Of a stretch of 64,000 nt of DNA, positions 1 through 64,000 are shown one piece after another. The notes below the pieces were generated by a model that was not told the DNA's origin, made no database searches, and worked only from the letters and a program-made list of their open reading frames with translations. The stretch comes from an uncultured Alphaproteobacteria bacterium (GTDB lineage: Bacteria > Pseudomonadota > Alphaproteobacteria > CAAHEQ01 > UBA3637). The number at the start of each line of letters is the position of its first letter. Position 1 is the first letter of the stretch. The stretch is taken from positions 22,889-86,888 of the forward strand of contig CANQUX010000004.1 in assembly GCA_947627155.1 (NCBI GenBank), given 5' to 3'. The translations under genes were made by a program, and so were the position numbers.

Positions 1-1207
1 AGAAATCTTAAAAATTGAAGAAACGGTCGAAAAAGAATTAAAAGAACTCGAAAAAAAACAAGCAAGCAATCAAAAAGCGGAAAAGAAACCGCAAAATCAG
101 CAGGCAGACCCTCAAAAAAATAAGCAGCAACAAACCGATTCTCAAAAAAACAACCAACCGAAAACCGAATCGGCACAAACAAAGGAAAGTCAAAAAACGG
201 CAGCTTCAAAAGTTGATGCCAAAGAAGAAAAAGCTGATGTTAAAGAAGAAAACATAGCCACCGTTACCGCCGAGGGCGATTTTATTGTGCCGACCTATAT
301 GCTTCCCGCTAAGGAAGATTTGGAAACGGCGCCGCAAAATAATCCCGCCGAAAATAAGGCATCGGAGGCACCTCAAAACGCACCGGATGCCGCGCAAAAC
401 GCGCCTGTCAATAAAGTTTTGCATCAATCAACGGTTAAAATCACGCAAACGGAGTTAACGCCCGTTGCCGAACAAATGGCCGTCGAGCGGTTTTTAACCG
501 GTAAAACCACCAAAACCATGAAAGCTTATAAAGAAGCGTTGGCGCGTCAAAAAGCGGCTCAAAAAGCCGAGAAAGCGCAAACGAAAGAGAACGGCGCAAG
601 TGAAAATGCCGCAAACGGCAGTGAAAATAAAGCGGATGCAACACAAAATAATGATATTGACGCTTTACTTGAAGATGAAACGTCAAAAGAGGCGAAAAAG
701 CCCAAAAAACGGTTGTTGTTGCCGTTGCGTCCGTTGCCTTCAAAAACACCGCCCGCCGAAGATTTGTCGGGAACGGAACCGCTCTTTAAAGTTGTTTCTT
801 CCACCATGGCGGATCAGGTGTTGAAAGATGCGCAAGATCAAACGCGCAGCTCGCTTTTGATGCCGCAAGATATTAAAGTGACGTTTTATCCCGATTCGGC
901 AGAATTTTCCGGACAAACCGTGAAATGGATTAAAGCTTTTGCTTTGCAGGCGTTGAATGATCCGCGTCGGGTGGTGGAAATTCGGCTCAGTCAATATAAT
1001 CCGATCATGCAGCAAAAACGACTTTCCGTTGTCCAACGGCTTTTAATGAACAGCGGCTTATCGGCACATCAAATTGTGGTCGATTATGTGAATCGTCCGG
1101 CAGACAGTTTAATTTTGCGAACCGTGGAAAAGGTTGAAACGGTTCAAAAACGCAAAATTGAAATGAAAAACGGTAAAGTAAAGGAAAATGAAACAATTAT
1201 CTGGTAA
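1..1207 (+). CDS. Hypothetical Lys/Gln-rich protein with its 5' end outside the window; the C-terminal ~90 aa are weakly OmpA/MotB-like. It is the first gene of the pilus-like operon.
   Basis: The frame starting at nt 2 is open from the window edge with no stop before the listed GTG at 287. The N-terminal part is low-complexity (KKQ...). The C-terminus, 'RLSVVQRLLMNSGLSAHQIVVDY', resembles an OmpA-like peptidoglycan-binding segment. It is tightly followed by the next gene on the same strand. Confidence 0.45.
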   Translation, partial: EILKIEETVEKELKELEKKQASNQKAEKKPQNQQADPQKNKQQQTDSQKNNQPKTESAQTKESQKTAASKVDAKEEKADVKEENIATVTAEGDFIVPTYMLPAKEDLETAPQNNPAENKASEAPQNAPDAAQNAPVNKVLHQSTVKITQTELTPVAEQMAVERFLTGKTTKTMKAYKEALARQKAAQKAEKAQTKENGASENAANGSENKADATQNNDIDALLEDETSKEAKKPKKRLLLPLRPLPSKTPPAEDLSGTEPLFKVVSSTMADQVLKDAQDQTRSSLLMPQDIKVTFYPDSAEFSGQTVKWIKAFALQALNDPRRVVEIRLSQYNPIMQQKRLSVVQRLLMNSGLSAHQIVVDYVNRPADSLILRTVEKVETVQKRKIEMKNGKVKENETIIW

Positions 1208-1241
1208 CGCCCTTCTCGGGACATAACAAAAAGGAGTCTAA

Positions 1242-2168
1242 ATGAAGCAAAACTTACTTAAAAACACACTGACAATCGGTATTGCCGCTTGCGCATTCGG
1301 CGTTTTAAGCGCTTGTACGTCTTTGGGATCGTCCGAAAAAGAAGTTGTTGTCAGCGAAACAACATCGGCCGCCGCATCCAAACCGGTTTGCACATCGGAA
1401 CATGACGTTAATTGTATTGTGACTTATGAAGAGCCTGATTTGAATTTGTCGCAAGCGTATGCCGGTTATGCCATGAGTACGAACGCTTCATATCAAAGCG
1501 GCAGTGCGCCGATTTCGTTATCTGCACCGAACACGATTGCCGGCACGTCGGTTAAAGACAGAACGCGTCAAAAAGAATTGGCGCAACAACGAGCCGATTT
1601 GGCCTTGCAGCCCGTTTTAAGCGCCGATGTTCTTTGCGCGGGTGCCGATTGTGAGCAGGCATTGTTTAAAACGGAAATTGAAAAAACCATTCAAACAACC
1701 GTGTTGGAAAGTCAACCCGTTCCCGTAACGGTTAACGGACAAACGGTTATGGCCGCTCCGGCAGGACAAACGGCACAAGCGGCTCAGGTGGGACAAGCAG
1801 TTCAACCGGTACAAGCGGTACAAGCGGTACAAACGGTACAGCCGGCACAACCGGCGGAACCGCCCGTTATGTCCTTGAAAGAACGAATTGCTTACGGCGA
1901 AGAAGTGCATGATTGGGATGCGCCTGCCGGAGAAACATTGCGGAATTTGTTAATGCAATGGGGTGAACAATCCGGTTGGACGGTTGTTTGGAAAATGGAT
2001 CGCGATTATAATTTGGAAGCCGGCGTTGTTTTCCGCGGTAAGTTTACGGAAGTGGCCGCCGCTTTCATTCGCTCGTTTGCTCGGGCAACACCCGCGCCGA
2101 TCGGCACGTTCTATAAAGGAAACAGAGTTTTAGTCATTAACACGCAGGAGAATGATAATGCTGAATAA
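1242..2168 (+). CDS. Lipoprotein, PilL/TcpQ-like, a putative secretin-associated pilotin-type component of the type IVb pilus cluster.
   Basis: An RBS (AAAAGGAG) lies 8 nt upstream. The signal peptide has the lipobox 'LSAC'. It contains a Q/V/A repeat block (VQAVQAVQTVQ) and a C-terminal 'GW..VW...D' segment. Its position immediately 5' of the secretin gene matches R64 pilL-pilN order. Confidence 0.5.
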   Translation: MKQNLLKNTLTIGIAACAFGVLSACTSLGSSEKEVVVSETTSAAASKPVCTSEHDVNCIVTYEEPDLNLSQAYAGYAMSTNASYQSGSAPISLSAPNTIAGTSVKDRTRQKELAQQRADLALQPVLSADVLCAGADCEQALFKTEIEKTIQTTVLESQPVPVTVNGQTVMAAPAGQTAQAAQVGQAVQPVQAVQAVQTVQPAQPAEPPVMSLKERIAYGEEVHDWDAPAGETLRNLLMQWGEQSGWTVVWKMDRDYNLEAGVVFRGKFTEVAAAFIRSFARATPAPIGTFYKGNRVLVINTQENDNAE

Positions 2169-3804
2169 ATCAATGAAATGGAGTTTAATGGGTCTTTTAG
2201 CCGCCGCCGCCATGACGCTGTCGGCTTGTAATGATTATGTTGCCAAAACAAATGAAAAAATTGAAACCACGTTGGAACGTGTGGAAGATCATTTGCAACA
2301 GGCACAAATTCCCGATTTACCGGAACCCGTTGATACGGTGCGTACCAAAAACGATATTTGGTTGGGTACTCAAAGCGTGAAAATTTCCGAAGGCGATGCG
2401 TTGCCGGCAAATATGGAAGAAAAAGATTCCGTCACGCTCTCCATTGCCGAAGCAACCACGTTACCTACTTTGGCGCAGGAAATTACCGATATGACGGGCA
2501 TTACCGTTCGACTGGATAATTTAAAAGCCGAAAATGCCATTCCCACGGAAACCGTTCCGTTTAATTATACCGGTTCGCTCAGCGGCTTGTTAAATTATGC
2601 TTCAAACCGGTACGGCGTGTGGTGGCGGTATAAAGCGGGCATCATTACGTTCTATACGAAAGAAACGCGTGTCTTTAATATATATGCGTTGCCGACGGAA
2701 ACTTCTATTTCTAACTCGTTAAGCGGTGCCTCCATGGGCGATACGGGCGGCAGTTCCAGTTCAACCTTGTCGCAATCGGCCAATCTGGCTTTGTGGGATA
2801 ACATTGAACAAGGCTTACAACAGGTTGTCGGTGAAAACGGGCAGTTATCGTTCAGCCGCGTTGCCGGTACGGTGACCGTGACCGGCAGTCCGTTTGTTAT
2901 TCGCGAAGCCGCCGACTGGATTGCCAAGTTTAACGAAAAATTATCACGGCAGGTTGCCATTTCCGTGAAAGTGTTATCGGTTTCCGTTACGAATGCCGAT
3001 AACTACGGGTTGGATTTAACCGGTGTCTTTACAAACGATACCATTCAGGCAAACTATACCAGTCCGTTTACCATTGCCTCCGGCAGTACGGGTGCGGCAG
3101 CAGGTATGCTTTCCATGACGTTGTTAAAACCCAGCTCCAAGTGGAAAGACAGTAATGCCGTTATTCAGGCTTTCTCGTCGCAAGGTAAAACGGCGTTGGT
3201 TACCTCAGCCAGTGTGACCACACTTAATAATAAAGTGGCACCGATTCAAATTACCACACAACAAAACTATGTGAAAGAATCGAACGTGTCAACATCCGGT
3301 ACCGGTTCCGACAGAAGCGTTGATACCGATATGGAAACGGATACGTTGAATTACGGCTTTATGCTGGAAGTGTTGCCGCGTATTTTGGATCACGGTCGGT
3401 TGATTGTGATGTTCTCAATGAACTTAACCGATTTGGTTTCGTTGGAAACATTCTCGTCTGACGGTTCTTCTTCGGGCGGTACATATGATTACAGCGATGA
3501 ATCCGATTCGGAGGATACGGGTACATCAACGGGTGACCAGGAAAAAACGGTTGTCCAATTGCCGAAAATGCAAACCCGCGGCTTTGTTCAGGAAATTGCC
3601 ATGCGTTCGGGTTCAACATTGGTGTTAACAGGTTTCGAGCAAGTTCAAAATACCACGACGACAGGCGGTATCGGACAAGCCAAGATGGGTATTTTGGGCG
3701 GACAAGCTTATAGTGGCAATAATCGTGACGTGATGGTGATTTTATTAACACCGGAAGTGTTGGAATCGCCGTTATCTCCCGAATCGCGCATGAGAGACTT
3801 TTAA
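2158..3804 (+). CDS. Lipoprotein secretin of type IVb pilus systems (PilN/BfpB/TcpC-like).
   Basis: Lipobox 'LSAC' after an N-terminal signal peptide. The C-terminal ~250 aa have secretin-domain character ('LVTSASVTTLNNKVAPIQITTQQNYV' ... 'GSTLVLTGFEQ' ... 'DVMVILLTPEVL'). Size is 548 aa. The start was moved to the second ATG (2158) because AGGAG at 2146-2150 is too close to the ATG at 2152. Confidence 0.7.
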   Translation: MLNKSMKWSLMGLLAAAAMTLSACNDYVAKTNEKIETTLERVEDHLQQAQIPDLPEPVDTVRTKNDIWLGTQSVKISEGDALPANMEEKDSVTLSIAEATTLPTLAQEITDMTGITVRLDNLKAENAIPTETVPFNYTGSLSGLLNYASNRYGVWWRYKAGIITFYTKETRVFNIYALPTETSISNSLSGASMGDTGGSSSSTLSQSANLALWDNIEQGLQQVVGENGQLSFSRVAGTVTVTGSPFVIREAADWIAKFNEKLSRQVAISVKVLSVSVTNADNYGLDLTGVFTNDTIQANYTSPFTIASGSTGAAAGMLSMTLLKPSSKWKDSNAVIQAFSSQGKTALVTSASVTTLNNKVAPIQITTQQNYVKESNVSTSGTGSDRSVDTDMETDTLNYGFMLEVLPRILDHGRLIVMFSMNLTDLVSLETFSSDGSSSGGTYDYSDESDSEDTGTSTGDQEKTVVQLPKMQTRGFVQEIAMRSGSTLVLTGFEQVQNTTTTGGIGQAKMGILGGQAYSGNNRDVMVILLTPEVLESPLSPESRMRDF

Positions 3805-3815
3805 GGAGTTGACGA

Positions 3816-5144
3816 ATGGCAGAAGAGGCAATGAATAATCCCGCCGGAACGGTACCGGAAATCAATCCGGCCGCGCATGGCTCAATTACAATCGGACGGC
3901 GCGTATATGCCGTCGGGTTGCTGTGGCAGCCGTTGCAAAATTCAGATGATCCGCTGCCGGAAATTCGGGAAGCCATTGACAGTGATCCCGATGCCGATTT
4001 ATATTGCCTGCGGTCCACATCAACCCCGCAATACGGTATCGGCAAAAAAGCCATGGGGCATCATTCGGGTGAGCCGTCCGCGGCGGCAGCCGTTGCTTCA
4101 GCTTTGAATGAATATGTTTCCGTTGCTGCCGTGTTCCCCGTTAAAGAGGGGTGGTGGCTTCTGGCGGTCAGAAATGATTTAATTCTGTCCGAAGAAGATA
4201 TGCTTTTTGATACCGAGCAAGAGGCACAGGAAGCTTTTTATGCTTTAATGGCTTTGCCTGACTGGGATTTAAAAATTGCACCGGAGCATTGGGGTGTTGA
4301 AAAAGCGCGTCAAATCTCTTTGGAAACATTGATTAAAAAATCAGGAACCAAAGTGGCGTTGGAAGAGTTGGGAGCTGCAAAGAAAACGCAGTTCTTAACC
4401 GTTATCGCCATCGGGTTTTTAATTTTAATCGGTGTGTTGATTTATTTCCTTGTTTCGTTATGGAATTCGGTGTTTACGGAAGAAAAAATTGAAGCTGTTC
4501 CGATTCCCGAGGCTATTCAACCGGTTGAACCGACTCCCGAAAAACCGAAACCCTGGGAAAAAGTGCCGCAGTTGGATGTTTTTCTGCATAAGTGTTGGAA
4601 TAATGCTTATCAGTTGACGGCTTTAACCATTCCCGGTTGGCAAATCGGTGCCGTGAACTGTAACTTTCAGGGTTTGACGACCGGTTGGCATAAATCATGG
4701 GACAAAGCCGGCCGAATTGCGTGGCTCAAAGCTGCCTTAAACGAATATAAAATGTCAAGGGTAGATGTTAAATTGAATGATGACGGCGCAACCGCCAGCG
4801 GGCAATTGGCATTTACGGATATTCCGTTGGTTGCTTCCGTTCCGACCATTGAAGATCGGAAATTGTGGGAAGAATTAACCGATATTAAACAAGCTACAAA
4901 CATACAATTGAATTTTTCAAAACAAGCAGTGTTGGATCCGCCGGATAATCCTGACGGAACAAAACCTGCCAATCAGCAAGAGTATGTTTTTTACCAGTTT
5001 TCAATTTCGTCGCCATACACCCCGTTTGAATGGAAGACGTTCTTTGAAAAATTCCCGGGCTTGGAATTAACGGCTATCAGCTTTAATCCGGGTCTGGACG
5101 CTCAAGATAAATGGAAATATGAGGGAAGAATATATGCAAAATAG
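3816..5144 (+). CDS. PilO-like bitopic inner-membrane pilus assembly protein.
   Basis: RBS AAGGAG, then ATG at 3816. There is a single central TM segment ('FLTVIAIGFLILIGVLIYFLVSLW'). The ~440 aa size and its position after the secretin match the R64 pilN-pilO arrangement. No catalytic motifs were seen. Confidence 0.45.
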   Translation: MAEEAMNNPAGTVPEINPAAHGSITIGRRVYAVGLLWQPLQNSDDPLPEIREAIDSDPDADLYCLRSTSTPQYGIGKKAMGHHSGEPSAAAAVASALNEYVSVAAVFPVKEGWWLLAVRNDLILSEEDMLFDTEQEAQEAFYALMALPDWDLKIAPEHWGVEKARQISLETLIKKSGTKVALEELGAAKKTQFLTVIAIGFLILIGVLIYFLVSLWNSVFTEEKIEAVPIPEAIQPVEPTPEKPKPWEKVPQLDVFLHKCWNNAYQLTALTIPGWQIGAVNCNFQGLTTGWHKSWDKAGRIAWLKAALNEYKMSRVDVKLNDDGATASGQLAFTDIPLVASVPTIEDRKLWEELTDIKQATNIQLNFSKQAVLDPPDNPDGTKPANQQEYVFYQFSISSPYTPFEWKTFFEKFPGLELTAISFNPGLDAQDKWKYEGRIYAK

Positions 5145-6345
5145 TTCATTATCATTATTGGCAACGCTTTGTTTGTCAACCGCTTTGTTTGTCGCACCGG
5201 CCTCTGCGCAGAATGCGACGGCGAAAACCAATGATGCTCAACCGACGGCTCAGGCTCAGGCCAAAAATGCCGTAAACAATCAAGGGCAGGCCGCTGATAA
5301 AAAGGCGAATGCCAAACCGGCTGCAAACGGACAAGGGCAAGCCGCCGATAAAAAGGCAAATGCTAAACCGGCCGAAACCGGACAGGCGCAAGCTGCCGAT
5401 AAAAGTAACGGTGCGCAACCGGCCGAAAATAATGCCGCAAAGGAAGAAGAACGGAAGCTGTTGGAAGCCGAATTGAATAACACCGATGTTGATTCAACGG
5501 AAATTTTGGACTTTCCGGCACGGACTTCATTGGGAGAAATTGAAATGGCAACGTTACCGGGTGTCAAGGAATCGTTAATCAACGGTCCTGCCTCGATGGC
5601 ACCTTCCGTTTCAACAAAAGATTTGCCCAGCGAACAATTATTGGGACGTATTACTTCCGAAGTTTTTCAGGAAATGGCTGATTTGGAACGGGGTAATGTG
5701 TTCTTGAAATTACAAATGCAAAAAGAGCAATTGAAAAATGATTTGGAAAAATTAAAAGCAACATATCGTCAAAATCGGTTGGAAGAAATTGCTAAACGGG
5801 AAGATGTGGTGCGTTCGCGTATTGCTTGGTGGCAAGAGCAGGAGGCCGCTCGTTTGGAAATGGAAAAGAAAAAAGCCGAAACGGAAGCTATTGAGCAACA
5901 AATTACCGAAGCGGAAGAGTTGCGGAATAAGTTAAGAGAAGAAGCCATTGCCGAAAAAGAAGCTGCCAAGAAAAAAGCCATTGAAAAAGCGGCGGCAGAG
6001 GCAGCAAAAGCATTAAATACTGTTGAAACACCCGTTGTGGCCGAACAAACAAAAGCGAATGAACAAAATGAAACGCTCGGAGATAAACTTCCGATTTTAA
6101 GTGATACATATTCACTTATCAGTGTGCGCGGCATGAAATCAAATTTATCTGCCTCATTGAAAAACAAAAAGGACGGTTCTTTATCGGTTGTGAAAAAGGG
6201 TGATGTGTTACCTTCCGGACATCATGTGATTGAAATAACCAAAGAATCACTTATTGCTGAAATAGAGAATAGAAAAGATATTCTTCTTTTTGCTGTTGAA
6301 GCAAAAACAGATGATGAGTCGGGAACCGTTGGAGCAAATAAATAA
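5134..6345 (+). CDS. Secreted repeat and coiled-coil protein, PilP-like by position.
   Basis: RBS GAGGGAAG 5 nt before the ATG at 5134. Signal peptide '...LFVAPASA'. Three tandem 'GQAADKKANAKPA' repeats. The central region is coiled-coil (EEERKLLEAEL ... AAKKKAIEKAAAEAAK). It overlaps the previous gene's stop, indicating an operon. Confidence 0.4.
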   Translation: MQNSSLSLLATLCLSTALFVAPASAQNATAKTNDAQPTAQAQAKNAVNNQGQAADKKANAKPAANGQGQAADKKANAKPAETGQAQAADKSNGAQPAENNAAKEEERKLLEAELNNTDVDSTEILDFPARTSLGEIEMATLPGVKESLINGPASMAPSVSTKDLPSEQLLGRITSEVFQEMADLERGNVFLKLQMQKEQLKNDLEKLKATYRQNRLEEIAKREDVVRSRIAWWQEQEAARLEMEKKKAETEAIEQQITEAEELRNKLREEAIAEKEAAKKKAIEKAAAEAAKALNTVETPVVAEQTKANEQNETLGDKLPILSDTYSLISVRGMKSNLSASLKNKKDGSLSVVKKGDVLPSGHHVIEITKESLIAEIENRKDILLFAVEAKTDDESGTVGANK

Positions 6346-6367
6346 AAAAGCATAAAGGGGATTATTG

Positions 6368-8563
6368 ATGAGACCGCCTTTTTTCGGAAACAGACCGAAT
6401 AAACTTCCGGAGTCACATGAGAGTCATCAGGAAACGGACGGAATGTCCAGAGAATATCTTGATGTTTCTCATATTGAGATTCCGGAAGCAGGCGGTTTTG
6501 CGGAAGAAGAGTTACCTGTTATTTCAGAAGTTTCCCCTTTTCCTTCATTTATTGGTGAAACATCCGGTAAAGAAAATTCTGTTGGCAGAAATAATCAAGC
6601 GGAAAAAAATAATGGGGTTATGGGGCAAACACCCGTTACTCAATCAGCGGGCAATTATAATGCGGCACAGGAAGCTCCTTATCGGAATGCTGCCGTTACA
6701 GCTCCGTCATACAGAAAAAAAACATCAGAGGAAAATGTTGATGTCAGCAATATGAGTGAAGCGGCGCAGGCACGCAGTAATTTATTTACCCCGCCCAAAG
6801 CACGAAATTTTGTAAAAATGACGGAACCGTTGTCTTCCTCTGTTCAAAAAGAAGAAAATAATCGGGAAAATTTGCATAAAGTTGTGCAGGAAGCTTTTTT
6901 AAAAAGCGATAAACCGACGAATGAAACGCAAGCCGCGGCTACACCGCAGCCGACTATTGCCGTTAATAAAGATTTTAATTCTCCCTCATTTTTAAAAGAT
7001 TTATTTGATAACGGCAATGTGTGTATTACGGCTTCCGGCGGTTCATTACCGATTAAAGATGAAACGCGTATGTTATTGGCGTTATTTTCAAACGGGCGTT
7101 TTTTTGTTTGCGAAACATATAAGTTTGACGGAAAAGTTTTAGGATTTGAATATTTAGCAAAAAAACGGCATTTGCAGATCGGAAAGCCGGAATATGTGCC
7201 GATGCCGATTTTGCAAAGCATTTATGAATATGCCACGCGTAACGGTTTAACGGAAGTTTCCGAAAGCGATAAAAATGAAGAGCAGGAGCAAGCACAGGCG
7301 CGTATGCAGCGTGACTTTGTGACCATTGTTTCGCGTGCGGCTGCCATGCATGTTTCCGATATTCATATTGTGGTTGCTGATCATACAACGGTTATGTTTC
7401 GGGCGAACGGGTTAATGCAAACGGAAATGGAATACAACAAAGATTGGGGTGAAAGTTTTGTGCGGGCGGCTTTTGCTTCTTCCGATATTTCCGATTCAAA
7501 CTATGCGCAAAATGAATATCAGGCAGCTCAAAAGTTGGGGCGAACGCCGCTCAGAGGATCGCACGGAAAGTTAGTGTTGCCGCGAAATATTTTAGGTATT
7601 CGTTTACAGTTTAACCCGATTGCATTTGGTACACGCTATGTGGTTATGCGGTTATTATATGCCGAAGAATCATCAAATGCTTCCACCGGTTTGGAAGCGC
7701 TCGGGTTTACGGAACGGGAGCTTGATTTTTTCTATCAGCTGCGGGGGGCACCGACCGGTATTACCATTATTTCCGGACCGACGGGTTCCGGTAAATCAAC
7801 AACCTTGCAACGAAATATGATTCAAATGTTGCAGGAACGCAATTATGAAATTAACTTAATTACGGTGGAAGATCCGCCGGAATATCCGATTCCGGGTGCC
7901 CGACAAATGCCGGTGACCAACGCATCCATTGAAGAGGCCAAAGAACGTGAGTTTACAAAAGCCTTGTCTGCGGCTCTTCGTTCCGACCCGGACAGTTTGA
8001 TGATCGGAGAGGTGCGTACCTTGTCGGCGGCCGATTTGGCTTTCCGTGGCGCTTTATCCGGACATAACGTGTGGACAACGCTTCATGCCAACAGTGCGCC
8101 GGCCATTTTAATGCGTTTAAAAGATTTGGGTGTGGAAGATTTTAAATTGCGTGACCCGGATATTGTCAAAGGTTTGTTGGCTCAGCGGTTGTTTCGTCGG
8201 CTTTGCCCCAAGTGTCGTGTGCCGGCAACACAACGGCTGAATGTGCCGTCTGTGCAACGGTTGCGGGAGGCCTTTGGTGATATTGGTGTTGAAAGTTCTT
8301 ATTTGCGCGGAAAAGGGTGTAAATATTGTGATTTCAGAGGGGTTAAAGGACGAATGTCCGTTGCGGAAATTATTTTGCCGGATGCGACTTTCCTTGATTT
8401 GGTTATGAAAGGGGAAACGAAGAAAGCAATTAACTATTGGATTAATGATTTAAACGGTATGACATTGCGGGAGGTTGCCATTTCCCATATGTTTAAAGGA
8501 ATTATTGATGTTGATGAAGTCGAACGGTGGACGGGCTTCTTAAATCAGATTGTAAACGCCTGA
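6368..8563 (+). CDS. GspE/PilB-family secretion ATPase (PilQ-like) with a long disordered N-terminal extension.
   Basis: Walker A 'SGPTGSGKSTT', Asp box 'ITVEDPPEY', Walker B 'DPDSLMIGEVR', His box 'GHNVWTTLHANSA', and tetracysteine 'CPKC...CKYC'. RBS AAAGGGGA before the ATG at 6368. The first ~320 aa are low complexity (S/N/E-rich). Confidence 0.85.
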   Translation: MRPPFFGNRPNKLPESHESHQETDGMSREYLDVSHIEIPEAGGFAEEELPVISEVSPFPSFIGETSGKENSVGRNNQAEKNNGVMGQTPVTQSAGNYNAAQEAPYRNAAVTAPSYRKKTSEENVDVSNMSEAAQARSNLFTPPKARNFVKMTEPLSSSVQKEENNRENLHKVVQEAFLKSDKPTNETQAAATPQPTIAVNKDFNSPSFLKDLFDNGNVCITASGGSLPIKDETRMLLALFSNGRFFVCETYKFDGKVLGFEYLAKKRHLQIGKPEYVPMPILQSIYEYATRNGLTEVSESDKNEEQEQAQARMQRDFVTIVSRAAAMHVSDIHIVVADHTTVMFRANGLMQTEMEYNKDWGESFVRAAFASSDISDSNYAQNEYQAAQKLGRTPLRGSHGKLVLPRNILGIRLQFNPIAFGTRYVVMRLLYAEESSNASTGLEALGFTERELDFFYQLRGAPTGITIISGPTGSGKSTTLQRNMIQMLQERNYEINLITVEDPPEYPIPGARQMPVTNASIEEAKEREFTKALSAALRSDPDSLMIGEVRTLSAADLAFRGALSGHNVWTTLHANSAPAILMRLKDLGVEDFKLRDPDIVKGLLAQRLFRRLCPKCRVPATQRLNVPSVQRLREAFGDIGVESSYLRGKGCKYCDFRGVKGRMSVAEIILPDATFLDLVMKGETKKAINYWINDLNGMTLREVAISHMFKGIIDVDEVERWTGFLNQIVNA

Positions 8564-8580
8564 TAAATAAGGAGAGATAA

Positions 8581-9708
8581 ATGGCTGAAAATGCAAAAAA
8601 GAAAGATACGAAAGCTTCGGCAGCAATCGGTTCGGGTGATATTTTCTTTTCAAGAATGATGGTGCGGTTATACACCTCGGACAGATTGGCTTTTTATTAT
8701 AAATTAAAAGCTTTGTTGCACAACCGTTTTTCTTTAATGGATGCTTTGGAGCGTATGTATCAAATTTATTCGAAGGAAGGGAAAAAACCAACGGAATCCA
8801 TGGCGGTTGCCATTACAACGTGGATGCATCAAATTCGAAACGGTGAAACATTTTCCGTGGCTTTGCGCGGGTGGGCGCCGTCAACGGAAGTGTTAATGTT
8901 ATCCGTGGGTGATGTTTCGAATTTGGAAGATGCGTTGGCGAATACCATTAAGGTTGTGGAAGGAATGAACCGAATGAAAGAACCGGTGTTTTCAGCGGTT
9001 TCTTACCCGTTATTCTTGATGGTTATGGTTATTTTGCTTATTTACGGTGTCGGTGCTTATATGGTGCCGCCGATGGTTGATGCCGTTCCGAACCTGATCT
9101 GGACGGGAACGGCAAAATCGTTGGTTGATTTGTCTTATTTTGTGCGGGATCATCCGCTTCCTCTGTTTTTAACATTACCGATTATAATTTTTCTTATTAT
9201 TCTGACTTTCCCGCGTTGGAAACGAGAATCACGTGCGGTTGCCGATAAGTTTCCGCCATGGTCGATTTATCGAATTTTTATCGGTGTCGGTTGGTTGTTA
9301 TCATTATCGGCGCTTGTTCGGGCAGGAACACCTGTTTCAAAAGCCATGCGTTCGTTAAGAGGTGATGCTTCTCCTTATTTGCTTTATCGAATTGACAGAG
9401 CATTGAGCTATGTGAACAACGGTGATAACTTGGGTGATTCATTGTATAAAACAAAATTGAATTTTCCTGATGAAGAAGTTGTCGGTGATTTAAGAATTTA
9501 TGCCGAGTTGGATAACTTCCCGGAAGCCTTAACGCGTTTATCCGATGATTGGTTGGAAAGCTCTATTAAAGATATTGAGAAAAAAGCCGGGGTGTTAAAC
9601 GGTGTGGCTATTTTGTTGATTGCCGGTATTGTGGCTTGGGCCGTTATGGGAACATTTGATATGCAAGAGCAAATGGTCAACGGTATGGGCTTGGGCGGCG
9701 GTCGTTAA
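8581..9708 (+). CDS. GspF/PilC-family inner-membrane platform protein (PilR-like).
   Basis: RBS AAGGAGAG then ATG. 375 aa with three hydrophobic segments and a cytoplasmic N-domain. It lies immediately downstream of the ATPase, as in R64 pilQ-pilR and gspE-gspF. Confidence 0.6.
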   Translation: MAENAKKKDTKASAAIGSGDIFFSRMMVRLYTSDRLAFYYKLKALLHNRFSLMDALERMYQIYSKEGKKPTESMAVAITTWMHQIRNGETFSVALRGWAPSTEVLMLSVGDVSNLEDALANTIKVVEGMNRMKEPVFSAVSYPLFLMVMVILLIYGVGAYMVPPMVDAVPNLIWTGTAKSLVDLSYFVRDHPLPLFLTLPIIIFLIILTFPRWKRESRAVADKFPPWSIYRIFIGVGWLLSLSALVRAGTPVSKAMRSLRGDASPYLLYRIDRALSYVNNGDNLGDSLYKTKLNFPDEEVVGDLRIYAELDNFPEALTRLSDDWLESSIKDIEKKAGVLNGVAILLIAGIVAWAVMGTFDMQEQMVNGMGLGGGR

Positions 9709-9756
9709 TTTTTGTCAGCCGAATATCTTTATTTTTCTTATTCGAAAAAAAACCTC

Positions 9757-9790
9757 TTGACAAAAGAGAAAAAGAGGCTTATTCTCTCTG
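9757..9790 (+). promoter_or_regulatory. Putative sigma70 promoter for the MarC-family gene.
   Basis: TTGACA (9757-9762), a 17 nt spacer, then TATTCT. It is located inside a hairpin-forming region downstream of the pilus operon. Confidence 0.3.
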
Positions 9791-9812
9791 CCTGTTATTT
9801 GAGGGAATGGTT

Positions 9813-10424
9813 ATGCTTTCATTATTACAACAATTTGAATTTCAGGCTTTTTTAAGTGCTTTTTTGGTTTTGTTTGCGGCTATTGATGCGGTCGGCTCCA
9901 TTCCCGTTATATTAAGAGCCAAGTCTATGGGGCGAATTGTTAATCCCAAAACGGGTGCTATTTATTCCACGCTGATGATGTTCGGTTTTTTCTATATCGG
10001 AGAAGCTTTTTTGTCTTTGTTCGGATTAGATATTTCCACGTTTGCCATCGGCGGATCGATTATTATTTTCCTGTTCGGTTTGGAAATGATTTTAAATGTG
10101 GAAATATTTAAATCATCCGATGCCGAAAGCGGACGTGATGTCACTTTAATTCCGATTACGTTTCCGTTGTTAACCGGTGCCGGTGTTTTAACAACATTAT
10201 TGACCATTCGGGCGCAATTCGGTGATTTAAACGTGTTATTGGCTGCTATTTGCAATGTGTTTATTATTTGGTTTGTCATGCGGTTTGTGGAAAAGATAGA
10301 GCAGGTATTGGGGCGCAGTATTATTTATATGCTTCAAAAACTGTTCGGTATTATTTTGTTGGCAATTGCTTTTAAAGTTTTTATTACAAACGTGACATTG
10401 GTTGTTGAAAAAGCCGGTATGTAA
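9813..10424 (+). CDS. MarC family (UPF0056) integral membrane protein.
   Basis: The N-terminus 'LFAAIDAVGSIPVIL' matches the MarC signature 'F.I.NP.G.IP.FL'. There are six hydrophobic segments in ~200 aa. The start was chosen at the second ATG for RBS spacing. Confidence 0.6.
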   Translation: MLSLLQQFEFQAFLSAFLVLFAAIDAVGSIPVILRAKSMGRIVNPKTGAIYSTLMMFGFFYIGEAFLSLFGLDISTFAIGGSIIIFLFGLEMILNVEIFKSSDAESGRDVTLIPITFPLLTGAGVLTTLLTIRAQFGDLNVLLAAICNVFIIWFVMRFVEKIEQVLGRSIIYMLQKLFGIILLAIAFKVFITNVTLVVEKAGM

Positions 10425-10447
10425 TTTTTTAAAAATTAACCAAAAAA

Positions 10448-10476
10448 AAGCACTCGATTGACGGGTGCTTTTTTAT
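10448..10476. terminator. Intrinsic terminator between the convergent MarC-family gene and the lipoprotein gene.
   Basis: Stem AAGCAC/GTGCTT with an 11 nt loop, followed by TTTTTT and preceded by an A-run on the other strand, so it could act bidirectionally. Confidence 0.5.
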
Positions 10477-10495
10477 AGGATGAAAATGAAAAGTT

Positions 10496-10876
10496 TTAAA
10501 GAGCCGTGCAATTGTTTCCTTCAAATCGCCAAGAGGTAATAATGCCGTCTTCAACTTTGAAAAGCGTTGTACAAGTTTGCGTGACCAATCCTTGCGGGGA
10601 TTGATAGAAGGCATGTTCCTTGGCAATGCGGGGCATTCTGTCAATAGCAGCGCCGTTTGATGCTTCTTTGACATCGGATTTTATATATAAAACATAATTT
10701 GTGTTTGCTTTCCAATAATCGTGTTGCGGTTCGCCCCAAACGGCATATAAGGCGCTTTTTTCCTGACCGAGCCATTCGTTTAATAAAGCGCGGTAACCGT
10801 CTTCCGTGGGTTGCGGTGCCGTATTTGATTGACAGGCCGATAAAAACACAAGAGCGGCAATTAAAAACTTTTTCAT
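10496..10876 (-). CDS. Hypothetical lipoprotein.
   Basis: Signal peptide 'MKKFLIAALVFLSAC' with a lipobox. 126 aa with no recognisable motifs. Confidence 0.55.
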   Translation of the reverse strand: MKKFLIAALVFLSACQSNTAPQPTEDGYRALLNEWLGQEKSALYAVWGEPQHDYWKANTNYVLYIKSDVKEASNGAAIDRMPRIAKEHAFYQSPQGLVTQTCTTLFKVEDGIITSWRFEGNNCTAL

Positions 10877-11010
10877 CCCATTTTCCTTCGGTTAAATGTA
10901 AAAACATTATAACATATTTTATGAAATCGTCAATCATTTTGTTTCTTGAAAGATATTTATTGCTTTTTTTTAAAAAAACATTTATTTTAATAAAAAATAA
11001 GGAGGAAAAA

Positions 11011-11376
11011 ATGAAATATTTATTTGCTTTGATAAGTGTTTTTTTATCATTTAGCGGCTGTTATGCCGAATCATTTACCGGACAGACTTATCAATTAACA
11101 AATGCGCCGATGCCCGTTACGTTGGCGTTTGACGCAGAAGGCAATCGATATCACGGACGGGCATTGAATAATTATTTCGGTACTTATGATGTAAACGGGC
11201 AACAAATTAAGTTTAATTTGGGCGGCTCTACCATGATGGCCGGCGCGCCCGAAGAAATGCAGGCGGAAAGAGATTATTATACGGTTCTTGACAAAGTCGC
11301 GGAATATCAGTTGCAGTCAAATCAGCTGATTTTAATCACAAGCGACGGGCAAAAATTGATTTTTGAAAAGAAATAA
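11011..11376 (+). CDS. Secreted META/HslJ-like domain protein.
   Basis: RBS AAGGAGG 7 nt before the ATG at 11011. The ORF-track start at 10699 lacks an RBS and reads through the promoter region. Signal peptide 'MKYLFALISVFLSFSGCYA'. The pattern 'YHGRALNNYFGTYDV ... TMMAG ... LILITSDGQKLIFEK' fits the META (DUF306) domain. Confidence 0.5.
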   Translation: MKYLFALISVFLSFSGCYAESFTGQTYQLTNAPMPVTLAFDAEGNRYHGRALNNYFGTYDVNGQQIKFNLGGSTMMAGAPEEMQAERDYYTVLDKVAEYQLQSNQLILITSDGQKLIFEKK

Positions 11377-11397
11377 AAAAAGATTGTTTGAAAAAAG

Positions 11398-11427
11398 CGT
11401 CTGCTTGAAAAAAAGCAGGCGTTTTTT
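11398..11427 (+). terminator. Intrinsic terminator.
   Basis: Stem CGTCTGC/GCAGGCG (7 bp with one G-U pair), loop TTGAAAAAAA, then TTTTTT. Confidence 0.6.
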
Positions 11428-11505
11428 ATTTTGAAAAAATTTTTGAATGCCTCTTGAAATTAAACAAGGCACAACACACCTATATATGCAAAGGAGAAAA
11501 AAACA

Positions 11506-14022
11506 ATGCAGGAAAATTTAACGGAAAAATCACAAGGATTTATACAAAGTGCACAGTCGCTGGCCGTTCGAAACGGTAACCAGTTTTTAATGCCGGTTCA
11601 TTTATTGAAAGTGTTGTTAGATGATAAGGAGGGACAGGCCTCAACATTACTGATGTCGGCTGGTGTTGACGTAAATGCTTTGCGTGAACGGGTGAATGAA
11701 GAAGTAACGGCATTACCGCGCGTGTCGGGAAGCGGTGTGCAAACGGCGGCTGCGCAAGATTTTTTGAAAGTGTTGGATATGGCCGAACAAATGGCGCAAA
11801 AGGCCAAAGATTCCTATGTAACGACGGAACGTTTGTTGCAGGCGCTGATTGTTTTTAAATCATACGGCGTTGATGAGAAAAAATTAAATGCCGTTATTAA
11901 TGAAATGCGGCAGGGACGAACGGCTCAATCGCCCACGGCGGAAGATAATTTTGAAGCGCTTCAAAAATATGCCACGGATTATACCAAACGCGCGGCGGAG
12001 GGTAAGTTAGATCCGGTTATCGGTCGTGATGAAGAAATTCGGCGGACAATTCAAGTTTTATCGCGACGCACGAAAAATAATCCGATTCTGATCGGAGAAC
12101 CGGGCGTCGGTAAAACGGCCATTGTGGAAGGATTGGCGTTGCGCATTGTCAATAAAGATATGCCGGAAGCGTTAATGCATAAAAAACTGATGGCGTTGGA
12201 TATGGGGGCGCTTATTGCGGGTGCCAAATATCGGGGCGAGTTTGAAGAGCGCTTGAAAGCCGTGTTGGAGGAGGTAGCGGCATCGAACGGCGGCATTATT
12301 CTTTTCATCGATGAAATGCATACCGTGGTGGGTGCCGGTGCAACGGGCGGTTCAATGGATGCCTCCAATTTATTGAAGCCGGCGTTGGCGCGCGGAGAGT
12401 TGCATTGCGTAGGGGCAACCACGTTGAAGGAATATCAAAAATATATTGAAAAAGATGCCGCTTTTGCAAGGCGGTTTCAACCCGTTTATGTGGGCGAACC
12501 GCAAATTGAAGAAACGGTTTCCATTTTACGGGGATTGAAAGAGAAATATGAATTGCATCACGGTGTCAGAATTGCCGATGCGGCGTTGGTTTCGGCAGCG
12601 GTTTTATCCGATCGCTACATTACCGATCGCTTTTTACCCGATAAAGCTATTGACTTAATCGATGAGGCGGCAAGTAAACTGCGTCTTTCCATTGATTCGA
12701 AACCCGAGCATTTAGATGAAATCGATCGCCATTTGTTGCAGCTTAAAATTGAACGGGAGGCTTTGAAAAAAGAAACGGATTCGGCTTCTCACGAACGGTT
12801 GCAAAAAATTGAAGAGCAAATTCGAGCGTTGGAAAAAGAATCGCAAGAGGAAACAAATGTTTGGAATTTGCGCAAAAACAGTTTGCAGGAGGCCAATCGC
12901 ATTCGGGAAAGTTTGGATAGAGCCAAAACAGAGGTTGAAAAAGCCTTGCGTGACGGGGCTTATGAAAAAGCCGGTGAATTGCAATATAAAGAAATACCGG
13001 AAATGGAAAAACGGTTGGCGGCGCTGGACAGGCAAAATCAAAACTTGCCCTCTCTTGAAATCGTTACGCCGGATATTGTGGCATCTGTCGTGTCAAAATG
13101 GACAGGCATTCCAACCCAAAAACTGATGGGCAGCGAGCGCGAAAAACTCTTGCATTTGGAGGAAGAAATTGCCAAACGGGTTATCGGGCAGGAAAAAGCC
13201 GTCAAGGCGGTGGCCGATGCCGTTCGGCGTTCACGCGCCGGCTTGAACGATCCGAATCGCCCCATCGGTTCCTTTTTGTTTTTAGGCCCCACGGGGGTGG
13301 GTAAAACAGAGCTGGCAAAAGCGTTGGCAGCGTTTTTGTTCGATGAAGAAGCAGCCTATTTGCGTATTGATATGTCGGAATATATGGAAAAGCATGCCGT
13401 GGCTCGTTTAATCGGCGCGCCGCCGGGCTATGTGGGCTATGACGAAGGCGGTGTTTTAACCGAGGCTGTTCGCCGGCGTCCGTATCAGGTGATTTTGTTT
13501 GATGAAGTGGAAAAAGCGCACCCTGATGTTTTTAACGTTTTGTTGCAGGTGCTTGATGACGGGCGTTTAACTGACGGACAAGGGCGCACGGTTGACTTTA
13601 AAAACACGTTTTTAATTATGACATCTAACTTAATATCGGGCGGAAACGAAAAGGAGATATTGCCGAAACTCAAAAGTTTCTTTAAACCCGAGTTTATCAA
13701 TCGATTAGATGAAATTATCGTGTTTCGGGCACTTCAAAAAGAAGATATTCGAAAAATTGTCGATATTCAAATTCATCGACTTCAGGAGCGGTTGAAAGAT
13801 CACAAAATAGAACTTAAATTAGATGATGCGGCAAAAGATTGGTTGGCCGAAAACGGTTATGATACCGAATTCGGCGCCCGGCCGTTGAAACGGTTGATTC
13901 AACAAGAGGTTGAAAATCCGCTTGCAACGGCACTTTTGGAAGGCCGCGTGAAAGACTGTTCCGTTGCAAAATTGTTTGTCAAAGGTGATAAACTGGAAAT
14001 TGCAGACGAAACAGACAAATAA
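11506..14022 (+). CDS. clpB: ATP-dependent chaperone ClpB.
   Basis: 838 aa with an N-domain, two AAA+ modules ('[15 protein letters not shown]' and '[15 protein letters not shown]') and a middle coiled-coil. The N-terminus '[14 protein letters not shown]' resembles alphaproteobacterial ClpB. Confidence 0.95.
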
Positions 14023-14044
14023 AAAGGCACTCCCGTCCTTTTTT

Positions 14045-14080
14045 CGGCAGATGATTCAATGGAATTGTCTGCCGTTTTTT
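14045..14080 (+). terminator. Intrinsic terminator after clpB.
   Basis: Stem CGGCAGA/TCTGCCG with a 16 nt loop, followed by TTTTTT. Confidence 0.65.
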
Positions 14081-14185
14081 GAAACTGCCTTTCCGGTTTG
14101 ATTGCTCTTCATGAGTGCCGAAAAGCTTTTTATTGACTTATTTAAAAAAAAATGATATAAAAAATAATTAAATAAGGAATATAAA

Positions 14186-14890
14186 ATGCGTTTTATAAAA
14201 AAATTTTTTTCAAAAGATTTAAATAAAGCTTTTGTACGGGCTTTTGAAAAAGGCTTCTATCAAAAGGCATTGCATTATGCGCAAAAAGGCGCCAATCCCA
14301 ATGCCAAAAATTTTGAAGGAAACACTTTTTTGCATTACTATGTTGCGGCTTATGTTCATGTGCCGGCACGTGAGTTGAAGGCGTTTCATTTACCCCCGGA
14401 ACCCGATGAAAACGTATTGGCGCAAATGAAAGAATTAGGCGCCGATATGGATTGTTTAAATCGTTATAAGCAAACACCGTTGGAAATGGCATTGGAAAAA
14501 GATGATCCGTTTATGGTTTCCGTTTTAATTCGAGCGGGTGCTGATAAAGAACATCGCAATAAAAACGGATTAACGCCGTTGCAAAATGCCGTTTATCACG
14601 GAATGGGTCGTTGTATGCGCATTTTGGTGCGTATGGGTGCCGATATTGAAGCAGAATTAACAACAGCCTCTTCTTTAACGCATTTGGCGGAAAAAGGAAA
14701 AGAAGTTTTCGGCAAGTTTGCACATACGAATTTTGAAAGAGTTGACATGATTTTGCAAGAATTGAAAGAAAAGGGATTTAACGTTGATAAAACGCCGAAG
14801 CCGAAAGAAATAACGGGCTTAGCCATTGTTGAACCCGCTTTCGATATTCAAGTGATTAAAAATTTGCAAAATCAAAATACACGTTCTTAA
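14186..14890 (+). CDS. Ankyrin-repeat protein.
   Basis: Ankyrin units of the 'G.TPLH.A...G' type are visible: 'NGLTPLQNAVYHGMGRCMRILVRMGADIE' and 'YKQTPLEMALEKDDPFMVSVLIRAGAD'. Confidence 0.8.
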   Translation: MRFIKKFFSKDLNKAFVRAFEKGFYQKALHYAQKGANPNAKNFEGNTFLHYYVAAYVHVPARELKAFHLPPEPDENVLAQMKELGADMDCLNRYKQTPLEMALEKDDPFMVSVLIRAGADKEHRNKNGLTPLQNAVYHGMGRCMRILVRMGADIEAELTTASSLTHLAEKGKEVFGKFAHTNFERVDMILQELKEKGFNVDKTPKPKEITGLAIVEPAFDIQVIKNLQNQNTRS

Positions 14891-14905
14891 ATAAAGGCAA
14901 AAATA

Positions 14906-15556
14906 ATGAATGATTTTTTAAACAGTAACAGATTATTGAGTGAATCAATATGCTCTGATGATATTGTCGGTGTTCGAACGGCATTAGACAGAGGAGCTCA
15001 TTTGTCGGGAGTTGTTTTATTGGATGATAATATGCATACCGTGGAATGTGCCGTGTTAAATTTGCCGTTAAATCAAGCTTTTAATGAAAAAGTTTCCGAT
15101 GAAATTATCACGCTTTTAAAAAAAGCGGGTGCCGGTTGTGAAATTCCCAATATTTACAGATGTTCGGCACTTTATTTTGCATCGGCAAACGGGTTTTGTG
15201 CTTTGGCGCAAAAACTTGTTCAGGAGGGCAGTAAAATTGATGCGCGTAATTTGTTCGGTGAAACCCCGCTGCATGTGGCCATTCGGTCAGGACAACAAAA
15301 AATGGTTCAACTGTTGTGTGAAATGGGAGCCAATATATTTTTATCCGATAAAAGCGGGCGAACACCGCTTAAATTGATTGCTTTACTTAAAGAATCAAGA
15401 AAATACGGTCGCAAAAATATCAGCCGGCAACAGCTTGATGAAATGTATCGCATTTTAATCAATTCCAAGCAAATGCAAAAAGTTGAACCTGTTCGAATTT
15501 CTTCTCAAAAACCGAAAATTTTGCTTCGTTTTCAAAAAGAAAGGGTTTATGCATGA
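14906..15556 (+). CDS. Ankyrin-repeat protein.
   Basis: 'FGETPLHVAIRSGQQKMVQLLCEMGANI' and 'SGRTPLKLIA' are ankyrin units. It overlaps the next gene by 4 nt. Confidence 0.8.
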   Translation: MNDFLNSNRLLSESICSDDIVGVRTALDRGAHLSGVVLLDDNMHTVECAVLNLPLNQAFNEKVSDEIITLLKKAGAGCEIPNIYRCSALYFASANGFCALAQKLVQEGSKIDARNLFGETPLHVAIRSGQQKMVQLLCEMGANIFLSDKSGRTPLKLIALLKESRKYGRKNISRQQLDEMYRILINSKQMQKVEPVRISSQKPKILLRFQKERVYA

Positions 15557-16578
15557 CAGAGAGTGAAGAGAGCGTGGAATCACAGGTGCGGAAAAATAAG
15601 CAGGAAGAAAAAATTTTTGTCATTAAACGACTGTTCCTGTCTTATTTGATTCAACAATTTAAAAAATCGCATCCGGAACATTTTTCGCATAAAGTCTTTG
15701 CCGATTATTATCAAAAACTGGTTGAAACAGAGCAATTGCAAGAGCAGTTTATGCTTTTTATTGACGAAAAAACAGAAAAAAAGGTTCAGGAAAAACCATC
15801 GTTTTTGCAAAAAGGCAAAACGTTTCTTACAAATTTATTCCGCAAAAAAACACCGGCGGATTATCAAAAAATAATTGCCGATCGGTTATATGATGAGTAT
15901 CTTAAAAACATTCTTTTGAAAAAGCCGATATCGACGAATGCGGTTTATTCCCTGCTTGAAAAATGCGACACAACGGAGTTTTATATCAAATCACCTTATA
16001 CGGTTTTCGGAGATTTGACGCCGTTAACTTTTGCTTGCAAGGTTAATGATTCGAGCTTGGTTCATAAGCTTCAAAGATTAAATGCCGATGTGAATTTTCC
16101 CGACAGTGATTTAAATTTACCGCTTCATTTATCGGTGCAATGGGGGCGTTATGAAATTGTTCAATCCTTACTGATGAGTGATGAAATTGATAAAGAGTGT
16201 CCGGATTATAAAACCGGCAGAACGCCTTTACAGGAGGCTGCTTTTTGCGGATATGCCGATATGATGGGATTGTTGCTGATGAACGGTGCGCGGTTTGAAG
16301 ATCCCGAAAAATTAGCGGCTTTGGCTCGAAAAGGAAAAATGTATCGGATGTCAACGGATAAGAAAGAAGATTTTGAAAAAAGAAATTTTGAAAATGTTTT
16401 GGAAATGATTCACTATTATGCCGATCAAAAAAATGAAAAACATCAATCGGCCGAAATGACCGAAAAAACAGAAACAATCTCTATGCAAAATAAACCCGTT
16501 AAAATTATGTCGGATCAGCACCTAAATCAACTCATACGAACGGGGTTAGGCTTCAATTTATCGCGGGAGCATACTTAA
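15553..16578 (+). CDS. Ankyrin-repeat protein.
   Basis: 'DLNLPLHLSVQWGRYEIVQSLLMS' and 'TGRTPLQEAAFCGYADMMGLLLMNGA' are ankyrin units. It is the third gene of a tandem ankyrin trio. Confidence 0.75.
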   Translation: MTESEESVESQVRKNKQEEKIFVIKRLFLSYLIQQFKKSHPEHFSHKVFADYYQKLVETEQLQEQFMLFIDEKTEKKVQEKPSFLQKGKTFLTNLFRKKTPADYQKIIADRLYDEYLKNILLKKPISTNAVYSLLEKCDTTEFYIKSPYTVFGDLTPLTFACKVNDSSLVHKLQRLNADVNFPDSDLNLPLHLSVQWGRYEIVQSLLMSDEIDKECPDYKTGRTPLQEAAFCGYADMMGLLLMNGARFEDPEKLAALARKGKMYRMSTDKKEDFEKRNFENVLEMIHYYADQKNEKHQSAEMTEKTETISMQNKPVKIMSDQHLNQLIRTGLGFNLSREHT

Positions 16579-16587
16579 AAGAAACGC

Positions 16588-17325
16588 TCATTCATATTGC
16601 ACGGAAACAAAATATAATCCGGCCGCGGGCGCTGTTTGTCCGCCGCAGGTTCTGTCTTTTTTCTCAAAGGCCGCTTGAAAATCGGATATGCTCCAACTGC
16701 CGTTGCCGACATTGATGAGCGTTCCGATAATGTTGCGTACCTGATGATGCAAAAACGATTTGGCTTTAATTGTCATGATAATTTCATCACCGTTGCGTTT
16801 GAGCTCAATAAAATCAAGTGTTTTAACGGGGGATTTTGCCTGACATTCCGATGCGCGAAACGTTGAAAAATCGTGTTTGCCGATTAACAGGGCGGCGGCT
16901 TTGTTCATTTGCGCCACATCAAGCTCTTTGGCATACCACCACACGCGATTTTTGTTCAATGCCGGCGGAAAACGGGTGTTTAAAATACGATAAATATAAG
17001 TGCGTTGTTTGGCACTGAATCGCGCATGAAACGAATCGGCAACCGACAATATTTCCCGCACACTGATCGGATAAGGACGCACCAAAGCATTTAGCGATTC
17101 GCGCAGTTTGAATAAATCAACGGATCGGGCATAGTCAAAATGCGCCGTTTGCCCCAGCGCATGCACGCCGGCATCGGTTCGCCCGCTTCCGAATAATTCA
17201 ATTTCCTGACGCAAGGCAATTTTTAAGGCTTTTTCCAAAACGCCTTGAACGGATAGCCCCGATTTTTGCCGTTGCCAGCCGACAAACGGTGTGCCGTCAT
17301 ATTCAATAATCAGTTTGTAGCGCAA
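16588..17325 (-). CDS. truA: tRNA pseudouridine(38-40) synthase TruA.
   Basis: 'MRYKLIIEYDGTPFVGWQRQ' and 'GSGRTDAGVHALGQ' (catalytic Asp motif). It is the last gene of a def-fmt-truA cluster. Confidence 0.9.
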   Translation of the reverse strand: MRYKLIIEYDGTPFVGWQRQKSGLSVQGVLEKALKIALRQEIELFGSGRTDAGVHALGQTAHFDYARSVDLFKLRESLNALVRPYPISVREILSVADSFHARFSAKQRTYIYRILNTRFPPALNKNRVWWYAKELDVAQMNKAAALLIGKHDFSTFRASECQAKSPVKTLDFIELKRNGDEIIMTIKAKSFLHHQVRNIIGTLINVGNGSWSISDFQAAFEKKDRTCGGQTAPAAGLYFVSVQYE

Positions 17326-18227
17326 AACTTCTCTCCGATTTTTAAAAAGGCACTTTGCATAAAATCAGCCGTTGAAAGCGCTTTTTTGCCGGCGCGTTGC
17401 AAAAAATCGATTTGCAAAACCGTGCCGTTCCCGCAGGCAATGTGTAAATTTGAATCTAAAATTGTGCCGGGCGTTTGATCGGTTGATAATGGCGTTGCGT
17501 GTGCTTTTAATATTTTAACGCGTTCGCCGTGATAAAAGGAAAAAGTAGCGGGATACGAATAAAATGCCATAATTTTATGTGCCAGTTGATCGGCAGAACA
17601 ATTCCAATCGAGTAACGATTCGTCTTTTTGAATTTTTTCGGCATAGGTAACGCCTTGTGCGGGTTGCGGTTGCGGTTGCGGGTTTTCTTCCAACGCTTTT
17701 AAAATCAGTTCGGCGCCCATGGCGCTTAATGCGTCATGCAGCGATTCGCCCGTTGTTTCGGGTGTGATCGGACAGCTTTTTTTCAGTAACATATCGCCCG
17801 TATCCAAGCCGATATCCATTTGCATAATCGTTACGCCCGATTCCGAATCGCCGGCTTCAACGGCGCGTTGAACGGGAGCAGCGCCGCGCCACCGCGGTAA
17901 TAACGAGGCGTGAATGTTTATGCAGCCCTTTCGCGGCGCGTTTAAAACGGCAGCCGGTAAAATAAGCCCGTAGGCGCAAACAACGGCCACATCGGCATTT
18001 AAAGCAGCAAACTTTTTTTGCTCTTCTTCATTTTTAAGCGATTTCGGCGTGTAAACGGGAATACCGAAACTTTCGGCTTTTTGATGAACGGGGGAGGGTG
18101 TTAAATGATAACCCTTGCCGGCAGGACGCGGCGGTTGCGTATAAACGGCAATAACCGTGTGTTTTGTTATCAGCGATTCTAAAACGGGAACCGCAAAATC
18201 GGGTGTTCCCATAAAAATAACTCTCAT
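17310..18227 (-). CDS. fmt: Methionyl-tRNA formyltransferase.
   Basis: 'MRVIFMGTPDFAVPVL' and 'NIHASLLPRWRGAAPVQRA' (formyltransferase SLLP motif). Directly downstream of def. Confidence 0.9.
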   Translation of the reverse strand: MRVIFMGTPDFAVPVLESLITKHTVIAVYTQPPRPAGKGYHLTPSPVHQKAESFGIPVYTPKSLKNEEEQKKFAALNADVAVVCAYGLILPAAVLNAPRKGCINIHASLLPRWRGAAPVQRAVEAGDSESGVTIMQMDIGLDTGDMLLKKSCPITPETTGESLHDALSAMGAELILKALEENPQPQPQPAQGVTYAEKIQKDESLLDWNCSADQLAHKIMAFYSYPATFSFYHGERVKILKAHATPLSTDQTPGTILDSNLHIACGNGTVLQIDFLQRAGKKALSTADFMQSAFLKIGEKFCATN

Positions 18228-18236
18228 TTTTTCTCC

Positions 18237-18755
18237 TTATTCTTCCGTTTCGCGCCGCCGGCGTTTTTCCAAATGTTTAACCAAGCGCGCGCGTTTGAGC
18301 GGTGAAAGATAATCAATAAATAAGCGTCCGTCCAAGTGATCGGTTTCGTGTTGAATGCAAACGGAAAGAAGCCCCGTTGCCGTTAACGTTTTTTCCTGCC
18401 CGTTTTCATCCAAATATTGAACGGTAACTTCCGCGTGACGTTCCACATCGGCATATTCCAGCGGAACGGATAAACACCCCTCGTTGTGACAAATCATTTC
18501 GGCCGATTTGTGAATAATTTTCGGATTGACCATTTGAATGGGGCAGGGATCTTCATCTTTTCCCGCGCAATCCATCACAACCAAGCGTTTTAAAAGACCC
18601 ACCTGATTACCCGCTAACCCGACGCCGTTCGAGGCATACATGGTTTCAAGCATATCGGCCAATGTTTGCCGAATTTCGGGGGTTACCGCTTCAACCGGAA
18701 GGGCTTTTTCGTGTAAAATCGGCGCCGGAATTTCAAAAACTTTTAACTTTGTCAT
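18237..18755 (-). CDS. def: Peptide deformylase.
   Basis: The three Def motifs are present: 'GVGLAGNQVG', 'EGCLSVP' and 'QHETDHLDG'. Confidence 0.9.
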   Translation of the reverse strand: MTKLKVFEIPAPILHEKALPVEAVTPEIRQTLADMLETMYASNGVGLAGNQVGLLKRLVVMDCAGKDEDPCPIQMVNPKIIHKSAEMICHNEGCLSVPLEYADVERHAEVTVQYLDENGQEKTLTATGLLSVCIQHETDHLDGRLFIDYLSPLKRARLVKHLEKRRRRETEE

Positions 18756-18820
18756 TTTTTCGTTTCCTTTCTTGTTTTTTTATTATATACTCTTTTTATC
18801 AATTTGCAAAGGAGTTTTTT

Positions 18821-19372
18821 ATGTTACGTCTTTTTGTCGGTTTGGATTTGCCCGAAGAAATCAAAGAAGAGCTTTATGCGTTAAGAGGCGGTTTGTTTGG
18901 TGCCCGATGGCATACAAAAGATCACTTGAATTTAAATTTACGCTTTATCGGCAATGTGGAAGAGCCTGTTGCCGCCGATATTTTAAAAGAATTGCGCTAT
19001 ATTCGCTTTCCGGCTTTTCATATGGCTTTTAAAGAGGTCGGCTATTTTGCCGTGGGAAATCAACCGCACCATATATGGACGGGTGTTGATGCACCGAAAC
19101 TCATCGGCGAGTTGCAGGAAAAAATTGATAAAGCCGTTATTCGCGCCGGCGGCGGCAATGCCGATAAATTTAAGTTCGTGCCGCATGTATCGTTGGCAAA
19201 ATTGCAGGGTACGTCCATGGATGAGGTGTTTGAATATATCGGACGCAACAATTTGTTTCACGGAAAATCGTTTTTGGTCGATTCGTTTTGTTTGTTTCAA
19301 AGTCATGCGCGGGAAAACGGTGAGGGCAAATATTATACGGTGGAAGAAACCTATCCGTTAAGTTTAATTTGA
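18821..19372 (+). CDS. thpR: RNA 2',3'-cyclic phosphodiesterase (2H family, ThpR/LigT-like).
   Basis: RBS AAAGGAG, then ATG at 18821. There are two H-x-T/S-x motifs: 'HLNLNLRFIG' and 'HVSLAK'. The ORF-track start at 18662 runs through the def promoter region. Confidence 0.7.
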   Translation: MLRLFVGLDLPEEIKEELYALRGGLFGARWHTKDHLNLNLRFIGNVEEPVAADILKELRYIRFPAFHMAFKEVGYFAVGNQPHHIWTGVDAPKLIGELQEKIDKAVIRAGGGNADKFKFVPHVSLAKLQGTSMDEVFEYIGRNNLFHGKSFLVDSFCLFQSHARENGEGKYYTVEETYPLSLI

Positions 19373-19389
19373 TTTGTGTGCTTTAAATT

Positions 19390-20778
19390 TTATGCCCGAA
19401 TTTTGCGTTCGCGCGGTACGGGTGTTTTTTGATTGAGTTTGCCGAATAATTTTGTTTTATAGCGGGAAATCACGATTAGATAACCCGTAACGGCAACGGT
19501 TGCGCCGGCTGTCCATGCAATCGGGCCCGAATAACAAATGCCGATATAGCCGAAAACGGTAACCAAATAAAGAGCAGCGGTTGTTCGGGAACAAAGCTCC
19601 AAAACGGCGGCAAACAGCGGAATCAGCGAGTAGCCCATGCCTTGCAGAGCTTGGCGGAAAACAAAAATCAGCCCCAAAAAGGTGTAAAACATCATGGTAA
19701 TGCGAATGTATGTAATGGATTTTTCCAAAACCTCCGGCGGCGGATTGTTTAAAAACAATCCGGCCAAAACATCGCTCCATTCATAGGCCATTAAAGCCAT
19801 GATAATACTCATACCGGTCACGGTAATAAAACTTTGCAGAACGCCTTGCCGAATGCGCCGAATGAGGCAGGCACCGAAGTTTTGTGCCACATAAGTTGTA
19901 ACGGCCGGTCCGAAAGCAAACAGCGGCATGGTCATCACCTGCTCAATGCGGGAAGCGGCCGTAAAAGCGGCAATGGTATCCGAGCCGAATTGATTGCAAA
20001 TGCTTTGAACAATTGTCATGCTTAATCCGAGAATGGAAAAGTTTAATGTCATCGGCACGGCAATTTTTAAATGTTCGATTAAAAAGCCCATCGGCACTTT
20101 CCAATCTTCTTTTTTTAAGCGAAACACCGGAAATTTCCAAAACAGCCAGATTAAACAAAGCACGACGGAAATACATTGCGTTAATGTTGTTCCGAACGCC
20201 ACGCCTAACACGTCAAAATGATAATAAACAATAAAAATAATGTTAATGATTGCATTTAACACCGAGGAAAAGATTAAAAAATAAAGCGGTGTTTTACTGT
20301 CGCCCAAGGCGCGCATAATGCCGGCAAAATAGTTATAAAACATGGTGGCAAACGAGGAATAAGTCATCACGGTTAAAAAACGTTTGGCATCATCATAAAT
20401 ATCGGCCGGTACACTCATTTTTTCCAAAATAAAATCTTCAAACAAAAGCACCGTTCCGACAAAAATCGCGCAGCAGATAACGGAAAGCATCAAGCCGCCG
20501 CTGAATGATTTTCTGACACCGCGCATATCGTTGGCGCCGTAGCGTTGGGCGGTAATAATGCATAAGCCGTTGGTAAAGCCGACCGCTGCCATGATAATCA
20601 TCATAAAGACAGGCGCCATGGCTCCGATGACCGCCAAAGCGTGTAATCCCAGAAAATGCCCCAGAATATAGACATCAGACAAAATATACGCCTGTTGAAA
20701 CAGGTTTCCGAGAAAAACGGGAATTGCAAACAGGATAATCAAGGTTATCGGATTACCCTGTGTCATGGGTTTCATCAT
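19390..20778 (-). CDS. MATE family multidrug/sodium efflux transporter.
   Basis: 462 aa with about 12 TM segments. The N-terminus 'LFAIPVFLGNLFQQAYILSDVYILGHFLGLHALAVIGA' is typical of NorM/MATE. Confidence 0.7.
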   Translation of the reverse strand: MMKPMTQGNPITLIILFAIPVFLGNLFQQAYILSDVYILGHFLGLHALAVIGAMAPVFMMIIMAAVGFTNGLCIITAQRYGANDMRGVRKSFSGGLMLSVICCAIFVGTVLLFEDFILEKMSVPADIYDDAKRFLTVMTYSSFATMFYNYFAGIMRALGDSKTPLYFLIFSSVLNAIINIIFIVYYHFDVLGVAFGTTLTQCISVVLCLIWLFWKFPVFRLKKEDWKVPMGFLIEHLKIAVPMTLNFSILGLSMTIVQSICNQFGSDTIAAFTAASRIEQVMTMPLFAFGPAVTTYVAQNFGACLIRRIRQGVLQSFITVTGMSIIMALMAYEWSDVLAGLFLNNPPPEVLEKSITYIRITMMFYTFLGLIFVFRQALQGMGYSLIPLFAAVLELCSRTTAALYLVTVFGYIGICYSGPIAWTAGATVAVTGYLIVISRYKTKLFGKLNQKTPVPRERKIRA

Positions 20779-20914
20779 TTTTGTGCAGACCTTTTTTTTA
20801 TTTTCGGGTGCAGTGTAAGATTTTTTTTAATAGAATGCAAGCAGAATATAGATGTTTTTGAAAAAAATATTTTTTCAAGGCAATATAGGGTTCAAATCAT
20901 TCAAAAAAGTTTAT

Positions 20915-21676
20915 TTAACTGTCAAACAGTCCCCATTCGTCATCGGAATCATCTGTTGAAAACCATGATGAGTCATCTGATTTTTTTTGAATAACGCGCG
21001 GGGTCGACGGTTGTTGCGGAAGCGGTGCGTTATAAGCCGGTGCGGACGATGTATTGCCCGAAGAAAACCAGCCGCTTTCAAAAGCATCTGCCGGAAGAGC
21101 AGAGGTGTCTGTTCTTTTTACGGTACTGCCGGTGGTAAAAGAGGGTTGCCGACCGCTTGCCGGATTGGGAATAATAAGACCCCTTTGGGGAGCAGTATAT
21201 GTGAGTGAAGCATTGTTGCCGAACGCATCTGCCGGTAAAGTACCGCCGAATACATTTGTTTGTGGCGTGCTGCCGAACGCATCTGCCGGTAAAGAAGGGG
21301 TGGAAGAGGTGCCTGATTTTTGCGATTCGATGAGCTGATTAATTTCTTCGCCGTCGGAGTTGGAAGAAATCACACAGCCTTGTCCTTCGGCCGACCAATT
21401 GATGACCCGTTCGTCCCGTAAATGAATTTTAACGGTACAGGCGCGTAAATAACGATAAGCCCAATCTTTTTCAACTTCTTGCGATATCCAAATTAAAATT
21501 CGTTCATTATCGGAAAGCCGAATCCCTTTTGTCGGTGTGCCGAAATTTTCGTAAACATCGGCAACGGGTTGACCGTAATAAACCTGTGAACGCGGTTCCG
21601 ATGAGTGAACATATTCGCTTTCGGAACAGGCACACAGCAACAGAGAACATAAAAGAACGGCATTGATTTTTTTCAT
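20915..21676 (-). CDS. Lipoprotein with three 'LPADAF(G/E)' repeats.
   Basis: RBS AAAAAGGAG before the ATG for 'MKKINAVLLCSLLLCACSE' (lipobox LLCAC). The C-terminal half contains 'SLPADAFGSTP', 'TLPADAFGNN' and 'ALPADAFESG'. Confidence 0.55.
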   Translation of the reverse strand: MKKINAVLLCSLLLCACSESEYVHSSEPRSQVYYGQPVADVYENFGTPTKGIRLSDNERILIWISQEVEKDWAYRYLRACTVKIHLRDERVINWSAEGQGCVISSNSDGEEINQLIESQKSGTSSTPSLPADAFGSTPQTNVFGGTLPADAFGNNASLTYTAPQRGLIIPNPASGRQPSFTTGSTVKRTDTSALPADAFESGWFSSGNTSSAPAYNAPLPQQPSTPRVIQKKSDDSSWFSTDDSDDEWGLFDS

Positions 21677-21796
21677 AATTTTAAACTCCTTTTTTCTTAC
21701 CCTATCACAGAGTGAATAAAATGTCAAACGTCTTTTTTAATCGGCTTGACAAATGAAATCAATCGGGCTATAAAGTCCTTCAACAAGGAAACAAAA

Positions 21797-22837
21797 ATGG
21801 AAACAAAAATTTTTATGTTTGATATGCCGACTTCTTTAATTGCCAACGAGCCTGTCACGCCGCGCGATTCGGCTCGATTGTTGCATATAAAGGCTGATGG
21901 TTCTTTCGGTGATCAGCATGTGTCTGATTTGGATCAGCTGTTGCGTCCCGATGATGTGTTGATTTTTAATGATACAAAGGTGATTCCGGCCCGTTTATAC
22001 GGTGTGCGGGGAGAAGCAAAAATTGAAGTGACGCTTTTCAAACAAATTGACTTGTCTTGTTGGGAAACGTTGATTAAAAATGCGCGTCGGCTCAAAATAA
22101 ATGATGAAATTGTGTTTCAAGATGATTTTCGAGCCGTTGTGACGGCAAAAAAAGAAACGGGTGCCGTGGTGCTTCGATTTAACAAAAGCGGCGCTGATTT
22201 AATGGCGGCTTTTCACTTAACGGGTGTGATGCCGTTGCCGCCGTATATTAAGCGGGCGCGCGGCGGAAAAGAATCGGATAAAGCCGATTATCAAACCATT
22301 TATGCCCGCGCGGAAGGGGCTGTTGCCGCGCCGACGGCCGGTTTGCATTTTACGGATGATTTATTTCGGCGCTTGGACGAAAAAGGCATTGAAAGATTGT
22401 TTGTTACGCTTCATGTGGGCGGCGGAACGTTTTTGCCGGTGAAGGTTCAAGACACCAAAGATCATAAAATGCATTCGGAAATCGGTATTTTAACGCAGGA
22501 AACGGCTGATAAAATCAATGCTGCCAAAAAGCAGGGACGTCGAATCGTGACGGTCGGGACCACTTCGTTGCGTTTGTTGGAATCGGCAACCGATGAAAAC
22601 GGTATTGTTCACGCTTTTGAGGGCGAAACGGATATTTTTATTACACCGGGGTATCGTTTTAAGGCGACCGATGTGATGTTTACCAATTTTCATTTGTCCG
22701 GTTCAACGCTGTTTATGCTGGTTTGTGCATTTGCCGGTATTGACAGAATGAAAGCGGCTTATGCTTATGCCATTCAAAACCGGTATCGCTTTTTTTCATA
22801 CGGTGATGCGTGTTTAATTGAACCGCAAAAAAAATAA
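21797..22837 (+). CDS. queA: S-adenosylmethionine:tRNA ribosyltransferase-isomerase.
   Basis: 'FDMPTSLIANEPVTPRDSARLLHI' matches the QueA N-terminus. 'GTTSLRLLES' and 'TNFHLSGSTLFMLVCAF' match the QueA core. The start was set at the ATG at 21797, which has an AAGGA RBS. Confidence 0.85.
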   Translation: METKIFMFDMPTSLIANEPVTPRDSARLLHIKADGSFGDQHVSDLDQLLRPDDVLIFNDTKVIPARLYGVRGEAKIEVTLFKQIDLSCWETLIKNARRLKINDEIVFQDDFRAVVTAKKETGAVVLRFNKSGADLMAAFHLTGVMPLPPYIKRARGGKESDKADYQTIYARAEGAVAAPTAGLHFTDDLFRRLDEKGIERLFVTLHVGGGTFLPVKVQDTKDHKMHSEIGILTQETADKINAAKKQGRRIVTVGTTSLRLLESATDENGIVHAFEGETDIFITPGYRFKATDVMFTNFHLSGSTLFMLVCAFAGIDRMKAAYAYAIQNRYRFFSYGDACLIEPQKK

Positions 22838-22988
22838 TTCATTGAAAAATAATTCGATTTTCCCCGTAAAATAACGGTATTTTTTAAAATTTTCGGAAAA
22901 AGAAAAATATTTTTTTTGATTTTTCTGAAAAAATGATTGTGTTTTTTTTTGATATTGTTATAATAAATGTAATTTAAAGGAGTGTGCC

Positions 22989-24047
22989 ATGAAAAAAATC
23001 AGTTTGTTTTTGCTTGCGTTAACAGTTTCGTTGCCTGCTTTTGCCGGTTTTGTAGAGGGGGAACAAGCTTTTAACGAACAACGCTATTCTCAAGCCTTTA
23101 ACGAATTTTTACCGTTAGCGAACGAGGGTGATTTTCGGTCGCAGTATTATGTGGCTTATTTATACATTAACGGATACGGTGTCACACAAAACGCCAAAGA
23201 AGGGTTAAAATATTTGCAGCAGGCCGTTGATCAAAATTATGATATGGCACAAGCTTTAATGGCTTATTTATATTCTGAAGGGAAAATTGTTCCGGAGGAT
23301 AAAGAAAAAGCCATCGAGCTTTATCAACTGGCGGCTGATCAAAACAATATTTCCGCTAATTTAAATTTGGGGGTTATGTATTATAAAGGCGATTCGGTGC
23401 CGCGGAACTATCAAACCGCATTGGAATATTTCCAAAAGGTGCCGCTTGATCAAAACCCGGTTGTCAGCCGATATTTGGGCGATATTTACCTGAATAATGC
23501 TTCTTTGCGTGATTACAGCAAAGCGTTGCAATATTATGAATTATCGGCCAAACAAAAAGATTTAAGTGCCTATTTCAGTTTGGGTGAAATGTATCGCAAA
23601 GGATTGGGTGTTGATCAGGATATGTCACAAGCTCTCACCTATTATAAATATGCCGCTTCGCAAAATTACAGTTCGGCACAGTATATGTTGGGTATTATTT
23701 ACGCAAACGGTGAAGGTGTTTCAAAAGATGTTTATAAGGCTTATGCGTGGTTTCATTTAGCTGCCGAGCAAAATTTAACCAGTGCTGCCGATGCGCAACA
23801 ACGTTTAATTAAAAATATGTCGTTATCCGATTTGGATATGGCGCGGCGCCAGGTGGTACTTATTCAGCAAAATGAAATGGGTAAAATTGAGGCCCCGTTA
23901 AAGCCGGATCCGGTTCCGCAAGTGGTCGAGGCAACAGGTGCTGCTTCCGGTCAGGGTGCCATTTCCGTGTATGGCGGAAGTGCCAGTTCGGCCGGCGGCA
24001 ATTCCGGTAATGCAAAACGGCGTGTTTTACGCAGACGGAGGAGATAA
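22989..24047 (+). CDS. Secreted Sel1-repeat (TPR-like) protein.
   Basis: Signal peptide. There are about 7 Sel1 units of the form 'A...Y..AA.QG...AQ..LG.MY..G.GV..D...A..W'. The C-terminus is a basic tail, 'RRVLRRRRR'. Confidence 0.8.
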   Translation: MKKISLFLLALTVSLPAFAGFVEGEQAFNEQRYSQAFNEFLPLANEGDFRSQYYVAYLYINGYGVTQNAKEGLKYLQQAVDQNYDMAQALMAYLYSEGKIVPEDKEKAIELYQLAADQNNISANLNLGVMYYKGDSVPRNYQTALEYFQKVPLDQNPVVSRYLGDIYLNNASLRDYSKALQYYELSAKQKDLSAYFSLGEMYRKGLGVDQDMSQALTYYKYAASQNYSSAQYMLGIIYANGEGVSKDVYKAYAWFHLAAEQNLTSAADAQQRLIKNMSLSDLDMARRQVVLIQQNEMGKIEAPLKPDPVPQVVEATGAASGQGAISVYGGSASSAGGNSGNAKRRVLRRRRR

Positions 24048-24049
24048 AA

Positions 24050-24424
24050 ATGGTTGATTCGCGTTTTTCAATATCAAACGGTTTATCTGCCGAAGGCAGC
24101 AATTCGTTATTCAGTCGGTTTTTAAAATTCTTTTTCGGGTATCACTTCATTACCGTTTTAGGAGTGATTATCGGATGTATTGTTTATAATGTTCATTCCG
24201 AAACGAATCCGCTTAATGTGATTTTAACCACGCCCGATTTATATATTATCGGCTTTTTAATTGTGTTTGCTCTTAATTTTATTTATTGGATTTTTTCCGA
24301 TAAAGCCACGTTTTATAATATTAAAATGCGGTTGATTGATTTATTCAGTGATTTTATTTTCTTGGTTCTTTCGGCGTTAAGTACCGTCGGAACATTATTT
24401 TTAATCACAACGTTTATTTTATAA
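24050..24424 (+). CDS. Small hypothetical membrane protein.
   Basis: 124 aa with three hydrophobic segments. It starts 3 nt after the Sel1 gene. No motifs were recognised. Confidence 0.4.
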   Translation: MVDSRFSISNGLSAEGSNSLFSRFLKFFFGYHFITVLGVIIGCIVYNVHSETNPLNVILTTPDLYIIGFLIVFALNFIYWIFSDKATFYNIKMRLIDLFSDFIFLVLSALSTVGTLFLITTFIL

Positions 24425-24663
24425 GCCGAAAAAAGTTTTTCAAAGCGTTTCGGAGAGCTTTTTTTACATATTTTTATAAAAAAACGAAAAGAGCTTAACT
24501 TTTTTGTTTTTTTATTTAAAATCAATGGTTTGCTTTGATTGCAAAGGGGCTTCAAAACCTTATTTTTAAAAAAAGATAAACTTTCGCACATTTTTCTCTT
24601 GATTTTATAAAAAAAAAGCGCCATACTACTGCTTGTAATTCATTTTATTGAAGGAGTTTCATT

Positions 24664-25110
24664 ATGAAAAAACAAATCGCTACAATCGTGTTGTCTTCAA
24701 CACTTTTATTATCCGGTTGCGCCAGCTGGTGCGACGAATGTGCCGACGGCTCTTGCGAAGTTGTCACATCCAAAGTTGTTTTACCGACATCAACGTTATT
24801 TGCGTTTGATTCGGCTAAATTAACAATTGCTGATGATACGGCTTTGGCAACTGTTATCGACAGATTAAAAGCAGAACCGACGGAATATGTTAAAATTTCC
24901 GGTTATACAGACAGCACAGGTCCGGAAGGCTACAATTTGAAGTTATCCGAACGTCGTGCCAACGCCGTTGCCGCTTATTTGGAAGCCAACGGTATTGCTG
25001 CTGATCGCATTACAACACACGGTTATGGTGAAGCCGATCCGGTTGCTTCCAACGCAACGGCTGCCGGTCGTCAACAAAACCGTCGTGCGGTTGTCGTTAC
25101 ATATAAATAA
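24664..25110 (+). CDS. OmpA-family peptidoglycan-associated lipoprotein (Pal-like).
   Basis: RBS GAAGGAG. Lipobox 'LLLSGC'. OmpA-C signature: 'SGYTDSTGPEGYNLKLSERRANAVAAYL ... HGYGEADPVASNATAAGRQQNRRAVV'. Confidence 0.85.
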   Translation: MKKQIATIVLSSTLLLSGCASWCDECADGSCEVVTSKVVLPTSTLFAFDSAKLTIADDTALATVIDRLKAEPTEYVKISGYTDSTGPEGYNLKLSERRANAVAAYLEANGIAADRITTHGYGEADPVASNATAAGRQQNRRAVVVTYK

Positions 25111-25132
25111 TTTTATTTAAAATTAAAGAAAC

Positions 25133-25159
25133 GCGTCTTGCAAAAGGCGCGTTTTTTTA
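25133..25159 (+). terminator. Intrinsic terminator.
   Basis: Stem CGCGTCTT/AAGGCGCG (8 bp), GCAA tetraloop, then TTTTTTT. Confidence 0.65.
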
Positions 25160-25264
25160 TGCCTTAATTAAAATGTTAAAAAAATATTGACAAACAAAAC
25201 GACTCGTTATATAATAAATTTTCGTTAACGGTTATTTTTTATTAAAAAACAGGAGGAAAAGACA

Positions 25265-26209
25265 ATGAAAAAATATATTATCGGTGGTGTGGTCGGTTTT
25301 CTCGCCATTGTGGGCGGGTTATCGTCTATCAAAACCATTGATGCGGGTGAACGCGGTGTTCGCATCACATTGGGAAAAGTGAATGAAGATGAAGTGTTAA
25401 CGGAAGGGCTTAATTTCAGATTGCCGGTTTTTCAAAAAATTGTGCCGTATTCGATTCGTACGCAAAAATTGGAACAAAAAACATCGGCCTTTACGAAAGA
25501 TATTCAAAATGTGCAGCTTGATATGATTATGAATTACAGCATTATGCCCGAAGCCGTTACAAAGGTTTACAAGCAATATGGCAGTCGTATTGAAGAATTG
25601 GTTATTATTCCCACAATGTTAGATGAAGTGAAAAACGATTTGGGCAAATGGGAAGCGGCGCAACTGATTGAGAATCGGGAAAAGAGTTCGCGCAGCATTG
25701 AAGAAACGTTACGGCGGGAATTGGCGAAAAAACATGTGAACGTGATTGATTTCAGGTACAGAGATATTGATTTCAGTGACGAATTTGAAAAAGCCATTGA
25801 AGAAAAAGTCACGGCCGGACAAAAGGTGTTGACGGAACGGAATCGCAGCGAGCAGGAAAAAGAAAAAGCGCATCAAGCCGTTATTCGGGCGCAGGCCGAT
25901 GCTCAAAAAATCACGTTAACGGCCGAAGCGAAGGCCAAAGCCATTAAAATTGAAGCCGATGCCGAAGCAGCGGCGTTAAAAGTGAAGGCGGCGGCATTGA
26001 ATGACGATATTTTAAAGCTGCGTGCCATTGAAAATTGGGACGGTGCTTTGCCGAAAGTGATCAGCGGCAATAAAAACGGTCAAATTTTTGATATGAAAGA
26101 CTTGATTCAAGAGTCAAATTCAAAAGCAAAAGGCGCACAAGCAAGAAAAATCGACTCGCAAGCCGCGCGTGTGAATGCACCGCGTGAACGGCAACGCGAA
26201 TCGGAATAA
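25265..26209 (+). CDS. SPFH/band-7 (prohibitin-like) membrane protein.
   Basis: N-terminal TM segment. 'IDAGERGVRITLGKV' at the start is typical of the SPFH domain. A long Ala/Lys/Glu coiled-coil tail follows. Confidence 0.75.
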   Translation: MKKYIIGGVVGFLAIVGGLSSIKTIDAGERGVRITLGKVNEDEVLTEGLNFRLPVFQKIVPYSIRTQKLEQKTSAFTKDIQNVQLDMIMNYSIMPEAVTKVYKQYGSRIEELVIIPTMLDEVKNDLGKWEAAQLIENREKSSRSIEETLRRELAKKHVNVIDFRYRDIDFSDEFEKAIEEKVTAGQKVLTERNRSEQEKEKAHQAVIRAQADAQKITLTAEAKAKAIKIEADAEAAALKVKAAALNDDILKLRAIENWDGALPKVISGNKNGQIFDMKDLIQESNSKAKGAQARKIDSQAARVNAPRERQRESE

Positions 26210-26358
26210 AAAAGGTATTTTTAAAACAAAAGAGCGCTCTTTTTCCGGGGCGCTTTTTTATTGTTTTTTTTAGCGAGTTAATTAAGGAAAGGCCACCGGA
26301 AATACCTCTTGTTTTCTTTATTGATGAATGTTGGAAGGAATAGAGTATTAACACTTTT

Positions 26359-26418
26359 CCCTCTATCGGCGGGTGTGACAGACGGCTTTATGTCGTCTGG
26401 TGCTATGGGTGAAAGGGG
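26359..26418. repeat. Solo copy of a ~60 bp MITE-like palindromic repeat (family with 'CCCTCTATCGGCGG ... CCGATAGGGG' termini).
   Basis: CCCTCTATCGGCGGGTGTGA, then the palindromic core CAGACGGCTTTATGTCGTCTG, then CTATGGGTGAAAGGGG. The same family occurs at 52481, 52704, 53063, 55101, 55191 and 55373. Confidence 0.55.
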
Positions 26419-26442
26419 AAAAGTAACGGTTTATTTTTAAGA

Positions 26443-26478
26443 GTGTTGCACAAATTAAACGTACGTTTTTTGCAACAC
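26443..26478. promoter_or_regulatory. Nested-palindrome operator-like site upstream of pilin-adhesin gene A.
   Basis: GTGTTGCA, then caaatt, then AAACGTACGTTT (a perfect 12 bp palindrome), then ttt, then TGCAACAC. The outer 8 bp arms are a perfect inverted repeat. The same architecture is found at 30073-30102 and, degenerate, at 53403-53435. Confidence 0.5.
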
Positions 26479-26590
26479 TTTTTTTTGATTTTTGTAAAAA
26501 AAATTTATTTTAAGTGGAAATGATTGATTTTTCGACTGTTTTTTAAGGGTGATTTTTTGCCTTTTGAAGGCAATTTTGACCCCTGAATCC

Positions 26591-26623
26591 GCGTTGCATT
26601 AAAGGTACGTTTAATTGTATACT
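26591..26623 (+). promoter_or_regulatory. Conserved promoter box of pilin-adhesin gene A.
   Basis: TTGCAT (26594-26599), then 17 nt, then GTATAC or TATACT. The spacer TAAAGGTACGTTTAATT is itself a near-palindrome. The 26-mer is identical to the one at 53549-53574. Confidence 0.45.
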
Positions 26624-26650
26624 GTTCGTATAATGAAAGGGAGTCGGAAA

Positions 26651-28012
26651 ATGACCATGCAATCAAAAAAACAAATTCAAAATCAATCCCAAAGTGGCCG
26701 TTCAATGGTTGAAATGCTGGGTGTGTTGGCGATTATTGCTATTCTGTCCATCGGCGGGATTGTCGGATTCCGATTGGCAATGAATTATTATCAAGCCAAT
26801 CAAATTGCCCATGAAATGAATATCATGCGCACCGATGCGCAGATAAAAATCGCCCAAGGCGCGGAGGAATTAACCCTCGGTGATCCGTATGACAGCGGAA
26901 ATATTCAATTTAACGGATATAAAACCGATTTTGATTGTCTTTATATGGAAACGGAAACGTCAGAACCCGAACTTGCTTCCTGTGCCGTTGCAAATGCCTA
27001 TTATATTGAAATGCAAAAAATTCCCGAAGGCATTTGCAAACCGCTGGCGAATTTAATTGATAAAATGGATAACGAAATTGCTTTTTATATCAATGGGAAA
27101 TCGGTTGATGCGGCAGAGGGAGAAAAAGGCGCTTGCCTTGGAGAAGAGAATATATTAACGGTGATCTTCGGTGCCGATTCGGATTCGGAGGCGATTAAGT
27201 GTAATGATGATCCCGATTGTCCCGATAACTTACCGATTTGTCATGAACATTTGTGTGTGGAGTGTGAAACGGATGAAGATTGCCCCTATAACACACAATA
27301 TTGTGAAGGAAATGCTTGTCAAACGTGTCCCGATAATCAAATATGGGGCGGTGCAGGAAAAGGTTGTGTGGAATGTTTAACATATGAAGATTGCACAGAT
27401 CCCGAAAAACCCAAATGTGAGCAAACTACAAACAAGTGCGTAGCGTGTCCGCCGAAATCGGTCTTTTATGAGGGCGAATGCTATGAATATGAATGTCGCA
27501 CCAACGAAGATTGCGCTGATAAAGGTGATGGCTATTATTGTCATGCCGAAGACGGAGATCGCACGTCTGACGGAGGCACGAACTATTCCGAATGGATAGA
27601 CAAACCGGGACAATATCTCGGCGGGAAATGCAAAAATGCCAGTCAAAGCAAAATGACGACGCCTGATGATGTTCCCTATGTGGTTTCTCAAGAAAAAATG
27701 GATTGGTGGTCTGCACAGCGTTTTTGTGAAGTACTTCATATGAGAACCGCCTCACGAAGAGATTTCGGTTGTGAAAATACAATAACTGATACTGATTGTG
27801 CTACTATAGATTGTTGTAAAAATGAAAAACTTGAATATCTTGATGAACATCATTTTCCGCGTGTCCCTGTTTGGTTAGAGTTAGTTACAGATCCGACTGA
27901 CAGATTATATGGACGAGCTATCAGTTTTGGTACAAAAAATAACACAAATATAGATTCGGATTTTCCGGCTTGGGGGGAAACAACGTCAAATTATGCTTTC
28001 TGTCAACCTTAA
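26651..28012 (+). CDS. Modular minor pilin/tip-adhesin candidate A. It consists of a class-III signal pilin domain, a Cys-rich stalk, and a lectin-like C-terminal domain.
   Basis: RBS AAAGGGAG 7 nt before the ATG at 26651. Leader 'MTMQSKKQIQNQSQSG|RSMVEMLGVLAIIAILSIGG' with Glu at +5. The middle region has repeated 'C..DEDCP' modules. The C-terminus, 'MDWWSAQRFCEVLHMRTASRRDFGC', is conserved with the paralog at 53605. Confidence 0.7.
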   Translation: MTMQSKKQIQNQSQSGRSMVEMLGVLAIIAILSIGGIVGFRLAMNYYQANQIAHEMNIMRTDAQIKIAQGAEELTLGDPYDSGNIQFNGYKTDFDCLYMETETSEPELASCAVANAYYIEMQKIPEGICKPLANLIDKMDNEIAFYINGKSVDAAEGEKGACLGEENILTVIFGADSDSEAIKCNDDPDCPDNLPICHEHLCVECETDEDCPYNTQYCEGNACQTCPDNQIWGGAGKGCVECLTYEDCTDPEKPKCEQTTNKCVACPPKSVFYEGECYEYECRTNEDCADKGDGYYCHAEDGDRTSDGGTNYSEWIDKPGQYLGGKCKNASQSKMTTPDDVPYVVSQEKMDWWSAQRFCEVLHMRTASRRDFGCENTITDTDCATIDCCKNEKLEYLDEHHFPRVPVWLELVTDPTDRLYGRAISFGTKNNTNIDSDFPAWGETTSNYAFCQP

Positions 28013-28117
28013 ATAATTAAAAACAAATTTTTTTGAAAAAACATAAAAAAAGTTTGCAAAAATCATCTGTTTTTGTAACAATATGCATTATATGGCGTAT
28101 TTCAAAAGGAGATTATT

Positions 28118-28465
28118 ATGAAGCCGGAAATTAAAGTTGATTATAAATCGGTTGATATTGTGCAAAAAGACGGGTCAATGCAACGGTGTCGGTTACCGAT
28201 TTATGTTTTGTCAAATGCACAACAGCTTGAAATTAACACAGCCGAAGAGGCGGCTTTTTTGAGTAGGTCTGTCGGCAATGCTTTAGAAATAAAATTAAAT
28301 CAACTTACAAATGAGGAAGCGATTGCCGAAAAAAGAAAACTTTTGGCTTGGATTGATAAAAAGGCAAAAAAACATCCGGCAGAAGTTGTTATGGAAACGC
28401 GCACTTTTGCCGATAATTTCCAATCGCTGGAACCGCTTGTAAAACTGGGTTTTGATAGAGATTAA
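28118..28465 (+). CDS. Hypothetical protein; probably the N-terminal fragment of an interrupted HD-domain gene.
   Basis: The 115 aa ORF ends at TAA 28463-28465. It is in the same frame as the ORF beginning 28478, which carries the HD motif. Confidence 0.4.
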   Translation: MKPEIKVDYKSVDIVQKDGSMQRCRLPIYVLSNAQQLEINTAEEAAFLSRSVGNALEIKLNQLTNEEAIAEKRKLLAWIDKKAKKHPAEVVMETRTFADNFQSLEPLVKLGFDRD

Positions 28466-28477
28466 GTCACGCAGGAT

Positions 28478-29227
28478 TTGTTGATTATTGCGCACTTGCA
28501 TGATATCGGCCGGCTCGGAGAAGTTGATTTGTTATCGGGAAAGCTTGTTGACCTGGCAGCCGTTTACGGCAAAGGATATAATCATGCTTTTGAAAGCGGT
28601 GTCCTTTTGGAAAGAATGGGCTATACAAGAGAGGAAATTATATTGCCCGTTCAATATCACGGTGTTTTAAATTTTGAAGAGAGTTTAAATCAAGATTTTC
28701 GGTTTCAAAAACTCTCCGATAAAGAAAAAGAACGTGTTTTGTTTTACGGGTATGTTATTCGCGATACGGATCGGTTGGCAAATTGGTCGGAAAAACGCGT
28801 GACCGGCATTAAAGGATGCAGTGAAGAACATAATCCGCAATATTCGCGTGATTATAACACGACCGATAGTCTGTTGCAGGCTGTGGCAACCGGTGAAATA
28901 TGTGATTCTCGCTTGGCACAAACCTATGCCGATGCGATTTTACGATGGATATCTTGGGCTGATCAAATGCATTTTCCGTCAATGAAAATACAATCAAATG
29001 CGGCCGTTCATGATTTGTGGGACAGATATTTTGAAGAAATTGAAGTCGCTTGGAGGCAAACACCGCCTCAAAAGCGCGATGCCCAAAAATATGCCGAGGT
29101 GCTGACAAAATCAATATCGGCAAAAAATGCCCTGATGAAGCGGTTAAATCCCTTTTATGAAGCGCCGGCCGATGAAAATGAACGTATTCAAGCAAAAATA
29201 AAAGCTTTAATTGAGTTGCGACAATAA
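28478..29227 (+). CDS. HD-domain phosphohydrolase-like protein (C-terminal part). It has no ATG start and is in frame with the upstream ORF.
   Basis: 'LLIIAHLHDIGRL' matches HD motif II ('LAALLHDIGK'). The expected motif I should lie upstream of the TAA. The only available starts are TTG codons. Confidence 0.45.
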   Translation: MLIIAHLHDIGRLGEVDLLSGKLVDLAAVYGKGYNHAFESGVLLERMGYTREEIILPVQYHGVLNFEESLNQDFRFQKLSDKEKERVLFYGYVIRDTDRLANWSEKRVTGIKGCSEEHNPQYSRDYNTTDSLLQAVATGEICDSRLAQTYADAILRWISWADQMHFPSMKIQSNAAVHDLWDRYFEEIEVAWRQTPPQKRDAQKYAEVLTKSISAKNALMKRLNPFYEAPADENERIQAKIKALIELRQ

Positions 29228-29366
29228 AAAACCGTATTTGATTTTGATAAACCGGCAGAGAGAATCGGAAGTAAAAAAAACAACAGGCAGGGCGGAAACT
29301 CAAGAAAAACCGCTCTGCCCGCCGTTCTTTGCTTTAAAAAATGCACTTTTTAAAGCAAATAAGAGG

Positions 29367-29807
29367 TTAGCTTTGTTTGAATTCAACAGCGCTCATTTTT
29401 GCAGAGGCGCATCCGTCATTTTTACCCAAAATGCTGGCACCGGCTTTGCAAACGGCATCTGTCGGAAATTCAATATCTAATTTTACAATACCTTTTTTCA
29501 AATCTTCTTCTGAAGAAGAGGTATAAGTAATTTTAGCGCCACCGGGGGTTGTACTGCTGCCGGAATTAATTAAACCGGAACTGGCTAACGTGGGGGTTGA
29601 CCAATTATTGCCCATGGCGCTCGCCGTTTGATAGCTGGAATAAATAACCACGGCAAATTTATTGGCCATATCCAGTGCTTCATTGGCGCGATAACGATTC
29701 ATTGCCATGGAATAACCGGCAATACCGCCAATGGATAAAACGCCGATAATGGCTAAAACGCCCAGCATTTCAACCATTGACCGGCCTGATTCGTTTGTTC
29801 TTTTCAT
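29367..29807 (-). CDS. Type IV pilin, major-pilin-like (PilS-like).
   Basis: Leader 'MKRTNESG|RSMVEMLGVLAIIGVLSIGGIAGY' with Glu at +5. The C-terminus 'CKAGASILGKNDGC' is a disulfide-bonded D-region pair. 146 aa. An AAGGA RBS lies before the second ATG; the alternative start is 29822. Confidence 0.7.
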   Translation of the reverse strand: MKRTNESGRSMVEMLGVLAIIGVLSIGGIAGYSMAMNRYRANEALDMANKFAVVIYSSYQTASAMGNNWSTPTLASSGLINSGSSTTPGGAKITYTSSSEEDLKKGIVKLDIEFPTDAVCKAGASILGKNDGCASAKMSAVEFKQS

Positions 29808-29920
29808 TTTTTGTCCTTTCATTTATGTTGTTTTTTAAGCTCCCCGAGCCAAAAAACGTTTATTTTTAAGGCATTATTGCCTTATTTTCCCTATCGAGAG
29901 ATTTTTTTCTCTCATTTATG

Positions 29921-29950
29921 AGTATAAAATAAACGTCCCTTTAATTCACC
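29921..29950 (-). promoter_or_regulatory. Proximal conserved box upstream of the PilS-like pilin gene.
   Basis: On the minus strand it reads GGTGAATTAAAGGGACGTTTATTTTATACT. This is related to the TTGCATTAAAGGTACGTTTAATT(G)TATACT box of the two adhesin genes. Confidence 0.35.
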
Positions 29951-30072
29951 GTTTTTTTAGACAACTTTCCTTAAAAACAAGGGTTGAACCAGAAAAGCAA
30001 AAACTCAATAAAAATCAAAAAATTATGAAAAAAACAAAAAAAATGAAAAAAAGATAAAAAAATTAAAAAAAA

Positions 30073-30102
30073 GTGTTGCAAAAAACGGACGTTTAATGCA
30101 AC
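30073..30102. promoter_or_regulatory. Nested-palindrome operator-like site upstream of the PilS-like pilin gene.
   Basis: GTGTTGCA, then aaa, then AAACGGACGTTT, then aa, then TGCAAC. It lies ~270 nt 5' of the start codon and has the same architecture as 26443-26478. Confidence 0.45.
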
Positions 30103-30185
30103 GCCGAATATTGTTGTTTTTCAATGGGTTAAATGAATAAAAGCTGCTTTTTGACACGGAAAAGTGTTTTTTTAACCAATTGATT

Positions 30186-31046
30186 TTATTGCTTTTTCTT
30201 AAAATCCAATGCAACGGAGTTAATGCAATACCGATTGCCGGTTGCAGTCGGCCCGTCGGGGAAAAGATGCCCCAAATGACTGCCGCACCGCGCGCAAACA
30301 ACTTCGTTCCGAATCATAAAATGCGATAAATCAAGCTTTGTATGAACGGCTTGGGGCAGGGCTTTGTCAAAACTCGGCCAGCCGCAGGACGAATCGAATT
30401 TCGAATCGGCATCGAACAGCGGCTGTCCGCAAGCACCGCAGAAATATGTGCCGTTTTCATTAAAAACGGTATATTTGCCGGAAAACGGCCGCTCCGTTCC
30501 TTTTTGACGCATTACCTCATAGCGCGCGGGCGTCATTTTGGCGCGATAATAAGCTTCTTTGTCAAAGGCGTTTGTGTCATGAAAACAGCTTGTTTGCCCT
30601 TGTTTTTCAAAATATTTTTGATGATATTCCTCCGCCGGATAAAAAACACCCGCTTTTTCAAGCGTTGTCACAATGGGATTTTTAAAAAACGGCTGATATT
30701 CTTTTATTTTTTCCTCCGCCGCCTGTTTTTGCGACTCGTTCAAATAAAAAACGGCCGATCGATATTGCGTGCCTCTGTCAACGCCCTGACGATTTTTCGT
30801 TGTGGGATTATGCGATTGAAAAAACACGTCCAACAATTCGTTAAAGCTGATTTTTTCGGAATCGAACGTTATTTTTAACGCTTCGGCATGACCCGTTAAA
30901 TCAGTGCAAACATCGGCATAAGTCGGATTTTGTGTTGTGCCGCCGATGTAGCCGACTTCGGTTTTCATAACGCCCGGCAATGAATCAAAAACAGATTGCA
31001 CGCCCCAAAAACAGCCGCCTGCTAAAATAGCAGATTCTTGTATCAT
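30186..31046 (-). CDS. msrAB: Bifunctional peptide methionine sulfoxide reductase MsrA-MsrB.
   Basis: MsrA 'GGCFWGVQ' at the N-terminus. MsrB 'CGWPSF' plus 'RCGSHLGHLF' and the zinc CxxC pairs at the C-terminus. RBS AAAGGGGGG before the ATG at 31046. Confidence 0.85.
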   Translation of the reverse strand: MIQESAILAGGCFWGVQSVFDSLPGVMKTEVGYIGGTTQNPTYADVCTDLTGHAEALKITFDSEKISFNELLDVFFQSHNPTTKNRQGVDRGTQYRSAVFYLNESQKQAAEEKIKEYQPFFKNPIVTTLEKAGVFYPAEEYHQKYFEKQGQTSCFHDTNAFDKEAYYRAKMTPARYEVMRQKGTERPFSGKYTVFNENGTYFCGACGQPLFDADSKFDSSCGWPSFDKALPQAVHTKLDLSHFMIRNEVVCARCGSHLGHLFPDGPTATGNRYCINSVALDFKKKQ

Positions 31047-31060
31047 TTTTCCCCCCTTTG

Positions 31061-31384
31061 TTATCGACGCCATTGCCAACGCTTTAAATCAACGCGATAA
31101 TCTTTTGAAACAATAACGTTTTCATTGGTTAACAGTTGCTTTTGCCGTTCAATTCCTTCAAACCCGAAATGCTTTGCCAATCCGCCCTTGCCGTTTACAA
31201 CACGGTGACACGGCGTTGTTACGGGGTAGGGGTTGTTGTGCAATGCGTTTCCGACGGCACGCGCGGCTCGCGGCTGCCCGATCAGGCGGGCTATTTGCCC
31301 GTAAGTTGCCACACGTCCTTTGGGAATTTGCTTTGTAACCAAATAAACCCGCTCGGCAAACGATTTTTCAAACGCATTATCCAT
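31061..31384 (-). CDS. ogt: Methylated-DNA--protein-cysteine methyltransferase (Ogt family, short form).
   Basis: Active-site 'TPCHRVV'. Helix-turn-wing 'ATYGQIARLIGQPRAARAVG'. About 108 aa with the start chosen at MDNAF. Confidence 0.65.
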   Translation of the reverse strand: MDNAFEKSFAERVYLVTKQIPKGRVATYGQIARLIGQPRAARAVGNALHNNPYPVTTPCHRVVNGKGGLAKHFGFEGIERQKQLLTNENVIVSKDYRVDLKRWQWRR

Positions 31385-31429
31385 ACGTTCCGGTTTAACA
31401 CCGATGAACGCAAAAAGCAAGCGTTAATT

Positions 31430-31726
31430 TTATTGATTGATGTTTTCAATTGTTTCTTCTTCCCCGTGTCGGTATTCTGCCGCATCTTCGGGCGAGAGAA
31501 TCGCCAACAATTTATATAAACCGCCGACGTGGTGTTTTTCATCTTCGGCAATTTCCGCCAAAACGTTTTTAACGCCTTCATTATCGGTGCTTTCCATAAT
31601 TTGCTGATATAATTGTATGGCTTCAAACTCCGAGGCAAGCGCAAATTTAACGGCGCGCAGCGTTTCAACCGCATTTAATTTTTTCGGCGGCGTGTAAACA
31701 GAGTTGATGTTTGTAAAATCAGGCAT
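31430..31726 (-). CDS. Small ferritin-like/rubrerythrin-like diiron protein.
   Basis: RBS AAAAGGAGGA. 'EFEAIQLYQQI' and 'EDEKHHVGGLYKLL' (an E...ExxH ligand pattern). 98 aa. Confidence 0.4.
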   Translation of the reverse strand: MPDFTNINSVYTPPKKLNAVETLRAVKFALASEFEAIQLYQQIMESTDNEGVKNVLAEIAEDEKHHVGGLYKLLAILSPEDAAEYRHGEEETIENINQ

Positions 31727-31949
31727 AATTTCCTCCTTTTGTGTTGTGTTGAACAGTAAAAAAATAAGTTTTGTATCGGTTTTACGCAATGCGTCAAAAG
31801 ACGGTAAGGAAAAAATAGAATTTTTGGGAATGTTTTTCCTTAAAAAATAAAAAAAATGAAATTTATAAAAAAAAAGGGTTGAAAAAAGAAAAGGAATGTG
31901 TTAATGTTTTACTTGTGTTAATTTTTATGTGTCCGAAAAGGAGTTTACT

Positions 31950-32234
31950 ATGAAAAAATTTTTAGCTTTGGCGCTTGTTTGCTCCGTTGTCAGCGGTTGT
32001 AGCTATTTGGGAGCGCCGGAATCTTATACGGTTGTTGATGAAAACATTACGCAGGAAGCACCGGCAACACCGGTTGTTGCCCCGGCTCCGGTAACGGCTT
32101 TGCCGTGCGGTGGTGTTTATTGTGCTGCGCGCGCCCCGAGATGCGGTTGTGCTCATGCACCGTGCCAAACGAATCCGGGTGTTGCCGGTCCGTTAATGGT
32201 TACCATTCCGGTACAATCCGTTTGGGTTCAATAA
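31950..32234 (+). CDS. Small Cys-rich lipoprotein.
   Basis: RBS AAAGGAG, then ATG at 31950. 'MKKFLALALVCSVVSGC' with a lipobox. The C-terminus is 'CGGVYCAARAPRCGCAHAPC'. Confidence 0.5.
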   Translation: MKKFLALALVCSVVSGCSYLGAPESYTVVDENITQEAPATPVVAPAPVTALPCGGVYCAARAPRCGCAHAPCQTNPGVAGPLMVTIPVQSVWVQ

Positions 32235-32258
32235 TTTTTTTAATTGCAAAAACAAAAA

Positions 32259-32288
32259 ACCCGTTGAAGGTATCAGCGGGTTTTTTTA
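32259..32288 (+). terminator. Intrinsic terminator.
   Basis: Stem ACCCGTTGA/TCAGCGGGT (9 bp with one G-U pair), loop AGGTA, then TTTTTTT. Confidence 0.65.
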
Positions 32289-32398
32289 TTATTTTTTTTA
32301 ATCAGGTAATCATATTTTTTTGCAGAAAAGAATTGACTTATTCTAAAATAATGGTAAAATAAGTACATATCGTACAATCGTATGCATAAGGAAGAGCA

Positions 32399-33067
32399 AT
32401 GGCCGAAATAAATGAAAAAAATTTGAAGCAATCAGAAAGAATGATTTCCTGTCGGCTGAAACTCGGTTGTCGCGATGCCATGGATTTTTATAAAAAATTC
32501 AGTCAGAACGGTTTATTGTTTTCTTATCCGAAATATCAAAAGCATGAAAGCGGTGAGCGTCGGCTGAATGAAAAATCAGCCATTACTTATGCTAAAATTT
32601 TTAACGTGGATTGGATGTGGTTACTTTACGGCGAAGTGGAAAAATATGCCGATACGGTTTCCATTGATGTGGTTGATGCCGTTGCCTGTTGCGGAAACGG
32701 ACATGTAAATTTTGAAACGCATATTCTCGGTCAGCAAATGTTAACGGTTTCGGCATTGCATCAAATAACGAGTGTGAATCCGGTGCATATTAAAATTTTA
32801 AAAGTTGTCGGCGACAGTATGGAACCGACCATCAGCAATAATGATTTTGTTTGGGTGGATATTTCCTGTCATACGCCGACGGGTGACGGTATTTATTTGT
32901 TTTGTATCGGGGATATGTTGGTTGTCAAGCGCGTACAAATCAATCCGTTTGATCAATCAGTACAGATTTTATCGGACAATGCAAAATATCAGCCGATTCG
33001 GGCAGAAAATTATCAAACCGTTAAAACGGTAGGGCGTGTGATTTCTTTTACCAAAATGATCGGATAA
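32399..33067 (+). CDS. S24 peptidase-family repressor (LexA/phage CI-like).
   Basis: The C-terminal domain has 'VVGDSMEPTI' (the Ser nucleophile) and 'VVKRV' (the Lys). The N-terminal ~80 aa are HTH-like. There is no adjacent integrase or phage genes. Confidence 0.65.
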   Translation: MAEINEKNLKQSERMISCRLKLGCRDAMDFYKKFSQNGLLFSYPKYQKHESGERRLNEKSAITYAKIFNVDWMWLLYGEVEKYADTVSIDVVDAVACCGNGHVNFETHILGQQMLTVSALHQITSVNPVHIKILKVVGDSMEPTISNNDFVWVDISCHTPTGDGIYLFCIGDMLVVKRVQINPFDQSVQILSDNAKYQPIRAENYQTVKTVGRVISFTKMIG

Positions 33068-33070
33068 CAA

Positions 33071-33871
33071 ATGGATTGGTTACGTCGCTTTATTTTATTA
33101 AGTGTTTATTCGATTGCACCGCCGTTTTATATGATTTGCGCTACCTTTTTGCTTGATGATTACAGCGGGCGAAATAACTTCTTGCAAGAGCATATTTTTC
33201 CTTTTTTAAGCGTAACGATTTGGATTGCCCTTGTTTGTGCTTTCGGAGCCAATCATTTGTGGCGTCGCTATCGGCAAAAACATTTGTTGCCCGGCGAAAA
33301 AGTGAAAGATTATCCGTTGATTTTTGTATTTGTCTATTCCGTTTATTTTTTGCTGATCGGTTGCTTTTTTTGGGGAACGGATTGTTTATATGCGGCGTTC
33401 AGCGGATTATCGGTTGTGCTTTGGGTGCTGATTTTTCATGAAAATATGCGTCGGTGCGTGGAATATTTGCCGGCCGTTGAAAAGTTTTATTTTTATGTGG
33501 TAGCGTTTGTTTATCCGATTTTCATTTTAATGATGAGTGATGCGTTGTCTCTTATTGAAAATACGCCGTGGCATATGACAATTTTACTGTCACCCATTGC
33601 CTATGTACCCGGGGTAACGGTGTTTGCGTGTGCCTGTTTAATGTTAAAAATAGTTTGCCGTATGCGAGATAGTGCCCTCAAAAAAAACGTTTTCGGGTTA
33701 ACGCAGGCTATTTTGTTATTGCTGATCGGTGATGTAAGCGGCTGTCTTTATTTGGTGCCGTATGTCGGGCGCGGTATTTTTCTTGTCGGTTTTGTCATGA
33801 GTTTCAGCGTTTATTTAATTGAGTTATTTTATCATTATAAGCGGCATCAGCGTCTTAAAATGGGAATTTGA
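33071..33871 (+). CDS. Polytopic membrane protein, hypothetical.
   Basis: 266 aa with about 7 hydrophobic segments. 'LDDYSG' is present near the N-terminus and 'LIGDVSG' near the C-terminus. It starts 4 nt after the repressor gene. Confidence 0.45.
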   Translation: MDWLRRFILLSVYSIAPPFYMICATFLLDDYSGRNNFLQEHIFPFLSVTIWIALVCAFGANHLWRRYRQKHLLPGEKVKDYPLIFVFVYSVYFLLIGCFFWGTDCLYAAFSGLSVVLWVLIFHENMRRCVEYLPAVEKFYFYVVAFVYPIFILMMSDALSLIENTPWHMTILLSPIAYVPGVTVFACACLMLKIVCRMRDSALKKNVFGLTQAILLLLIGDVSGCLYLVPYVGRGIFLVGFVMSFSVYLIELFYHYKRHQRLKMGI

Positions 33872-33972
33872 TTATTTTTTTATGCCGATTAGATAAATAA
33901 ATCTTGTTTTTTTCATATTTTACGGATAAAATAACTTAGAATTGTTTTTATAGGGAAAAGGAAAAAAATAAG

Positions 33973-36039
33973 ATGACGGCGTTAATTATGTTTTTTATGG
34001 CCTTTATCATCGCTTTATGGACCGCAGCACGGTTATGGCAGGGGCAAAATTTATCACCTCATTATAAGGCGCTATTTTACACTTTTTTTGTGTTTATATG
34101 GCTTTTGCCGTTAATTTATCGGCAGTTGGGCTTCCAGGTGCCTATTGTTTATACATTTCCGTATCATTTGTTCGGCTTTTTGTTTTTTTGGGCCTATTTG
34201 TTTTTCATTTTTATTTTTATACAAGATGTTTTCTGGGGAATCAGATATATTATTCGTTTTTTGAAAGGCAGTTCAAAACCGTTTCCGTGGAAGCGGGAAG
34301 CGCGTATTAAAAAATCAAATGCAGTGTTGTTGGGGTGTTCATTTGTTTTAGCCCTCTTTGCCTTATATGCGGGGCTGAAAACGCCGGATGTGAAAGAAGT
34401 AAAAATCTATACTTCCAAGCTTCCTTCCAATATAACTATTGTGGCATTAAGCGATTTGCATTTACATCATAATTTATCATTGAAAAAAATTCAGGAAATT
34501 GTGGATAAAGTCAATGCAATTCAACCCGATATGATTGTGTTTTTGGGCGATTTTGCCGATGAGAGAACCAATCATTTACATCAGCAATTGTTTGAATTAT
34601 CCCAGTTAAAGGCGCCGCTCGGAAAATATGCCGTTGCCGGTAATCATGATTTTTATTTGGGGCATGAAGAAGCCAAGGAAGCATTTAAAGAGGCAGAATT
34701 TACCTATTTGTTTAATGAAGGCGTGCAGGTAACGCCGCAACTTTATTTAGCCGGTATTCCCGATTATCGCACCGTTCGACAAATCAGCGATTCGGTTGAT
34801 ATTATTCGGGCGCTTTCATCGGCGCAACCGAGTGATTATAAAATATTATTATCGCATCGGCCGAAGTTAATCGATACGTTGGTTCCCAAGCAAATTGATT
34901 TGCAATTGTCGGGGCATACGCATGGCGGGCAAGTGTTTCCGCATCACTTTATGGTTAAATTGTTTAATAAATATTTATCCGGCTTGTATCAAACACGGCA
35001 CGGAAAGTTATATGTAACGTCGGGAGCGGGGCAATGGGGCGCGCAAATGCGTTTGTTTGCGCCGTCTGAAATTACGGTCATACGGCTGATTGCCGAGGCA
35101 CATGATGTGTTGCCGGGAAATCATCAAAAACGAACAGAAACAGCAATGAAAGAAAACGGATTGGCTGTTAAGGCTATGTCCGAAAAAGAAGCTGTTGTTC
35201 CGAATAAAAAAACGAATAAGAAAAGATCGGCTTTAATGCCGATTGTCGGTAAGGTTTTAAAGAAAAATGTTTCTGTCGAAAAGAAAACCGATAACGAAAA
35301 AACAGTGACGGAAGAAAAGGGCAATTCCGAAGAAAAAACCGATGTAAAAACCGAAGAAGTGAAAACGCCGTCGGAAAATCAGGCAAAAGCCCTGACAAAA
35401 CCGGTGGAAGCCTCTGCAATAACAGAGCAAACGTTCTCGGAAAAAACGCTTTCAAAAGAGCCTGTTCAAACAATGAAAGCGGAAGAGAGCGAGAATCCGT
35501 TTGAAAATATTTCGAAAGATATCGATTCGTTAATTGCGTCCATTCAGCCGCGGCAAACGACCGATTCGGAATTTGATGATATAACGGATTCGGAAACAAA
35601 CGATGATATTGATGAAACAACAGATGAAAATGAGCCTGATGAAACGCTGACGAATGAAATATCGCCGGAAGATGCAGGGTCAGAAGAAATTCCCTTTTAT
35701 AAAGAAGAATTGTATATTGAGGTATTAAAGAAAGGCGGGCAAATTTCAAGCGTCCGAGTTTATAATGCCAATCATGATTTAATTGCCGATACCACTTTAC
35801 GCGAAGGTACAAGTGTTTTAACGCACACGCTGCATAACACGGACGGGTCGGTTGAAACGCATGAAACCATTATGCACGTTCGCGCCATGCCGGATAGGCA
35901 TGTAACCAAAGAAACAACGCAGGTTTTTGAAAAGAAAAGGCCGCAAATAAAACATTTTATTCCGATTGTTGAAGAGCCTGTAAAGCCGGCATTTTCGCCG
36001 ACGGAAGATGCTTTGCCGTCTTCGGTGAATAATAAATAG
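33973..36039 (+). CDS. Membrane-anchored metallophosphoesterase (calcineurin-like) with a long acidic C-terminal tail.
   Basis: Four N-terminal TM segments. Metallophosphoesterase motifs 'ALSDLHLHH', 'FLGDFADE', 'AGNHD' and 'GHTHGGQ'. The tail after residue ~380 is E/D/K/T-rich. Confidence 0.75.
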   Translation: MTALIMFFMAFIIALWTAARLWQGQNLSPHYKALFYTFFVFIWLLPLIYRQLGFQVPIVYTFPYHLFGFLFFWAYLFFIFIFIQDVFWGIRYIIRFLKGSSKPFPWKREARIKKSNAVLLGCSFVLALFALYAGLKTPDVKEVKIYTSKLPSNITIVALSDLHLHHNLSLKKIQEIVDKVNAIQPDMIVFLGDFADERTNHLHQQLFELSQLKAPLGKYAVAGNHDFYLGHEEAKEAFKEAEFTYLFNEGVQVTPQLYLAGIPDYRTVRQISDSVDIIRALSSAQPSDYKILLSHRPKLIDTLVPKQIDLQLSGHTHGGQVFPHHFMVKLFNKYLSGLYQTRHGKLYVTSGAGQWGAQMRLFAPSEITVIRLIAEAHDVLPGNHQKRTETAMKENGLAVKAMSEKEAVVPNKKTNKKRSALMPIVGKVLKKNVSVEKKTDNEKTVTEEKGNSEEKTDVKTEEVKTPSENQAKALTKPVEASAITEQTFSEKTLSKEPVQTMKAEESENPFENISKDIDSLIASIQPRQTTDSEFDDITDSETNDDIDETTDENEPDETLTNEISPEDAGSEEIPFYKEELYIEVLKKGGQISSVRVYNANHDLIADTTLREGTSVLTHTLHNTDGSVETHETIMHVRAMPDRHVTKETTQVFEKKRPQIKHFIPIVEEPVKPAFSPTEDALPSSVNNK

Positions 36040-36136
36040 GGTTTAAAATTCAAATATCACGAGTAATTGTATCAGGCGGAAAAGAATGCATAAAAAAGCA
36101 CCGGTGAAAAAATTTTCATCGATGCTTTTTTCATAT

Positions 36137-37774
36137 TTACGCAAGTTCTGCGCCGTTTGTGCGATTTAACAGATAATTAGATTCTTCATTGGTTTCAACA
36201 AGTTGAGTACCGGCCAGTTTTAATGTTGTTAACCCGCCGCCGGATTCGTTTGTTTTGCCGGATTCTTCGGCATTTGAATGCGTATCAGCGTGTTGCGAGA
36301 CCGTATTGTCGGAAGCAATTTTGTTTTCGTTCGGCACTTTCGGCGCGGCCGGGTTTGCTGCTTTTTCGGTATTGTCAGTCGCCTTGTCAGTTGCCTTGTC
36401 GGCTTTTTGTTCGGTAGCAGCTTTTTGTTCGGTGGCAGATTGTTCGTTGGAATCTTGTGCTTTTTCCTGATTATCAGGTGTTTGATATTTACTGACATCT
36501 ATGCCGGCCATTTGAACAATCTTTTGATCAACATTTTTATTCTGAACAACTTCTTTTATTTTTGTGTCAATGGATTGAGAAATATTCCTCGCTTTTATTC
36601 TTTCTGGTTCTGATAAACTGGTATTTTCTGACCATTCTTTGAGAATCTTTACAGTTTTTGCTGCATTTTTTAATGCCTCAACTTTTTGCTCTTTTGGGGA
36701 TAATTTAGTTGATTTTTCATTCTTGGAATTCTCTCGGGATATTTTCTCAAGTTTAGCTATATCTTCCGAAGACCAGTTGTTTTCTTTTGCCAATTCTTTC
36801 CATTCTTCAAGCTTTTTTTTGTGCAGCATCTCATCCATTTTAGCAATATTTTCATCAGAAGCTCCCAAAATTTTTGCTGTCTTGACAATGGCTTTCAAAT
36901 CATTTGAATTGATAGTGTCTATGAGGTTGTTTTTGTCCTCTTCTACTCTTTGCTCTATTGATTCACCGTTAGAATTTTTTTCAGTATAGCTTTTTTCTAC
37001 GCTTCCGCCTTGTTTCTCTACTTTATCTCTTGTGGCCGCCATGGCTTTTGTCTGAATATTTGCGTTCCGAGCAGCTACACGATATTTGTCGGCAGCTTCT
37101 GTATCTCCCCGCTCACGCGCCTCTTCTTCTAAACGCTGAAATTTTTCTGCTTCTTGTTTTTTTTGCTCTATTCCTTCTTGCAATGATTGTAATCTGTATG
37201 CCTGTTGTAATTCCGGCGGTAATTTTTCGGCATTTTTATCAATTTGTTGCATCCAGTTAAGCATCATTTGCGGCGTTTCGTTTATATGACGCAAAATTTC
37301 TTCTTTGGAGCTGTGTTCCCAATCAAAATGATCATATTTGCTCCAAAAATCACTGTAATCTTTAGCGGCTTGCAACTTAATTTGTGCAATTTGTTGCGCT
37401 GTTAAAACCTGTTGCTGATCTTGATGAATTTGCGCTTGTATTAACGCTTCTTTTTTATCGTTTCCCGACGTTTTTACGCTTTTAAACGATTCTTGGTAGT
37501 AAGAGTATACCTGGGGGGGGGTATTCTGCATCGCATTTTCCCGGCTTCCTGCCGGCAATTCCGCCAAAGCCGTACGCAGCATTTCATCACAGGCGGTTTT
37601 GGTTGTTTCATTCGGATTTGTGTGATACGAATCGATTAAAGAAGCTAAATCTGCCATTTGCGCTTGAAATTTTGCCATTGATTCGTTTGTTAAAACAACG
37701 GTTGCCTTGGGTTGAGACATTATCGGTGCTTTGGGTAAATTTAAACGTGATAGGACTTGCGTGGTTGATGGCAT
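36137..37774 (-). CDS. Low-complexity coiled-coil protein (Gln/Lys/Glu-rich); secreted effector-like candidate.
   Basis: 545 aa with no TM segment and no enzyme motifs. 'ATEQKAATEQKADKATDKATD' repeats near the C-terminus. Confidence 0.45.
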   Translation of the reverse strand: MPSTTQVLSRLNLPKAPIMSQPKATVVLTNESMAKFQAQMADLASLIDSYHTNPNETTKTACDEMLRTALAELPAGSRENAMQNTPPQVYSYYQESFKSVKTSGNDKKEALIQAQIHQDQQQVLTAQQIAQIKLQAAKDYSDFWSKYDHFDWEHSSKEEILRHINETPQMMLNWMQQIDKNAEKLPPELQQAYRLQSLQEGIEQKKQEAEKFQRLEEEARERGDTEAADKYRVAARNANIQTKAMAATRDKVEKQGGSVEKSYTEKNSNGESIEQRVEEDKNNLIDTINSNDLKAIVKTAKILGASDENIAKMDEMLHKKKLEEWKELAKENNWSSEDIAKLEKISRENSKNEKSTKLSPKEQKVEALKNAAKTVKILKEWSENTSLSEPERIKARNISQSIDTKIKEVVQNKNVDQKIVQMAGIDVSKYQTPDNQEKAQDSNEQSATEQKAATEQKADKATDKATDNTEKAANPAAPKVPNENKIASDNTVSQHADTHSNAEESGKTNESGGGLTTLKLAGTQLVETNEESNYLLNRTNGAELA

Positions 37775-37916
37775 TTACACTCTCCTTAATAAATTCTTAA
37801 TAATTGTATCACAAAAAAGAATCCCTGTCAACGAAAAAAAGATAACTGCTTTTAGTGTTTGTTTTCATTAAAAAAATCCGACAATAATGCCGGATTTTTT
37901 ATCGCTTTTTAAGGCT

Positions 37917-38153
37917 TTATTTTTTAAATAAATTGCAATGGCAATGCCCCATTGTGGCAATTTCCTGCTCATGCTCGCCGCACGGACAAAAACCGCGTGA
38001 AACATCACACGGGCAATGCCCCTGACATGCGTTAATGCACCGATTGATAATTTTATCGGCAAACGGTGTGAGTTGATATCCTTTCGCTTTGGCATAAAGT
38101 TCCAAGGCGTGCTTAAAGTGATTGTTGTTGTTTAAAATTTCATCTTGTTCCAT
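37917..38153 (-). CDS. Small Cys-rich protein resembling the ferredoxin-thioredoxin reductase catalytic chain.
   Basis: 'CQGHCPC ... CPCGEHE ... CHC' matches the CPC/CHC spacing of FtrC-like proteins. 78 aa. Confidence 0.4.
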   Translation of the reverse strand: MEQDEILNNNNHFKHALELYAKAKGYQLTPFADKIINRCINACQGHCPCDVSRGFCPCGEHEQEIATMGHCHCNLFKK

Positions 38154-38168
38154 TTTTTTTCTCCTTGA

Positions 38169-38675
38169 TTATAATATAAAATGAATGCCGTATAAAACAA
38201 ATGAAGCATATAGACCGGCAATAACATCATCTGCCATCACACCGAATGCATTATGTGTTTTTCTGTCAATAATGGAGGCCGGCCACACTTTCACAATGTC
38301 AAAAAAACGAAATAACGCGAATCCGATAAAATAATCATACCATATTAAACCGCTTTGTGCAACCCATAAAAAGGTGAGCAGTTGCCCCACTGTTTCATCA
38401 ATGACCACATAGCCCGGATCGGTTGCTTTTTGCGCTTTTAAAACAACGCTTGTTGCTTGCTGCCCGATGAAAAACAAAAGAATACCGGAAATGAGAATGC
38501 CCCAAAAACCGAGCGGTGCCAGCACAAAAACAAGCGGTAACGTGAAAAACGAACCGGCCGTGCCGGGCGCTTTGGGAGATAACCCCGAAAAGAACCATGT
38601 TGCCACGGCAAAAGCCGCTTTTATTTTCATCGGCTGATTTTTAATGTCGGCAAAATGAACGCGTTGCTTTGTCAT
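38169..38675 (-). CDS. pgpA: Phosphatidylglycerophosphatase A.
   Basis: 'LSPKAPGTAGSFFTLPL' is the PgpA signature. 168 aa membrane protein. Confidence 0.8.
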   Translation of the reverse strand: MTKQRVHFADIKNQPMKIKAAFAVATWFFSGLSPKAPGTAGSFFTLPLVFVLAPLGFWGILISGILLFFIGQQATSVVLKAQKATDPGYVVIDETVGQLLTFLWVAQSGLIWYDYFIGFALFRFFDIVKVWPASIIDRKTHNAFGVMADDVIAGLYASFVLYGIHFIL

Positions 38676-38681
38676 AACCGA

Positions 38682-40028
38682 TTATGCCTTCGGTGCGGGG
38701 TTTGCGGGCATTGCCGGGGCACGCAATCCGGTAACAACTTGCTGTTTACTTTCTTGCTGTTCTTCTGGCGCCGGTTGTTGTTCCGTTTGTTGCGTCGCTT
38801 GTGATGTCGCTGGCTCTGATGTTGTTGCAGCTGCGGCTTTTTCCGTTGACTCGGCTTGTGTTTCATCAGTTGTTGCAATTTCTTCCGTGTCTTCGGATGA
38901 ATTTGTAATTTCACTTAAACTGGCGCGAATTCTTTCAAGCTCCTCATCAAAATCGGAAGTTTCTTCCTGAGCGGCTTCTTCCGTTGCGGCTGAATTTTCT
39001 TGTGTTTTTGCCTCTTCGGGTTGCGTTTTGGTCGATTCGCTCGGTGTTGCCTCAACGGCAGGCGCTTGTTTTGATTTTAACGGCACTTTTTCAACCGGAT
39101 GCGGTGCCGGATCGGTTTCGCCGTCTTTTAAATCAAAATACGCACTTAAAAACGAAGCCAAATCAGGCAATTCATCTTTGGGTTCGGCATTATTAAAGCC
39201 TAAAAGAAAAATGCCTTTGGAGCGAAAATATTCAACGGCTTGCTTGGTATTTAAAACGCGTCCGTCCGTAACCAATATGGCCGATAACACTTCGGAATTC
39301 GGTTCGGATTTGGCCAATGATTTTGAAGCGCCGATTAAATCTTGCGCCAAACGTTCCATAACGCCGCCCTCCGAATACCATCCGCCGGCCGTGACATCGT
39401 CGGTAAATTCAACCGACCAATTCACTTTCTTTTTGTTGACAATTTCAATTAAAACGGCGCGCGCATCGGTTGAAATGGCCATCGGTACCCGAAAGCCTTC
39501 CAGAAGAATGTGTTGAAAAATTTCCACCTTATATTTTCGCGCCAACGCCGCCGCTTGTTTAATCATTTGCGCTAAATTGGCATGACTCTTTTCACCGGAA
39601 ACCACTTCATCTTTTTGGTTGGGCAACCGCGGCGCCACATAACGATTGATTTGCATGGTGGAAGGCATTTTGCGCGGCATATGATAAATCGGCTTCGATT
39701 CTTTTAACTCGAATTTTGACTGAACTGCTTTTTTCATTTTTATTTTCGGCTTTAATTTTTTCCAATTCAAATGATAGAAAAAATGCCAGCCCCAAAGCCA
39801 AAGCGGAATCCAAGCAATCATCATGAAAAGTAATAATGTATCGGGCAGGGTGTTAATGCGCCATTTGTAATTGAAAAAATCGGTATATCGTTTTTCCCAA
39901 TCTTGCGCCGACAGGAAATTGAAATCTAAAAAATAGCCGATCAGCGGTAGAATAATGTAACCGTATATAATGGCCCACAAGAAGAATGTTAATATCAGTT
40001 TTATCGGTTGTGTTTTTGCTTTTGCCAT
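38682..40028 (-). CDS. Membrane-anchored hypothetical protein with an acidic Gln/Glu/Thr-rich C-terminal tail.
   Basis: Two N-terminal TM segments, a ~200 aa globular region, then 'EEAAQEETSDFDEELERIRASLSEITNSSEDTEE...'. No motif was identified. Confidence 0.45.
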   Translation of the reverse strand: MAKAKTQPIKLILTFFLWAIIYGYIILPLIGYFLDFNFLSAQDWEKRYTDFFNYKWRINTLPDTLLLFMMIAWIPLWLWGWHFFYHLNWKKLKPKIKMKKAVQSKFELKESKPIYHMPRKMPSTMQINRYVAPRLPNQKDEVVSGEKSHANLAQMIKQAAALARKYKVEIFQHILLEGFRVPMAISTDARAVLIEIVNKKKVNWSVEFTDDVTAGGWYSEGGVMERLAQDLIGASKSLAKSEPNSEVLSAILVTDGRVLNTKQAVEYFRSKGIFLLGFNNAEPKDELPDLASFLSAYFDLKDGETDPAPHPVEKVPLKSKQAPAVEATPSESTKTQPEEAKTQENSAATEEAAQEETSDFDEELERIRASLSEITNSSEDTEEIATTDETQAESTEKAAAATTSEPATSQATQQTEQQPAPEEQQESKQQVVTGLRAPAMPANPAPKA

Positions 40029-40040
40029 GGCTTTTCCCGT

Positions 40041-42128
40041 TTAGTTTCCTCTTGAATTGTTGTTGCGTATGTTCATTTGCGTGTTTACATTCTTTTCAAC
40101 ACCGTTTCGAGCATTGCTTAACTGTCGTTGTTGTTGTAAGACTTGTTGTTTTTTCTCATCATTGTCACGCTTTTTGGTTTCTAATTGTTGAGCTTTTGCC
40201 GTTAATTTGTCTTTATTCTCATTGTTAACGGGAACTTTGGTACCGTTTGGTAATTCCACAACGGGATTTTTTAAATTGCCTTTGACGGTTACTTTATCTA
40301 ACGGATCTAATTGGTTAGCTGCTTGTAAAGCTTCGTCGCGCAATTTGGCTTGCTCCGATGTTTGCACTGTTTTGGGCGCTGCCGCTTTCGGTACGGGTGC
40401 CTGTTGTTGCGGCTGCGGCGCTTGTTGTTGCTGCGGTGCCTGTTGTTGCGGCTGCGGTGCTTGCTGTTGATGTTGCGGCGCCTGTTGTTGCGGCTGTGGT
40501 GCCTGTTGTTGCGGCTGCGGCGCTTGCTGTTGCGGTTGCGGCGCCTGTTGTTGCGGCTGCGGTGCCTGTTGTTGCGGTTGCGGCGCTTGTTGTTGCTGCG
40601 GTGCTTGTTGTTGCGGCTGCGGCGCTTGTTGTTGATGTTGCGCCACCTGAATCGTTTGCATTTTCGCCGCTTGCGATGCTATTTCTTTTAATTCTTTTCC
40701 CATCAAAGCCAGGCCGGTTGCTTCATAAGCAACGTTTTTAAAGGGAGGCACTTGGGCATAATGAGTCATATAGGTGGTATAGCGTTTTTTTTGCGCTCGT
40801 GTCATTTTATTAAAATCAATCGTGCCGTTTTCATTTTTCGGTAAACCGGCCGCAAAATCGCGTTTTTCCTTTAATGCCTCTTCATATTTTGAATAAGGCC
40901 CCTTGGAGGGGATTTTTTTATAAGCAGGATCGTTTAATAACCATTCTTGCGTGTCATGCGCTAAAACGGCTGCCAGTTTCGGCATGCTTAACCCGTTGTT
41001 TCTTAAATTCGTATCAATAAATTCATTTCGCTTTGATTGCCGAATTTTATCGTTTTCTTTCATGTTGGCGTGAATTTGATTAAGCCATTCGGTTGCCATG
41101 TCAATGGGCGCCAAAAGAGCCAATTCCATTACTTGAAACATTAAATCTTCGGGATTTTTGCCGGAACCGACTTTTTCAAGACGGCTTAACCCTTTTTCAA
41201 AAATTTTTGAGCTGTCAATGGTTTTTAAATCATCTTTATTAACAGGCGCTTTGTCAAAATAACCGCTGCTGCCGTCACTTGTTTTGACATTAAAAGCTTC
41301 TTGCATTTCGGCTAAATCGGCTTGCTGTTTATCCGGTTCGGTAATGCCTTCTTTCAAGGCAGAATGAATCTCGTTGCCTTTTTGCACTTCTTCTTTTATT
41401 TCTTCCGGAGAGAGCGGCATCGGTTGTTGTGTCGCTTGCGCCGGTTGTTGCGGCTGCGCATGTTGCTCTTGCGGCTGTGATACCTTTTGTTGCGGCTGCG
41501 GCATTTGCACCTGCGCCGCTTGTTTTATCGGTTGTTGTACCGTTTGCATCGGTTGTTGCGGCTGCACTTGTTGCTCTTGCACCTGCGCCGCTGGCTTCGT
41601 CGGTTGTTGTGCCGCTTGCGTCGGTTGTTGCGGCTGCGCTTGTTGCTCCTGCGGCTGCGATACCTTCTGTTGCGGTACTTTTTCCGTCGGCGTTATGTTT
41701 TGTTGCAACTTGTCGGCTTGTAAATTGTTCGTGCTTGTTTTTTCAGAATTGAAAGCTTGCGGATATCTGCTTTTTGCCCAATCCACCCACGCCGATTTTT
41801 GAGCGAGAATGTTGGTTTCATGAAACGATAATGCATTCCCTTTTTCCTTTTTGTCATCAATTTGTTTAATAAGGGGAATTACCTGTGCCAACCGTTGCAC
41901 GCTTTGCTGATTTTGAATGGCCGATACCAGATTTCCCATTTCGGGTGATTGTAGTGCCAATTCTTTGAGTTTGCCTTTATCGCCCGATTTGACGGCTTCG
42001 GTCACATTTTTAATCTGTATTTTGCGTGCCGCCTCCGGAAAGTATTTCATTGCTTCCGTTAAATCGACCGTACTTTGTTGAATCAGTTGTTCCAATTGTT
42101 GATCACTTATAAACGCTTTTGCCATCAC
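40041..42128 (-). CDS. Gln/Pro-repeat protein carrying a conserved ~130 aa domain shared with the protein at 50607.
   Basis: There are 12 or more tandem 'QQQAPQP' units and 'QQPxxAAQVQ' repeats. The central 'DLMFQVMELALLAPIDMATEWLNQIHANMKEN ... WLLNDPAYKKIPSKGPYSKYEEALKEKRDFAAGLPKNENGTIDFNKMTRAQKKRYTTYMTHYA' aligns with the 50607 product. Confidence 0.6.
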   Translation of the reverse strand: MMAKAFISDQQLEQLIQQSTVDLTEAMKYFPEAARKIQIKNVTEAVKSGDKGKLKELALQSPEMGNLVSAIQNQQSVQRLAQVIPLIKQIDDKKEKGNALSFHETNILAQKSAWVDWAKSRYPQAFNSEKTSTNNLQADKLQQNITPTEKVPQQKVSQPQEQQAQPQQPTQAAQQPTKPAAQVQEQQVQPQQPMQTVQQPIKQAAQVQMPQPQQKVSQPQEQHAQPQQPAQATQQPMPLSPEEIKEEVQKGNEIHSALKEGITEPDKQQADLAEMQEAFNVKTSDGSSGYFDKAPVNKDDLKTIDSSKIFEKGLSRLEKVGSGKNPEDLMFQVMELALLAPIDMATEWLNQIHANMKENDKIRQSKRNEFIDTNLRNNGLSMPKLAAVLAHDTQEWLLNDPAYKKIPSKGPYSKYEEALKEKRDFAAGLPKNENGTIDFNKMTRAQKKRYTTYMTHYAQVPPFKNVAYEATGLALMGKELKEIASQAAKMQTIQVAQHQQQAPQPQQQAPQQQQAPQPQQQAPQPQQQAPQPQQQAPQPQQQAPQPQQQAPQHQQQAPQPQQQAPQQQQAPQPQQQAPVPKAAAPKTVQTSEQAKLRDEALQAANQLDPLDKVTVKGNLKNPVVELPNGTKVPVNNENKDKLTAKAQQLETKKRDNDEKKQQVLQQQRQLSNARNGVEKNVNTQMNIRNNNSRGN

Positions 42129-42187
42129 TTATTCTCCTTGACATAAATATGGTTCTATTATAGCACATTTTTACGGCTTGTCAAACG

Positions 42188-42823
42188 CTATATTTTTAAT
42201 CCTTTTAAAAATTTGGCAATTTTGGCGTTTTCCTCTTTGGCGGCCTCCGGCGTTAAAATGGAATTACCCGATGAATCAATTGTAATAATGGGTGAAAAAT
42301 AGGCCGGGTTGGAAATGAGTGTATCATAAGCTTTTTTGGCATCTTTTCGATACATAATAAAATAGCAGGACATGAGTTTATAGGCATCAATGTGGAAATG
42401 TTGCGCATTGATTTGATCACCGAACGTGCGCACCAGTTCTTTCCGCCGGTTTTCTTCCTGCCGGATTTCATTTAAAACCCGAGTTGTTTCCTTCAATAAT
42501 TCAACGTTACGTTTGTAAATGGTTTCTTCCTGTTGTTTGAGCTTATATTCCATATAATCCAAAATAATATCTTTCCAAAACGGTTGATCATTGTAGTTTT
42601 GCTGCACAATTCGCAAAATATCTTTGACCTCACAGGTATTAATATCTTTCACACTGCATAAATATGAAACAATGGCAGCAGATTCTTTTTCAGCCAACGC
42701 AACGGGAAAATTTTGAACGTTGTATTGCGTTATGTCAATGGTGAGCTGCGGCGCCGCCGATAAAACGCTGCGCTGTGCATAGAGCCGGGAATATAAGCCG
42801 TAAAGAATGTCATTTGCCGCCAT
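42188..42823 (-). CDS. Hypothetical protein.
   Basis: 211 aa, soluble, no motifs. It is co-oriented with the Gln-rich gene. Confidence 0.45.
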   Translation of the reverse strand: MAANDILYGLYSRLYAQRSVLSAAPQLTIDITQYNVQNFPVALAEKESAAIVSYLCSVKDINTCEVKDILRIVQQNYNDQPFWKDIILDYMEYKLKQQEETIYKRNVELLKETTRVLNEIRQEENRRKELVRTFGDQINAQHFHIDAYKLMSCYFIMYRKDAKKAYDTLISNPAYFSPIITIDSSGNSILTPEAAKEENAKIAKFLKGLKI

Positions 42824-42991
42824 GTTGTTTTTTCCTCCCTCGGATATTTTTTAAAAATTTTTTGACCGTTTCAACGGTTGTTTCTTTCAGTATAAGCATA
42901 AATTTTAAAAAATCTACTAAAAAGTGTTGTCTTTTTTAAAAATATGGTGTATTATGGTAGTATAAGGTTAATTATTTAAGGGGAAAAATCA

Positions 42992-44515
42992 ATGAAAAAA
43001 CGCCTTTTTCTTATCTTAACTGCTTGTGTAACAACACTTTTCTGCTTTATTCCTTTTTCGGTACAAGCAGCGGGTTGGCTAACTAAAATTGCCGGTTCTA
43101 TTTTCCAAGGAGTCATGAGTATATTGGGTTTTGGTGACTCATTGAACGGGTGGTGTTGGTTTTGTCCCATTATTGAGACTTTGTTGAAAGGGGCTAACAC
43201 AATTTCGTGCAACATCTATCTTAGAACCAAAGATGAACTTTTAATCTTGTTGGGTGTGGGTACGTTGTTTTTCATTGCCTTTAAAGTGGGCGCCATGGTT
43301 GTTAAATTGCAGGAAGTTGACTTAATGCAATTTATGGGCGAAATGTTTAAAGTTTTGGGTCGCGTTATTATCGCGGCAGCTATTTTATCTTCTGCGCCGT
43401 TTGTTGTTGACAATATTATTACGCCGTTTGTGGCTTATTCAACCGATTTTGCTTTAAAAGCGTTGGATGATAAAAATATTGATGTGAGCAATAAAATTTA
43501 TAAAAAAGTTAAAGGTATGCTCGATTATGACGATCAGGCACGCGAGCAAGTAGAGGCTGCCGCAACCGCTGTTGTTACCTGGGCCGGACAAGATAATTCC
43601 GATTCGTGTGTCTTTATTAACAGTGCGTTGATTCAAAGTATGAAAGCCATCGTTGCCAAAATCACCGCAAATTTGGTTATCGGCTTGGCTGTCGGGTTGG
43701 TGTTGATTGTGTTCAGCGGACTTTCTTCTTTGGTCTTCCCTGATTTGCAAAGCGTGTTATCCGGCGGTGTTATCTTTATGTCCTTCGCGGTCTTAATTGT
43801 GACGGTACCGTTTCAAATGATCAATTTGGCAATTCAATTGGTGTTCGTGCTGGCTTTGCTACCGTTCTGGGTGGTGTTGTGGGTTTTCCCCGTTACGGCG
43901 CAATATACCAAGAAAGCGTGGGATATGTTTGTTACAACCTGCTTGTCAATTATGATTTTCGGTATTTTGGCGGCTTTGGTGTTAAATCTGCTGAATTATA
44001 TGTTGCCGAACGGCAGTGATATTTTGGGCGATATGATTCCGGGCTATGATTTGCTTGCCGGCAAAAAAGCCAGTGCTTTCTCTTCAAGCACTTTGTTAAC
44101 GCTTGCTTTGGGCTTCTTGTGCAAAGAGCTTTTAAAATCGGCACCCGAATTGGCTTCCCGTATTACCAGTGTTTACGGTATTCAGGTTGGTGAGTCAATG
44201 GCTTCGTCCATTTCTGCCGCCATTGCGGGCGGTGCGGCAGCCGGCGGTACCATGTTCGGTTTGGCAAAAGCCTTTGGCGGCACGAGTCTTGAAACGGCTC
44301 AATCAGTCGGCAAGAAAGGCAGTGAATTGTTCAGGGGTACGTTTGGTCTGGAAGAGGGTAAGAGCTTGCAAGATAAATATTTGTTCGGTAGTTCAAGCAG
44401 CAGCTCCGATTCCGGATCCAAAGCCGCAAACAGAAACACTTATCAACAACCGCAGGCGGGTAGCTCAAATTCAACGGCGCAAGCATCGCAACAACAAACA
44501 ACATCGAAAAAGTGA
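42992..44515 (+). CDS. Polytopic membrane protein, paralog 1 of a tandem trio, with a CWFCP motif.
   Basis: Signal peptide. 'NGWCWFCPIIETL' before TM1. About 6 TM segments. The conserved 'LLPFWVVLWVFPVTAQYTKKAW' segment is also seen in paralog 3. The tail is Gly/Ser/Gln-rich. Confidence 0.6.
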   Translation: MKKRLFLILTACVTTLFCFIPFSVQAAGWLTKIAGSIFQGVMSILGFGDSLNGWCWFCPIIETLLKGANTISCNIYLRTKDELLILLGVGTLFFIAFKVGAMVVKLQEVDLMQFMGEMFKVLGRVIIAAAILSSAPFVVDNIITPFVAYSTDFALKALDDKNIDVSNKIYKKVKGMLDYDDQAREQVEAAATAVVTWAGQDNSDSCVFINSALIQSMKAIVAKITANLVIGLAVGLVLIVFSGLSSLVFPDLQSVLSGGVIFMSFAVLIVTVPFQMINLAIQLVFVLALLPFWVVLWVFPVTAQYTKKAWDMFVTTCLSIMIFGILAALVLNLLNYMLPNGSDILGDMIPGYDLLAGKKASAFSSSTLLTLALGFLCKELLKSAPELASRITSVYGIQVGESMASSISAAIAGGAAAGGTMFGLAKAFGGTSLETAQSVGKKGSELFRGTFGLEEGKSLQDKYLFGSSSSSSDSGSKAANRNTYQQPQAGSSNSTAQASQQQTTSKK

Positions 44516-44541
44516 TAACGCGATAAAAAAGAGGGCAGACG

Positions 44542-45876
44542 ATGATTTATTTGAACAAAATCCGTTGTTCTATCGAAAAACTTTCAAAAGGAATGTTTTT
44601 ATTGTCCCTTCTGTTTTTAGGTGGCTGTTCCACGAATATTGATTCGATGATGATTACCCAGCTGTTGCTGGCAAAGGAAGAAAATTGTTGGCCGTGTACC
44701 ATGTATAAAGTAATATGGGAGGGTATCGGAACGCTGGTTTCGAATATTTATCCCGAGTTGTGCGGTGACGCCCTGGTATTTTTGGGTATCGGTCTGTTAT
44801 TTTGGATTTGCTTTACGGTCGGGAAATTGGTTGTTTCAATAAAAGAGCCGAATTTAAAAGATTTTATCAGCAATATGGCAACGGTTCTTTTTAAAGCCAT
44901 GGTGATTGCCGTTATTTTATCGGCTCATACTTATACGATTTATTTCTTGGATTTGATTGTCAGGAATGTATTGGAAGCATTTATGGATTTAACCTTGAAT
45001 ATTATGTTTTCAAGTCAGACCATTGCCAAAAGTTTGGCAACGGGGCATGTGTATGAGGGTGATATTGTTTCTACCGCTTCCGGTGCGGGGAATATTCTTT
45101 TTACAAGCGAAATCGGTCATCAAATACAAGACTTGATTTATCGTATTTATGTCGGCTTTCACGGCGGTTTGAGTTTGGGTGTTAATTTAATTTTTCAAAC
45201 GGATCCGTCTTTGGTTGTAACGGGTTTGTTTGTAACAGCCATATTCTTTTATTTAATGCTGATTATTCCGTTGTTGTTTATTGAGGCTTTTGCTTTGTTG
45301 GGTGCGGTTATTGTGTTTTTCCCGCTGGCGTTGGTGCTGTATGTTTTCCCGTCAACAAAGGCTTATGTGGTTCCCATGTGGAAGGTGTTGTTTGTTTCAA
45401 TGGCACAAATTTTGGTGACCGGTGTTTATATGGCGGTGATGATTCATGTGGTGCAGGTGTTTTCGGATAATATTCTGTCGCCGAGTCGCATTTTGTCCGA
45501 TCCGCTTTTGATGATGAATTTGAAAAATATGAAAGATCAGTTTTTGGCATTTTGTGCGTTGGCATATATTATGTATCGTATGTCCAAAGATATTCCGAAC
45601 ATTTCTTCCAAACTGCTGGGTGACTTTAACCGATCCATGATGTTAGCCGGTGTTTCAAAAGCCATTAATTTAGGTAAAAATATCGGTATGGCGCTGGGTG
45701 GTGCCGCTTTGGCGGGAACCGGTGTTGCCGGAGGTGTGGGTCTTTCCATGATGATGAGTGCCGGCAAAGGTATGATGGAAAATACGCGAAATCCTGACGG
45801 ACAAGGCGGTTCTTCCGGATTAAGTACGGCGGAACAGGCGCAACAGGCACAACAGGCTGCTGCCAAACCGAAATAG
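44542..45876 (+). CDS. Polytopic membrane protein, paralog 2, with a CWPC motif.
   Basis: Lipobox-like 'LFLGGCS'. 'ENCWPCTMYKVIWEG' before TM1. 'FFPLALVLYVFPSTKAYVVPMWKV' segment. Gly/Ala/Gln-rich tail. Confidence 0.6.
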   Translation: MIYLNKIRCSIEKLSKGMFLLSLLFLGGCSTNIDSMMITQLLLAKEENCWPCTMYKVIWEGIGTLVSNIYPELCGDALVFLGIGLLFWICFTVGKLVVSIKEPNLKDFISNMATVLFKAMVIAVILSAHTYTIYFLDLIVRNVLEAFMDLTLNIMFSSQTIAKSLATGHVYEGDIVSTASGAGNILFTSEIGHQIQDLIYRIYVGFHGGLSLGVNLIFQTDPSLVVTGLFVTAIFFYLMLIIPLLFIEAFALLGAVIVFFPLALVLYVFPSTKAYVVPMWKVLFVSMAQILVTGVYMAVMIHVVQVFSDNILSPSRILSDPLLMMNLKNMKDQFLAFCALAYIMYRMSKDIPNISSKLLGDFNRSMMLAGVSKAINLGKNIGMALGGAALAGTGVAGGVGLSMMMSAGKGMMENTRNPDGQGGSSGLSTAEQAQQAQQAAAKPK

Positions 45877-45891
45877 GGAGAAGGAGAAAAT

Positions 45892-47952
45892 ATGAAACAC
45901 ATAATCCGACTTTTCTTCTTTATTTGCTTAATCAGTATGGGAGCTGTTCTTTCTCAATTGAATTTGGGTAACGGACAAGCGGTGTTTTGGGTTTGTTTCG
46001 GATTAACGCTTATTATTGGCGGCAGTGCTTGTTTTTACTTCATCCGTGTTAAAAATCATAAATTGTTATTGTTAATTGGTGTCGCTCTTTTTTCTGTGTG
46101 CTTATTTTCCGGTTCAATCGGTTACGCGGACAGTGTCAGGGTGAGTAATTTGGGACAGCAAGATAAGCTGAATGATTATAAAAGCTGGGTTTCTTCTTTT
46201 GAGAGCGCGTTAAAAAATGATAACACGTTGAAAGATTATGACGGCATTATGGACGGGACAAAAATTCCCGTTATTAACGGCGAGACTGCGCAGTTAGCTT
46301 CGCGGGCCAATTTGGCTTGTCAAATGCTTGAATACAGTGACAGCAATGAGGCCGGTTCTTATGAGGATACGTGTGAAAATGCCAAAAAATATACCGATGT
46401 TGTCGGAAAAGTTTATAACAGTATGGGATCGGGATGCAGTCCCATTGCCAGTATCGTTAAAAACATATTGAATAAAAATTCCTGTTGGCCATGTGATGTA
46501 ACGGCATTGGTTATTACCGCCATTCAGGAAGTTGCAAAAAGTTCACATGAGGTTATGACAAAGGCAGCGCTTAATTTAATGGGCGGATTATTTTTGCTGT
46601 GGTTAGCTTATGTAACATTGGCCTTTTTCGGTAAGTTCGGTTTTGCGCGTATTTCCGAATATTTAACAAACGTTTTAAATAAAGCGATTCTTGTTTTAAT
46701 TGTGGCAGCCTTTTTGCATTTACCGGTTCCGGAAATTTATAGTAAAACCGTTTCGCCGTTTGTGCAGTTTACGGCGGGATTGACACAGGTGTTTTCGCAA
46801 GAGGGTGAAGCTGCCGCGAAAAAAGCAGGTAAAACATTACACATATTGCAAAACATCATTACCGGCGGTACAAATCCGAAATGTAAATATTGTGATAATA
46901 TGAGCAGTTCAATGGCTGATGATTCGCCGTCATTTTTGGATCAAGGATCCGTGAACGGCTTATTGTGTACCGTTTGTACGGTTTATCATCAGGTTGCACC
47001 GATGATCAGTTTAGGGCAAGGGCTTTCCTGTTTTTCGGGAATGTCCCAAAAATCCAACAGTGACAGTAGTACAATCGGCGGTACTTCCTCATTCGGCGTT
47101 CCCCGAATAGGCGCTTTGCTGGCCGGAACAACCATTGTGTTGATTTTCTCGTTTTTGATGTTTATGATTGCCTATTATATCATTTCATCGGTGTTACAAT
47201 TAGGGTTTGTTATTATTTTATTGCCGTTTTGGATGGTTGCTTTTGTCTTTAAGGCCACACGGGAGTATACCAAAAATGCATGGATATTGGTTTTGCATGC
47301 AATGGGAACATTGATTTCGCTATCATTAAACGTTGCTCTGGTAATGGTCGGATTTAGTGAATTGTTATCCGGAAAAGTTGCTTTGGCACTCGGTTGGGGT
47401 ATTATTTCCGGCTCGCCGACAACTGTGATGGATGCTTTTACGGGGGGTGAAATTTTTCAATCTCAAAGTGAAGGAGATGGTTCATTTTTCTCGGGATTAA
47501 CGGATAAGCTCATTGATTTTGCCGTTAATCAGGCAATCGGTATGTCACCGACGCATGCTATTCTTTTGCTGATTGCATATGCTATTTTGTCCATTACGAT
47601 TGTCAGCAACACTTCGTTTTTTGTTGAACGTATTTTAGATGCCTGGATTAACAGAGAAGCCAACCCGCAAGGAGAAATGATGGCCGGTATTCAAGCTGCC
47701 GGTAAAGGGATTGGTTCCATGTCGCGGTTAGGTGCTGCCGGTGCAGGTGCTGCTGTCGGTGCGGTATCGGCAAGTTATGCTCGTATGCGTGATAAGCTGG
47801 ATAAGCAGCGAGCAGAGGCATCGAAATCGAGTAAAGGGCATACACCTAATACATATGGAAGTACGGCTGCCGAGATTATTAACCGTAATGTTTACGGATG
47901 GGAAGATAAGAAAACGTCGGATAAATCAAAAGAAAAATCAACAAAGAAATAA
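45892..47952 (+). CDS. Polytopic membrane protein, paralog 3, with a CWPC motif.
   Basis: RBS GGAGAAGGAG. 'KNSCWPCDVTALVITA'. 'ILLPFWMVAFVFKATREYTKNAW'. Additional 'CKYC' and 'CTVCTV' motifs. A long Ala/Gly/Ser/Lys tail. Confidence 0.6.
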   Translation: MKHIIRLFFFICLISMGAVLSQLNLGNGQAVFWVCFGLTLIIGGSACFYFIRVKNHKLLLLIGVALFSVCLFSGSIGYADSVRVSNLGQQDKLNDYKSWVSSFESALKNDNTLKDYDGIMDGTKIPVINGETAQLASRANLACQMLEYSDSNEAGSYEDTCENAKKYTDVVGKVYNSMGSGCSPIASIVKNILNKNSCWPCDVTALVITAIQEVAKSSHEVMTKAALNLMGGLFLLWLAYVTLAFFGKFGFARISEYLTNVLNKAILVLIVAAFLHLPVPEIYSKTVSPFVQFTAGLTQVFSQEGEAAAKKAGKTLHILQNIITGGTNPKCKYCDNMSSSMADDSPSFLDQGSVNGLLCTVCTVYHQVAPMISLGQGLSCFSGMSQKSNSDSSTIGGTSSFGVPRIGALLAGTTIVLIFSFLMFMIAYYIISSVLQLGFVIILLPFWMVAFVFKATREYTKNAWILVLHAMGTLISLSLNVALVMVGFSELLSGKVALALGWGIISGSPTTVMDAFTGGEIFQSQSEGDGSFFSGLTDKLIDFAVNQAIGMSPTHAILLLIAYAILSITIVSNTSFFVERILDAWINREANPQGEMMAGIQAAGKGIGSMSRLGAAGAGAAVGAVSASYARMRDKLDKQRAEASKSSKGHTPNTYGSTAAEIINRNVYGWEDKKTSDKSKEKSTKK

Positions 47953-47979
47953 GTGTCGAAAAACGAGTATCATAAAAAA

Positions 47980-48006
47980 AACCTTGGTTTTCCCAAGGTT
48001 TTTTTA
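47980..48006. terminator. Bidirectional intrinsic terminator between the membrane-protein trio and tRNA-Leu.
   Basis: Stem AACCTTGG/CCAAGGTT (8 bp), loop TTTTC, flanked by A8 on the 5' side and T5 on the 3' side. Confidence 0.65.
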
Positions 48007-48095
48007 TGGTGCGGAAAGCCGGAATCGAACCGGCACGGGAGCAAAGTCCCAACAGATTTTAAGTCTGTTGCGTCTACCAGTTCCGCCATATCCGC
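48007..48095 (-). tRNA. tRNA-Leu (anticodon TAA).
   Basis: The reverse complement reads GCGGATATGGCGGAACTGGTAGACGC ... anticodon loop CTTAAAA ... long variable arm ... GGTTCGATTCCGGCTTTCCGCACCA, with the CCA encoded. Confidence 0.9.
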
Positions 48096-48253
48096 GTGGT
48101 AGAAAACAATTTGTGTTATATCTTATAATTTAAAAATCGTCAAGAGTTTTTTTGCGATTTTATGAAAATTTTTTTTGAAAATGAAAATAATGCTTGATTC
48201 ATCCTTCCTTTTTGTGCTATTTTCAATTAAATTATATGAAAAGGAGCTTTTCT

Positions 48254-49387
48254 ATGGATGAATTTGATAAAATCAGAGAGATTTCGGAAGATTTAACCCA
48301 TCGGCGTGAACCCTCATTTGAAAATTTGGTATCACCGACGGCGGAGAATACGTCGAGTGCTTCCATGCCGTCATCTGATCGAACGGAACAAAATAATACG
48401 GCTTTAAAAAGTGCTTTTGCCGATTTGCAATCCGACGGGGAAGAACCGTTTACATCGCCGTTTGCCAACGATTCCGGTTTAAATGATTCATTTATGGAAG
48501 AAAAAAAATTTCCGTCAATGAAAATTCATTTAATCGGGTTAACTTTGTTTGTTGGTATTTTAGCGGTTGTTTTGGCCGGCTTTTTCATTTTTAACAACGA
48601 ACCGGAAGATATGAGCGAAGTGGTAACCATTACGGCTGAACCGGTTGTTGTGAAGGAATTGCCGGAGCAGGCGGGCGGTATTAACATTCCCGATCAGGAT
48701 AAGTTGGTCTATAATCGAATTCGGTCAGAAAATGTAACGGCCAAAGTGGAAAGTTTGTTCCCGGAACCGGAAAAGCCTGTTATGCCGCAAATTCTTGCCA
48801 TTGAAGATAACACGCCCGAGCAGAAATTTGTTGATATGAATGCCGTTAAGCCCATTAATCCGTTAGAGGGCACGCAAACGGCATCATCGGCACAACCCGT
48901 TGAAGAAAAACCGCAAATACCTGTTGTTCAACCGCAACCCGTTCAGCCGCAAGTTGTACAGGCACCGGTTGTTAAAGATGAAAAACCCGTACAAGCTCCT
49001 GTTGTTGTTCAAACGCCAAAAGCTGAACCGGTTAAAATTCCGGAACCGAAAGTTGAACCTGTGCAAATAGCGCAACCGACGGTAAAACCGGCGGAGAAGG
49101 CAAAAATTACGACCGAAAATGTTGCTAAACCTGTTCAAAAAGGAGCATGGCGCGTGCAGTTGTTTGCTTCCAATAATAAAACAGCTGTTGAAAAAGCATG
49201 GTCAAAAATTCAATCTCAACAAAAAGCGTTGCTTTCCGGGTTGCCGTATGAAATTGAAACGGCCACTATTGCCGGAAAAGGAAAGTTTTATCGGTTGAAA
49301 GTCGGATCTTTCCCCTCTCGCGAATCGGCAGCCGACTTATGCGGTAAACTCAAAGCACGCAAGCAAGATTGTATGCCGGTCAAGTAG
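48254..49387 (+). CDS. SPOR-domain (peptidoglycan-binding, septal) protein.
   Basis: RBS AAAGGAG, then ATG at 48254. One TM segment ('LIGLTLFVGILAVVLAGFFIF'). Pro/Val/Gln-rich linker. C-terminal SPOR fold: 'GAWRVQLFASNNKTAVEKAWSKIQ ... GKGKFYRLKVGSFPSRESAADLCGKLKA'. Confidence 0.75.
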   Translation: MDEFDKIREISEDLTHRREPSFENLVSPTAENTSSASMPSSDRTEQNNTALKSAFADLQSDGEEPFTSPFANDSGLNDSFMEEKKFPSMKIHLIGLTLFVGILAVVLAGFFIFNNEPEDMSEVVTITAEPVVVKELPEQAGGINIPDQDKLVYNRIRSENVTAKVESLFPEPEKPVMPQILAIEDNTPEQKFVDMNAVKPINPLEGTQTASSAQPVEEKPQIPVVQPQPVQPQVVQAPVVKDEKPVQAPVVVQTPKAEPVKIPEPKVEPVQIAQPTVKPAEKAKITTENVAKPVQKGAWRVQLFASNNKTAVEKAWSKIQSQQKALLSGLPYEIETATIAGKGKFYRLKVGSFPSRESAADLCGKLKARKQDCMPVK

Positions 49388-50065
49388 ATGTTAAATTTAA
49401 ATAATGTAATTTATACCATAACAACATGGATTTTGCCGTTGTTGCTTTCTTTGATTTTGCATGAAGTGGCGCACGGATATGTTGCTTTAAAACTGGGTGA
49501 TAAAACGGCAGAGAGAGCAGGGCGCTTAACCCTGAATCCGTTTGATCATATTGATTGGATGGGAACCGTTGCCGTTCCGTTATTTTTGTTAGCCGTTCAA
49601 GCGCCGGTATTATTTGGTTGGGCAAAACCGGTGCCTGTTAATTTTTCAGCCTTGAATCACCCCAAACGCGATATGGGGTTGGTTGCGTTGGCAGGGCCGG
49701 TAACAAACTTTTTATTGGCTATTTGTTTTGTTATTTTTGCGCGTGTGGTTTTGCCGTTTTGTGATCCCGATTCGTTTGCCGGATTATGGATTGCTCAAAA
49801 TGTTTATAACGGCGTGTTAATCAGTGTTATTTTGGGCATTTTCAATTTATTTCCGGTGTTACCGCTGGATGGCGGGCGTGTTTTGGCAGCGCTTTTACCG
49901 AAAGGGTTAAGTGAAAAATATCAGGAGACGGAGAAATACGGCTTTATGATTTTATTGCTGTTATTGTTTGTTTTACCGTTTTTGGGGATCAATGTTATTG
50001 ACTGGTTTATCGGGACGCTTTTTCCGTTTTTTATGCGAATAATCAATCTGTTAGTCGGTGCTTAA
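49388..50065 (+). CDS. Site-2 protease family (peptidase M50) membrane metalloprotease, short form.
   Basis: 'LILHEVAHGYVA' (HExxH in a TM segment) and 'FNLFPVLPLDGGRVL' (the LDG motif). 225 aa. The start codon abuts the stop of the SPOR gene. Confidence 0.75.
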   Translation: MLNLNNVIYTITTWILPLLLSLILHEVAHGYVALKLGDKTAERAGRLTLNPFDHIDWMGTVAVPLFLLAVQAPVLFGWAKPVPVNFSALNHPKRDMGLVALAGPVTNFLLAICFVIFARVVLPFCDPDSFAGLWIAQNVYNGVLISVILGIFNLFPVLPLDGGRVLAALLPKGLSEKYQETEKYGFMILLLLLFVLPFLGINVIDWFIGTLFPFFMRIINLLVGA

Positions 50066-50353
50066 AAAAAGAAACAATTCAGTCATTTCGAATCGCTTGA
50101 TTTTGTTTTTTATTTTAAAATTCAAATAGTTGTATTTTGTTGGTTTTTTATGATTCTCAATTATCCGTTTTCTTTGCCTGCAAGAAGTGTTTTTAAGGGC
50201 AAAAAAAATTCAATTTTCGGAAAAAATCAGAAAAAAACGAAGTTTTGCCACAAAAATATTTTAGTAAAAGTAAAAAATAAAATAAAAAAACGCATATATT
50301 TCAATTGATTGTAAAATAATTAAATCATTTGTCAAATATTTTTTAAAAATATG

Positions 50354-50382
50354 TTGACAATTTTTGAATACAGTGTTATACA
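50354..50382 (+). promoter_or_regulatory. Sigma70-type promoter of the candidate sRNA.
   Basis: TTGACA (50354-50359), a 17 nt spacer, then TATACA (50377-50382). It sits in a 540 nt AT-rich intergenic region. Confidence 0.4.
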
Positions 50383-50389
50383 ATAATTA

Positions 50390-50528
50390 TGAGATTGAGA
50401 TGATGATGTTGAACATGTTAGTCTCCCTATGTTTTAGTTCAACATCTTCTAGTGAAAGAGAGAACGTCCCCCCCCTTTTTTTTTAGTTCCTCTTTCATGA
50501 GGCGCCTGTTCGCAGGCGCCTTTTTTTT
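50390..50528 (+). ncRNA. Candidate small RNA (~140 nt).
   Basis: It begins ~7 nt after the -10 hexamer. Internal hairpin GATGTTGAAC(50404-50413)/GTTCAACATC(50447-50456). C8T9 tract at 50468-50484. Terminal hairpin GGCGCCTG-TTCG-CAGGCGCC (50501-50520) followed by T8. It contains only a ~55-codon ORF with no RBS. Confidence 0.3.
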
Positions 50529-50606
50529 ATTTCAAGAATGAATTGACTTCTTTTAAAAATGTGATATAATAAAGATATAAAGGTTAATCTGTCACGGAGG
50601 TAACAC

Positions 50607-51395
50607 ATGGCTATTGAAGAAATGAAAGCAAATAACAAGACCGATCAAACGGCTTTGGAAGAGAAAAAGCAAAAGCTTGAAAATATGGCGGAAAAGGAAA
50701 AGGCACGAAAACTTTCCGAAGTGTTTGATTTACCGACGGGACAAAACGGTTATTTAGATGATGTGTCTTTGGGCAAAGAAGAAAAGGCAACGGTTGATTG
50801 GGATCAGGTTTTGGATAAAGGTTTAGAGAGATTGAGAAAAATGAATGTGAAAAATCCCGATGATTTGATTTTCGCTTTATTTGAAATTATGTTGTTATCG
50901 CCGATTGATATGATGACAAATGCTTTGAACCAAATGCGTAAAAATATGAAAGAAAATCGTAAAAAAGAGGAATCAACACGTCAGTCATTTATTGAAAATA
51001 ACTTAAAAAGTAATAACTTAACAAAGGTGTCTTTGGCGGCAAAGCTTTCGCGTCAGGTGCAAAATTGGTTACTGAATGATCCGGCATATCAAAATTTACC
51101 GGCACAAGGCCCTTATACGAAATATCAAAAAGCAATTATGGAAAAGCAAAATTTTGCGGCGCGTTTACCGAAATCGGCGGACGGAAATATTGATTTTTCC
51201 CGGATGACATTTGCGCAAAAACGCCGATTTACCACTTATCTCACCTGTTTTGCCCGTTCAAACATGTGGCGGCAATATTTAAATGAAATGAGTGGTGTGC
51301 GGTTGCGGGAAAGCGAAGTGCAATCCATTAAAAATTCCGCCGCTCGTATGAAAATGGTGCGTTTGCCGAAAGAAGCGTTGGTGAATACGCGGTAA
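50607..51395 (+). CDS. Hypothetical protein, paralog of the conserved domain of the Gln-rich protein at 40041-42128.
   Basis: 'DLIFALFEIMLLSPIDMMTNALNQMRKNMKEN ... WLLNDPAYQNLPAQGPYTKYQKAIMEKQNFAARLPKSADGNIDFSRMTFAQKRRFTTYLTCFA' aligns collinearly with the 40041 product. RBS GGAGG. Confidence 0.6.
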   Translation: MAIEEMKANNKTDQTALEEKKQKLENMAEKEKARKLSEVFDLPTGQNGYLDDVSLGKEEKATVDWDQVLDKGLERLRKMNVKNPDDLIFALFEIMLLSPIDMMTNALNQMRKNMKENRKKEESTRQSFIENNLKSNNLTKVSLAAKLSRQVQNWLLNDPAYQNLPAQGPYTKYQKAIMEKQNFAARLPKSADGNIDFSRMTFAQKRRFTTYLTCFARSNMWRQYLNEMSGVRLRESEVQSIKNSAARMKMVRLPKEALVNTR

Positions 51396-51543
51396 AAGCT
51401 GAAAAATCTGATAAAAAAAGAAACCGTTCCCTTGTTTCGAACGGTTTTTTTTGTGCTTTTGCGGAATGTTTTTAAGAAAAATGCAGTTTTTTAAAAAAAA
51501 GACTTGATTTTTTCAAAAAAAAGGTATATGAAAAAAATGTTGT

Positions 51544-51618
51544 TCCAGCGTAGCTCAGTGGTAGAGCAATCGGCTGTTAACCGATCGGTCGTAGGTTCGA
51601 GCCCTACCGCTGGAGCCA
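51544..51618 (+). tRNA. tRNA-Asn (anticodon GTT).
   Basis: TCCAGCGTAGCTCAGTGGTAGAGCAATCGGCTGTTAACCGATCGGTCGTAGGTTCGAGCCCTACCGCTGGAGCCA. Anticodon stem ATCGG/CCGAT, loop CTGTTAA. Confidence 0.9.
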
Positions 51619-51684
51619 TTTAAAAAAGCTCCTTTTGAACGGGAGTTTTTTTTATGGAAAAAGTTGTTTAAATTTTTTTAAAAA

Positions 51685-52416
51685 TCAATTTTCGTAAATA
51701 ACCGGCAAATAAGTATTATAACCGTTATCATGCGTTGCGTTCGGAATGACAATCAAATTCTTTTTATCAACCAGCGATTCGGTTAATTTCCATGAAATAA
51801 CCTGATCCTGATCACCAATCAAATGAATTTGGGGAACGGAAGGTAATTTTTTCAAATCAAGAGAATCCGTTAAGGGGGGCAACTTTAAATTTTCCGTCCA
51901 TTGACCGTGATTTAACACGCCGGCCAGCGTTATCCATTTTTTAACGGGTAAATCGGGATTTTTTTCCATCACCAAACCGGATACCAAAGCCCCGCCGGAA
52001 TAGCCGATTAAAATAACGGGTTGATTTTTTGATATGTCTTGAACGGCTTGTGCGACAGCGGCTATGATTTCCGGTGAAAATCTGCCGGTTGTCCAGTCTT
52101 TTTCGCTGCATTTCATATCGTTTACGAATTGACAGGGGCGTGCCAGATATACCACATTCGGATTCGGATCGTTAAAAGCAATTTTTCTTAAAAAAACGCC
52201 GTGCGGTGTCGGATTCGCTGTGGGTTGACCGGCATAATTGAAAGCGTTTCCGTCGCCTTCAATATAAATGCGAACGGGTTGAGACGAATTTGTTATTTTT
52301 TGCCATGAGGCCAATTGATAAGAATCCGTTTGAATTTCTTTATATATAAAAGAAGGCGGCACCGTAACGGTTTGGCAACCACACAACAAAAATAAAAGCA
52401 AGAAAATTTTTTTCAT
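51685..52416 (-). CDS. Secreted alpha/beta-hydrolase (esterase/lipase-like).
   Basis: Signal peptide 'MKKIFLLLFLLCGC'. Nucleophile elbow 'IGYSGGALV' (GxSxG). His near the C-terminus ('NATHDNG'). 243 aa. Confidence 0.6.
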   Translation of the reverse strand: MKKIFLLLFLLCGCQTVTVPPSFIYKEIQTDSYQLASWQKITNSSQPVRIYIEGDGNAFNYAGQPTANPTPHGVFLRKIAFNDPNPNVVYLARPCQFVNDMKCSEKDWTTGRFSPEIIAAVAQAVQDISKNQPVILIGYSGGALVSGLVMEKNPDLPVKKWITLAGVLNHGQWTENLKLPPLTDSLDLKKLPSVPQIHLIGDQDQVISWKLTESLVDKKNLIVIPNATHDNGYNTYLPVIYEN

Positions 52417-52480
52417 ATCACTATTATCACATTTTTAATTTTTATTGCAATATATTTTTTGCTGTATATAAAAAAAGGGC

Positions 52481-53132
52481 GGGTGTGATGCACTGCGAAA
52501 AATAAGCCGATAGGGGGGGGAACGGACAGCAGGAAAGAGAAAGATTAACGATATTTCTTTCTCTTTTAATTTGCAGACGATAACTCTTTTCTCTTATTTC
52601 GGCGGGAAGTGCTATCCCGCATTTGTGGGATAGCGCGGTGTGCCGAAAATAATGTGATTCGGTAGGATATCACTCTATTATCTGTATATGGCACTTTCTT
52701 TTTCCTCTATCGGCGGATGTGGAGCGGCGCAATTGTGCCGCTCAACTATGGGTCGATAGAGGGAAAGGAACGGCAGGCTATCATTTTGGTAAAAGTGGTA
52801 AAGACAAGAGATATTTTTAGCCTCTTTGTTTATGAGTGGCACTTTCTCTTATTTTCGGCGAGAAGTGGCGGTGTGGGAAATGTGAATTGGCACGGTGGCA
52901 GAATAAAGACTGATTTTATTTTCTCCCCATTCGCAGGTGATAATTCTTCTTTCTTATTTTCGGCGGGAAGTGCTATCCCGCATTTGTGGGATAGCGCGGT
53001 GTGCCGAAAATAAGAAAAGAGGCGGTGAAAATGTGGCAATTTTAACGTTATTGCCGAATTTTCCCTCTATCGGCGGGTGTGATGCGCTGCTGAAAGGGGC
53101 GCTCCGCTATGGGCCGATAGGGGGAAAAATAA
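52481..53132. repeat. Left array of MITE-like palindromic repeats (three families) upstream of pilin-adhesin gene B.
   Basis: Family A, 'CTTATTTTCGGCGGGAAGTGCTATCCCGC...GGGATAGCGCGGTGTGCCGAAAATAAG', at 52593-52652 and 52953-53014 (identical), with a variant at 52846-52900. Family B, 'CCCTCTATCGGCGGGTGTGATGCGCTGC...GGGCCGATAGGGGG', at 53063-53125, with a partial copy at 52481-52521. Family C, 'CCTCTATCGGCGGATGTGGAGCGGCGCAATTGTGCCGCTC...CGATAGAGGG', at 52704-52763. Confidence 0.6.
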
Positions 53133-53402
53133 ATGATGCAAATTTTCTGCTTGACATTGGTATGAAAAGTTTTTATGCTGAAGGCAAGGCAAGTGATGTG
53201 TGCCCCGAGGCTTAAGAACCTCTTTAAAGGTATCCTTGAAAAAGGATAAATATTTGCGCCTTTTTTTGATATTGTCAAAAAAAGGAAACGGTTACAAGAC
53301 CGGAAGGTAGTAAAATAAACCTTTTGGTCAATATACTGCGCTATTTCCTTTAAGTAGTTCTTAACTTCCGGTCGCCTCTCATCAAGGCGATTTTTTTTGA
53401 AT

Positions 53403-53435
53403 ATGCATCAAAAAAACGTACGATTTTTGCAACAC
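53403..53435. promoter_or_regulatory. Operator-like site upstream of pilin-adhesin gene B (a degenerate copy of the nested palindrome).
   Basis: ATGCAT, then caaa, then AAACGTACGATTT, then tt, then TGCAACAC. The right arm and core are conserved with 26443-26478; the left arm is degenerate. Confidence 0.4.
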
Positions 53436-53551
53436 TTTTTTTTGATTTTTTCAAAAAAAATTTATTTGGAGGTAATTTTAATGCAATATCAACAGGTTAT
53501 AAAAAGTTTGTTTCAACACTTTTTAAGGGTAATTTTACCCCCGAATCCGCG

Positions 53552-53580
53552 TTGCATTAAAGGTACGTTTAATTTATGCT
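53552..53580 (+). promoter_or_regulatory. Conserved promoter box of pilin-adhesin gene B.
   Basis: TTGCAT (53552-53557), then the 17 nt spacer TAAAGGTACGTTTAATT, then TATGCT. The 26-mer GCGTTGCATTAAAGGTACGTTTAATT is identical to 26591-26616. Confidence 0.45.
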
Positions 53581-53604
53581 ATTTGCATTGAAAGGAAGCG
53601 AAAA

Positions 53605-55023
53605 ATGAGCAATAAAACAAGAAAAAAACAAATCGAAAATCAAACTCAACAAGGCCGTTCAATGGTTGAAATGCTCGGGGTGCTGGCTATTATCGGTGTT
53701 ATTTCAATCGGTGGCATTGCCGGTTACAGAATGGCCATGAATCGATATCAAGCGAATCAAATTGCGAATGAAATCAATCTCATGCGTACCGATGCGAAAA
53801 TGAAAGTTGCGCGCGGCGTGGAATTATTGCTCGGTGAGCCGTATGACGGTGACGACGGGCATTTGAATTTTAATGCAAATTATGGCGTTGCGGTTAAATT
53901 TGAGGAAATAGGAACAGACACGCCGGGTGAAACGGAAAAGGGCTATTCGTTTACGTTATCAAACATTCCTGAAGGGGTGTGTAAACCGTTGGTAGCCTTG
54001 TTAGATAACATGGACGACACGGCTGATATAAAAATAGGTGACAAAAGTTATTATGATGAGCAGGATAATTTCTGCGGTGAAACGAATGAAGTAATGGTCG
54101 CCTTCTCAACCAAAGATATAGGCGGGGCGAGCAGCGGAAGCGGAGAGGAGCCGGAGGTAACAGACCCGGATCAAGGCGATGAGCCGCATGAATGTGATCC
54201 GGAGACATGCCCGGGAGAATGCAACGAAGAAGGAGTATGTGAATGTCCGGAAGGAAGCCATTTAAAAGGCGATGAGTGCGTGAGTTGTTCGGGCGGAAAG
54301 GTATGGGACGAAGGTAGTAATGATTGCGTTTGTCCGGCGGGAGCAGAAAAATCCGGAGAAGATGGCGAAGAATGTGCGTGCAGTACCGAGAAACCGCATT
54401 GGAATGGTACCGAATGTACGGCGTGTCCGAACGGCAGCACTTGGGATAGTACAACCGGCGAATGCAAATGTGAAGGTAATAAAGTCTGGAAAGAATCAGT
54501 GAGTGGAGAAGATAAATGTGTAGAAATTGTCGGAGAATGCGAGAGCAATGCCGATTGCGGGCCGGGAGAGTATTGTTACATATATTATGGATATGATTGT
54601 CATGACGGCCAGGAATTTCAATCCGGCAAATTTGGTGCTGGAAGATACGATTATACGAGTGAATGCCGGAATGCGCGCAAAGATGCAGTAATAGGAGAAA
54701 AGACTGGTTTTGCATTAGGTTGGCCGGAAGAAACGAAAAGTAATTCTAAATATATGGATTGGTGGAGCGCCGGGCGATTCTGTGAGGCATTAGGAAGGAA
54801 ACAAGCAACGCGGGCAAGCATCGGGTGTGGCGAGGTGTCGTCCGGAGGCACATGTGACAGTCAGATAAGAAAGGATTTGTACGAGGATTTTGGTAGCGGT
54901 TATGTTTGGTTGTACGATATGTGCAATGATTCTTCCTGCGCCGCGTACTACGTTCTCCTCTATAGCGGTGGCGTCTACAACTACAATCGCTACACCGGCA
55001 ACACCTACGCCTTATGTGAGTGA
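53605..55023 (+). CDS. Modular minor pilin/tip-adhesin candidate B (paralog of 26651-28012).
   Basis: Leader 'MSNKTRKKQIENQTQQG|RSMVEMLGVLAIIGVISIGGIAGY'. The N-terminal ~65 aa are ~75% identical to A. The shared pilin core is 'IPEGVCKPLVALLDNMD'. The Cys-rich stalk is divergent ('CDPETCPGECNEEGVCECPEGSH...'). The conserved C-terminus is 'MDWWSAGRFCEALGRKQATRASIGC'. Confidence 0.7.
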   Translation: MSNKTRKKQIENQTQQGRSMVEMLGVLAIIGVISIGGIAGYRMAMNRYQANQIANEINLMRTDAKMKVARGVELLLGEPYDGDDGHLNFNANYGVAVKFEEIGTDTPGETEKGYSFTLSNIPEGVCKPLVALLDNMDDTADIKIGDKSYYDEQDNFCGETNEVMVAFSTKDIGGASSGSGEEPEVTDPDQGDEPHECDPETCPGECNEEGVCECPEGSHLKGDECVSCSGGKVWDEGSNDCVCPAGAEKSGEDGEECACSTEKPHWNGTECTACPNGSTWDSTTGECKCEGNKVWKESVSGEDKCVEIVGECESNADCGPGEYCYIYYGYDCHDGQEFQSGKFGAGRYDYTSECRNARKDAVIGEKTGFALGWPEETKSNSKYMDWWSAGRFCEALGRKQATRASIGCGEVSSGGTCDSQIRKDLYEDFGSGYVWLYDMCNDSSCAAYYVLLYSGGVYNYNRYTGNTYALCE

Positions 55024-55092
55024 GGCCAGCCCGCCGGCCGTCCTTTTCCCGATGCCCCGCCTTTACGGCTTCCATTCAGCGGGGCACCTCTC

Positions 55093-55530
55093 TCATTTTT
55101 CCCCCTATCGGCCCATAGCGATGCGCTACTTTTCGCAGCGCATCACACCCGCCGATAGGGGGAAAAAAGAGTGCCGCATTACTTCTTGCACCCGCCGATA
55201 GAGGGGAAATATCGTCAGCAACATTTAAAAAAAGCATAGTTTTCCTGCCATTTTCTTATTTTCGGCACACCGCGCTATCCCACGTTTCACGGGATAGCAC
55301 TTCCCGCCGAAAATAAGAGAAAGTGTCAAAACAACATGTCTTTTATCATTTTACTCCACCGAATTGTCTGATTTTCGGCACATAGCGGAGCGGCACAGTT
55401 GCGCCGCTCCACATCCGCCGAGAATGAGAGACAGAGACACAATTTCCGTTCTCTGCCTTTCTTAATTTTCGGCACACCGCGTCGGCGCATATTCCACGCG
55501 CCGCCACTTCCCGCCGAAAATTAAGAAAGA
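55093..55530. repeat. Right array of the same MITE-like repeat families, in inverted orientation relative to the left array.
   Basis: Family B inverted at 55101-55163, plus a partial copy at 55191-55209. Family A inverted at 55256-55318 (the central loop differs), with a variant at 55461-55525. Family C inverted at 55373-55424 ('GGAGCGGCACAGTTGCGCCGCTCCACATCCGCCGAG'). Confidence 0.6.
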
Positions 55531-55552
55531 AAGCGAATACAATCGCCGCTCC

Positions 55553-55755
55553 AAAAAATAAATGTCGGCCGAAAATAAATGAAGAGCCGAATATATTACC
55601 TTTAAAAAATAAATGTCGGCCGAAAATAAATGAAAAGCCGAATATGCTTCCTCAAAACAAATTTTTAATTGCCGAATTTGTGGTTGTGCGGAAATCGGAT
55701 CTTCAAACAAATTTTTAATTGCCGAATTTGTTGCTGCGCGGAAATCCGACCGGCG
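55553..55755. repeat. Two adjacent ~50 bp tandem duplications; the second duplicates the 3' end of parC.
   Basis: Unit X: AAAAAATAAATGTCGGCCGAAAATAAATGAA(G/A)AGCCGAATAT, twice (55553-55602 and 55604-55653). Unit Y: AAACAAATTTTTAATTGCCGAATTTGT..GCGGAAATC.GA, twice (55656-55705 and 55706-55755). The second Y copy contains the parC stop codon and last codons (..KFGN*). The first Y copy would encode ..HKFGN*. Confidence 0.6.
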
Positions 55756-57937
55756 GAATTTTACCCACCGTTGCCCGCTTGGCAAGCCAAAGCTCAATGT
55801 TGCGCTCAATACGCGTGCCGTTGCCCGAGGGGAAAGATAATCCGTCGGCCAAATTAAAGAATTTCACATCGGAAAGCTTGGCCTCCTGATAGCGTTGCAA
55901 AATCACGCCGTTGGAGCGCGCCATAACGGGAATTTCTTCCGTTTTAAACACAATCATTTTGCGATTGGTGCCGATAACGGCAATATGATCACCCGTAACG
56001 GGTTTGCAAAGGATGGCTTTATCGTTATCGGACAAATTGAGAATAATTTTACCGGCACGCGTTTGCGCAATCACATCGGACGCGGCAACAATAAAGCCTT
56101 TACCGTTTTGCGAGGCCACCAACAGTTTTTGAGCGGCATCGTAAGGCAACAGCGCGACAATGTCGGCTTCTTGGGCAATATCGACCGACAGACGCAACGG
56201 CTCGCCAAACCCGCGCCCGCCCGCTATGTTATTGCCTAACAGCGTGTAAAACCGTCCGTTTGTGGTGAAAATTAAAATATTATCGGTGGTATAAGTTTTT
56301 AACACGGCTTTAAGCGAATCGCCCTCTTTAAACTTTAAGTCGGAAGAAATGTCAACATGCCCTTTCACGGCACGAATCCACCCTTGCTTGGATAACACAA
56401 TCGTAATCGGTTCGCGCTCAATCATGGCTTCAATGGAAATTTTCACTTCTTCGGGCGCATCGGTCACTTGTGTTCGACGCGCTCCGAGCGCTGTTTTTTG
56501 CCCGAACGCTTTTTGAATGACTTTAATTTCTTCGGCAAGCTTTTTAACCCGTAAAGCGGTATTATTTACAAGCTTTTCCAATTCCTGCTTTTCATTTGAC
56601 AGCGTTTCATATTCGTTTTTCAGTTGCGCTTCTTCCAGCTTTCTCAAACTTCTTAACCGCATATTCAAAACAGCTTCCGCTTGAATATCGCTTAATGAAA
56701 ATTCTTGCATGAGCCGCGGTTTCGGTTCATCTTCATTGCGAATAATTTCAATCACGCGATCTAAATTTAAATAAGTGATTAAAAAGCCTTGCAAAAGCTC
56801 CATTCGGTGCCTGATTTTGTCCAGCCGATATTGCGAGCGACGCACCAACACAATATCCCGATGTTTTAAGTAGGCAACCAACACTTCTTTTAAACTCATA
56901 ACGCGCGGGGTATGATCGGCATCAAGCACATTCATGTTGAGATTGAAGTTAATTTGCAAATCGGTGTTTTTGAACAAATGTTCCATCAGCTGTTCGGGCA
57001 GAACGGAGCGGGATTTCGGCTCTAACACCAAACGAACGACATCGGACGATTCGTCACGAATATCAGCCAACAGCGGCAGCTTTTTTTCGGACAGCAGCTT
57101 TGCAATGCGCATCACCAAATCTGATTTTTGAATGCCGTAGGGAATTTCGGTAACAACAATTTGATATTGCCCGTGCGATAACTCTTCTTTTTCCCATTTC
57201 GCACGCACTTTCATGGCGCCGCGCCCCTCTTGATAAACTTTAATAATGTTTTGACGACTTTCCGCCAAAATACCGCCCGTGGGAAAATCGGGTCCTTGAA
57301 TATATTGAATTAAATCGGCCGTTGAGGCTTCGGGATATTTTAATAAATGCAACAGCGCATCGCAAATTTCGCCCACGTTATGCGGCGGAATGTTGGTGGC
57401 CATACCCACGGCAATGCCCGATGAGCCGTTCGCCAATAAATTCGGAAAGGCGGCCGGCATAACCGACGGTTCTTCTTCTTCACCGTCATACGTTTTATCA
57501 AAATCAACGGCGTTATCCTCCAAGCCGTCCATCAGTGCAACGGCAACCGCCGTTAAGCGCGCTTCCGTATAACGCATGGCGGCGGCTTTATCGCCGTCAA
57601 TGTTGCCGAAATTGCCTTGCCCGTCCACCAACGGATAACGTACGGCAAAATCTTGCGCCAAACGCACCATGGCTTCGTAAACGGACGTATCACCGTGCGG
57701 GTGATATTTACCGATAACATCTCCCACCACGCGCGCGCATTTTTTAAAGCCCGAAACCGGATCCAGTTTCAGTTGGCGCATGGCATATAATAATCGGCGA
57801 TGCACCGGTTTTAAGCCGTCACGCACATCGGGAAGCGAGCGCGCCACAATGGTTGACATGGCATAAGCCAAATAGCGTTCCGAAAGCGCATCGGCCAGTT
57901 TTGTTTCACGGATATTTTCAATGTTTTCCATACTCAT
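55715..57937 (-). CDS. parC: DNA topoisomerase IV subunit A (type IIA topoisomerase A subunit; ParC preferred over GyrA because it is 740 aa).
   Basis: '[19 protein letters not shown]'. The active-site region '[10 protein letters not shown]' contains the catalytic Tyr. There is no long GyrA-type C-terminal extension. Confidence 0.8.
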
Positions 57938-58094
57938 AAGGCTTATTTATAAAGCAAAGCGCTCAAAAACGCAAGCTTTTTTTAGCCTTTTTGTATTTTT
58001 TTCGGTGTGTTTTTTATTCTTTTGACTTTTGTTTTAAATTTTCTGCTTGCCAATTTCAAAAGAATTGTGTAATCTGAAAAAAAGGATTTTTTTA

Positions 58095-58586
58095 ATGAAA
58101 AGATTTTTGTTGATTTTGGTGTTATTCGTCAGTTTTTCCGCTTTTGCAGAGGAAGAAGTAACGCCGATCGGGCATTTTTCCGCCTGGCGTGCTTATAAGG
58201 GCGTGCAAAACGGACAAACTACCTGCTATATGGCGGCAACGCCTTTAAGAAGCAGTCAAAAAAGAGAGGATGCGTATTTAATGATTGCCCGTCACAAGGA
58301 AGCCAAAAAATATAATGAAATTGTTGTTTATTTGGGGGCGCCGTATCATAAAAACAGTCAGCCGACAATCGGGGTCGACAATCAAAAAGCGGTGGCGCTG
58401 GTGCCGTCGGGAGATAAGGCATGGGTTAAATCAACAACCGATGAAAGCAACTTAATTTCAAAAATGATTGAAGGGAATATTGTTCGGGTGACCGGTAAAT
58501 CGGCGCGCGGTACCGTTTTAAAAGACAGTTATTCTTTAAAAGGCTTTACCAAGGCGCTTGAAGCCGTTACCAAAGAATGTCCGTAA
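58095..58586 (+). CDS. Secreted protein, possibly IalB-like (invasion-associated locus B family).
   Basis: Signal peptide 'MKRFLLILVLFVSFSAFA'. 'FSAWRAYKGVQNGQTTCYMAATP' has the W...C pattern of IalB-like proteins. 163 aa. This is a weak assignment. Confidence 0.4.
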   Translation: MKRFLLILVLFVSFSAFAEEEVTPIGHFSAWRAYKGVQNGQTTCYMAATPLRSSQKREDAYLMIARHKEAKKYNEIVVYLGAPYHKNSQPTIGVDNQKAVALVPSGDKAWVKSTTDESNLISKMIEGNIVRVTGKSARGTVLKDSYSLKGFTKALEAVTKECP

Positions 58587-58595
58587 GAGAGAAAA

Positions 58596-59651
58596 ATGAA
58601 AAAAGAATTGATCGGATTGGGGTTTGACGATTTAAAAAAAGAACTGGTTAGTTTGGGCGAGCAGCCGTTTCGCGCTAAACAGCTGTGGCATTGGATTTAT
58701 CATAAAGGCGAAACGGATTTTTTTAAAATGACAACGCTGGCCAAGCCGTTTCAAAGTCGGTTGAATGAATTATATACGGTTACGCATCCGAAAATTGTGA
58801 CCGAGCAAAATTCGGTGGACGGGACTCGAAAATGGCTGATGGAATTTGCCGATGAAAAACAAGTCGAATGTGTTTACATTCCCGAATCGGATCGCGGCGC
58901 TGTTTGTATTTCAACGCAGGTCGGTTGTGCGCAAGGGTGTCGTTTTTGTCATACGGGCACGCAAAAAATGATGCGGAATTTAACGGCAGGTGAAATTGTC
59001 GGACAATTTATGTCGGCGCGTGACAGTTACGGCGAATGGCCGACGCCGACTGATGAAACGCGGTATTTATCAAATATTGTCGTGATGGGAATGGGTGAAC
59101 CGTTATGTAATTTCGAAAACTTAAAAACCGCGCTTCTGATTGCCACAAACGGTGACGGATTATCCGTTTCGAAACGACGCGTAACCGTGTCCACATCGGG
59201 CATTGCGCCTTATATTCCGCAGTTGGCCGATTTAGGCGTTAAATTGGCGGTGAGTTTACATGCGCCGAATAACGAAATTCGCAGTCAGATTATGCCCGTC
59301 AATCGCAAATATCCGCTGGAAGTGTTGATTGAGGCTTGTAAAGAATATCAAAAACGGTGTGAACGACGGCAGTTTATTACCATGGAATATGTGCTGTTAA
59401 AAGATATTAACGATCAACCGAAACATGCCGAAGAATTAATGAAACTTGTTGACGGGTTGGAAGTGAAGTTTAATTTAATTCCGTTCCATTATTGGGAAGG
59501 AGCGCCGTTTGAGCCGTCAAGCAATAATGCAATTCATCGGTTTGCCAAAATTTTGGAAAGCCATTATTTCGCCGCACCGATTCGGCGGTCGCGCGGGGAG
59601 GATATTATGGCTGCCTGCGGTCAGCTGAAATCAATTAAAGGAAAAATGTAA
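58596..59651 (+). CDS. rlmN: Radical-SAM 23S rRNA (A2503-C2)/tRNA methyltransferase RlmN.
   Basis: 'STQVGCAQGCRFCHTG' (the CxxxCxxC radical-SAM cluster). 'GMGEPLCNFENL'. Conserved C-terminal Cys in 'MAACGQL'. Confidence 0.85.
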   Translation: MKKELIGLGFDDLKKELVSLGEQPFRAKQLWHWIYHKGETDFFKMTTLAKPFQSRLNELYTVTHPKIVTEQNSVDGTRKWLMEFADEKQVECVYIPESDRGAVCISTQVGCAQGCRFCHTGTQKMMRNLTAGEIVGQFMSARDSYGEWPTPTDETRYLSNIVVMGMGEPLCNFENLKTALLIATNGDGLSVSKRRVTVSTSGIAPYIPQLADLGVKLAVSLHAPNNEIRSQIMPVNRKYPLEVLIEACKEYQKRCERRQFITMEYVLLKDINDQPKHAEELMKLVDGLEVKFNLIPFHYWEGAPFEPSSNNAIHRFAKILESHYFAAPIRRSRGEDIMAACGQLKSIKGKM

Positions 59652-59735
59652 TCAATTTATTGCCTTTGCATCGAATGAATGATTCTTTCAAAAAATAAAG
59701 TTGATTTTTTAATGAAGAACATTTATATTTAAGGC

Positions 59736-60722
59736 ATGGAATTTTTATGGCCGGTTGTTTTTTTGCTGTTACCGCTGCCGCTTGTTTTTCGGTGGCTGTT
59801 AAAGCCTGATTTATCCGCGCAACAAGCCCGTATTCAAGCGTTGCGGGTGCCGTTTTTTCAACAAATTCGCTCCTTTGCCTTAACCGGCGAAACGGCGCAT
59901 CGTGCCTCGGCAAAATGGCCTTTAATTTTGTTTTGGATTTGTTGCGTGCTATCGGCTGCGCGACCCGTTTGGTACGGACAGGCTCAAACAATCACGCAAA
60001 ACGTGCGAAACATTGTGTTGGCACTTGATGCGTCCGGCTCAATGCAGGAGCAGGATTTTGATATCAATAACAATCCCGTCAGTCGGCTGAATTTGGTGAA
60101 ACTGTTGGTTGATGATTTTTTGCAAAAACGGCAGGGTGATGAAATATCGCTGGTTATTTTCGGCAGTGAGGCTTATACCTATACGCCGTTAACCTACGAT
60201 ATGAAAACCTTGCGGCAGTTGTTGAGCGAAATTGATGTCGGCATTGCGGGTGAAATGACGGCCATCGGTGATGCGTTGGCATTAAGTGTTGCCAATGCGG
60301 GTAAAGTGCCGGCGGAAAGTCGGATTGTGATTTTGTTGTCGGACGGAACGGCCAATGCAGGTGTTGTCAATGTGCAGGAAGCCGTTAAAATGGCCAAAAA
60401 GGCCGGTGTGAAAGTTTATACCATCGGTGTGGGGTCTTCGCCCGTGATGATGCGCTCGTTTATGGGGTTTCGGCAGTTGGTAAATCCGGCAGCCGATTTA
60501 GATGAGCAAACGTTGACGGAAATTGCCGAACAAACCGGCGGAAAATATTTTCGGGCGAAAACAAGTCAGGATTTAAAGGAAATTTACGAAACCATTAACG
60601 CGTTGGAGCCCGTTCAAAATGACGGTGTGTTGTTTCGTCCGCGAACGGAGTTGTTTTATGTGCCGCTTTTATTGGCGTTTTTATTTTTAACGCTTGCCGT
60701 TATTCAAAGGAGGGGTGTATGA
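59736..60722 (+). CDS. batA: vWA-domain membrane protein BatA (aerotolerance operon).
   Basis: Two N-terminal TM segments ('MEFLWPVVFLLLPLPLVF'). vWA MIDAS 'LALDASGSM'. C-terminal TM segment. It overlaps the next vWA gene by 4 nt. Confidence 0.75.
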   Translation: MEFLWPVVFLLLPLPLVFRWLLKPDLSAQQARIQALRVPFFQQIRSFALTGETAHRASAKWPLILFWICCVLSAARPVWYGQAQTITQNVRNIVLALDASGSMQEQDFDINNNPVSRLNLVKLLVDDFLQKRQGDEISLVIFGSEAYTYTPLTYDMKTLRQLLSEIDVGIAGEMTAIGDALALSVANAGKVPAESRIVILLSDGTANAGVVNVQEAVKMAKKAGVKVYTIGVGSSPVMMRSFMGFRQLVNPAADLDEQTLTEIAEQTGGKYFRAKTSQDLKEIYETINALEPVQNDGVLFRPRTELFYVPLLLAFLFLTLAVIQRRGV

Positions 60723-62563
60723 TATTTTTGCGCCCGTGGGCCTTTTTGTTGTTACTTGTTTTGCCCGTTTTATATCGGTTGGCAAAGCGTTATGAAACAA
60801 TTTCAAACCCGTGGCATAAATATGTTGATGCCGTATTTTTAAAATATTTAACCGTGGGCGAAAAGGGTGTTCGGCAGTCATCGGCTCTGAAATATATTGT
60901 GCCGTTCGTGTGGATTTTAATGACCGTTGCTTTATCCGGCCCCGCTTTTGAAAAATTGCCCGTTGCCGGTACCGAAAATGCATCGCCCACGGTTTTAATT
61001 GTTGATTTAAATGCGCTTAATCAGGAAAAATCAACCTTATTGCAAATTAAACTCTATGAATTAACGGAGGCATTGAAAGAAAACAATGTCGGCTTGGTGT
61101 TATATGATACCAAAGGTTATGTTGCTGCTCCGTTAACGGCCGATAAAGAATTGATTAAGGCTCTCATTCCCTCGTTAAAACAAAATATTATGCCCGATCA
61201 GGGAAATCGGTTGGAAAAAGGCATTGAAAAGGCCATAGAGTTGTTTCAAAACACACAAAATAAATCGGGACGCATTCTCATTTTAACCGGCGGTACGCCC
61301 GATATTGAAAAAGCAAAAGCGGCGCTTCAAAATCAGCCCTATACCGTGGGTATTTTGGGATTGGGAGAGGCAACGCCCACGCCCGTTTTAACGCGCGACG
61401 GTGCTTTTTTGCGAGATTTGAACGGACAGCTTGTGTTGGCCGCGCCCGATAAGAAGCAGCTGGAAAAATTAGGCGTTTATCGGCAAACAACACCGAGCGG
61501 GGAAGAAATTAAGCAATTGATTGATCAAACAAATCCGCTTACGGATTTATTTTCAAAATCAACCGAATCGCCGTTGTTAAAGCCCGATGTTTGGCACGAT
61601 TTAGGCGTTTATGTGGTCTGCGCGGCTTTGCCGTTTATGGCATTGTTGTTTCGAAAGGGCGTTTTCTTTTTGCTGATAACGGCTTTGGGGCTTGGTTTGT
61701 CGGGTGAGGCTTTTGCGGGATTGTGGCTTCGAGCGGATCAGGAAAATTATCGCGCGCTTAAAGAAGCCAATCAATTATATCGTCAAGGATCGTATGAAGA
61801 AGCACTTCGGCAGTATGAAACGGTGCCTTCGGCAGAAGCGCTTTATAATAAAGCTAATGCGTTGGCACATTTAAAGTCGTATCAGGAAGCTGTTGATTTA
61901 TACGGGCAGGTGTTGAAAGAAAATCCCAATCATGAGGACGCCGCTTTTAATAAAAAATATTTGGAAGAGCAATTAAAGCAAAATCAGGCGCAATCAACCG
62001 CTCAAAACAGCGATTCGCAAGAGAAAAATCAGTCGGATAAATCGGATCAATCGGATGAAGCAAATCAATCAGACCAATCAGACCAATCCGACTCGTCCGA
62101 TCAATCGGATAAGGCGCAAAATCAATCTGCCGAGCAAAATGAGAAAAACGAACAGCCTGACGAGTCGAAACAAAATCAATCGGAGCAAGAGCAAAACGAA
62201 CAAAACAATCAGCAAAATCAATCGGAGAAAGAGAAAAATGAGCAAAATGAACAGCAAAATCAATCAGAGAATGCGTCGCAAAACAAAGACGATTCTTCCG
62301 ATTTGAAAGAGGAACAAAATCAAGAACAAAAAGCCGATTCACCATCAAACGAAACAGATGAAAATCAGGCAAGCGAGTCTTCTGCCGCAACCGGTGAGGA
62401 AACGCAATCGGACAGGCCTGATGCCGGTGCTGCCGTCGGCGAAGAAGCGGAAAATCCGTCCGATGAGCCGGATCAGGAAACGCAGCAAATTATCAATCGG
62501 TTGCAAAAAGATCCCGCGCGCGTGTTGCGCTATCGGTTGCGTCGGCAATATTTAAGTATGTAA
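60719..62563 (+). CDS. batB: vWA plus TPR protein BatB (BatB/BatC-like fusion) with a long acidic Gln/Ser/Asp/Glu tail.
   Basis: N-terminal TM segments, a vWA-like region, and TPR units ('YNKANALAHLKSYQEAVDLYGQVLKENPNHEDAAFN'). The tail is 'QSDQSDQSDSSDQSDKAQNQSAEQNEKNEQ...'. Confidence 0.65.
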   Translation: MIFLRPWAFLLLLVLPVLYRLAKRYETISNPWHKYVDAVFLKYLTVGEKGVRQSSALKYIVPFVWILMTVALSGPAFEKLPVAGTENASPTVLIVDLNALNQEKSTLLQIKLYELTEALKENNVGLVLYDTKGYVAAPLTADKELIKALIPSLKQNIMPDQGNRLEKGIEKAIELFQNTQNKSGRILILTGGTPDIEKAKAALQNQPYTVGILGLGEATPTPVLTRDGAFLRDLNGQLVLAAPDKKQLEKLGVYRQTTPSGEEIKQLIDQTNPLTDLFSKSTESPLLKPDVWHDLGVYVVCAALPFMALLFRKGVFFLLITALGLGLSGEAFAGLWLRADQENYRALKEANQLYRQGSYEEALRQYETVPSAEALYNKANALAHLKSYQEAVDLYGQVLKENPNHEDAAFNKKYLEEQLKQNQAQSTAQNSDSQEKNQSDKSDQSDEANQSDQSDQSDSSDQSDKAQNQSAEQNEKNEQPDESKQNQSEQEQNEQNNQQNQSEKEKNEQNEQQNQSENASQNKDDSSDLKEEQNQEQKADSPSNETDENQASESSAATGEETQSDRPDAGAAVGEEAENPSDEPDQETQQIINRLQKDPARVLRYRLRRQYLSM

Positions 62564-62572
62564 AGGACAAAC

Positions 62573-64000
62573 ATGAAAAAATTATTTTTAGGATTACTTC
62601 TTGTGTCGGGGCAGGCTTTGGCGGCGCCGACAATGACGCTTTCAACGCAAACGCCGCAAATCGGCGAACAAATGCAAATTATTTTTGAAGATACGCAACC
62701 GATCGGACAATTGCCCGATTTAAGCGCTTTGCAAACGCATTTTGTTGTGCGCGGACAGCAAAGTGCTTTTAATACCAGCATTATTAACGGCGTTCAATCG
62801 CAATCACACCGCTTGATTTTATCGGTTTTTCCGAAAGAAGTCGGAACGTTCTCCGTCGGACCGTTTGAAATCAATCAAACGCAATTGCCGGCACAAACGG
62901 TGACGGTATCGGAACAAGCGGCAATGCCTGTCGCATCTTCAAACGCCTCCGATGCCGCACAACAAACAATGCCGGATTCTTTGTTTCAGGTAGAAGCGCA
63001 AATTGAGCCGAAAGAAATATATATCGGCGAAACGGCTTTATATTCGGTTCGGTTTACGGAAAATATCGGCTTAACGCAGGCACAGGTTGAAATGCCGGAA
63101 GATGAAAATTTCACGTTTACTTTGTCCGGTGAGGATAAAATGGGGCGAACGCTCGTTCAAAATCAGCCGGCACGCTTTTTTGAAAGAAATTTTTTGTTAA
63201 CGCCCAAACAAAGCGGTGATTTTACCGTTCCGCCGGCGGCGGTTATCGGCTATTTACCCGATAAAAACTTTAAATCCTCCCGTTTGGGATTTCCGGACTT
63301 GTTCGGGCAAGATCCTTTTTTTGATGCGGCTTTCGGATTGCCGCAAAAAGAAGTTTATCGGCAGTCACAACCAATTCGCTTAACCGTTCTGCCCAAGCCC
63401 GATAATTGGAAAGGCTGGTGGTTACCTTCCCGAAAAGTCACGCTTTCTCAAACGTATCAATGGCCGCAAACGGTGAAAGTCGGGCAGCCGATTGAACGGC
63501 GCGTTCGTTTGCAGGCATCAGGTGTTGAAGGACATCAGTTGCCGTTGTTGGTTCAGCCGGCCGGGCAGGGATTGAAAGTTTATGCCAATCCCGATCAACG
63601 CGGACAAATGACAACCGCGGAAGGGTTAACGGGGTATGAAGAAATGACGTTTGTGTTGGTTCCGACCGAATCGGGGAAAATGACCATACCGGAAATAAAA
63701 GTTTCATGGTTTAATACAAAAGAGAAAAAGGGAGAAACGGCTCTTTTACCGGCCAAAGAAATAACGGTGGAAGCCGATTCGCAAGGCGGGGTTATGCAAA
63801 CGCAAAATCAAACACCGCCCGCTAGCGGCCAACCTGATGCGATAAAACCGAAAGCCTCGATTCAAGCACCAAATCAAACTCCCAAAACACTTCAACCGAC
63901 ACTTTCTCCGACGGTACGGTATTTTCTGATCGGCGGCTTCGGATTTTTGTTTTTATTGATTTGTATCGGCAGCGGTATTTACTTGTCCAGACGGCGGCGA
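62573..64000 (+). CDS. batD: BatD-like oxygen-tolerance protein, with its 3' end outside the window.
   Basis: RBS AAGGA, then ATG at 62573. Signal peptide 'MKKLFLGLLLVSGQALAAP'. The frame is open for 476 codons to the window edge. There is a C-terminal TM segment ('YFLIGGFGFLFLLICIGSGIYL'), as in BatD. Confidence 0.55.
   Translation, partial: MKKLFLGLLLVSGQALAAPTMTLSTQTPQIGEQMQIIFEDTQPIGQLPDLSALQTHFVVRGQQSAFNTSIINGVQSQSHRLILSVFPKEVGTFSVGPFEINQTQLPAQTVTVSEQAAMPVASSNASDAAQQTMPDSLFQVEAQIEPKEIYIGETALYSVRFTENIGLTQAQVEMPEDENFTFTLSGEDKMGRTLVQNQPARFFERNFLLTPKQSGDFTVPPAAVIGYLPDKNFKSSRLGFPDLFGQDPFFDAAFGLPQKEVYRQSQPIRLTVLPKPDNWKGWWLPSRKVTLSQTYQWPQTVKVGQPIERRVRLQASGVEGHQLPLLVQPAGQGLKVYANPDQRGQMTTAEGLTGYEEMTFVLVPTESGKMTIPEIKVSWFNTKEKKGETALLPAKEITVEADSQGGVMQTQNQTPPASGQPDAIKPKASIQAPNQTPKTLQPTLSPTVRYFLIGGFGFLFLLICIGSGIYLSRRRR

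Follow-up and report, generated by a model that had tools for sequence, protein, structure and literature searches.

A type IVb pilus assembly operon in the chromosomes of uncultured gut Alphaproteobacteria

Which machine is encoded by the seven genes that open a 64-kb stretch of alphaproteobacterial DNA (the window), which pilins does it assemble and what might the fibre be for? The original prediction read positions 1-9708 as an R64/PAPI-1-type type IVb pilus (T4bP) assembly operon with the gene order L-N-O-P-Q-R, lying apart from its pilin genes. Our reading of the ORFs matches the predicted layout of seven tightly packed, co-directional genes on the + strand (g1-g7), which are separated by gaps of 11-34 nt or overlap by 11-17 nt (Table 1). 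Profile, structure and family-HMM matches agree on the L-N-O-P-Q-R order, and the genes form a T4bP operon, not a type II secretion system (T2SS) or a Tad system. The operon is very probably functional in pilus assembly.

Table 1. Coordinates in the window and assignments of the operon genes and the pilin-like genes
Feature	Position	Strand	Assignment
g1, 3' part	<1..1207	+	secreted protein with C-terminal OmpA-fold domain
g2	1242-2168	+	lipoprotein with C-terminal TcpQ domain
g3	2152/2158-3804	+	outer-membrane lipoprotein secretin, PilN/BfpB/TcpC class
g4	3816-5144	+	bitopic inner-membrane protein, PilO2/BfpC
g5	5119/5134-6345	+	secreted PilP homolog
g6	6365/6368-8563	+	pilus assembly ATPase, PilQ/BfpD/TcpT class
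g7	8581-9708	+	inner-membrane platform protein, PilR/BfpE/TcpE; GspF family
First large pilin-like protein	26615..28012	+	candidate minor pilin/tip adhesin; pilin-family HMM 4.7e-19
Small pilin, 151 aa	29367..29822	-	candidate major subunit; pilin-like N-terminus, family HMM
Second large pilin-like protein, 472 aa	53605..55023	+	pilin-family HMM 5e-22

Components of the operon

In the TFF-SF model the mandatory components of a T4bP are an ATPase, a platform, a secretin, a pilin and a prepilin peptidase, the gene of the last being allowed to be a loner (Denise et al. 2019, PMC6668835). The window operon supplies the assembly ATPase (g6), the platform (g7), a lipoprotein secretin with its TcpQ partner (g3 and g2) and a PilO2/BfpC protein (g4). 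All four profiles that had been proposed for checking the products find their targets, i.e. TcpQ (PF10671) in g2, Secretin (PF00263) in g3, T2SSE in g6 and T2SSF in g7.

The TcpQ domain of g2 spans residues 224-300 (2e-17), and g2 and g3 each carry a lipobox (LSAC) as read from the sequence, in good agreement with the predicted PilL/TcpQ-like lipoprotein and lipoprotein secretin. BLASTP relates g2 to the Bosea L protein (4e-15), BfpG (8e-15) and IncI1 PilL (1e-9); it corresponds to PilL, BfpG and TcpQ, that is, to the secretin partner. For g3 the best NCBIfam model is TIGR02520 (PilN type IVB secretin), whose 262.9 bits fall just under the cut-off of 287.65, compared to 25.8 bits for the GspD and 21.8 bits for the PilQ model, and BfpB is its sole PDB match (1.2e-43). 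PAP_PilO (PF06864, 8e-29) covers g4 over its full length; the single transmembrane segment read from its sequence agrees with the expected bitopic membrane protein, and 3VHJ, the structure of BfpC, is a match for its N-terminal domain (1.9e-8).

As anticipated, g5 is a secreted coiled-coil repeat protein, with a signal peptide, a long coiled coil and an Ala/Lys/Gln-rich repeat region. While the Pfam and NCBIfam libraries yield no match to it, an HMM of its family (54 members) finds IncI1 PilP (8e-5) as well as the ORFs at the PilP position in Methylorubrum (4e-6) and at the BfpU position in the BFP-like E. coli locus L064 (6e-3). The protein is a PilP homolog enlarged by the repeat region and the coiled coil, and it probably joins the inner-membrane parts to the secretin.

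The T2SSE match of g6 (5e-68) and the T2SSF match of g7 (1.7e-25, two domains) bear out the predicted GspE-family ATPase and GspF-like platform protein. Both a Walker A (GPTGSGKST) and a tetracysteine motif can be read from the ATPase sequence, whose N-terminal extension of about 200-300 aa is without a match. Its best PDB match is BfpD (2.6e-89, 303 bits), GspE following with 2e-46 and 162 bits. The ATPase shares 39% identity with its Bosea counterpart, 36% with BfpD and 27% with IncI1 PilQ, and the corresponding values for the platform protein are 37% (Bosea), 35% (BfpE) and 26% (IncI1 PilR).

The original prediction had itself named T2SS GspD/E/F proteins with pseudopilin genes nearby, or Tad homologs, as the outcomes that would speak against it, and neither is found. 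The T2SS models remain far below their cut-offs (GspE 227 bits against 630, GspD 25.8 against 351, GspF 42.7 against 424), and neither GspC/L/M nor the GspG-K pseudopilin set is present at the operon. The TadA-family model reaches 43 bits against a cut-off of 373, and the locus has no Flp gene and no TadB/C pair. A related question is whether the machine works mainly as a T2SS-like secretion system that exports soluble proteins via a short pseudopilus. T4b systems are known to secrete proteins, TCP exporting TcpF and CFA/III exporting CofJ, the window encodes many secreted low-complexity proteins, and GspE is the best NCBIfam model for g6. We nevertheless regard this as improbable, given the much higher score of BfpD, the low GspE score, the missing T2SS genes and a pilin family with 7606 matches, whose very large size and diversity are those expected of an exposed fibre.

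About 146 nt of the first gene lie ahead of the window, and its full length of 450 aa is seen in a near-identical contig (L001). In the protein a signal peptide and a conserved N-terminal motif, TAEGDF(L/I)xPTY, are followed by a low-complexity linker, and the C-terminal domain has an OmpA fold. Profile searches of g1 give no Pfam or NCBIfam match. The AF2 model of the C-terminal domain has a pLDDT of 90.5, and its top Foldseek matches in the PDB are all OmpA-like peptidoglycan-binding proteins, including PA0833, FopA1, OprF, Pal and MotB (best E 2e-5), so that the OmpA-like character assigned to the first gene is supported by its fold. This domain matches 336 representative clusters, ten sampled members of which have no Pfam family. 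The g1 family HMM has matches in 52 gut loci, and the reference T4b loci give none; g1 is an accessory gene that is confined to this lineage and always heads the operon.

Subtype and chromosomal setting

To place the operon among known systems we compared its L, N, O, Q and R proteins with five reference sets by BLASTP. The Bosea megaplasmid T4b locus and the BFP-like E. coli locus L064 score highest throughout, PAPI-1-like pUM505 ranks fourth (third for the secretin), and IncI1 (R64-like) comes last for all of these proteins; for the ATPase the scores are 351 bits with Bosea, 254 with PAPI-1-like and 158 with IncI1. In neighbour-joining trees of the Q, R and N proteins the gut clade groups with (Bosea + Methylorubrum) + BFP, apart from IncI1 + PAPI-1. 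R64/IncI1 (pilI-V with shufflon) and the pil2 cluster of PAPI-1/pUM505 share the L-N-O-P-Q-R order, with a PilP homolog corresponding to g5, yet they are the most distant of the reference sets and form a separate branch. None of PilT (lytic transglycosylase), PilU, PilV with shufflon, PilM, PilS and the Rci recombinase is encoded in cis. An R64/IncI thin pilus is rejected since pilS, pilT, pilU and pilV/shufflon/rci do not follow g7, there is no conjugative plasmid and IncI1 scores lowest, and a PAPI-1/ICE (MPF_G) pil2 cluster is rejected since pilS2-pilT2(ATPase)-pilV2-pilM2 are missing in cis, as are integrase and relaxase. The label R64/PAPI-1-type is thus not supported, in view of the BLASTP scores, the trees, the structure matches to BfpB, BfpC and BfpD, the missing pilT/U/V/M and the housekeeping flanks.

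Among known pili the machine is most like the bundle-forming pilus (BFP) of pathogenic E. coli, encoded in EPEC by bfpA-G-B-C-U-D-E-F-P-H-I-J-K-L on plasmid pMAR2, with a BFP-like locus on E. coli plasmid NZ_AP027831.1. Both operons have the core order TcpQ-domain protein, lipoprotein secretin, PilO2/BfpC, small periplasmic protein, ATPase and platform. The likeness extends to BfpB, BfpC and BfpD as best or only PDB matches, to identities of 35-36% for ATPase and platform, and to the gut habitat. However, the window operon has just the G-B-C-(U)-D-E core of the 14-gene bfp operon and is BFP-like rather than a member of BFP. It lacks a pilin gene at its head and, in cis, the BfpF retraction ATPase, the BfpP peptidase, the BfpH transglycosylase, the BfpI/J/K minor pilins and BfpL, while it has the additional OmpA-fold first gene and a g5 that is far larger than BfpU and PilP-like. 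In addition, BFP is plasmid-borne whereas the window locus is chromosomal, and the window pilins are not detectably bundlin-like.

The megaplasmid T4b loci of Bosea sp. RAC05 (pBSY19_1) and Methylorubrum extorquens AM1, the top scorers among the reference sets for all five core proteins, likewise encode a long protein at the PilP position and a long ATPase, but no g1 homolog. Unlike the window operon, the Bosea locus continues into genes for a second, PilT-like ATPase and for an adhesin of the PilV type, and its neighbours, which encode a thioredoxin-fold protein and a topoisomerase III, give it an ICE-like context. These megaplasmid loci, together with the occurrence of the present operon in at least 57 species, indicate that its description as unusual for Alphaproteobacteria was overstated.

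The seven-gene order is kept in 57 species-level loci of gut metagenome-assembled genomes (MAGs), across which the identity of PilO falls from 97% to 36%; beyond the closest species the downstream flank changes. Gut metagenomes of animals or humans are the source of every related genome, and the related contigs are gut MAGs labelled Alphaproteobacteria, in agreement with the predicted origin. Compared with four relatives, g2-g7 show dN/dS values of 0.04-0.19 and are under purifying selection. The operon is flanked by housekeeping genes (ClpB, def/fmt/truA, queA, LeuRS, enolase, SecA, ATP synthase), with MarC, META and ClpB coming after g7, and the flanks contain no integrase or relaxase. It is therefore chromosomal and not part of a plasmid, ICE or other mobile element. 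An entire clade of uncultured gut Alphaproteobacteria inherits this operon chromosomally, and it is undescribed there; NCBI already names the PilO homologs of g4 'type 4b pilus protein PilO2'.

Pilin-like genes outside the operon

Pilin-like genes had been expected 17, 20 and 44 kb downstream, apart from the operon, and are found there (Table 1). The N-terminus of the small pilin, ...ESG|RSMVEMLGVLAIIGVLSIGGIAGY, is of the class III type: Gly occupies position -1, Arg +1 and Glu +5, and the N-terminal helix is hydrophobic. Across 51 members of its family G12, R13, S14, M15, E17 and the pair Cys124/Cys137 are invariant. Arg at +1 is uncommon in prepilin peptidase substrates. In the AF2 model (pLDDT 82) an N-terminal helix of 59 residues is combined with a small beta domain, i.e. 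a long helix with a globular head, for which Foldseek returns no match in the PDB.

The first large pilin-like ORF comprises 465 aa, or 453 aa from the likely start at 26651, and its product combines the N-terminus of the small pilin with a Cys-rich C-terminal region. Its size is in the class of TcpB, CofB and PilV, which makes the protein a candidate for a minor pilin or a tip adhesin. The second has a Cys-rich, EGF-like C-terminal region and no significant PDB match; neither of the two belongs to any Pfam family. In size the large proteins correspond to PilV of R64. The gut colonisation pili TCP and CFA/III/Longus (Vibrio cholerae, ETEC) also have one large minor pilin (TcpB, CofB) and a TcpQ/TcpC-type secretin pair without a retraction ATPase, with pilin and peptidase genes inside the operon. 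The x-S/T-L/M-L/V-E pattern of the window pilins presumably resembles the MTLLEV and MSLLEV of TCP/CFA/III-type pilins.

The pilins of the window pass no curated pilin model (N_methyl 14.9 bits, cut-off 21.2), and their family HMM detects neither BfpA nor PilS pilins. Their link to the operon comes from divergent relatives, in which the same HMM picks up copies arrayed in tandem immediately behind the platform gene (four in L061, three in L057) with the same invariant GRSM(V/I)EMLGVLAI N-terminus. One of the operon-adjacent pilins of L061 passes the type IVb pilin model PilS (PF08805) with 2.5e-7 and 31.3 bits (cut-off 22). In about nine loci pilin genes lie at most 10 kb from the operon.

In accordance with the predicted absence of a peptidase in cis, no A24 prepilin peptidase is detected anywhere in the 64 kb of the window, nor is one detected within 10 kb of the operon in the 57 related loci, as judged by Pfam scans of the window ORFs and by phmmer searches, which used BfpP, PilU and the peptidase of L064 as queries and recovered the positive controls. 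A retraction ATPase is not encoded in cis either. Dispersed pilin genes, no nearby peptidase and no retraction ATPase are also what one would see in a decaying remnant that has been separated from pilins and peptidase and has ceased to make a pilus. Such decay is highly improbable and already disfavoured, considering that 57 species retain the seven ORFs intact, that their dN/dS is low and that the pilin N-termini are invariant.

Proposed mechanism and the VirB2-like neighbour

By homology with the BFP, TCP and R64 systems we propose the following mechanism for a functional pilus. Prepilins encoded elsewhere, the 151-aa candidate major pilin and the two Cys-rich pilin-like proteins of about 465 aa, would enter the inner membrane, where a peptidase encoded outside the window would cleave them after the conserved Gly. 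The g6 ATPase, the g7 platform and the PilO2/BfpC protein g4 would then polymerise the processed pilins, while the periplasmic g5 would couple this motor to the lipoprotein secretin g3, the assembly of which would rely on the TcpQ-domain lipoprotein g2. The lineage-specific g1 may anchor the machine to the cell wall via its OmpA-fold domain.

By analogy with known T4b pili, the main role may well be adhesion or aggregation, i.e. attachment to host mucosa or other gut cells, and the host interaction suggested by the original prediction is a plausible candidate function. Taken as one reading, a functional T4b pilus operon serving adhesion or aggregation is likely.

The predicted conjugation link finds some support in an unexpected, conserved neighbour. 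In 33 of the 57 gut loci, and in most of those whose upstream flank is present, a divergent gene of the TrbC/VirB2 family (PF04956, 2.8e-10) lies directly upstream of g1, and it recurs in the more distant relatives L075 and L076. In L072/L073 and L077 it heads a cluster that stands head-to-head with the pilus operon and encodes VirB2, a 96-aa VirB3-like protein with two transmembrane segments and VirB4 (TrwK, 5e-35); behind these come genes for four secreted helical proteins (222-266 aa) and for one protein of 579-612 aa. The pilus could be a contact device that stabilises cell-cell contact for a VirB-type T4SS in DNA transfer or effector delivery, just as the R64 and PAPI-1 pili work alongside a T4SS and serve conjugation; the operon neighbour in the window clade is a T4SS pilin gene. 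Ankyrin and Sel1 proteins are typical T4SS effector classes, and such genes lie 4.5-14 kb downstream of the operon. Still, we consider this role unlikely. No further T4SS gene is found in the window, nor does any lie within 10 kb of the 57 gut loci. Relaxase, coupling protein and integrase are absent from a chromosomal, vertically inherited setting, and the two T4b systems known to be linked to conjugation are those that the core proteins resemble least. The adjacency of the VirB2-like gene could also be retained ancestral synteny.

Compared with this, adhesion or aggregation remains our preferred role. It is only a tentative thought that the vertically inherited pilus of the clade might be genetically coupled to a VirB-type module, the two jointly forming a contact and delivery apparatus against host cells, protists or bacteria. 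Were such a coupling real, the clade would possess, on the chromosome and without conjugation, an equivalent of the way in which R64 pairs its thin pilus with a T4SS, with pilins from a fast-diversifying, very large family that keeps an invariant Arg at +1.

Architecture and distribution of the operon

Window positions 1-9708 hold seven + strand ORFs lying 11-34 nt apart or overlapping by 11-17 nt, and profile matches to TcpQ, Secretin, PilO, T2SSE and T2SSF show that the operon described in the original prediction is real and its anatomy correctly given. In scans for promoters and terminators the counts were near those of shuffled sequence. The best NCBIfam model for the secretin g3, TIGR02520 (PilN-family type IVB secretin), scores 262.9 bits, slightly below its cut-off of 287.65; the GspD model scores 25.8 bits. 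The fifth gene has no match in the profile libraries. An HMM of its family (54 orthologs) detects the IncI1 PilP (8e-5) and the Methylorubrum ORF at the PilP position (4e-6), which identifies g5 as an enlarged PilP.

The first gene is truncated by the window start and is complete as a 450-aa secreted protein in L001, a near-identical metagenome contig whose PilO protein is identical to that of the window. It has no match in Pfam or NCBIfam. Its last 150 residues were modelled by AlphaFold2 with a mean pLDDT of 90.5 (50-sequence alignment), and the top Foldseek matches of this model in the PDB are all OmpA-like peptidoglycan-binding domains (best E 2e-5), including PA0833, FopA1, OprF, Pal and MotB. 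The predicted OmpA-like character is thus borne out by the fold, without HMM support.

Features of the operon, its relatives and their surroundings (window coordinates unless a related locus, L, is named)
Feature	Position	Strand	Remarks
g1	<1..1207	+	C-terminal OmpA-like fold
g2 (L)	1242-2168	+	TcpQ domain PF10671, 2e-17; lipobox visible
g3 (N)	2152/2158-3804	+	secretin; lipobox visible
g4 (O)	3816-5144	+	PAP_PilO PF06864, 8e-29; one transmembrane segment
g5 (P)	5119/5134-6345	+	PilP homolog; signal peptide, repeats, coiled coil visible
g6 (Q)	6365/6368-8563	+	T2SSE, 5e-68
g7 (R)	8581-9708	+	T2SSF, 1.7e-25
Large pilin-like protein, 465 aa	26615-28012	+	shared pilin-like N-terminus
Small pilin-like protein, 151 aa	29367-29822	-	shared pilin-like N-terminus
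Second large pilin-like protein, 472 aa	53605-55023	+	shared pilin-like N-terminus
Giant pilin-like genes	L034 1086-3254	-	
	L058 2854-6087; L062 2886-5312	+	
TrbC/VirB2-family gene	L001 5437-5799	-	~390-750 nt before window position 1, divergent from operon
virB2-headed cluster	L072 1553-9685; L077 1607-9679		
Two-component genes	L018, L020-L022, L024, L027, L029, L048 ~3600-6200	+	
	L066 2652-5168; L067 15724-18215; L051 3976-5990		
Three tandem ankyrin-repeat genes and a Sel1-repeat gene	14186-16578; 22989-24047	+	
Small OmpA-family protein	24664-25110	+	
Similar OmpA gene	L066 18186-18653		2.7 kb downstream of operon
Low-complexity proteins	36137-42128	-	
	50607-51395	+	
Three tandem polytopic proteins	42992-47952	+	507, 444 and 686 aa
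VWA-domain and VWA+TPR genes	59736-62563	+	

PilO homologs number 213 in the protein collection, the named ones being "type 4b pilus protein PilO2 [Alphaproteobacteria bacterium]". When one genome per GTDB species was scanned, 57 loci emerged; almost all bear the title of an uncultured Alphaproteobacteria MAG, and their sources are the guts of rabbit, ruminant, yak, deer and human (Hadza, Nepal). PilO identity across these loci ranges from 97% down to 36%, and the order g1-g7 is kept in all of them as far as the contig extends. The downstream flank is common to the closest species only, the other loci being flanked by different housekeeping genes, and dN/dS of g2-g7 against four relatives is 0.04-0.19. 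The kept order, the changing housekeeping flanks and the low dN/dS argue for vertical inheritance; judged from these sequence comparisons the operon is a functional chromosomal trait and no island. A genomic island was considered and rejected, as GC content is unremarkable, the flanks are housekeeping genes and an integrase is absent.

One locus with the entire alphaproteobacterial operon (L019, CAYPVK010000005.1; PilO 59% identical) is titled 'uncultured Lactobacillales bacterium', and its genome is probably mislabelled or mis-binned.

Relationship to known type IVb pili

The best-known type IVb pili either serve enteric Gammaproteobacteria in colonisation (BFP, TCP, CFA/III) or assist conjugation (R64, PAPI-1). 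The products of L, N, O, Q and R were compared with five reference loci, namely IncI1 (R64-like, L065), the PAPI-1-like pUM505 (L070), EPEC BFP (L069), a BFP-like E. coli plasmid locus (L064) and a Bosea megaplasmid locus (L068). Throughout, Bosea scores highest and IncI1 lowest. The BFP-like plasmid locus outscores the PAPI-1-like one for all five proteins, and authentic BFP does so for L, O, Q and R, the secretin N being slightly lower. For the ATPase the scores are 351 bits (Bosea), 314 (BFP-like), 303 (BFP), 254 (PAPI-1-like) and 158 (IncI1). In neighbour-joining trees of Q, R and N, which are rough in that they carry no bootstrap support and leave out TCP and CFA/III sequences, the gut clade is monophyletic and stands beside (Bosea + Methylorubrum) + BFP, apart from IncI1 + PAPI-1. 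Solved structures point the same way: g6 matches BfpD at 2.6e-89 and GspE at 2e-46, BfpB is the sole match of the secretin g3, and the N-terminal domain of PilO (g4) matches BfpC.

Gene families and gene order mark the system as a type IVb pilus; its L-N-O-P-Q-R order is the one shared by such systems and corresponds to G-B-C-U-D-E in BFP. The original prediction of a type IVb assembly operon in R64-like order therefore holds, while its assignment to an R64/PAPI-1 subtype does not, given the higher scores of the Bosea and BFP-like loci and the separate branch of IncI1 and PAPI-1. The operon differs from R64, PAPI-1 and BFP alike in that the remaining defining genes of each are missing from it. 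Among uncultured gut Alphaproteobacteria, a BFP-like type IVb machine is a conserved chromosomal trait of 57 species or more.

The rarity of such pili in Alphaproteobacteria had been overstated, since type IVb loci are also found on Bosea and Methylorubrum megaplasmids. A 2019 survey of type IV filaments stated that these pili had been described in Gammaproteobacteria only, and itself extended their range to Acidithiobacillia and Nitrospirae (PMC6668835). Our literature search found no paper on the type IVb pilus of the gut clade.

Pilin-like genes, peptidase and the VirB2-like neighbour

Three genes of the window, at the positions originally predicted, encode an N-terminus that reads ...G and, after the predicted cleavage site, RSMVEMLGVLAIIG(V/I)(L/I)SIGGI.... 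They were identified by reading ORFs and with a family-specific regular expression; strict GFxxxE-type pilin patterns gave no match because these pilins read G-R-S-M-V-E. The family has 7606 matches, often several copies per genome, and in 51 members Gly(-1), Arg(+1), Glu(+5) and a C-terminal Cys pair are invariant. An Arg directly behind the predicted cleavage Gly (+1) is unusual for substrates of prepilin peptidases. The few members named at source are "hypothetical protein [Alphaproteobacteria bacterium]"; a Pfam domain is absent from those among the matches listed, and no curated model covers the family. The predicted structure of the 151-aa protein comprises a 59-residue helix and a small beta domain (pLDDT 82), with no PDB match by Foldseek, and the family HMM does not reach the BfpA and PilS pilins.

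The window-type pilins are tied to the operon by two relatives, in which four (L061) and three (L057) tandem genes of the family directly follow the platform gene. One of the L061 copies lies above the Pfam threshold for PilS (type IVb pilin). Some relatives also encode giant pilin-like proteins (722-1077 aa) that share the N-terminus of the family; their genes lie upstream of the operon, at a distance of a few kb.

Consistent with the earlier reading that a peptidase is not encoded in cis, phmmer found no prepilin peptidase homolog inside the 64-kb window, nor closer than 10 kb to any related locus. This negative result rests on phmmer, as a GxGDxK regular expression failed to recover BfpP and PilU as positive controls and was unfit.

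Directly upstream of the window, on the opposite strand, lies a 120-aa gene of the TrbC/VirB2 family (PF04956, 2.8e-10). With a family HMM, a VirB2-like gene is found at this divergent position in 33 of the 57 loci, upstream sequence being missing in several others. For the C-terminal domain of g1 a word-indexed search gave three fragments only, and an exhaustive HMMER search used instead returned 336 representative clusters, the remoter members being 500-835 aa long. Downstream of these longer g1-like genes comes a TcpQ-domain gene in all five sampled contigs that extend beyond the gene, and then the rest of the pilus operon in all four that reach further. A VirB2-like gene precedes the longer gene in four of the five (absent in L078).

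In L072/L073 and L077 the VirB2-like gene leads a cluster head-to-head with the pilus operon, in the order virB2, a 96-aa two-transmembrane (VirB3-like) protein, VirB4 (TrwK, 5e-35), four secreted helical proteins of 222-266 aa and a protein of 579-612 aa. The helical proteins of L072 appeared VirB5-like by eye, an identity rejected as they have no Pfam or PDB match. The adjacency may reflect a type IVb pilus assisting a type IV secretion system, by analogy with R64 and PAPI-1, or it may be merely retained synteny; further genes of such a system were found neither in the window nor near the 57 gut loci.

Possible function and neighbouring genes

A BFP/TCP-like pilus machine fits the evidence best; in it, dispersed genes would supply the pilins, the peptidase would come from elsewhere in the genome and g1 would be an added cell-wall anchor. 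By analogy with the enteric pili, adhesion or aggregation in the gut would be its likeliest role. The Cys-rich 465-aa and 472-aa proteins may act as tip adhesins or as initiator minor pilins. A partner-dependent lifestyle has been proposed for genome-reduced gut Alphaproteobacteria of the order Rs-D84 (PMC12306168). A contact pilus would fit this lifestyle if the organism belongs there, the Rs-D84 paper covering other accessions.

The operon offers a specific candidate for the way in which these little-known gut bacteria attach. What stands out most is its conservation across a whole clade of unstudied gut bacteria, together with the divergence of the pilins and the coupling to VirB2. Its oddities are testable: the OmpA-fold first gene, the enlarged PilP, a recurring two-component system beside the operon, the pilins, which are dispersed, strongly diversified and bear Arg at +1, and the conserved VirB2-like neighbour.

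In many relatives a small protein (150-180 aa), an OmpR-type response regulator and a histidine kinase adjoin the pilus operon, sometimes on the other side. The small protein is Hpt-like by eye, and those copies that were read carry an HDLKGQG motif. The adjoining two-component system is likely to regulate the operon; in the window's own lineage its genes are not adjacent to it.

The ankyrin- and Sel1-repeat genes of the window stand among the housekeeping genes ClpB, truA, fmt, def and queA, and in L076 a Sel1 gene lies directly 3' of the pilus operon. The small OmpA-family protein of the window has a weak match to Tad CpaD (7e-4, below cut-off). The three polytopic proteins are paralogous, with 5-11 hydrophobic segments and Ser/Gln-rich tails, an architecture reminiscent of VirB6-like arrays; a VirB6-like identity was a guess and was set aside, as there is no Pfam, NCBIfam or PDB match. 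The low-complexity proteins are large and secreted-looking and belong to no family. One of them, of 695 aa, carries long QQQAPQPQ repeats, which probably account for the strongly negative AT skew between 40 and 42 kb; a domain of ~220 aa in this protein is 44% identical to one in the 262-aa protein encoded at 50607. The adjacent VWA genes, BatA/BatB-like by eye, adjoin rlmN and an IalB-family gene.

What the first reader, a model, noticed from the sequence alone, without database searches (positions are those of the whole stretch)
26443..26478. Nested-palindrome operator, GTGTTGCA-N-AAACGTACGTTT-N-TGCAAC(AC), upstream of all three pilin genes
A is at 26443-26478, with a perfect 8 bp outer inverted repeat and a perfect 12 bp inner palindrome. 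The PilS-like locus carries it at 30073-30102 (GTGTTGCAaaaAAACGGACGTTTaaTGCAAC). B carries it at 53403-53435 with a degenerate left arm. All three lie ~170-270 nt upstream of the start codons. In addition, A and B share an identical 26-mer, GCGTTGCATTAAAGGTACGTTTAATT, which overlaps the putative -35/spacer and contains a second near-palindrome, TTAAAGGTACGTTTAA. This points to a dedicated dimeric regulator coordinating the dispersed pilin genes. That regulator is not encoded next to any of them in the window.
Basis: seen in the sequence. Interest (0 to 1): 0.6.

Follow-up and report, generated by a model that had tools for sequence, protein, structure and literature searches.

The report
Invertible DNA switch upstream of pilin genes
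The "operator" is most likely the left end of a 144-152 bp flippable DNA switch (an inverton with Gin/Hin-type recombination sites) in front of each pilin gene of an uncultured gut alphaproteobacterium, which would let the cell turn individual pilus and adhesin genes on or off by inverting a promoter piece.

Summary

The reading as a transcription-factor operator is probably wrong. The "nested palindrome" (distal site) and the "26-mer" (proximal site) are inverted repeats of each other. Each has a core of two 5-bp half-sites around a 2-bp centre (AAAsG-NN-CsTTT). The centres lie 144 bp (A), 145 bp (B) or 152 bp (C) apart.

In related gut MAGs the segment between the centres occurs in both orientations between conserved flanks:
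- L071 vs L024: 95% identity to the reverse complement, 53% forward.
- L215-217 vs window A: 88% vs 52%.
- L020 vs L036: 91% vs 57%.

The central dinucleotide differs among loci but always matches within a pair. The core resembles phage Mu gix (AAACC-TC-GGTTT against AAACG-TC-CGTTT).

The best explanation is a multi-locus invertible promoter switch run by a trans-acting serine invertase. No recombinase is encoded in the window. All three window copies are in the commoner, presumably OFF or low, orientation. The outer left arm is not conserved.

This is a new member of a known kind. No inversion was seen at one and the same locus, and the ON/OFF logic is inferred.

The parts
26443..26478 (+). 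The core AAACG-TA-CGTTT is at 26457-26468, with its centre between 26462 and 26463. The inner arm is TTTTGCAACAC. The outer arm GTGTTGCACAAATT is not conserved in homologues.
26463..26606 (+). Locus A, invertible segment of 144 nt between the two core centres. In this orientation the T8/A8 block lies next to IRL and the CCCCTGAATCCGCGTTGCAT end lies next to IRR. This is the 'standard', presumed OFF or low, orientation.
   Evidence: L215-217 carry this segment type as its reverse complement (88.3% identity against 52.4% forward).
26585..26623 (+). Locus A, right recombination site (IRR) and promoter-like elements. The 32-mer shared with B is 26585-26616. The -35-like TTGCAT is 26594-26599, the core AAAGG-TA-CGTTT is 26601-26612, and the fixed -10-like TATACT is 26618-26623, outside the segment.
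26651..28012 (+). Pilin-like gene A, 453 aa. It has a G|RSMVEMLGVLAII prepilin-type N-terminus and a Cys-rich C-terminal part.
53403..53435 (+). Locus B, IRL. The core AAACG-TA-CGATT is at 53414-53425 and the inner arm is TTTTGCAACAC. The outer left arm is degenerate and follows directly after the terminator-like hairpin at 53370-53392.
53420..53564 (+). Locus B, invertible segment of 145 nt in standard orientation, of a different inner sequence type from A.
53543..53580 (+). Locus B, IRR. The -35-like TTGCAT is 53552-53557, the core AAAGG-TA-CGTTT is 53559-53570, and the -10-like TATGCT is 53575-53580.
53605..55023 (+). Pilin-like gene B, 472 aa.
30073..30102 (-). Locus C, IRL. In gene orientation it reads GTTGCATT-AAACG-TC-CGTTT-TTTGCAACAC. 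The core is at 30083-30094. It is followed by T8.
   Evidence: as L213
29937..30088 (-). Locus C, invertible segment of 152 nt in standard orientation. It contains an array of phased T-tracts at about 29998-30072.
29921..29949 (-). Locus C, IRR. In gene orientation it reads GTGAATT-AAAGG-GA-CGTTT-ATTT-TATACT. The core is at 29931-29942 and the -10-like TATACT at 29921-29926. Its central GA is the reverse complement of the TC at IRL.
29367..29822 (-). Small pilin gene C, 151 aa (146 aa from the second ATG). It is probably the major pilin.
1..9708 (+). Type IVb pilus assembly operon, the machinery the pilins would use: TcpQ-like protein, secretin, PilO-like accessory protein, T2SSE ATPase and T2SSF platform protein. 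Its first ORF runs off the window start.

Best explanation
Each of the three pilin-like genes is preceded by an invertible DNA switch (an inverton).

**Anatomy (shown).** His 26-mer is the right recombination site (IRR). Each site has two 5-bp half-sites, AAAsG and CsTTT, around a 2-bp centre, flanked by A/T runs and TGCA-containing arms. IRL and IRR are inverted repeats of each other.

**Recombinase (inferred).** A site-specific recombinase encoded elsewhere in the genome binds both sites, cuts at the central dinucleotide and turns the 144-152 bp segment between them. It is most likely a small serine invertase of the Hin/Gin/Mpi type.

**Effect on expression (inferred).** The segment carries the upstream half of the promoter: a -35-like TTGCAA with an A/T-rich, UP-element-like block at one end, and a weaker TTGCAT without such a block at the other. 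The -10-like TATRCT stays fixed next to the gene. Orientation therefore decides which upstream half meets the -10.

The three window copies are in the commoner orientation. Here the A/T block and TTGCAA point away from the gene, so this is the presumed OFF or low state. The flipped state seen in relatives is the presumed ON state.

One recombinase acting on many such switches would give phase-variable, combinatorial expression of the major pilin and of many adhesin-like pilins.

**Status of each step.**
- Shown: the inverted-repeat anatomy, the fixed segment length, both orientations among homologous loci, and the matched centres.
- Inferred: the recombinase class, the ON/OFF assignment, and inversion within this organism's own population.
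For: 1. **Inverted repeats.** Distal and proximal elements are inverted copies: 21/22 identical in L008 and 26/27 in L010. When the core is asymmetric, the two copies are mirror images (L010 AGACG-TA-GGTTT and AAACC-TA-CGTTT).

2. **Fixed length.** The core centres are 144 or 145 bp apart in most focal-clade loci and 152 bp apart in the C type. This holds even though the intervening sequence falls into at least three barely alignable types.

3. **Both orientations exist.**
   - L071 inner segment against L024 (same MAG): 95.1% identity to the reverse complement, 53.5% forward.
   - L215/216/217 (three assemblies) against window A: 88.3% against 52.4%.
   - L020 against L036 (same MAG, right flanks 96.8% identical): 91.1% against 57.3%.
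   - The half-site markers swap ends as predicted: AAAGG moves from the left half of IRR to IRL as CCTTT, and CGATT moves to IRR as AATCG.

4. **Matched centres.** The central dinucleotide varies among loci and species (TA, AT, TC, GA, GT, TT). It is the same in IRL and IRR, read as inverted repeats, in every well-formed pair, while the arms differ at 1-2 of 10 positions. In the window, A and B are TA/TA and C is TC/GA.

5. **Similarity to gix.** The core has the build of a serine-invertase crossover site. Mu gix, read from AF083977, is TTATCCAAAACC-TC-GGTTTACAGGAA. Its core AAACC-TC-GGTTT matches window C's AAACG-TC-CGTTT at 10 of 12 positions.

6. **Promoter logic in relatives.**
   - In L036 an internal promoter TTGACA-N17-TAAAAA, preceded by TGC, points through IRR at the pilin gene. 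In L020 it points away.
   - In L075 and L080 one switch sits between two divergent pilin 5' regions.
   - L075 has an internal TTGATT-18-TATAAT promoter.

7. **Precedent and a candidate enzyme type.** A trans-acting serine 'master' invertase serving many scattered promoters is known from Bacteroides fragilis (Mpi; PMC5903667). A Resolvase+HTH_7 gene lies about 375 bp upstream of a pilin gene in L078.

8. **Specificity.** The motif is tied to pilin genes.
Against: - No inversion was seen at one and the same locus. Independent assemblies of the same gene always agreed: L207-210, L211-212, L213-214, L218-221 and L225-228 were all standard, and L215-217 were all flipped. The three inversions are between paralogues or species, so they could be rare evolutionary events rather than an active switch.
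- No recombinase gene lies in the 64-kb window. The only recombinase in 547 kb of related loci has an in-frame stop and no inverted-repeat pair beside it.
- In the window's clade both ends of the segment present a TTGCA -35-like hexamer at the same distance from the fixed -10. The expression difference between the orientations is therefore not obvious and rests on the A/T-rich block and on homology with L036.
- About 29 focal-clade loci are standard and only 2 are flipped.
- Some distant relatives have direct instead of inverted copies (L012) or no switch at all (P0224 loci).
Confidence: 0.72

Rival explanations
1. The palindromic cores are operators for a dimeric or tetrameric transcription regulator. 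The proximal operator lies in the promoter spacer, and the distal one, about 145 bp upstream, acts by cooperative binding or DNA looping. The inversions seen among relatives would be rare evolutionary accidents between the short inverted repeats.
For: - The proximal core lies between the -35-like TTGCAT and the -10-like TATRCT, centred about 10-11 bp upstream of the -10.
- The half-sites AAAsG/CsTTT are conserved across several species with a variable 2-bp centre, as in many operators.
- Spacing is fixed. The C-type segment has strongly phased T-tracts, suggesting bent DNA (z 5.5 and 7.3, 0 of 300 shuffles).
- Small RHH_4 DNA-binding genes (PF13467) sit divergently beside motif-bearing pilin genes in L004, L006 (two copies), L204 and L205.
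- All same-locus assemblies agree in orientation.
Against: - It does not explain why the whole segment, with both its ends, is found reversed exactly between the core centres in three independent cases.
- It does not explain why the central dinucleotide always matches within a pair while differing among loci of one genome.
- It does not explain why the arms on the inner sides are mirror images.
- No regulator gene lies near the window loci, and no RHH_4 homologue is in the window.
- T-tract phasing is not significant in the A and B types.
Confidence: 0.15
2. The distal element is a Rho-independent terminator or insulator hairpin (stem GTGTTGCA/TGCAACAC followed by T8) that stops read-through from the upstream gene.
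For: - As RNA, site A folds at -14.3 kcal/mol (z -3.3) and site C at -12.4 kcal/mol (z -3.8). Each is followed by U8.
- C lies directly downstream of msrAB, which has no other obvious terminator.
Against: - The hairpin is not conserved. B folds at -5.5 (z -0.6), L006 at -5.7, L014 at -6.5, and L080, the orthologue of C, at -2.4 (z +0.7).
- The left arm varies without compensation in the right arm.
- A and B each already have a separate terminator-like hairpin upstream (26228-26259 and 53370-53392).
- It does not explain the proximal copy.
Confidence: 0.04
3. The elements have no present function. They are what is left of promoter duplications in a rapidly expanding gene family, kept alike by gene conversion, or they are the ends of a small MITE-like mobile element.
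For: - The family is large and recombining: 571 of 591 scanned stretches in the genome collection encode relatives.
- Leader segments are duplicated in tandem in L002, L006 and L007.
- L053 carries an orphan switch without a gene.
- CO.O65 (loci L025 and L056) has a direct promoter-like duplicate upstream.
- REP-like repeats surround gene B.
Against: - The two blocks are near-invariant while the sequence between and around them has diverged into unalignable types.
- Half-sites and the two-site layout persist in species where all flanks differ.
- Segment length is fixed to the base.
- The element is not found away from pilin genes: 2 of 25 exact core matches lie outside pilin upstream zones in 480 kb.
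Confidence: 0.05
4. The distal element is a sigma-54 type promoter (-24/-12), as in many type IV pilin genes.
For: ACGTACG-TTTT-TTGCA resembles TGGCACG-N4-TTGCW at 9 of 12 specified positions, including the TTGCA (direct reading).
Against: - The near-invariant GG at -24 is absent. The position reads CG in A and B, and CG or TG in all variants.
- The element is a palindrome and recurs inverted at the proximal site.
- No enhancer-binding protein is in the window. The Sigma54_activat hit in the protein at 11506-14022 is a weak side match within a ClpB-type AAA protein.
Confidence: 0.02

Closest known systems
Hin/Gin/Cin/Pin DNA-invertase switches (hix and gix sites; Salmonella flagellar phase variation, the phage Mu G segment)
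   Same: - Two sites in inverted orientation.
- Each site is an imperfect palindrome of two half-sites around a 2-bp crossover core, with A-tracts leading into C(C/G). The gix core AAACC-TC-GGTTT matches window C's AAACG-TC-CGTTT at 10 of 12 positions.
- The central dinucleotide is identical in the two partner sites.
- In the Hin system a promoter is carried on the invertible segment (established knowledge).
   Different: - The segment here is only 144-152 bp, against about 1 kb (hin) or 3 kb (G segment).
- It does not contain the recombinase gene or a recognisable enhancer.
- Many switches occur per genome rather than one.
- The arms beyond the core (TGCA motifs) differ from hix and gix.
- No recombinase has been identified.
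Bacteroides fragilis Mpi-dependent invertible promoters
   Same: - One trans-acting serine 'master' recombinase inverts at least thirteen short promoter regions scattered over the genome and so controls surface structures of a gut commensal (PMC5903667).
- Their inverted repeats were reported to resemble the hin inverted repeats (Patrick et al. 2003, as cited in bioRxiv 10.1101/2022.10.31.514637).
- From memory only, the Mpi inverted-repeat consensus is ARACGTWCGT, which AAACGTACGT would match exactly. I could not verify this in the held literature.
   Different: - A different phylum (Alphaproteobacteria, not Bacteroidota).
- The target genes are type IVb pilins and adhesin-like pilins rather than capsule loci.
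- The promoter type is sigma-70-like.
- In the window's clade the -10 appears to lie outside the invertible segment.
E. coli fimS switch (FimB/FimE) and other fimbrial invertons
   Same: A short invertible element directly upstream of a pilin or fimbrial subunit gene gives ON/OFF phase variation, with the recombinase acting on inverted repeats.
   Different: fimS uses tyrosine recombinases and 9-bp repeats, and the whole promoter lies inside a 314-bp element with the recombinase genes adjacent (established knowledge). Here the sites look like the serine-recombinase type and no recombinase is adjacent.
R64 thin pilus (type IVb) with the PilV shufflon (Rci)
   Same: - The same kind of pilus machinery in the window: TcpQ-like protein, secretin, PilO-type accessory protein, ATPase and platform protein.
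- A small major pilin plus large pilins with variable C-terminal parts.
- Variation by site-specific DNA inversion.
   Different: The shufflon rearranges the coding 3' ends of one pilV gene with a tyrosine recombinase (established knowledge). Here there are many complete genes, each with its own promoter switch.
Two-operator looping systems (gal, ara, lac, deo)
   Same: Two copies of a palindromic site at a fixed distance of about 100-150 bp, one overlapping the promoter.
   Different: Operators of looping repressors are not mirror-image composite sites bounding a segment that is found inverted, and their central bases need not match.

Membership tests
Invertible promoter switch (inverton) | A pair of inverted repeats flanking a short segment directly upstream of a gene | tested here: met
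   IRL and IRR are present at all three window loci. Pairs are up to 21/22 (L008) and 26/27 (L010) identical, and the segment is 144, 145 or 152 bp.
Invertible promoter switch (inverton) | The segment is found in both orientations between the same flanks | tested here: met
   Three cases among homologous loci: L071/L024 at 95.1% identity to the reverse complement against 53.5% forward, L215-217/window A at 88.3% against 52.4%, and L020/L036 at 91.1% against 57.3% with 96.8% identical right flanks.
Invertible promoter switch (inverton) | Both orientations coexist at one locus within a population | tested here: inconclusive
   Assemblies of the same gene from different samples always agreed. Assemblies report only the majority orientation, and raw reads were not available.
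Invertible promoter switch (inverton) | Orientation changes promoter-gene connection | tested here: inconclusive
   This is clear in relatives: L036/L020 have an internal TTGACA-N17-TAAAAA promoter and L075 an internal TTGATT-18-TATAAT promoter. In the window's clade both ends offer a TTGCA -35-like hexamer to the fixed -10. Only the A/T-rich block differs.
Invertible promoter switch (inverton) | A site-specific recombinase encoded in the genome | not testable with these tools
   None is in the 64-kb window. The rest of the genome could not be fetched. One Resolvase+HTH_7 gene lies beside a pilin gene in L078, a different MAG, and has an in-frame stop.
Serine DNA-invertase crossover site (hix/gix type) | Two inverted half-sites around a 2-bp core | tested here: met
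   The pattern AAAsG-NN-CsTTT is seen in all pairs. It was compared with gix read from phage Mu, with 10 of 12 core positions identical to window C.
Serine DNA-invertase crossover site (hix/gix type) | The same central dinucleotide in both partner sites | tested here: met
   All well-formed pairs match, including at least 11 loci with non-palindromic centres (TC/GA, GA/TC, GT/AC, TT/AA). The exceptions are poor or direct-repeat pairs.
Serine DNA-invertase crossover site (hix/gix type) | Cleavage at the central dinucleotide by a Resolvase-family enzyme, with an enhancer/Fis requirement | not testable with these tools
   This needs biochemistry or read-level junction mapping.
   The proximal core lies between the -35-like and -10-like hexamers.
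   The left arm is 8/8 only in A and 6/8 or fewer in 17 of 21 homologous loci, with the right arm invariant.
   None is in the window except an S24/LexA-like protein (32399-33067) with no motif upstream. RHH_4 genes lie next to switches in relatives.
Rho-independent terminator | A stable hairpin followed by a U-run, conserved among homologues | tested here: not met
   Only A and C fold well. B, L006, L014 and L080 do not.
Sigma-54 promoter | GG at -24 and GC at -12, 10 nt apart | tested here: not met
   The position reads CG or TG in every copy.
Type IV pilin (prepilin, class III signal peptide) | A short leader ending in Gly, Glu at +5 and a hydrophobic N-terminal helix, with an assembly system present | tested here: met
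   All three genes carry G|RSMVEMLGVLAIIxxLSIGG. The Pfam N_methyl match is below threshold (E 0.02-0.03) and the PDB pilin hits are weak. A type IVb assembly operon lies at 1-9708. No structure prediction was made.

The most novel reading that the evidence does not exclude
An uncultured gut alphaproteobacterial lineage runs a genome-wide 'pilin inverton regulon'. One trans-acting Gin/Mpi-like serine invertase flips dozens of 144-bp cassettes of exactly fixed length.

The cassette would not carry a whole promoter. It would carry only the -35/UP half, which is swung between a dead end and a fixed -10. At some loci (L075, L080) it would swing between two divergent pilin genes, acting as a toggle.

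Pair-specific central dinucleotides would keep the many switches from recombining with one another. Small RHH_4 proteins encoded beside some switches would act as local directionality or accessory factors.
Probability: 0.3. Interest if true: 0.65.

Novelty: new member of a known kind. Interest (0 to 1): 0.55.

Why it matters
If correct, the three dispersed pilin genes are individually phase-variable rather than jointly repressed or activated. This is the strategy gut Bacteroides use for capsules and E. coli uses for type 1 fimbriae.

Here it would appear in an uncultured gut alphaproteobacterial lineage (MAGs labelled only 'uncultured Alphaproteobacteria'). It would act on a large family of type IVb pilins and Cys-rich adhesin-like pilins that have no Pfam or PDB relatives.

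It gives a concrete recognition sequence, AAAsG-NN-CsTTT with TGCA-bearing arms, and a fixed cassette length. With these, such switches can be found and their ON/OFF state counted directly in metagenomic reads. That would make pilus and adhesin expression of an uncultured commensal measurable in vivo.

It is also a caution for motif-based regulon inference. A conserved dyad upstream of co-functional genes can be a recombination site rather than an operator.

Tried and rejected
**Searches that led nowhere**
- Metagenome-wide scan with TTGCANNAAASGTACGTTT. All 120 stretches returned were single, unrelated chance or coding matches without pilin genes. The pattern was too short for that collection.
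- Look-up of the window's own protein P0001: not on record.
- Literature search for the motif, for pili in the RF32 order (my guess at this lineage's name, never confirmed by a tool), and for the remembered Mpi consensus. Nothing relevant was found, and the Coyne 2003 paper is not held.
- Same-locus orientation polymorphism, using all 12 contig look-ups. None was found. The last look-up, P0224 with 10 places, hit a species whose pilin has no switch.
- Sequence searches of pilins A and C against PDB: none for A and only weak pilin hits for C.

**Readings considered and rejected**
- Terminator hairpin: fold energies are not conserved, and the scan tool does not call it.
- Sigma-54 promoter: no GG at -24.
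- CtrA box: the spacing is TTAA-N8-TTAA, not N7, and the box is absent from many copies.
- EcfG-type promoter: spacing is off by 1-3 nt and it is absent at C.
- Methylation switch of the Pap type: the central tetranucleotide is not conserved (GTAC, GATC, GGAC, GGTC, GAAC).
- Divergent promoter at the distal site: no conserved -10 on the other strand, and no divergent gene in the window.
- Conserved upstream ORF in the segment: present only in one segment type, with a variable end.
- DNA bending as a general feature: T-tract phasing is significant only in the C type.

**Regulators and recombinases**
- The window holds only an S24/LexA-like protein, with no motif upstream of it.
- A recombinase search over 547 kb of loci, using a Hin sequence written from memory, found only L078.
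Full report
**1. The observation**

A (26443-26478) reads GTGTTGCA-CAAATT-AAACGTACGTTT-TT-TGCAACAC. B (53403-53435) has a degenerate left arm. The third site (30073-30102) reads GTGTTGCAAAAAACGGACGTTTAATGCAAC and belongs to a minus-strand gene.

The genes encode proteins with a prepilin-type N-terminus, G|RSMVEMLGVLAII:
- A: 26651-28012, 453 aa.
- B: 53605-55023, 472 aa.
- C: 29367-29822 on the minus strand, 151 aa.

The composite pattern GTTGCA-N0-8-AAASGTMCGTTT occurs five times in the window against zero expected, always upstream of these genes. The stretch shared by A and B at the proximal element is 32 nt long, not 26.

**2. The setting**

The window comes from an uncultured gut alphaproteobacterium. 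The closest loci are rabbit-gut MAGs labelled 'uncultured Alphaproteobacteria'.

Positions 1-9708 carry a type IVb pilus assembly operon: a TcpQ-like protein, a secretin, a PilO-type accessory protein, a T2SSE ATPase and a T2SSF platform protein.

The pilin family is very large:
- 261 database proteins resemble A.
- 571 of 591 scanned genomic stretches encode relatives.
- 3455 proteins resemble C at E<=1e-10.

None has a Pfam domain above threshold or a clear PDB relative. C is the small, highly conserved member and is probably the major pilin. A and B are large, Cys-rich, adhesin-like members.

**3. What is conserved**

In gene orientation all three window loci share two blocks with about 20 paralogues and orthologues in five other MAGs.
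- The distal block is AAACGTACG(T/A)TTTTTGCAACAC followed by T7-8 and an A/T-tract pattern.
- The proximal block is GCGTTGCATTAAAGGTACGTTTAWTT followed by TATRCT.

The sequence between the blocks falls into at least three types that barely align. It is 8/8 only in A and 6/8 or fewer in 17 of 21 loci.

The core AAACGNNCGTTT is about 130-fold enriched in pilin upstream zones: 23 hits in 38 kb against 2 hits in 442 kb.

The proximal block looks like a sigma-70-type promoter. It has TTGCAT, a 17-18 bp spacer that holds the core, and TATACT, TATGCT or TATACA. Other promoter-like sites in the window also use TTGCA as the -35.

**4. The turning point**

The distal block is the reverse complement of the proximal block. 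The pair is 21/22 identical in L008 and 26/27 in L010. Where the core has become asymmetric, the two copies are mirror images.

The core centres are 144 or 145 bp apart in nearly all focal loci and 152 bp apart in the C type, whatever the sequence between them.

The segment between the centres is found reversed in relatives.
- The small-pilin locus L071 carries, between the same kind of flanks, the reverse complement of the segment seen at L024 in the same MAG (95.1% identity against 53.5% forward).
- The small-pilin locus L215/216/217 (three independent assemblies) carries the reverse complement of the window-A type of segment (88.3% against 52.4%).
- In another species, L020 and L036 have right flanks 96.8% identical and a 135-bp segment that is 91.1% identical in reverse complement against 57.3% forward.

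All focal-clade segments compared are exactly 144 nt. The half-site variants move with the segment as predicted. AAAGG at the left half of IRR becomes CCTTT at IRL, and CGATT at IRL becomes AATCG at IRR.

**5. The sites look like recombination sites**

Each site has two 5-bp half-sites, AAAsG and CsTTT, around two central bases. These central bases are the most variable positions among loci and species (TA, AT, TC, GA, GT, TT). Yet read as inverted repeats they are identical in the two partner sites of every well-formed pair. This includes at least 11 loci with non-palindromic centres. The arms meanwhile differ at 1-2 of 10 positions.

Within the window, A and B have TA/TA and C has TC/GA.

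This is the rule for serine recombinases, which exchange 2-nt overhangs (established knowledge of the Hin/Gin family). I read the gix sites from phage Mu (AF083977). They are TTATCCAAAACC-TC-GGTTTACAGGAA, whose core AAACC-TC-GGTTT matches window C's AAACG-TC-CGTTT at 10 of 12 positions.

A single trans-acting serine recombinase serving many scattered promoter switches is known from Bacteroides fragilis (Mpi; PMC5903667). I remember its inverted-repeat consensus as ARACGTWCGT, which AAACGTACGT fits. I could not verify this in the held literature, so it is a lead only.

**6. How the switch would act**

In the relative L036 an internal promoter, TTGACA-N17-TAAAAA preceded by TGC, reads through IRR into the pilin gene. 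In L020 it reads away.

In L075 and L080 one switch lies between two divergent pilin 5' regions. L075 has an internal TTGATT-18-TATAAT promoter. This suggests a toggle between two genes.

The window's clade is less clear. Both ends of the segment carry a TTGCA hexamer at the same distance from the fixed -10.
- One end (GTGTTGCAA) is preceded by A8/T8 tracts that resemble an UP element. It is homologous to the promoter end of L036.
- The other end (GCGTTGCAT) is preceded by CCCCGAATCC. It is homologous to the non-promoter end of L036.

All three window loci have the A/T end pointing away from the gene. I therefore take them to be in the OFF or low state, and the flipped loci L071 and L215-217 (both major-pilin genes) to be ON. 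This assignment is an inference.

**7. Rivals**

- **Operator or looping model.** It is not excluded. The proximal core sits in the promoter spacer. T-tracts are strongly phased in the C type (z 5.5 and 7.3). Small RHH_4 genes lie divergently beside switches in L004, L006, L204 and L205. It does not explain points 4 and 5, though.
- **Terminator hairpin.** It exists only in A and C (-14.3 and -12.4 kcal/mol), not in B or in C's orthologue L080.
- **Sigma-54.** It fails on the missing GG at -24.
- **Functionless duplication remnant or MITE.** This is unlikely given block-wise conservation, cross-species persistence and restriction to pilin genes.

**8. Weak points**

- No inversion was seen at one and the same locus. 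Assemblies of the same gene always agreed in orientation, so the inversions could be evolutionary rather than ongoing.
- No recombinase is encoded in the window.
- The only recombinase found beside a pilin gene is a Resolvase+HTH_7 gene in L078. It has an in-frame stop and no inverted-repeat pair next to it.
- The metagenome pattern scan was uninformative.

**9. Verdict**

The feature is a new member of a known kind, a multi-locus invertible promoter switch, in a lineage and a gene family where I found none described.

- Confidence in the inverton reading: about 0.7.
- Confidence in the serine-recombinase class: about 0.55.
- Confidence in the ON/OFF assignment: about 0.4.

Noticed in passing
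window 1-9708: Type IVb pilus assembly operon laid out like the R64 thin pilus or TCP systems: a TcpQ-like protein (1242-2168), a secretin (2152-3804), a PilO-type accessory protein (3816-5144), an ORF with no Pfam hit (5119-6345), a T2SSE ATPase (6365-8563) and a T2SSF protein (8581-9708). The first ORF runs off the window start, so its promoter, and whether it also has a switch, could not be seen.
   Followed up: partly
window 26651-28012 and 53605-55023: The large pilins A and B have Cys-rich repeats (CxxC-type spacing) and a conserved C-terminal region with WWSAxRFC. Neither has a Pfam hit above the curated cut-off (only a sub-threshold N_methyl hit for A, E 0.033; none for B), and A had no PDB sequence match (B was not searched). 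At least 261 database relatives exist, often several per contig. They may be adhesin domains.
   Followed up: partly
window 26359-26420, 52478-53140 and 55095-55400: Two families of REP/MITE-like palindromic repeats (e.g. TTTTCCCTCTATCGGCGG...GCCGATAGGGGGAAAA and TTCTTATTTTCGGCGGGAAGTGCTATCCCGC...). They cluster on both sides of gene B in inverted orientation (72-nt arms, 90% complementary, 1964 nt apart), and one copy lies upstream of switch A. CCCTCTATCGGYGG gives 5 matches against 0.31 expected. The same element precedes A-type switches in L207-L212 and L014.
   Followed up: partly
window about 29998-30072 (minus strand, inside switch C); also L080: An array of eight or nine T-tracts of 4-8 nt with a period of about 9.6 nt. 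TT periodicity has z 5.5 in the window and 7.3 in L080, and 0 of 300 shuffles reach it. This suggests intrinsically bent DNA. It is absent from the A and B segment types.
   Followed up: yes
L006 1244-1513 and 2005-2286; L004 638-883; L204 and L205 (5001-5270 and 3523-3792); L058: Small ribbon-helix-helix genes (PF13467 RHH_4, 89-93 aa) lie divergently next to switch-bearing pilin genes in a sister MAG, sometimes in pairs between two pilin genes. The 64-kb window has no homologue. They could be a local regulator or an accessory factor of the switch.
   Followed up: partly
L053 3784-3960 (minus strand): An orphan switch. Both recombination sites and the A/T block are present, but there is no -10 and no pilin gene behind them. 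It looks like a decayed copy.
   Followed up: partly
L078 93-689: A serine recombinase gene (Resolvase + HTH_7, 198 codons) with one in-frame TGA lies about 375 bp upstream of a small pilin gene in a roe-deer gut MAG. No inverted-repeat pair was found in the intergenic region.
   Followed up: partly
L002, L006, L007 (5' ends of pilin genes); L025 and L056 upstream: Tandem duplications of the leader-peptide region (repeated ...KKQIQNQSQSG... modules before the G|RSM cleavage motif), and duplications of the promoter plus ribosome-binding-site region. The 5' ends of this gene family appear to be recombination-prone.
   Followed up: no
window 53479-53591 (inside switch B) and the same segment type in L001, L003, L006, L008, L014, L018, L021, L030: GGAGG followed 8 nt later by ATG opens a short ORF (MQYQQVIKSLF...) that runs through IRR. 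Its end is not conserved and the A-type segment lacks it, so it is probably not a real leader peptide.
   Followed up: partly
window 36140-47950: Seven large ORFs in a row (545, 168, 448, 695, 211, 507, 444 and 686 aa region). All but the PgpA-like 168-aa one have no Pfam hit.
   Followed up: no
window 14186-16578: Three consecutive ankyrin-repeat proteins. Ankyrin-repeat genes also flank pilin loci in L223, L224 and L234.
   Followed up: no
window 32399-33067: An S24 peptidase (LexA/CI-like) protein, the only regulator-like gene near the pilin loci (2.3 kb from switch C). The core motif does not occur upstream of it.
   Followed up: partly
L215, L216, L217: Three independent assemblies all end exactly 326 nt upstream of the flipped small-pilin gene, about 45 nt outside IRL. 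This may be an assembly break caused by repeats or by mixed orientations.
   Followed up: no

What the first reader, a model, noticed from the sequence alone, without database searches (positions are those of the whole stretch)
26651..28012. Modular pilin-adhesin paralogs: a conserved pilin head, a hypervariable Cys-rich stalk, and a conserved lectin-like C-terminal domain
Genes A (26651-28012) and B (53605-55023) share promoter, 5'-UTR, leader and the first ~65 codons at high identity. Both have a pilin-core 'IPEG(I/V)CKPL' segment. Both end in a ~90 aa domain with the motif 'MDWWSA.RFCE.L', whose W...A...C...L pattern is reminiscent of C-type-lectin-like folds. Between these conserved parts lie unrelated disulfide-rich modules, about 170 aa in A and 200 aa in B, in 'C.(D/E).DCP' tandem arrays. 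This is the architecture of the R64 PilV shufflon adhesins and of CofB/TcpB-type tip pilins, here realised as separate paralogous loci. These are candidates for host- or cell-type-specific adhesins and for recombinational variation.
Basis: partly seen in the sequence, partly recalled or inferred. Interest (0 to 1): 0.75.

Follow-up and report, generated by a model that had tools for sequence, protein, structure and literature searches.

The report
Modular pilus-tip adhesins, one hypermutated
An uncultured gut alphaproteobacterium carries many interchangeable "tip" subunits for a type IVb pilus, each a pilin head, a cysteine-rich stalk and a C-type-lectin-like binding domain; in one subfamily, including gene B, the binding face carries the sequence signature of retroelement-driven (DGR) hypermutation, not previously described for type IV pili in the literature searched.

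Summary
Genes A (26651-28012) and B (53605-55023) share a conserved promoter/operator and their first ~82 codons, then diverge into unrelated Cys-rich stalks. Both end in a related ~130-aa domain.

- **Context.** A TCP/R64-like type IVb machinery lies in the same window (1242-9708).
- **Family.** More than 400 unnamed proteins and 564 or more loci, almost all in gut Alphaproteobacteria MAGs, several per genome. Heads, stalks and tips are reshuffled between members.

No shufflon, recombinase or invertible promoter was found.

New result: the last ~25 codons of B and its subfamily look like a DGR variable region.
- Scaffold codons contain no adenine.
- Variation sits mainly at codon positions 1-2.
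- 477 of 486 variable residues are NNY-encodable (P ~2e-40).
- A shared ~100-nt 3' cassette is present in at least three otherwise dissimilar paralogs that appear to come from one genome.

The reverse transcriptase and template repeat were not located, so the DGR is inferred. Gene A lacks the signature.

The parts
26651..28012 (+). Gene A, a 453-aa modular type IVb pilin. Leader: residues 1-16, with predicted cleavage G16|R17 and E at +5. Pilin head: residues 17 to about 175. Cys-rich stalk: about 176-317. CTLD tip: 318-453 (nt 27602-28009). No DGR signature.
26594..26623 (+). Proximal promoter block of A. It reads TTGCAT (-35-like), a 17-18 nt spacer holding the near-palindrome AAAGGTACGTTT, then TATACT (-10-like). 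The function is inferred from conservation only.
26453..26475 (-). Distal inverted copy of the 23-nt element, followed by a conserved A/T tract (26476-26512). A putative second operator site.
53605..55023 (+). Gene B, a 472-aa modular type IVb pilin. Leader: residues 1-17. Head: to about residue 178. CxC/CxxC stalk: about 179-340. CTLD tip: about 345-472.
54931..55023 (+). DGR-type variable-region cassette at the 3' end of B. The variable codons lie at 54937-55008. The scaffold codons GCG, GTT, CTC, GGT, GTC and CGC contain no adenine. There are 22 consecutive NNY codons.
55024..55086 (+). Sequence just downstream of the variable region. A nearly G/C-only run (55024-55040, one A), of which only GGCC(A/G)GC is shared with the other subfamily members. 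Then an 8-bp GC stem (55053-55060 with 55079-55086, 18-nt loop) that also follows P0114 and P0105. Possible IMH and target-recognition hairpin; not significant by folding energy.
53552..53574 (+). Proximal promoter/operator element of B, identical to that of A.
53410..53432 (-). Distal inverted copy of the element upstream of B.
29367..29822 (-). Gene C, a 151-aa pilin with the same GRSMVEMLGVLAIIG N-terminus and a C-terminal Cys pair. Candidate major pilin. It has the same two-copy upstream element (29927-29949 and 30076-30101).
1242..9708 (+). Type IVb pilus machinery: a TcpQ-domain protein, a secretin, PAP_PilO, one unknown protein, a T2SSE ATPase and a T2SSF platform protein. This is the presumed assembly system for A, B and C.
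52590..53130 (.). REP-like palindromic repeats upstream of B. Partner copies lie at 55095-55540 and one at 26359-26375 upstream of A. A 72-nt inverted pair (53059-53130 with 55095-55166, 90% complementary) brackets B.

Best explanation
A and B are two members of a large, lineage-specific family of modular type IVb minor pilins in uncultured gut Alphaproteobacteria.

Architecture. Each protein has four parts:
- a class-III (prepilin) signal and a conserved alpha1 helix plus pilin head, which let it enter a pilus built by the TCP/R64-like machinery at 1242-9708;
- a disulfide-rich spacer of variable type and length;
- a terminal ligand-binding domain, here a C-type lectin-like domain.

Like other bulky modular pilins, these proteins most likely sit at the filament tip and act as adhesins. 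That step is inferred.

Variation arises on three levels:
1. Many full-length paralogs per genome, each behind the same promoter with a two-site operator. This implies common regulation or a choice between copies.
2. Recombinational reshuffling of head, stalk and tip modules between paralogs.
3. In the subfamily that includes B but not A, adenine-directed mutagenic retrohoming by a diversity-generating retroelement. This rewrites about 14-18 codons of the last three beta-strands of the CTLD.

Shown here: the domain folds (as predictions), the family, the mosaicism, the shared regulatory element and the DGR sequence signature. Inferred: tip location, adhesin function, regulation, and the existence and activity of the reverse transcriptase and template repeat.
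For: Folds and context:
- A profile of the domain gives only weak hits against PDB sequences, nearly all of them CTLDs (E 0.0075). One member hits Pfam Lcl_C at 2e-4.
- Type IVb machinery lies in the window.

Family and mosaicism:
- 261 and 408 homologs with no name.
- 564 or more loci, nearly all in gut Alphaproteobacteria MAGs.
- Three C-terminal tip types.
- A's head is 92-98% identical to proteins whose stalks and tips differ. B's head is 99% identical to P0132, its stalk 97% to P0125 and its CTLD 79% to P0103.

Regulatory element:
- The 23-nt element occurs 7 times in the window against 0.03 expected, only upstream of A, B and C.
- It keeps the same orientation in about 15 related loci.

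DGR signature:
- B has 22 consecutive NNY codons. 13 of 14 fourfold-degenerate codons end in C or T, against 42% in the rest of the gene.
- Six variable-region DNAs share a scaffold whose codons contain no adenine. Variable sites fall 10, 11 and 5 at codon positions 1, 2 and 3. Only one adenine is invariant.
- Across 31 distinct tails, 9 of 486 variable residues are not NNY-encodable, against 22.4% elsewhere in these proteins (P 2e-40).
- B, P0114 and P0105 carry the same cassette. P0114, P0105 and a contig 100% identical to the window come from one ENA sample at similar coverage (about 7.4-7.9x).
Against: - No reverse transcriptase, Avd or template repeat was found in the window, in about 20 kb beyond its ends, or near five other family members. 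None was found in about 600 kb of held loci.
- P0105 and P0114 are each identical between two samples, so no ongoing diversification was observed.
- The N-terminal model has only moderate confidence (pLDDT 64.6).
- Pfam N_methyl and TIGR02532 score below their cut-offs.
- No prepilin peptidase gene lies in the window.
- Nothing shows that these proteins are actually incorporated into a pilus.
- Gene A, the gene the finding points to, has no DGR signature.
Confidence: 0.72

Rival explanations
1. The B-type tail is not, or is no longer, a DGR target. On this view a short 3' cassette spread among paralogs by gene conversion, and the Tyr/Asn/Ser/Gly/Asp-rich variation reflects antibody-like selection on a binding loop or the relic of an extinct DGR.
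For: No RT or TR was located anywhere that could be read. The same variable region was seen in two samples for P0105 and for P0114. Recombination between paralogs is clearly active.
Against: Selection on amino acids does not explain several nucleotide-level features. Third codon positions are largely held fixed while positions 1-2 vary. Scaffold residues use only adenine-free codons. K, E, Q, M and W are almost excluded (1.9% against 22.4%). These features hold across paralogs and MAGs whose flanking CTLD sequence has diverged. An old relic would have accumulated synonymous changes.
Confidence: 0.18
2. The proteins are not pilus subunits. On this view the pilin-like N-terminus only anchors or exports a cell-surface or periplasmic lectin-like protein, for example a pseudopilus-dependent substrate or an inner-membrane-anchored receptor.
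For: HMM support for the prepilin motif is below threshold. The genes are scattered among housekeeping genes rather than in the pilus operon. No peptidase was seen.
Against: The G|xxxxE motif and hydrophobic helix are invariant in all members. The head matches type IVb major pilins over 130 residues. A short pilin with the same N-terminus and the same promoter element lies 1.4 kb away. A type IVb machinery lies in the same window. Modular pilins are an established class (PMC8179133).
Confidence: 0.08
3. The inverted repeats upstream of each gene flank an invertible promoter, so that phase variation chooses which adhesin is expressed.
For: Arms of 24 nt, 88% complementary, lie 116 nt apart upstream of A. 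The same layout is found at B and C.
Against: The interior has the same orientation relative to the gene in all three window copies and in about 15 related loci from several MAGs. The proximal arm itself supplies the -35 and spacer of a sigma-70-like promoter whose -10 lies outside the repeat. No recombinase gene was found among the window ORFs scanned.
Confidence: 0.03

Closest known systems
Modular type IV pilins (S. sanguinis PilB with a vWA module and PilC with a lectin module; Raynaud et al. 2021, PMC8179133)
   Same: A pilin module is fused through a linker to a bulky ligand-binding module, probably displayed at the pilus tip. Lectin-type modules are among the known add-ons.
   Different: Here the pilin module is of the type IVb kind with a 16-17-aa leader. 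A long disulfide-rich stalk is inserted. The module is a CTLD that no Pfam or InterPro signature recognises. The genes form a large reshuffled multigene family.
CofB (ETEC CFA/III) and TcpB (V. cholerae TCP), the type IVb minor tip pilins (PMC6048534, PMC9565799)
   Different: The C-terminal domains differ: a beta-repeat plus H-type-lectin-like beta-sandwich in CofB, against Cys-rich repeats plus a CTLD here. There is one copy in the pilus operon there, and many dispersed paralogs here. There is no detectable sequence homology beyond the pilin helix.
PilV adhesins of IncI1/IncI2 plasmids (R64, TP114), varied by the Rci shufflon (PMC9045228)
   Same: A constant pilin N-terminus with alternative C-terminal adhesin segments on a type IVb pilus. 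The machinery shares the PAP_PilO family.
   Different: There are no sfx-flanked invertible segments and no Rci-type recombinase. The variants are complete genes with their own promoters. The tips are CTLDs.
DGR variable proteins with a CLec fold (Bordetella phage Mtd, Treponema TvpA, Legionella LdtA) and the DGR-diversified type V pilus tip adhesins of Bacteroides (bioRxiv 10.1101/2024.11.15.621889)
   Same: The variable region lies in the C-terminal strands of a C-type-lectin-fold domain. Variation follows the AAY-to-NNY codon logic, and the scaffold codons are adenine-free. A G/C-rich stretch and a stem follow the variable region. The target is an adhesive pilus tip in a gut bacterium.
   Different: The carrier is a type IV(b) pilin rather than a type V pilin, a phage fibre or a lipoprotein. 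At least three targets in what appears to be one genome share one cassette. The RT and TR have not been found. The host is an uncultured alphaproteobacterium.
Bdellovibrio bacteriovorus mosaic fibre tips (Bd2740 C-terminal domain, PDB 8oks)
   Different: Those are trimeric fibres with a Peptidase_S74 domain, not pilins. Sequence identity is 6-9%.

Membership tests
Type IV pilin (class III signal peptide proteins) | Positively charged leader ending in Gly, Glu at +5, then about 20 hydrophobic residues (alpha1N) | tested here: met
   The motif ...QSG|RSMVEMLGVLAIIAILSIGGIVG is present. G16, E21 and the hydrophobic run are invariant in the 18-sequence alignment. The HMMs only hint at it: N_methyl E 0.03, below its cut-off.
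Type IV pilin (class III signal peptide proteins) | Pilin fold: a long N-terminal helix packed on an antiparallel beta-sheet | tested here: met
Type IV pilin (class III signal peptide proteins) | Processing by a prepilin peptidase and assembly into a filament | not testable with these tools
   No peptidase gene was found among the window ORFs scanned against Pfam. The rest of the genome could not be read.
Type IVb subclass | Long leader (15-30 aa), a non-Phe residue at +1, a large head, and type IVb machinery (TcpQ, PilO or Bfp-like accessory proteins) | tested here: met
CofB/TcpB minor pilins | A beta-repeat domain plus a C-terminal H-type-lectin-like beta-sandwich, encoded in the pilus operon | tested here: not met
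   The C-terminal domain is a CTLD (alpha/beta), not a beta-sandwich. The stalk is made of Cys-rich repeats. The genes lie 17 kb and 44 kb from the operon.
R64-type PilV shufflon | Invertible C-terminal segments flanked by sfx repeats, plus an Rci tyrosine recombinase | tested here: not met
   No recombinase was found among the window ORFs scanned. No inverted 3' segments were found.
C-type lectin-like domain superfamily | The beta-alpha-alpha-beta-beta-beta-beta topology, a W..A...C motif in alpha1, a 'WIGL'-like strand, and a C-terminal Cys paired with the alpha1 Cys | tested here: met
C-type lectin-like domain superfamily | Ca2+-dependent carbohydrate site (EPN or QPD plus WND) | tested here: not met
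   These motifs are absent from the alignment. The best matches are the compact NK-receptor, intimin and Bd2740 type, so the ligand class is open.
DGR target (variable protein) | Variable region at the C-terminal end of a CLec-fold domain | tested here: met
   Variable codons at 54937-55008 cover the last three strands of the CTLD. The mapping uses the model of A and is an inference.
DGR target (variable protein) | Adenine-specific variation: AAY-to-NNY codons and an adenine-free scaffold | tested here: met
   98.1% of 486 variable residues are NNY-encodable (P 2e-40). Only one adenine is invariant.
DGR target (variable protein) | A cognate template repeat with A at the variable sites | tested here: not met
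   Not found in the window or in about 600 kb of related loci and flanks.
DGR target (variable protein) | A DGR reverse transcriptase (with or without Avd) in the same genome | tested here: inconclusive
   None was found among the window ORFs scanned, nor in 10 kb beyond the left end or 8.6 kb beyond the right end. None lies beside five other family members. The whole genome could not be searched.
DGR target (variable protein) | A G/C-rich IMH at the 3' end of the variable region and a downstream stem | tested here: inconclusive
   A nearly G/C-only run at 55024-55040 and an 8-bp GC stem, also present after P0114 and P0105. The fold z-score is only -2.1.

The most novel reading that the evidence does not exclude
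A single chromosomal DGR in an uncultured gut alphaproteobacterium retrohomes one template into the C-type-lectin tips of several (three or more) dispersed type IVb pilus tip pilins. This is layered on recombinational shuffling of head, stalk and tip modules and on a shared operator that may select which paralog is expressed. Together these would form a three-tier system that generates adhesin diversity on a type IV pilus.
Probability: 0.5. Interest if true: 0.85.

Novelty: new variant of a known kind. Interest (0 to 1): 0.72.

Why it matters
Type IV pili are among the most widespread bacterial adhesion organelles. How their binding specificity is varied is known only for a few cases: PilV shufflons, Neisseria pilin gene conversion, and modular minor pilins. 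This locus points to a further solution in an abundant but uncultured gut lineage. It consists of a large library of complete tip-pilin genes built from exchangeable modules, and in one subfamily the binding face of a C-type-lectin tip appears to be rewritten by a retroelement.

DGR-diversified pilus tips have so far been reported for Bacteroides type V pili. Extending the idea to type IV pili, with several targets in what appears to be one genome, would widen the known scope of targeted hypermutation in the gut. It would also supply a natural template for the engineered 'DGR on a conjugative pilus tip' already proposed for programmable conjugation.

Tried and rejected
1. Invertible promoter. 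The upstream inverted repeats looked like an inverton. This was rejected because the orientation is constant in all related loci and the proximal arm is itself the promoter.
2. Sigma-54 promoter. Inspection of the upstream sequence printed shows that the proximal block lacks the GG of the -24 element and has the wrong spacing.
3. Local DGR. An A-mismatch-tolerant search for a template repeat in the window and all loci found nothing. An RT motif scan found nothing. Pfam scans of about 50 window ORFs found no RVT_1.
4. Looking for the RT beside other targets. Seven found a record, and none of those regions contained an RT. Five look-ups of NCBI-held proteins found no record.
5. Collection scans.
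   - The JGI metagenome and IMG/VR scans with the B-type CTLD profile found nothing.
   - The variable-region scaffold pattern found no match in IMG/VR and three spurious high-GC hits in the metagenomes.
An 18-sequence CTLD alignment was too divergent for the locus scan.
7. Rfam found only two tRNAs in the window and no known RNA in the conserved upstream blocks.
8. The consensus promoter and terminator scan was uninformative.
9. Pfam scans of the other tip types and of the long stalks gave no hits.
10. The afdb50 fold library was unavailable.
Full report
**What is at the coordinates**

- Gene A (26651-28012, +, 453 aa) and gene B (53605-55023, +, 472 aa) are intact ORFs.
- A third, short gene C (29367-29822, -, 151 aa) has the same N-terminus. 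A motif scan found no other pilin-like ORF in the window.
- BLASTN aligns 26457-26893 with 53414-53847 at 76% identity (E 7e-86), and a shorter stretch with gene C.
- Identity between A and B by segment:

| Segment | Identity |
|---|---|
| Distal upstream block | 88% |
| Interior between the blocks | 55% |
| Proximal promoter block | 90% |
| 5'-UTR | 57% |
| Leader codons | 71% |
| Codons 17-45 | 79% |
| Codons 46-82 | 76% |
| Codons 83-117 | 34% |

- At protein level the two align at 35% identity overall (E 1e-48). There is a second conserved island around IPEG(I/V)CKPL and a related C-terminal domain.
- The middle regions are Cys-rich and of different repeat types.
  - A has four C-x2-(D/E)-x-DC...C...CxxC units.
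  - B has CxC-P-x-G...ECxxC...G..W units.

**Organism and family**

- A and B have no significant Pfam or NCBIfam match, only sub-threshold hints of the prepilin methylation motif.
- Protein searches found 261 homologs (query A) and 408 (query B). None carries a name, and only one of those listed has any Pfam domain.
- A scan of one genome per species found 564 or more loci. Nearly all are in uncultured Alphaproteobacteria MAGs from the guts of rabbit, roe deer, goat, sheep, buffalo and human, with several per MAG.
- The family keeps the leader, helix and head. It carries stalks of very different length (proteins of 350-790 aa) and at least three unrelated C-terminal domains. 99 of 122 members have the 'WWSA..FC...ALC' type found in A and B.

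**Folds**

- C-terminal 136 residues of A, modelled with a 46-sequence alignment:
  - pLDDT 82.7 and pTM 0.80, with the beta-alpha-alpha-beta4 order of a C-type lectin-like domain.
  - Foldseek agrees.
  - At sequence level, nearly all of the weak profile hits in the PDB are CTLDs, aligned on Y..S....W..A..FC (E 0.0075). One member hits Pfam Lcl_C (DUF1566) at 2e-4.
  - The EPN and WND calcium/sugar motifs are absent, so the ligand class is open.
- N-terminal 170 residues:
  - The model is less confident (pLDDT 64.6) but has a 40-residue helix followed by a sheet.

**Context**

- The window starts with a type IVb pilus gene cluster: a TcpQ-domain protein, a secretin, PAP_PilO (the family of the R64 and PAPI-1 PilO), an unknown protein, a T2SSE ATPase and a T2SSF platform protein. 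The cluster is confirmed and extended in a second assembly.
- A, B and C are not in this operon. They sit among housekeeping genes.
- No recombinase, reverse transcriptase or prepilin peptidase was found among the window ORFs scanned.

**Regulatory element**

- The 23-nt element TTGCAWWAAASGTACGTTTAWTT occurs seven times in the window against 0.03 expected. All copies lie upstream of A, B and C.
- Each gene has a proximal copy in gene orientation and an inverted copy about 140 bp upstream, followed by a conserved A/T tract.
- The proximal copy reads as a sigma-70-like promoter. It has -35 TTGCAT, a 17-18-nt spacer containing the near-palindrome AAAGGTACGTTT, and a -10 of TATACT or TATGCT.
- The same layout, always in the same orientation, is found upstream of about 15 homologs in other MAGs. 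The inverted repeat is therefore not an invertible switch. It is more likely a pair of operator sites for a common regulator, which is an inference.

**Module shuffling**

Segment-wise searches show strong incongruence between modules.

| Module | Best match | Note |
|---|---|---|
| A head | 98% P0004, 95% P0003, 92% P0015 | These proteins carry other stalks and tips; P0015 has a different tip type |
| A stalk | 74% at best | |
| A CTLD | 66% at best, then 38% | |
| B head | 99% P0132 | P0132 is only 54% identical to B overall |
| B stalk | 97% P0125 | |
| B CTLD | 79% P0103 | |

- B against P0103 alternates between near-identical and divergent blocks.
- Assemblies from ENA and Logan repeatedly break inside the conserved 5' block, inside the stalk, or just after the 3' end of these genes.
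- REP-like palindromes (17 copies in the window) occur only next to A and on both sides of B, and also downstream of paralogs elsewhere.
- Recombinational variation is thus supported, but through exchange between complete, promoter-bearing paralogs. There are no silent cassettes and no shufflon.

**The unexpected part: a DGR-type variable region in B**

- The last codons of B (54937-55008) are 22 consecutive NNY codons. 13 of 14 fourfold-degenerate codons end in C or T (10 in C), against 42% in the rest of the gene.
- Six variable-region DNAs were compared: B, P0114, P0105, P0129, P0130 and the L016 gene. They share the scaffold TCC TGC nnC GCG TAC nnC GTY nnC CTY nnY nnY GGT nnC GTC nnC nnC nnC nnT CGC ... 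TAC GCC TTA TGT GAG TGA GGCC(A/G)GC.
  - Variable sites fall 10, 11 and 5 at codon positions 1, 2 and 3.
  - The invariant codons (GCG, GTY, CTY, GGT, GTC, CGC, TCC) contain no adenine.
  - Only one adenine is invariant.
  - Putting A at every variable first- or second-position site gives a run of AAC/AAT codons, the classic design of a DGR template.
- Across 31 distinct tails of this subfamily, 477 of 486 variable residues are NNY-encodable. Only 1.9% are K, E, Q, M or W, against 22.4% in the rest of the same proteins (binomial P 2e-40).
- The CTLD sequence upstream of the cassette differs widely between these genes.
- Evidence that several targets sit in one genome:
  - P0114, P0105 and a contig 100% identical to the window come from one sample at similar coverage.
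  - On that evidence one genome seems to hold at least three targets with one cassette.
  - P0134, a further paralog with a similar tail, lies on the same 113,863-nt contig outside the window.
- The variable region of B is followed by a nearly G/C-only run. An 8-bp GC stem downstream is also present after P0114 and P0105. Its folding energy is not remarkable.
- A second scaffold with the same logic occurs in other MAGs (L037, L056).
- Gene A and its closest relatives show none of this: 3 of 11 fourfold codons end in C or T.

**What is missing**

- The template repeat and reverse transcriptase were not found.
- They are absent from the window and from 10 kb beyond its left end and 8.6 kb beyond its right end. 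They are also absent from the regions around five other family members and from all 96 loci held, about 600 kb.
- The JGI metagenome and IMG/VR scans were negative.
- The rest of the genome could not be read with the tools and caps available.
- P0105 and P0114 were each identical in two samples, so current activity is unproven.
- I therefore treat the DGR as a strong inference from its sequence signature (about 0.75-0.8 that it is or recently was a DGR target), not as a demonstrated system.

**Comparison with what is known**

- Modular pilins, in which a functional module is grafted onto a pilin, are established and widespread (PMC8179133).
- Type IVb tip pilins with C-terminal binding domains are known: CofB (PMC6048534) and TcpB (PMC9565799).
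- PilV adhesins varied by shufflons are known (PMC9045228).
- DGRs that diversify CLec-fold adhesins are known, including Bacteroides type V pilus tips (bioRxiv 10.1101/2024.11.15.621889).
- In the literature library, a VR-holding 'GspG-type pilin' domain is only listed as a rare case (PMC11661182). A DGR on a type IV pilus tip appears only as an engineering idea (bioRxiv 10.64898/2026.02.25.707879).
- The present family is a new variant that combines these known kinds. It has a type IVb pilin head, a Cys-rich stalk and a CTLD tip, forms a large shuffled multigene family, and has a DGR-type variable region in one subfamily.

**Verdict**

- The mechanism of variation is paralog multiplicity plus module exchange. 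For B, but not A, probable DGR hypermutation is added.
- No shufflon or silent-cassette system is involved.

Noticed in passing
window 1242-9708 (extends upstream of the window start; L086 8614-18467): A complete-looking type IVb pilus machinery cluster: a 450-aa unknown protein, a TcpQ-domain protein, a secretin, PAP_PilO, a 403-aa unknown protein, a T2SSE ATPase and a T2SSF platform protein. No pilin or prepilin peptidase gene lies in the operon. In the longer assembly a TrbC/VirB2-family gene lies just upstream on the opposite strand.
   Followed up: partly
window 29367-29822 (-): Short 151-aa pilin (gene C) with the family N-terminus, a C-terminal Cys pair and the same two-copy promoter element. 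It is the likely major pilin. Related MAGs have tandem arrays of such 130-170-aa genes, for example three in L064.
   Followed up: partly
window 26359-26375; 52590-53130; 55095-55540: Two kinds of REP-like palindromic repeats, 17 copies in all, occur only beside pilin genes A and B. A 72-nt inverted pair (53059-53130 with 55095-55166, 90% complementary) brackets gene B together with its promoter. Similar elements follow the paralogs P0114 and P0105 in other contigs. They may be recombination or mobilisation substrates.
   Followed up: partly
window 53330-53400 and L001, L003, L008, L014, L016, L049 upstream regions: B-type loci share a further conserved block upstream of the distal operator (GGTCAATATACTGC...CCGGTCGCCTCTCATCAAGGCGATTTTTTTT, a terminator-like hairpin). 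The unit copied between loci therefore extends about 300 nt 5' of the start codon. Rfam has no match there.
   Followed up: partly
window 14186-16578 and 22989-24047: Three tandem ankyrin-repeat proteins and a Sel1-repeat protein. A 726-aa Ank/Sel1 protein lies next to paralog P0114 in L081. These eukaryote-like repeats suggest intimate association with a eukaryotic host cell.
   Followed up: no
window 36137-47952: Seven consecutive large ORFs (211-695 aa) with no Pfam match at all. Several have N-terminal membrane or signal-like segments. The function of this block is unknown.
   Followed up: no
L081 12741-21329 and L095 258-8846: A 2,862-aa protein with no Pfam hit, preceded by a 39-aa ORF. 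A pilin-CTLD paralog lies upstream of it in L081 (P0114) and another downstream of it in L095 (P0130).
   Followed up: no
family members P0015, P0020, P0033, P0045 (tip type 2) and P0044, P0046, P0049, P0071 (tip type 3): The same pilin heads also carry two other C-terminal domains with no Pfam match. One ends in ...WLVLGDE or ...WLILKDE, and the other ends in ...QQE(G/S)CVE(R/K). Their folds were not predicted.
   Followed up: partly
L037 about 1130-1221 and L056 about 3720-3810: A second variable-region scaffold, unrelated at nucleotide level (GCG TTC nnC GTG GAC CTT GAC nnn GGT nnC GTG AGC ... TAT GCT CTG TGT GTG AGG TAG), shows the same position-1/2 variation between two MAGs. More than one DGR lineage may therefore target these pilins.
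   Followed up: partly
ENA and Logan assemblies L083, L086, L090, L094: Independent assemblies of the same or related strains break inside the stalk of B (window 54178), 29 nt or about 200 nt after variable regions, and, by extrapolation from contig length, near the 5' block of A. The pilin family is thus a systematic cause of MAG fragmentation and is probably under-counted.
   Followed up: partly
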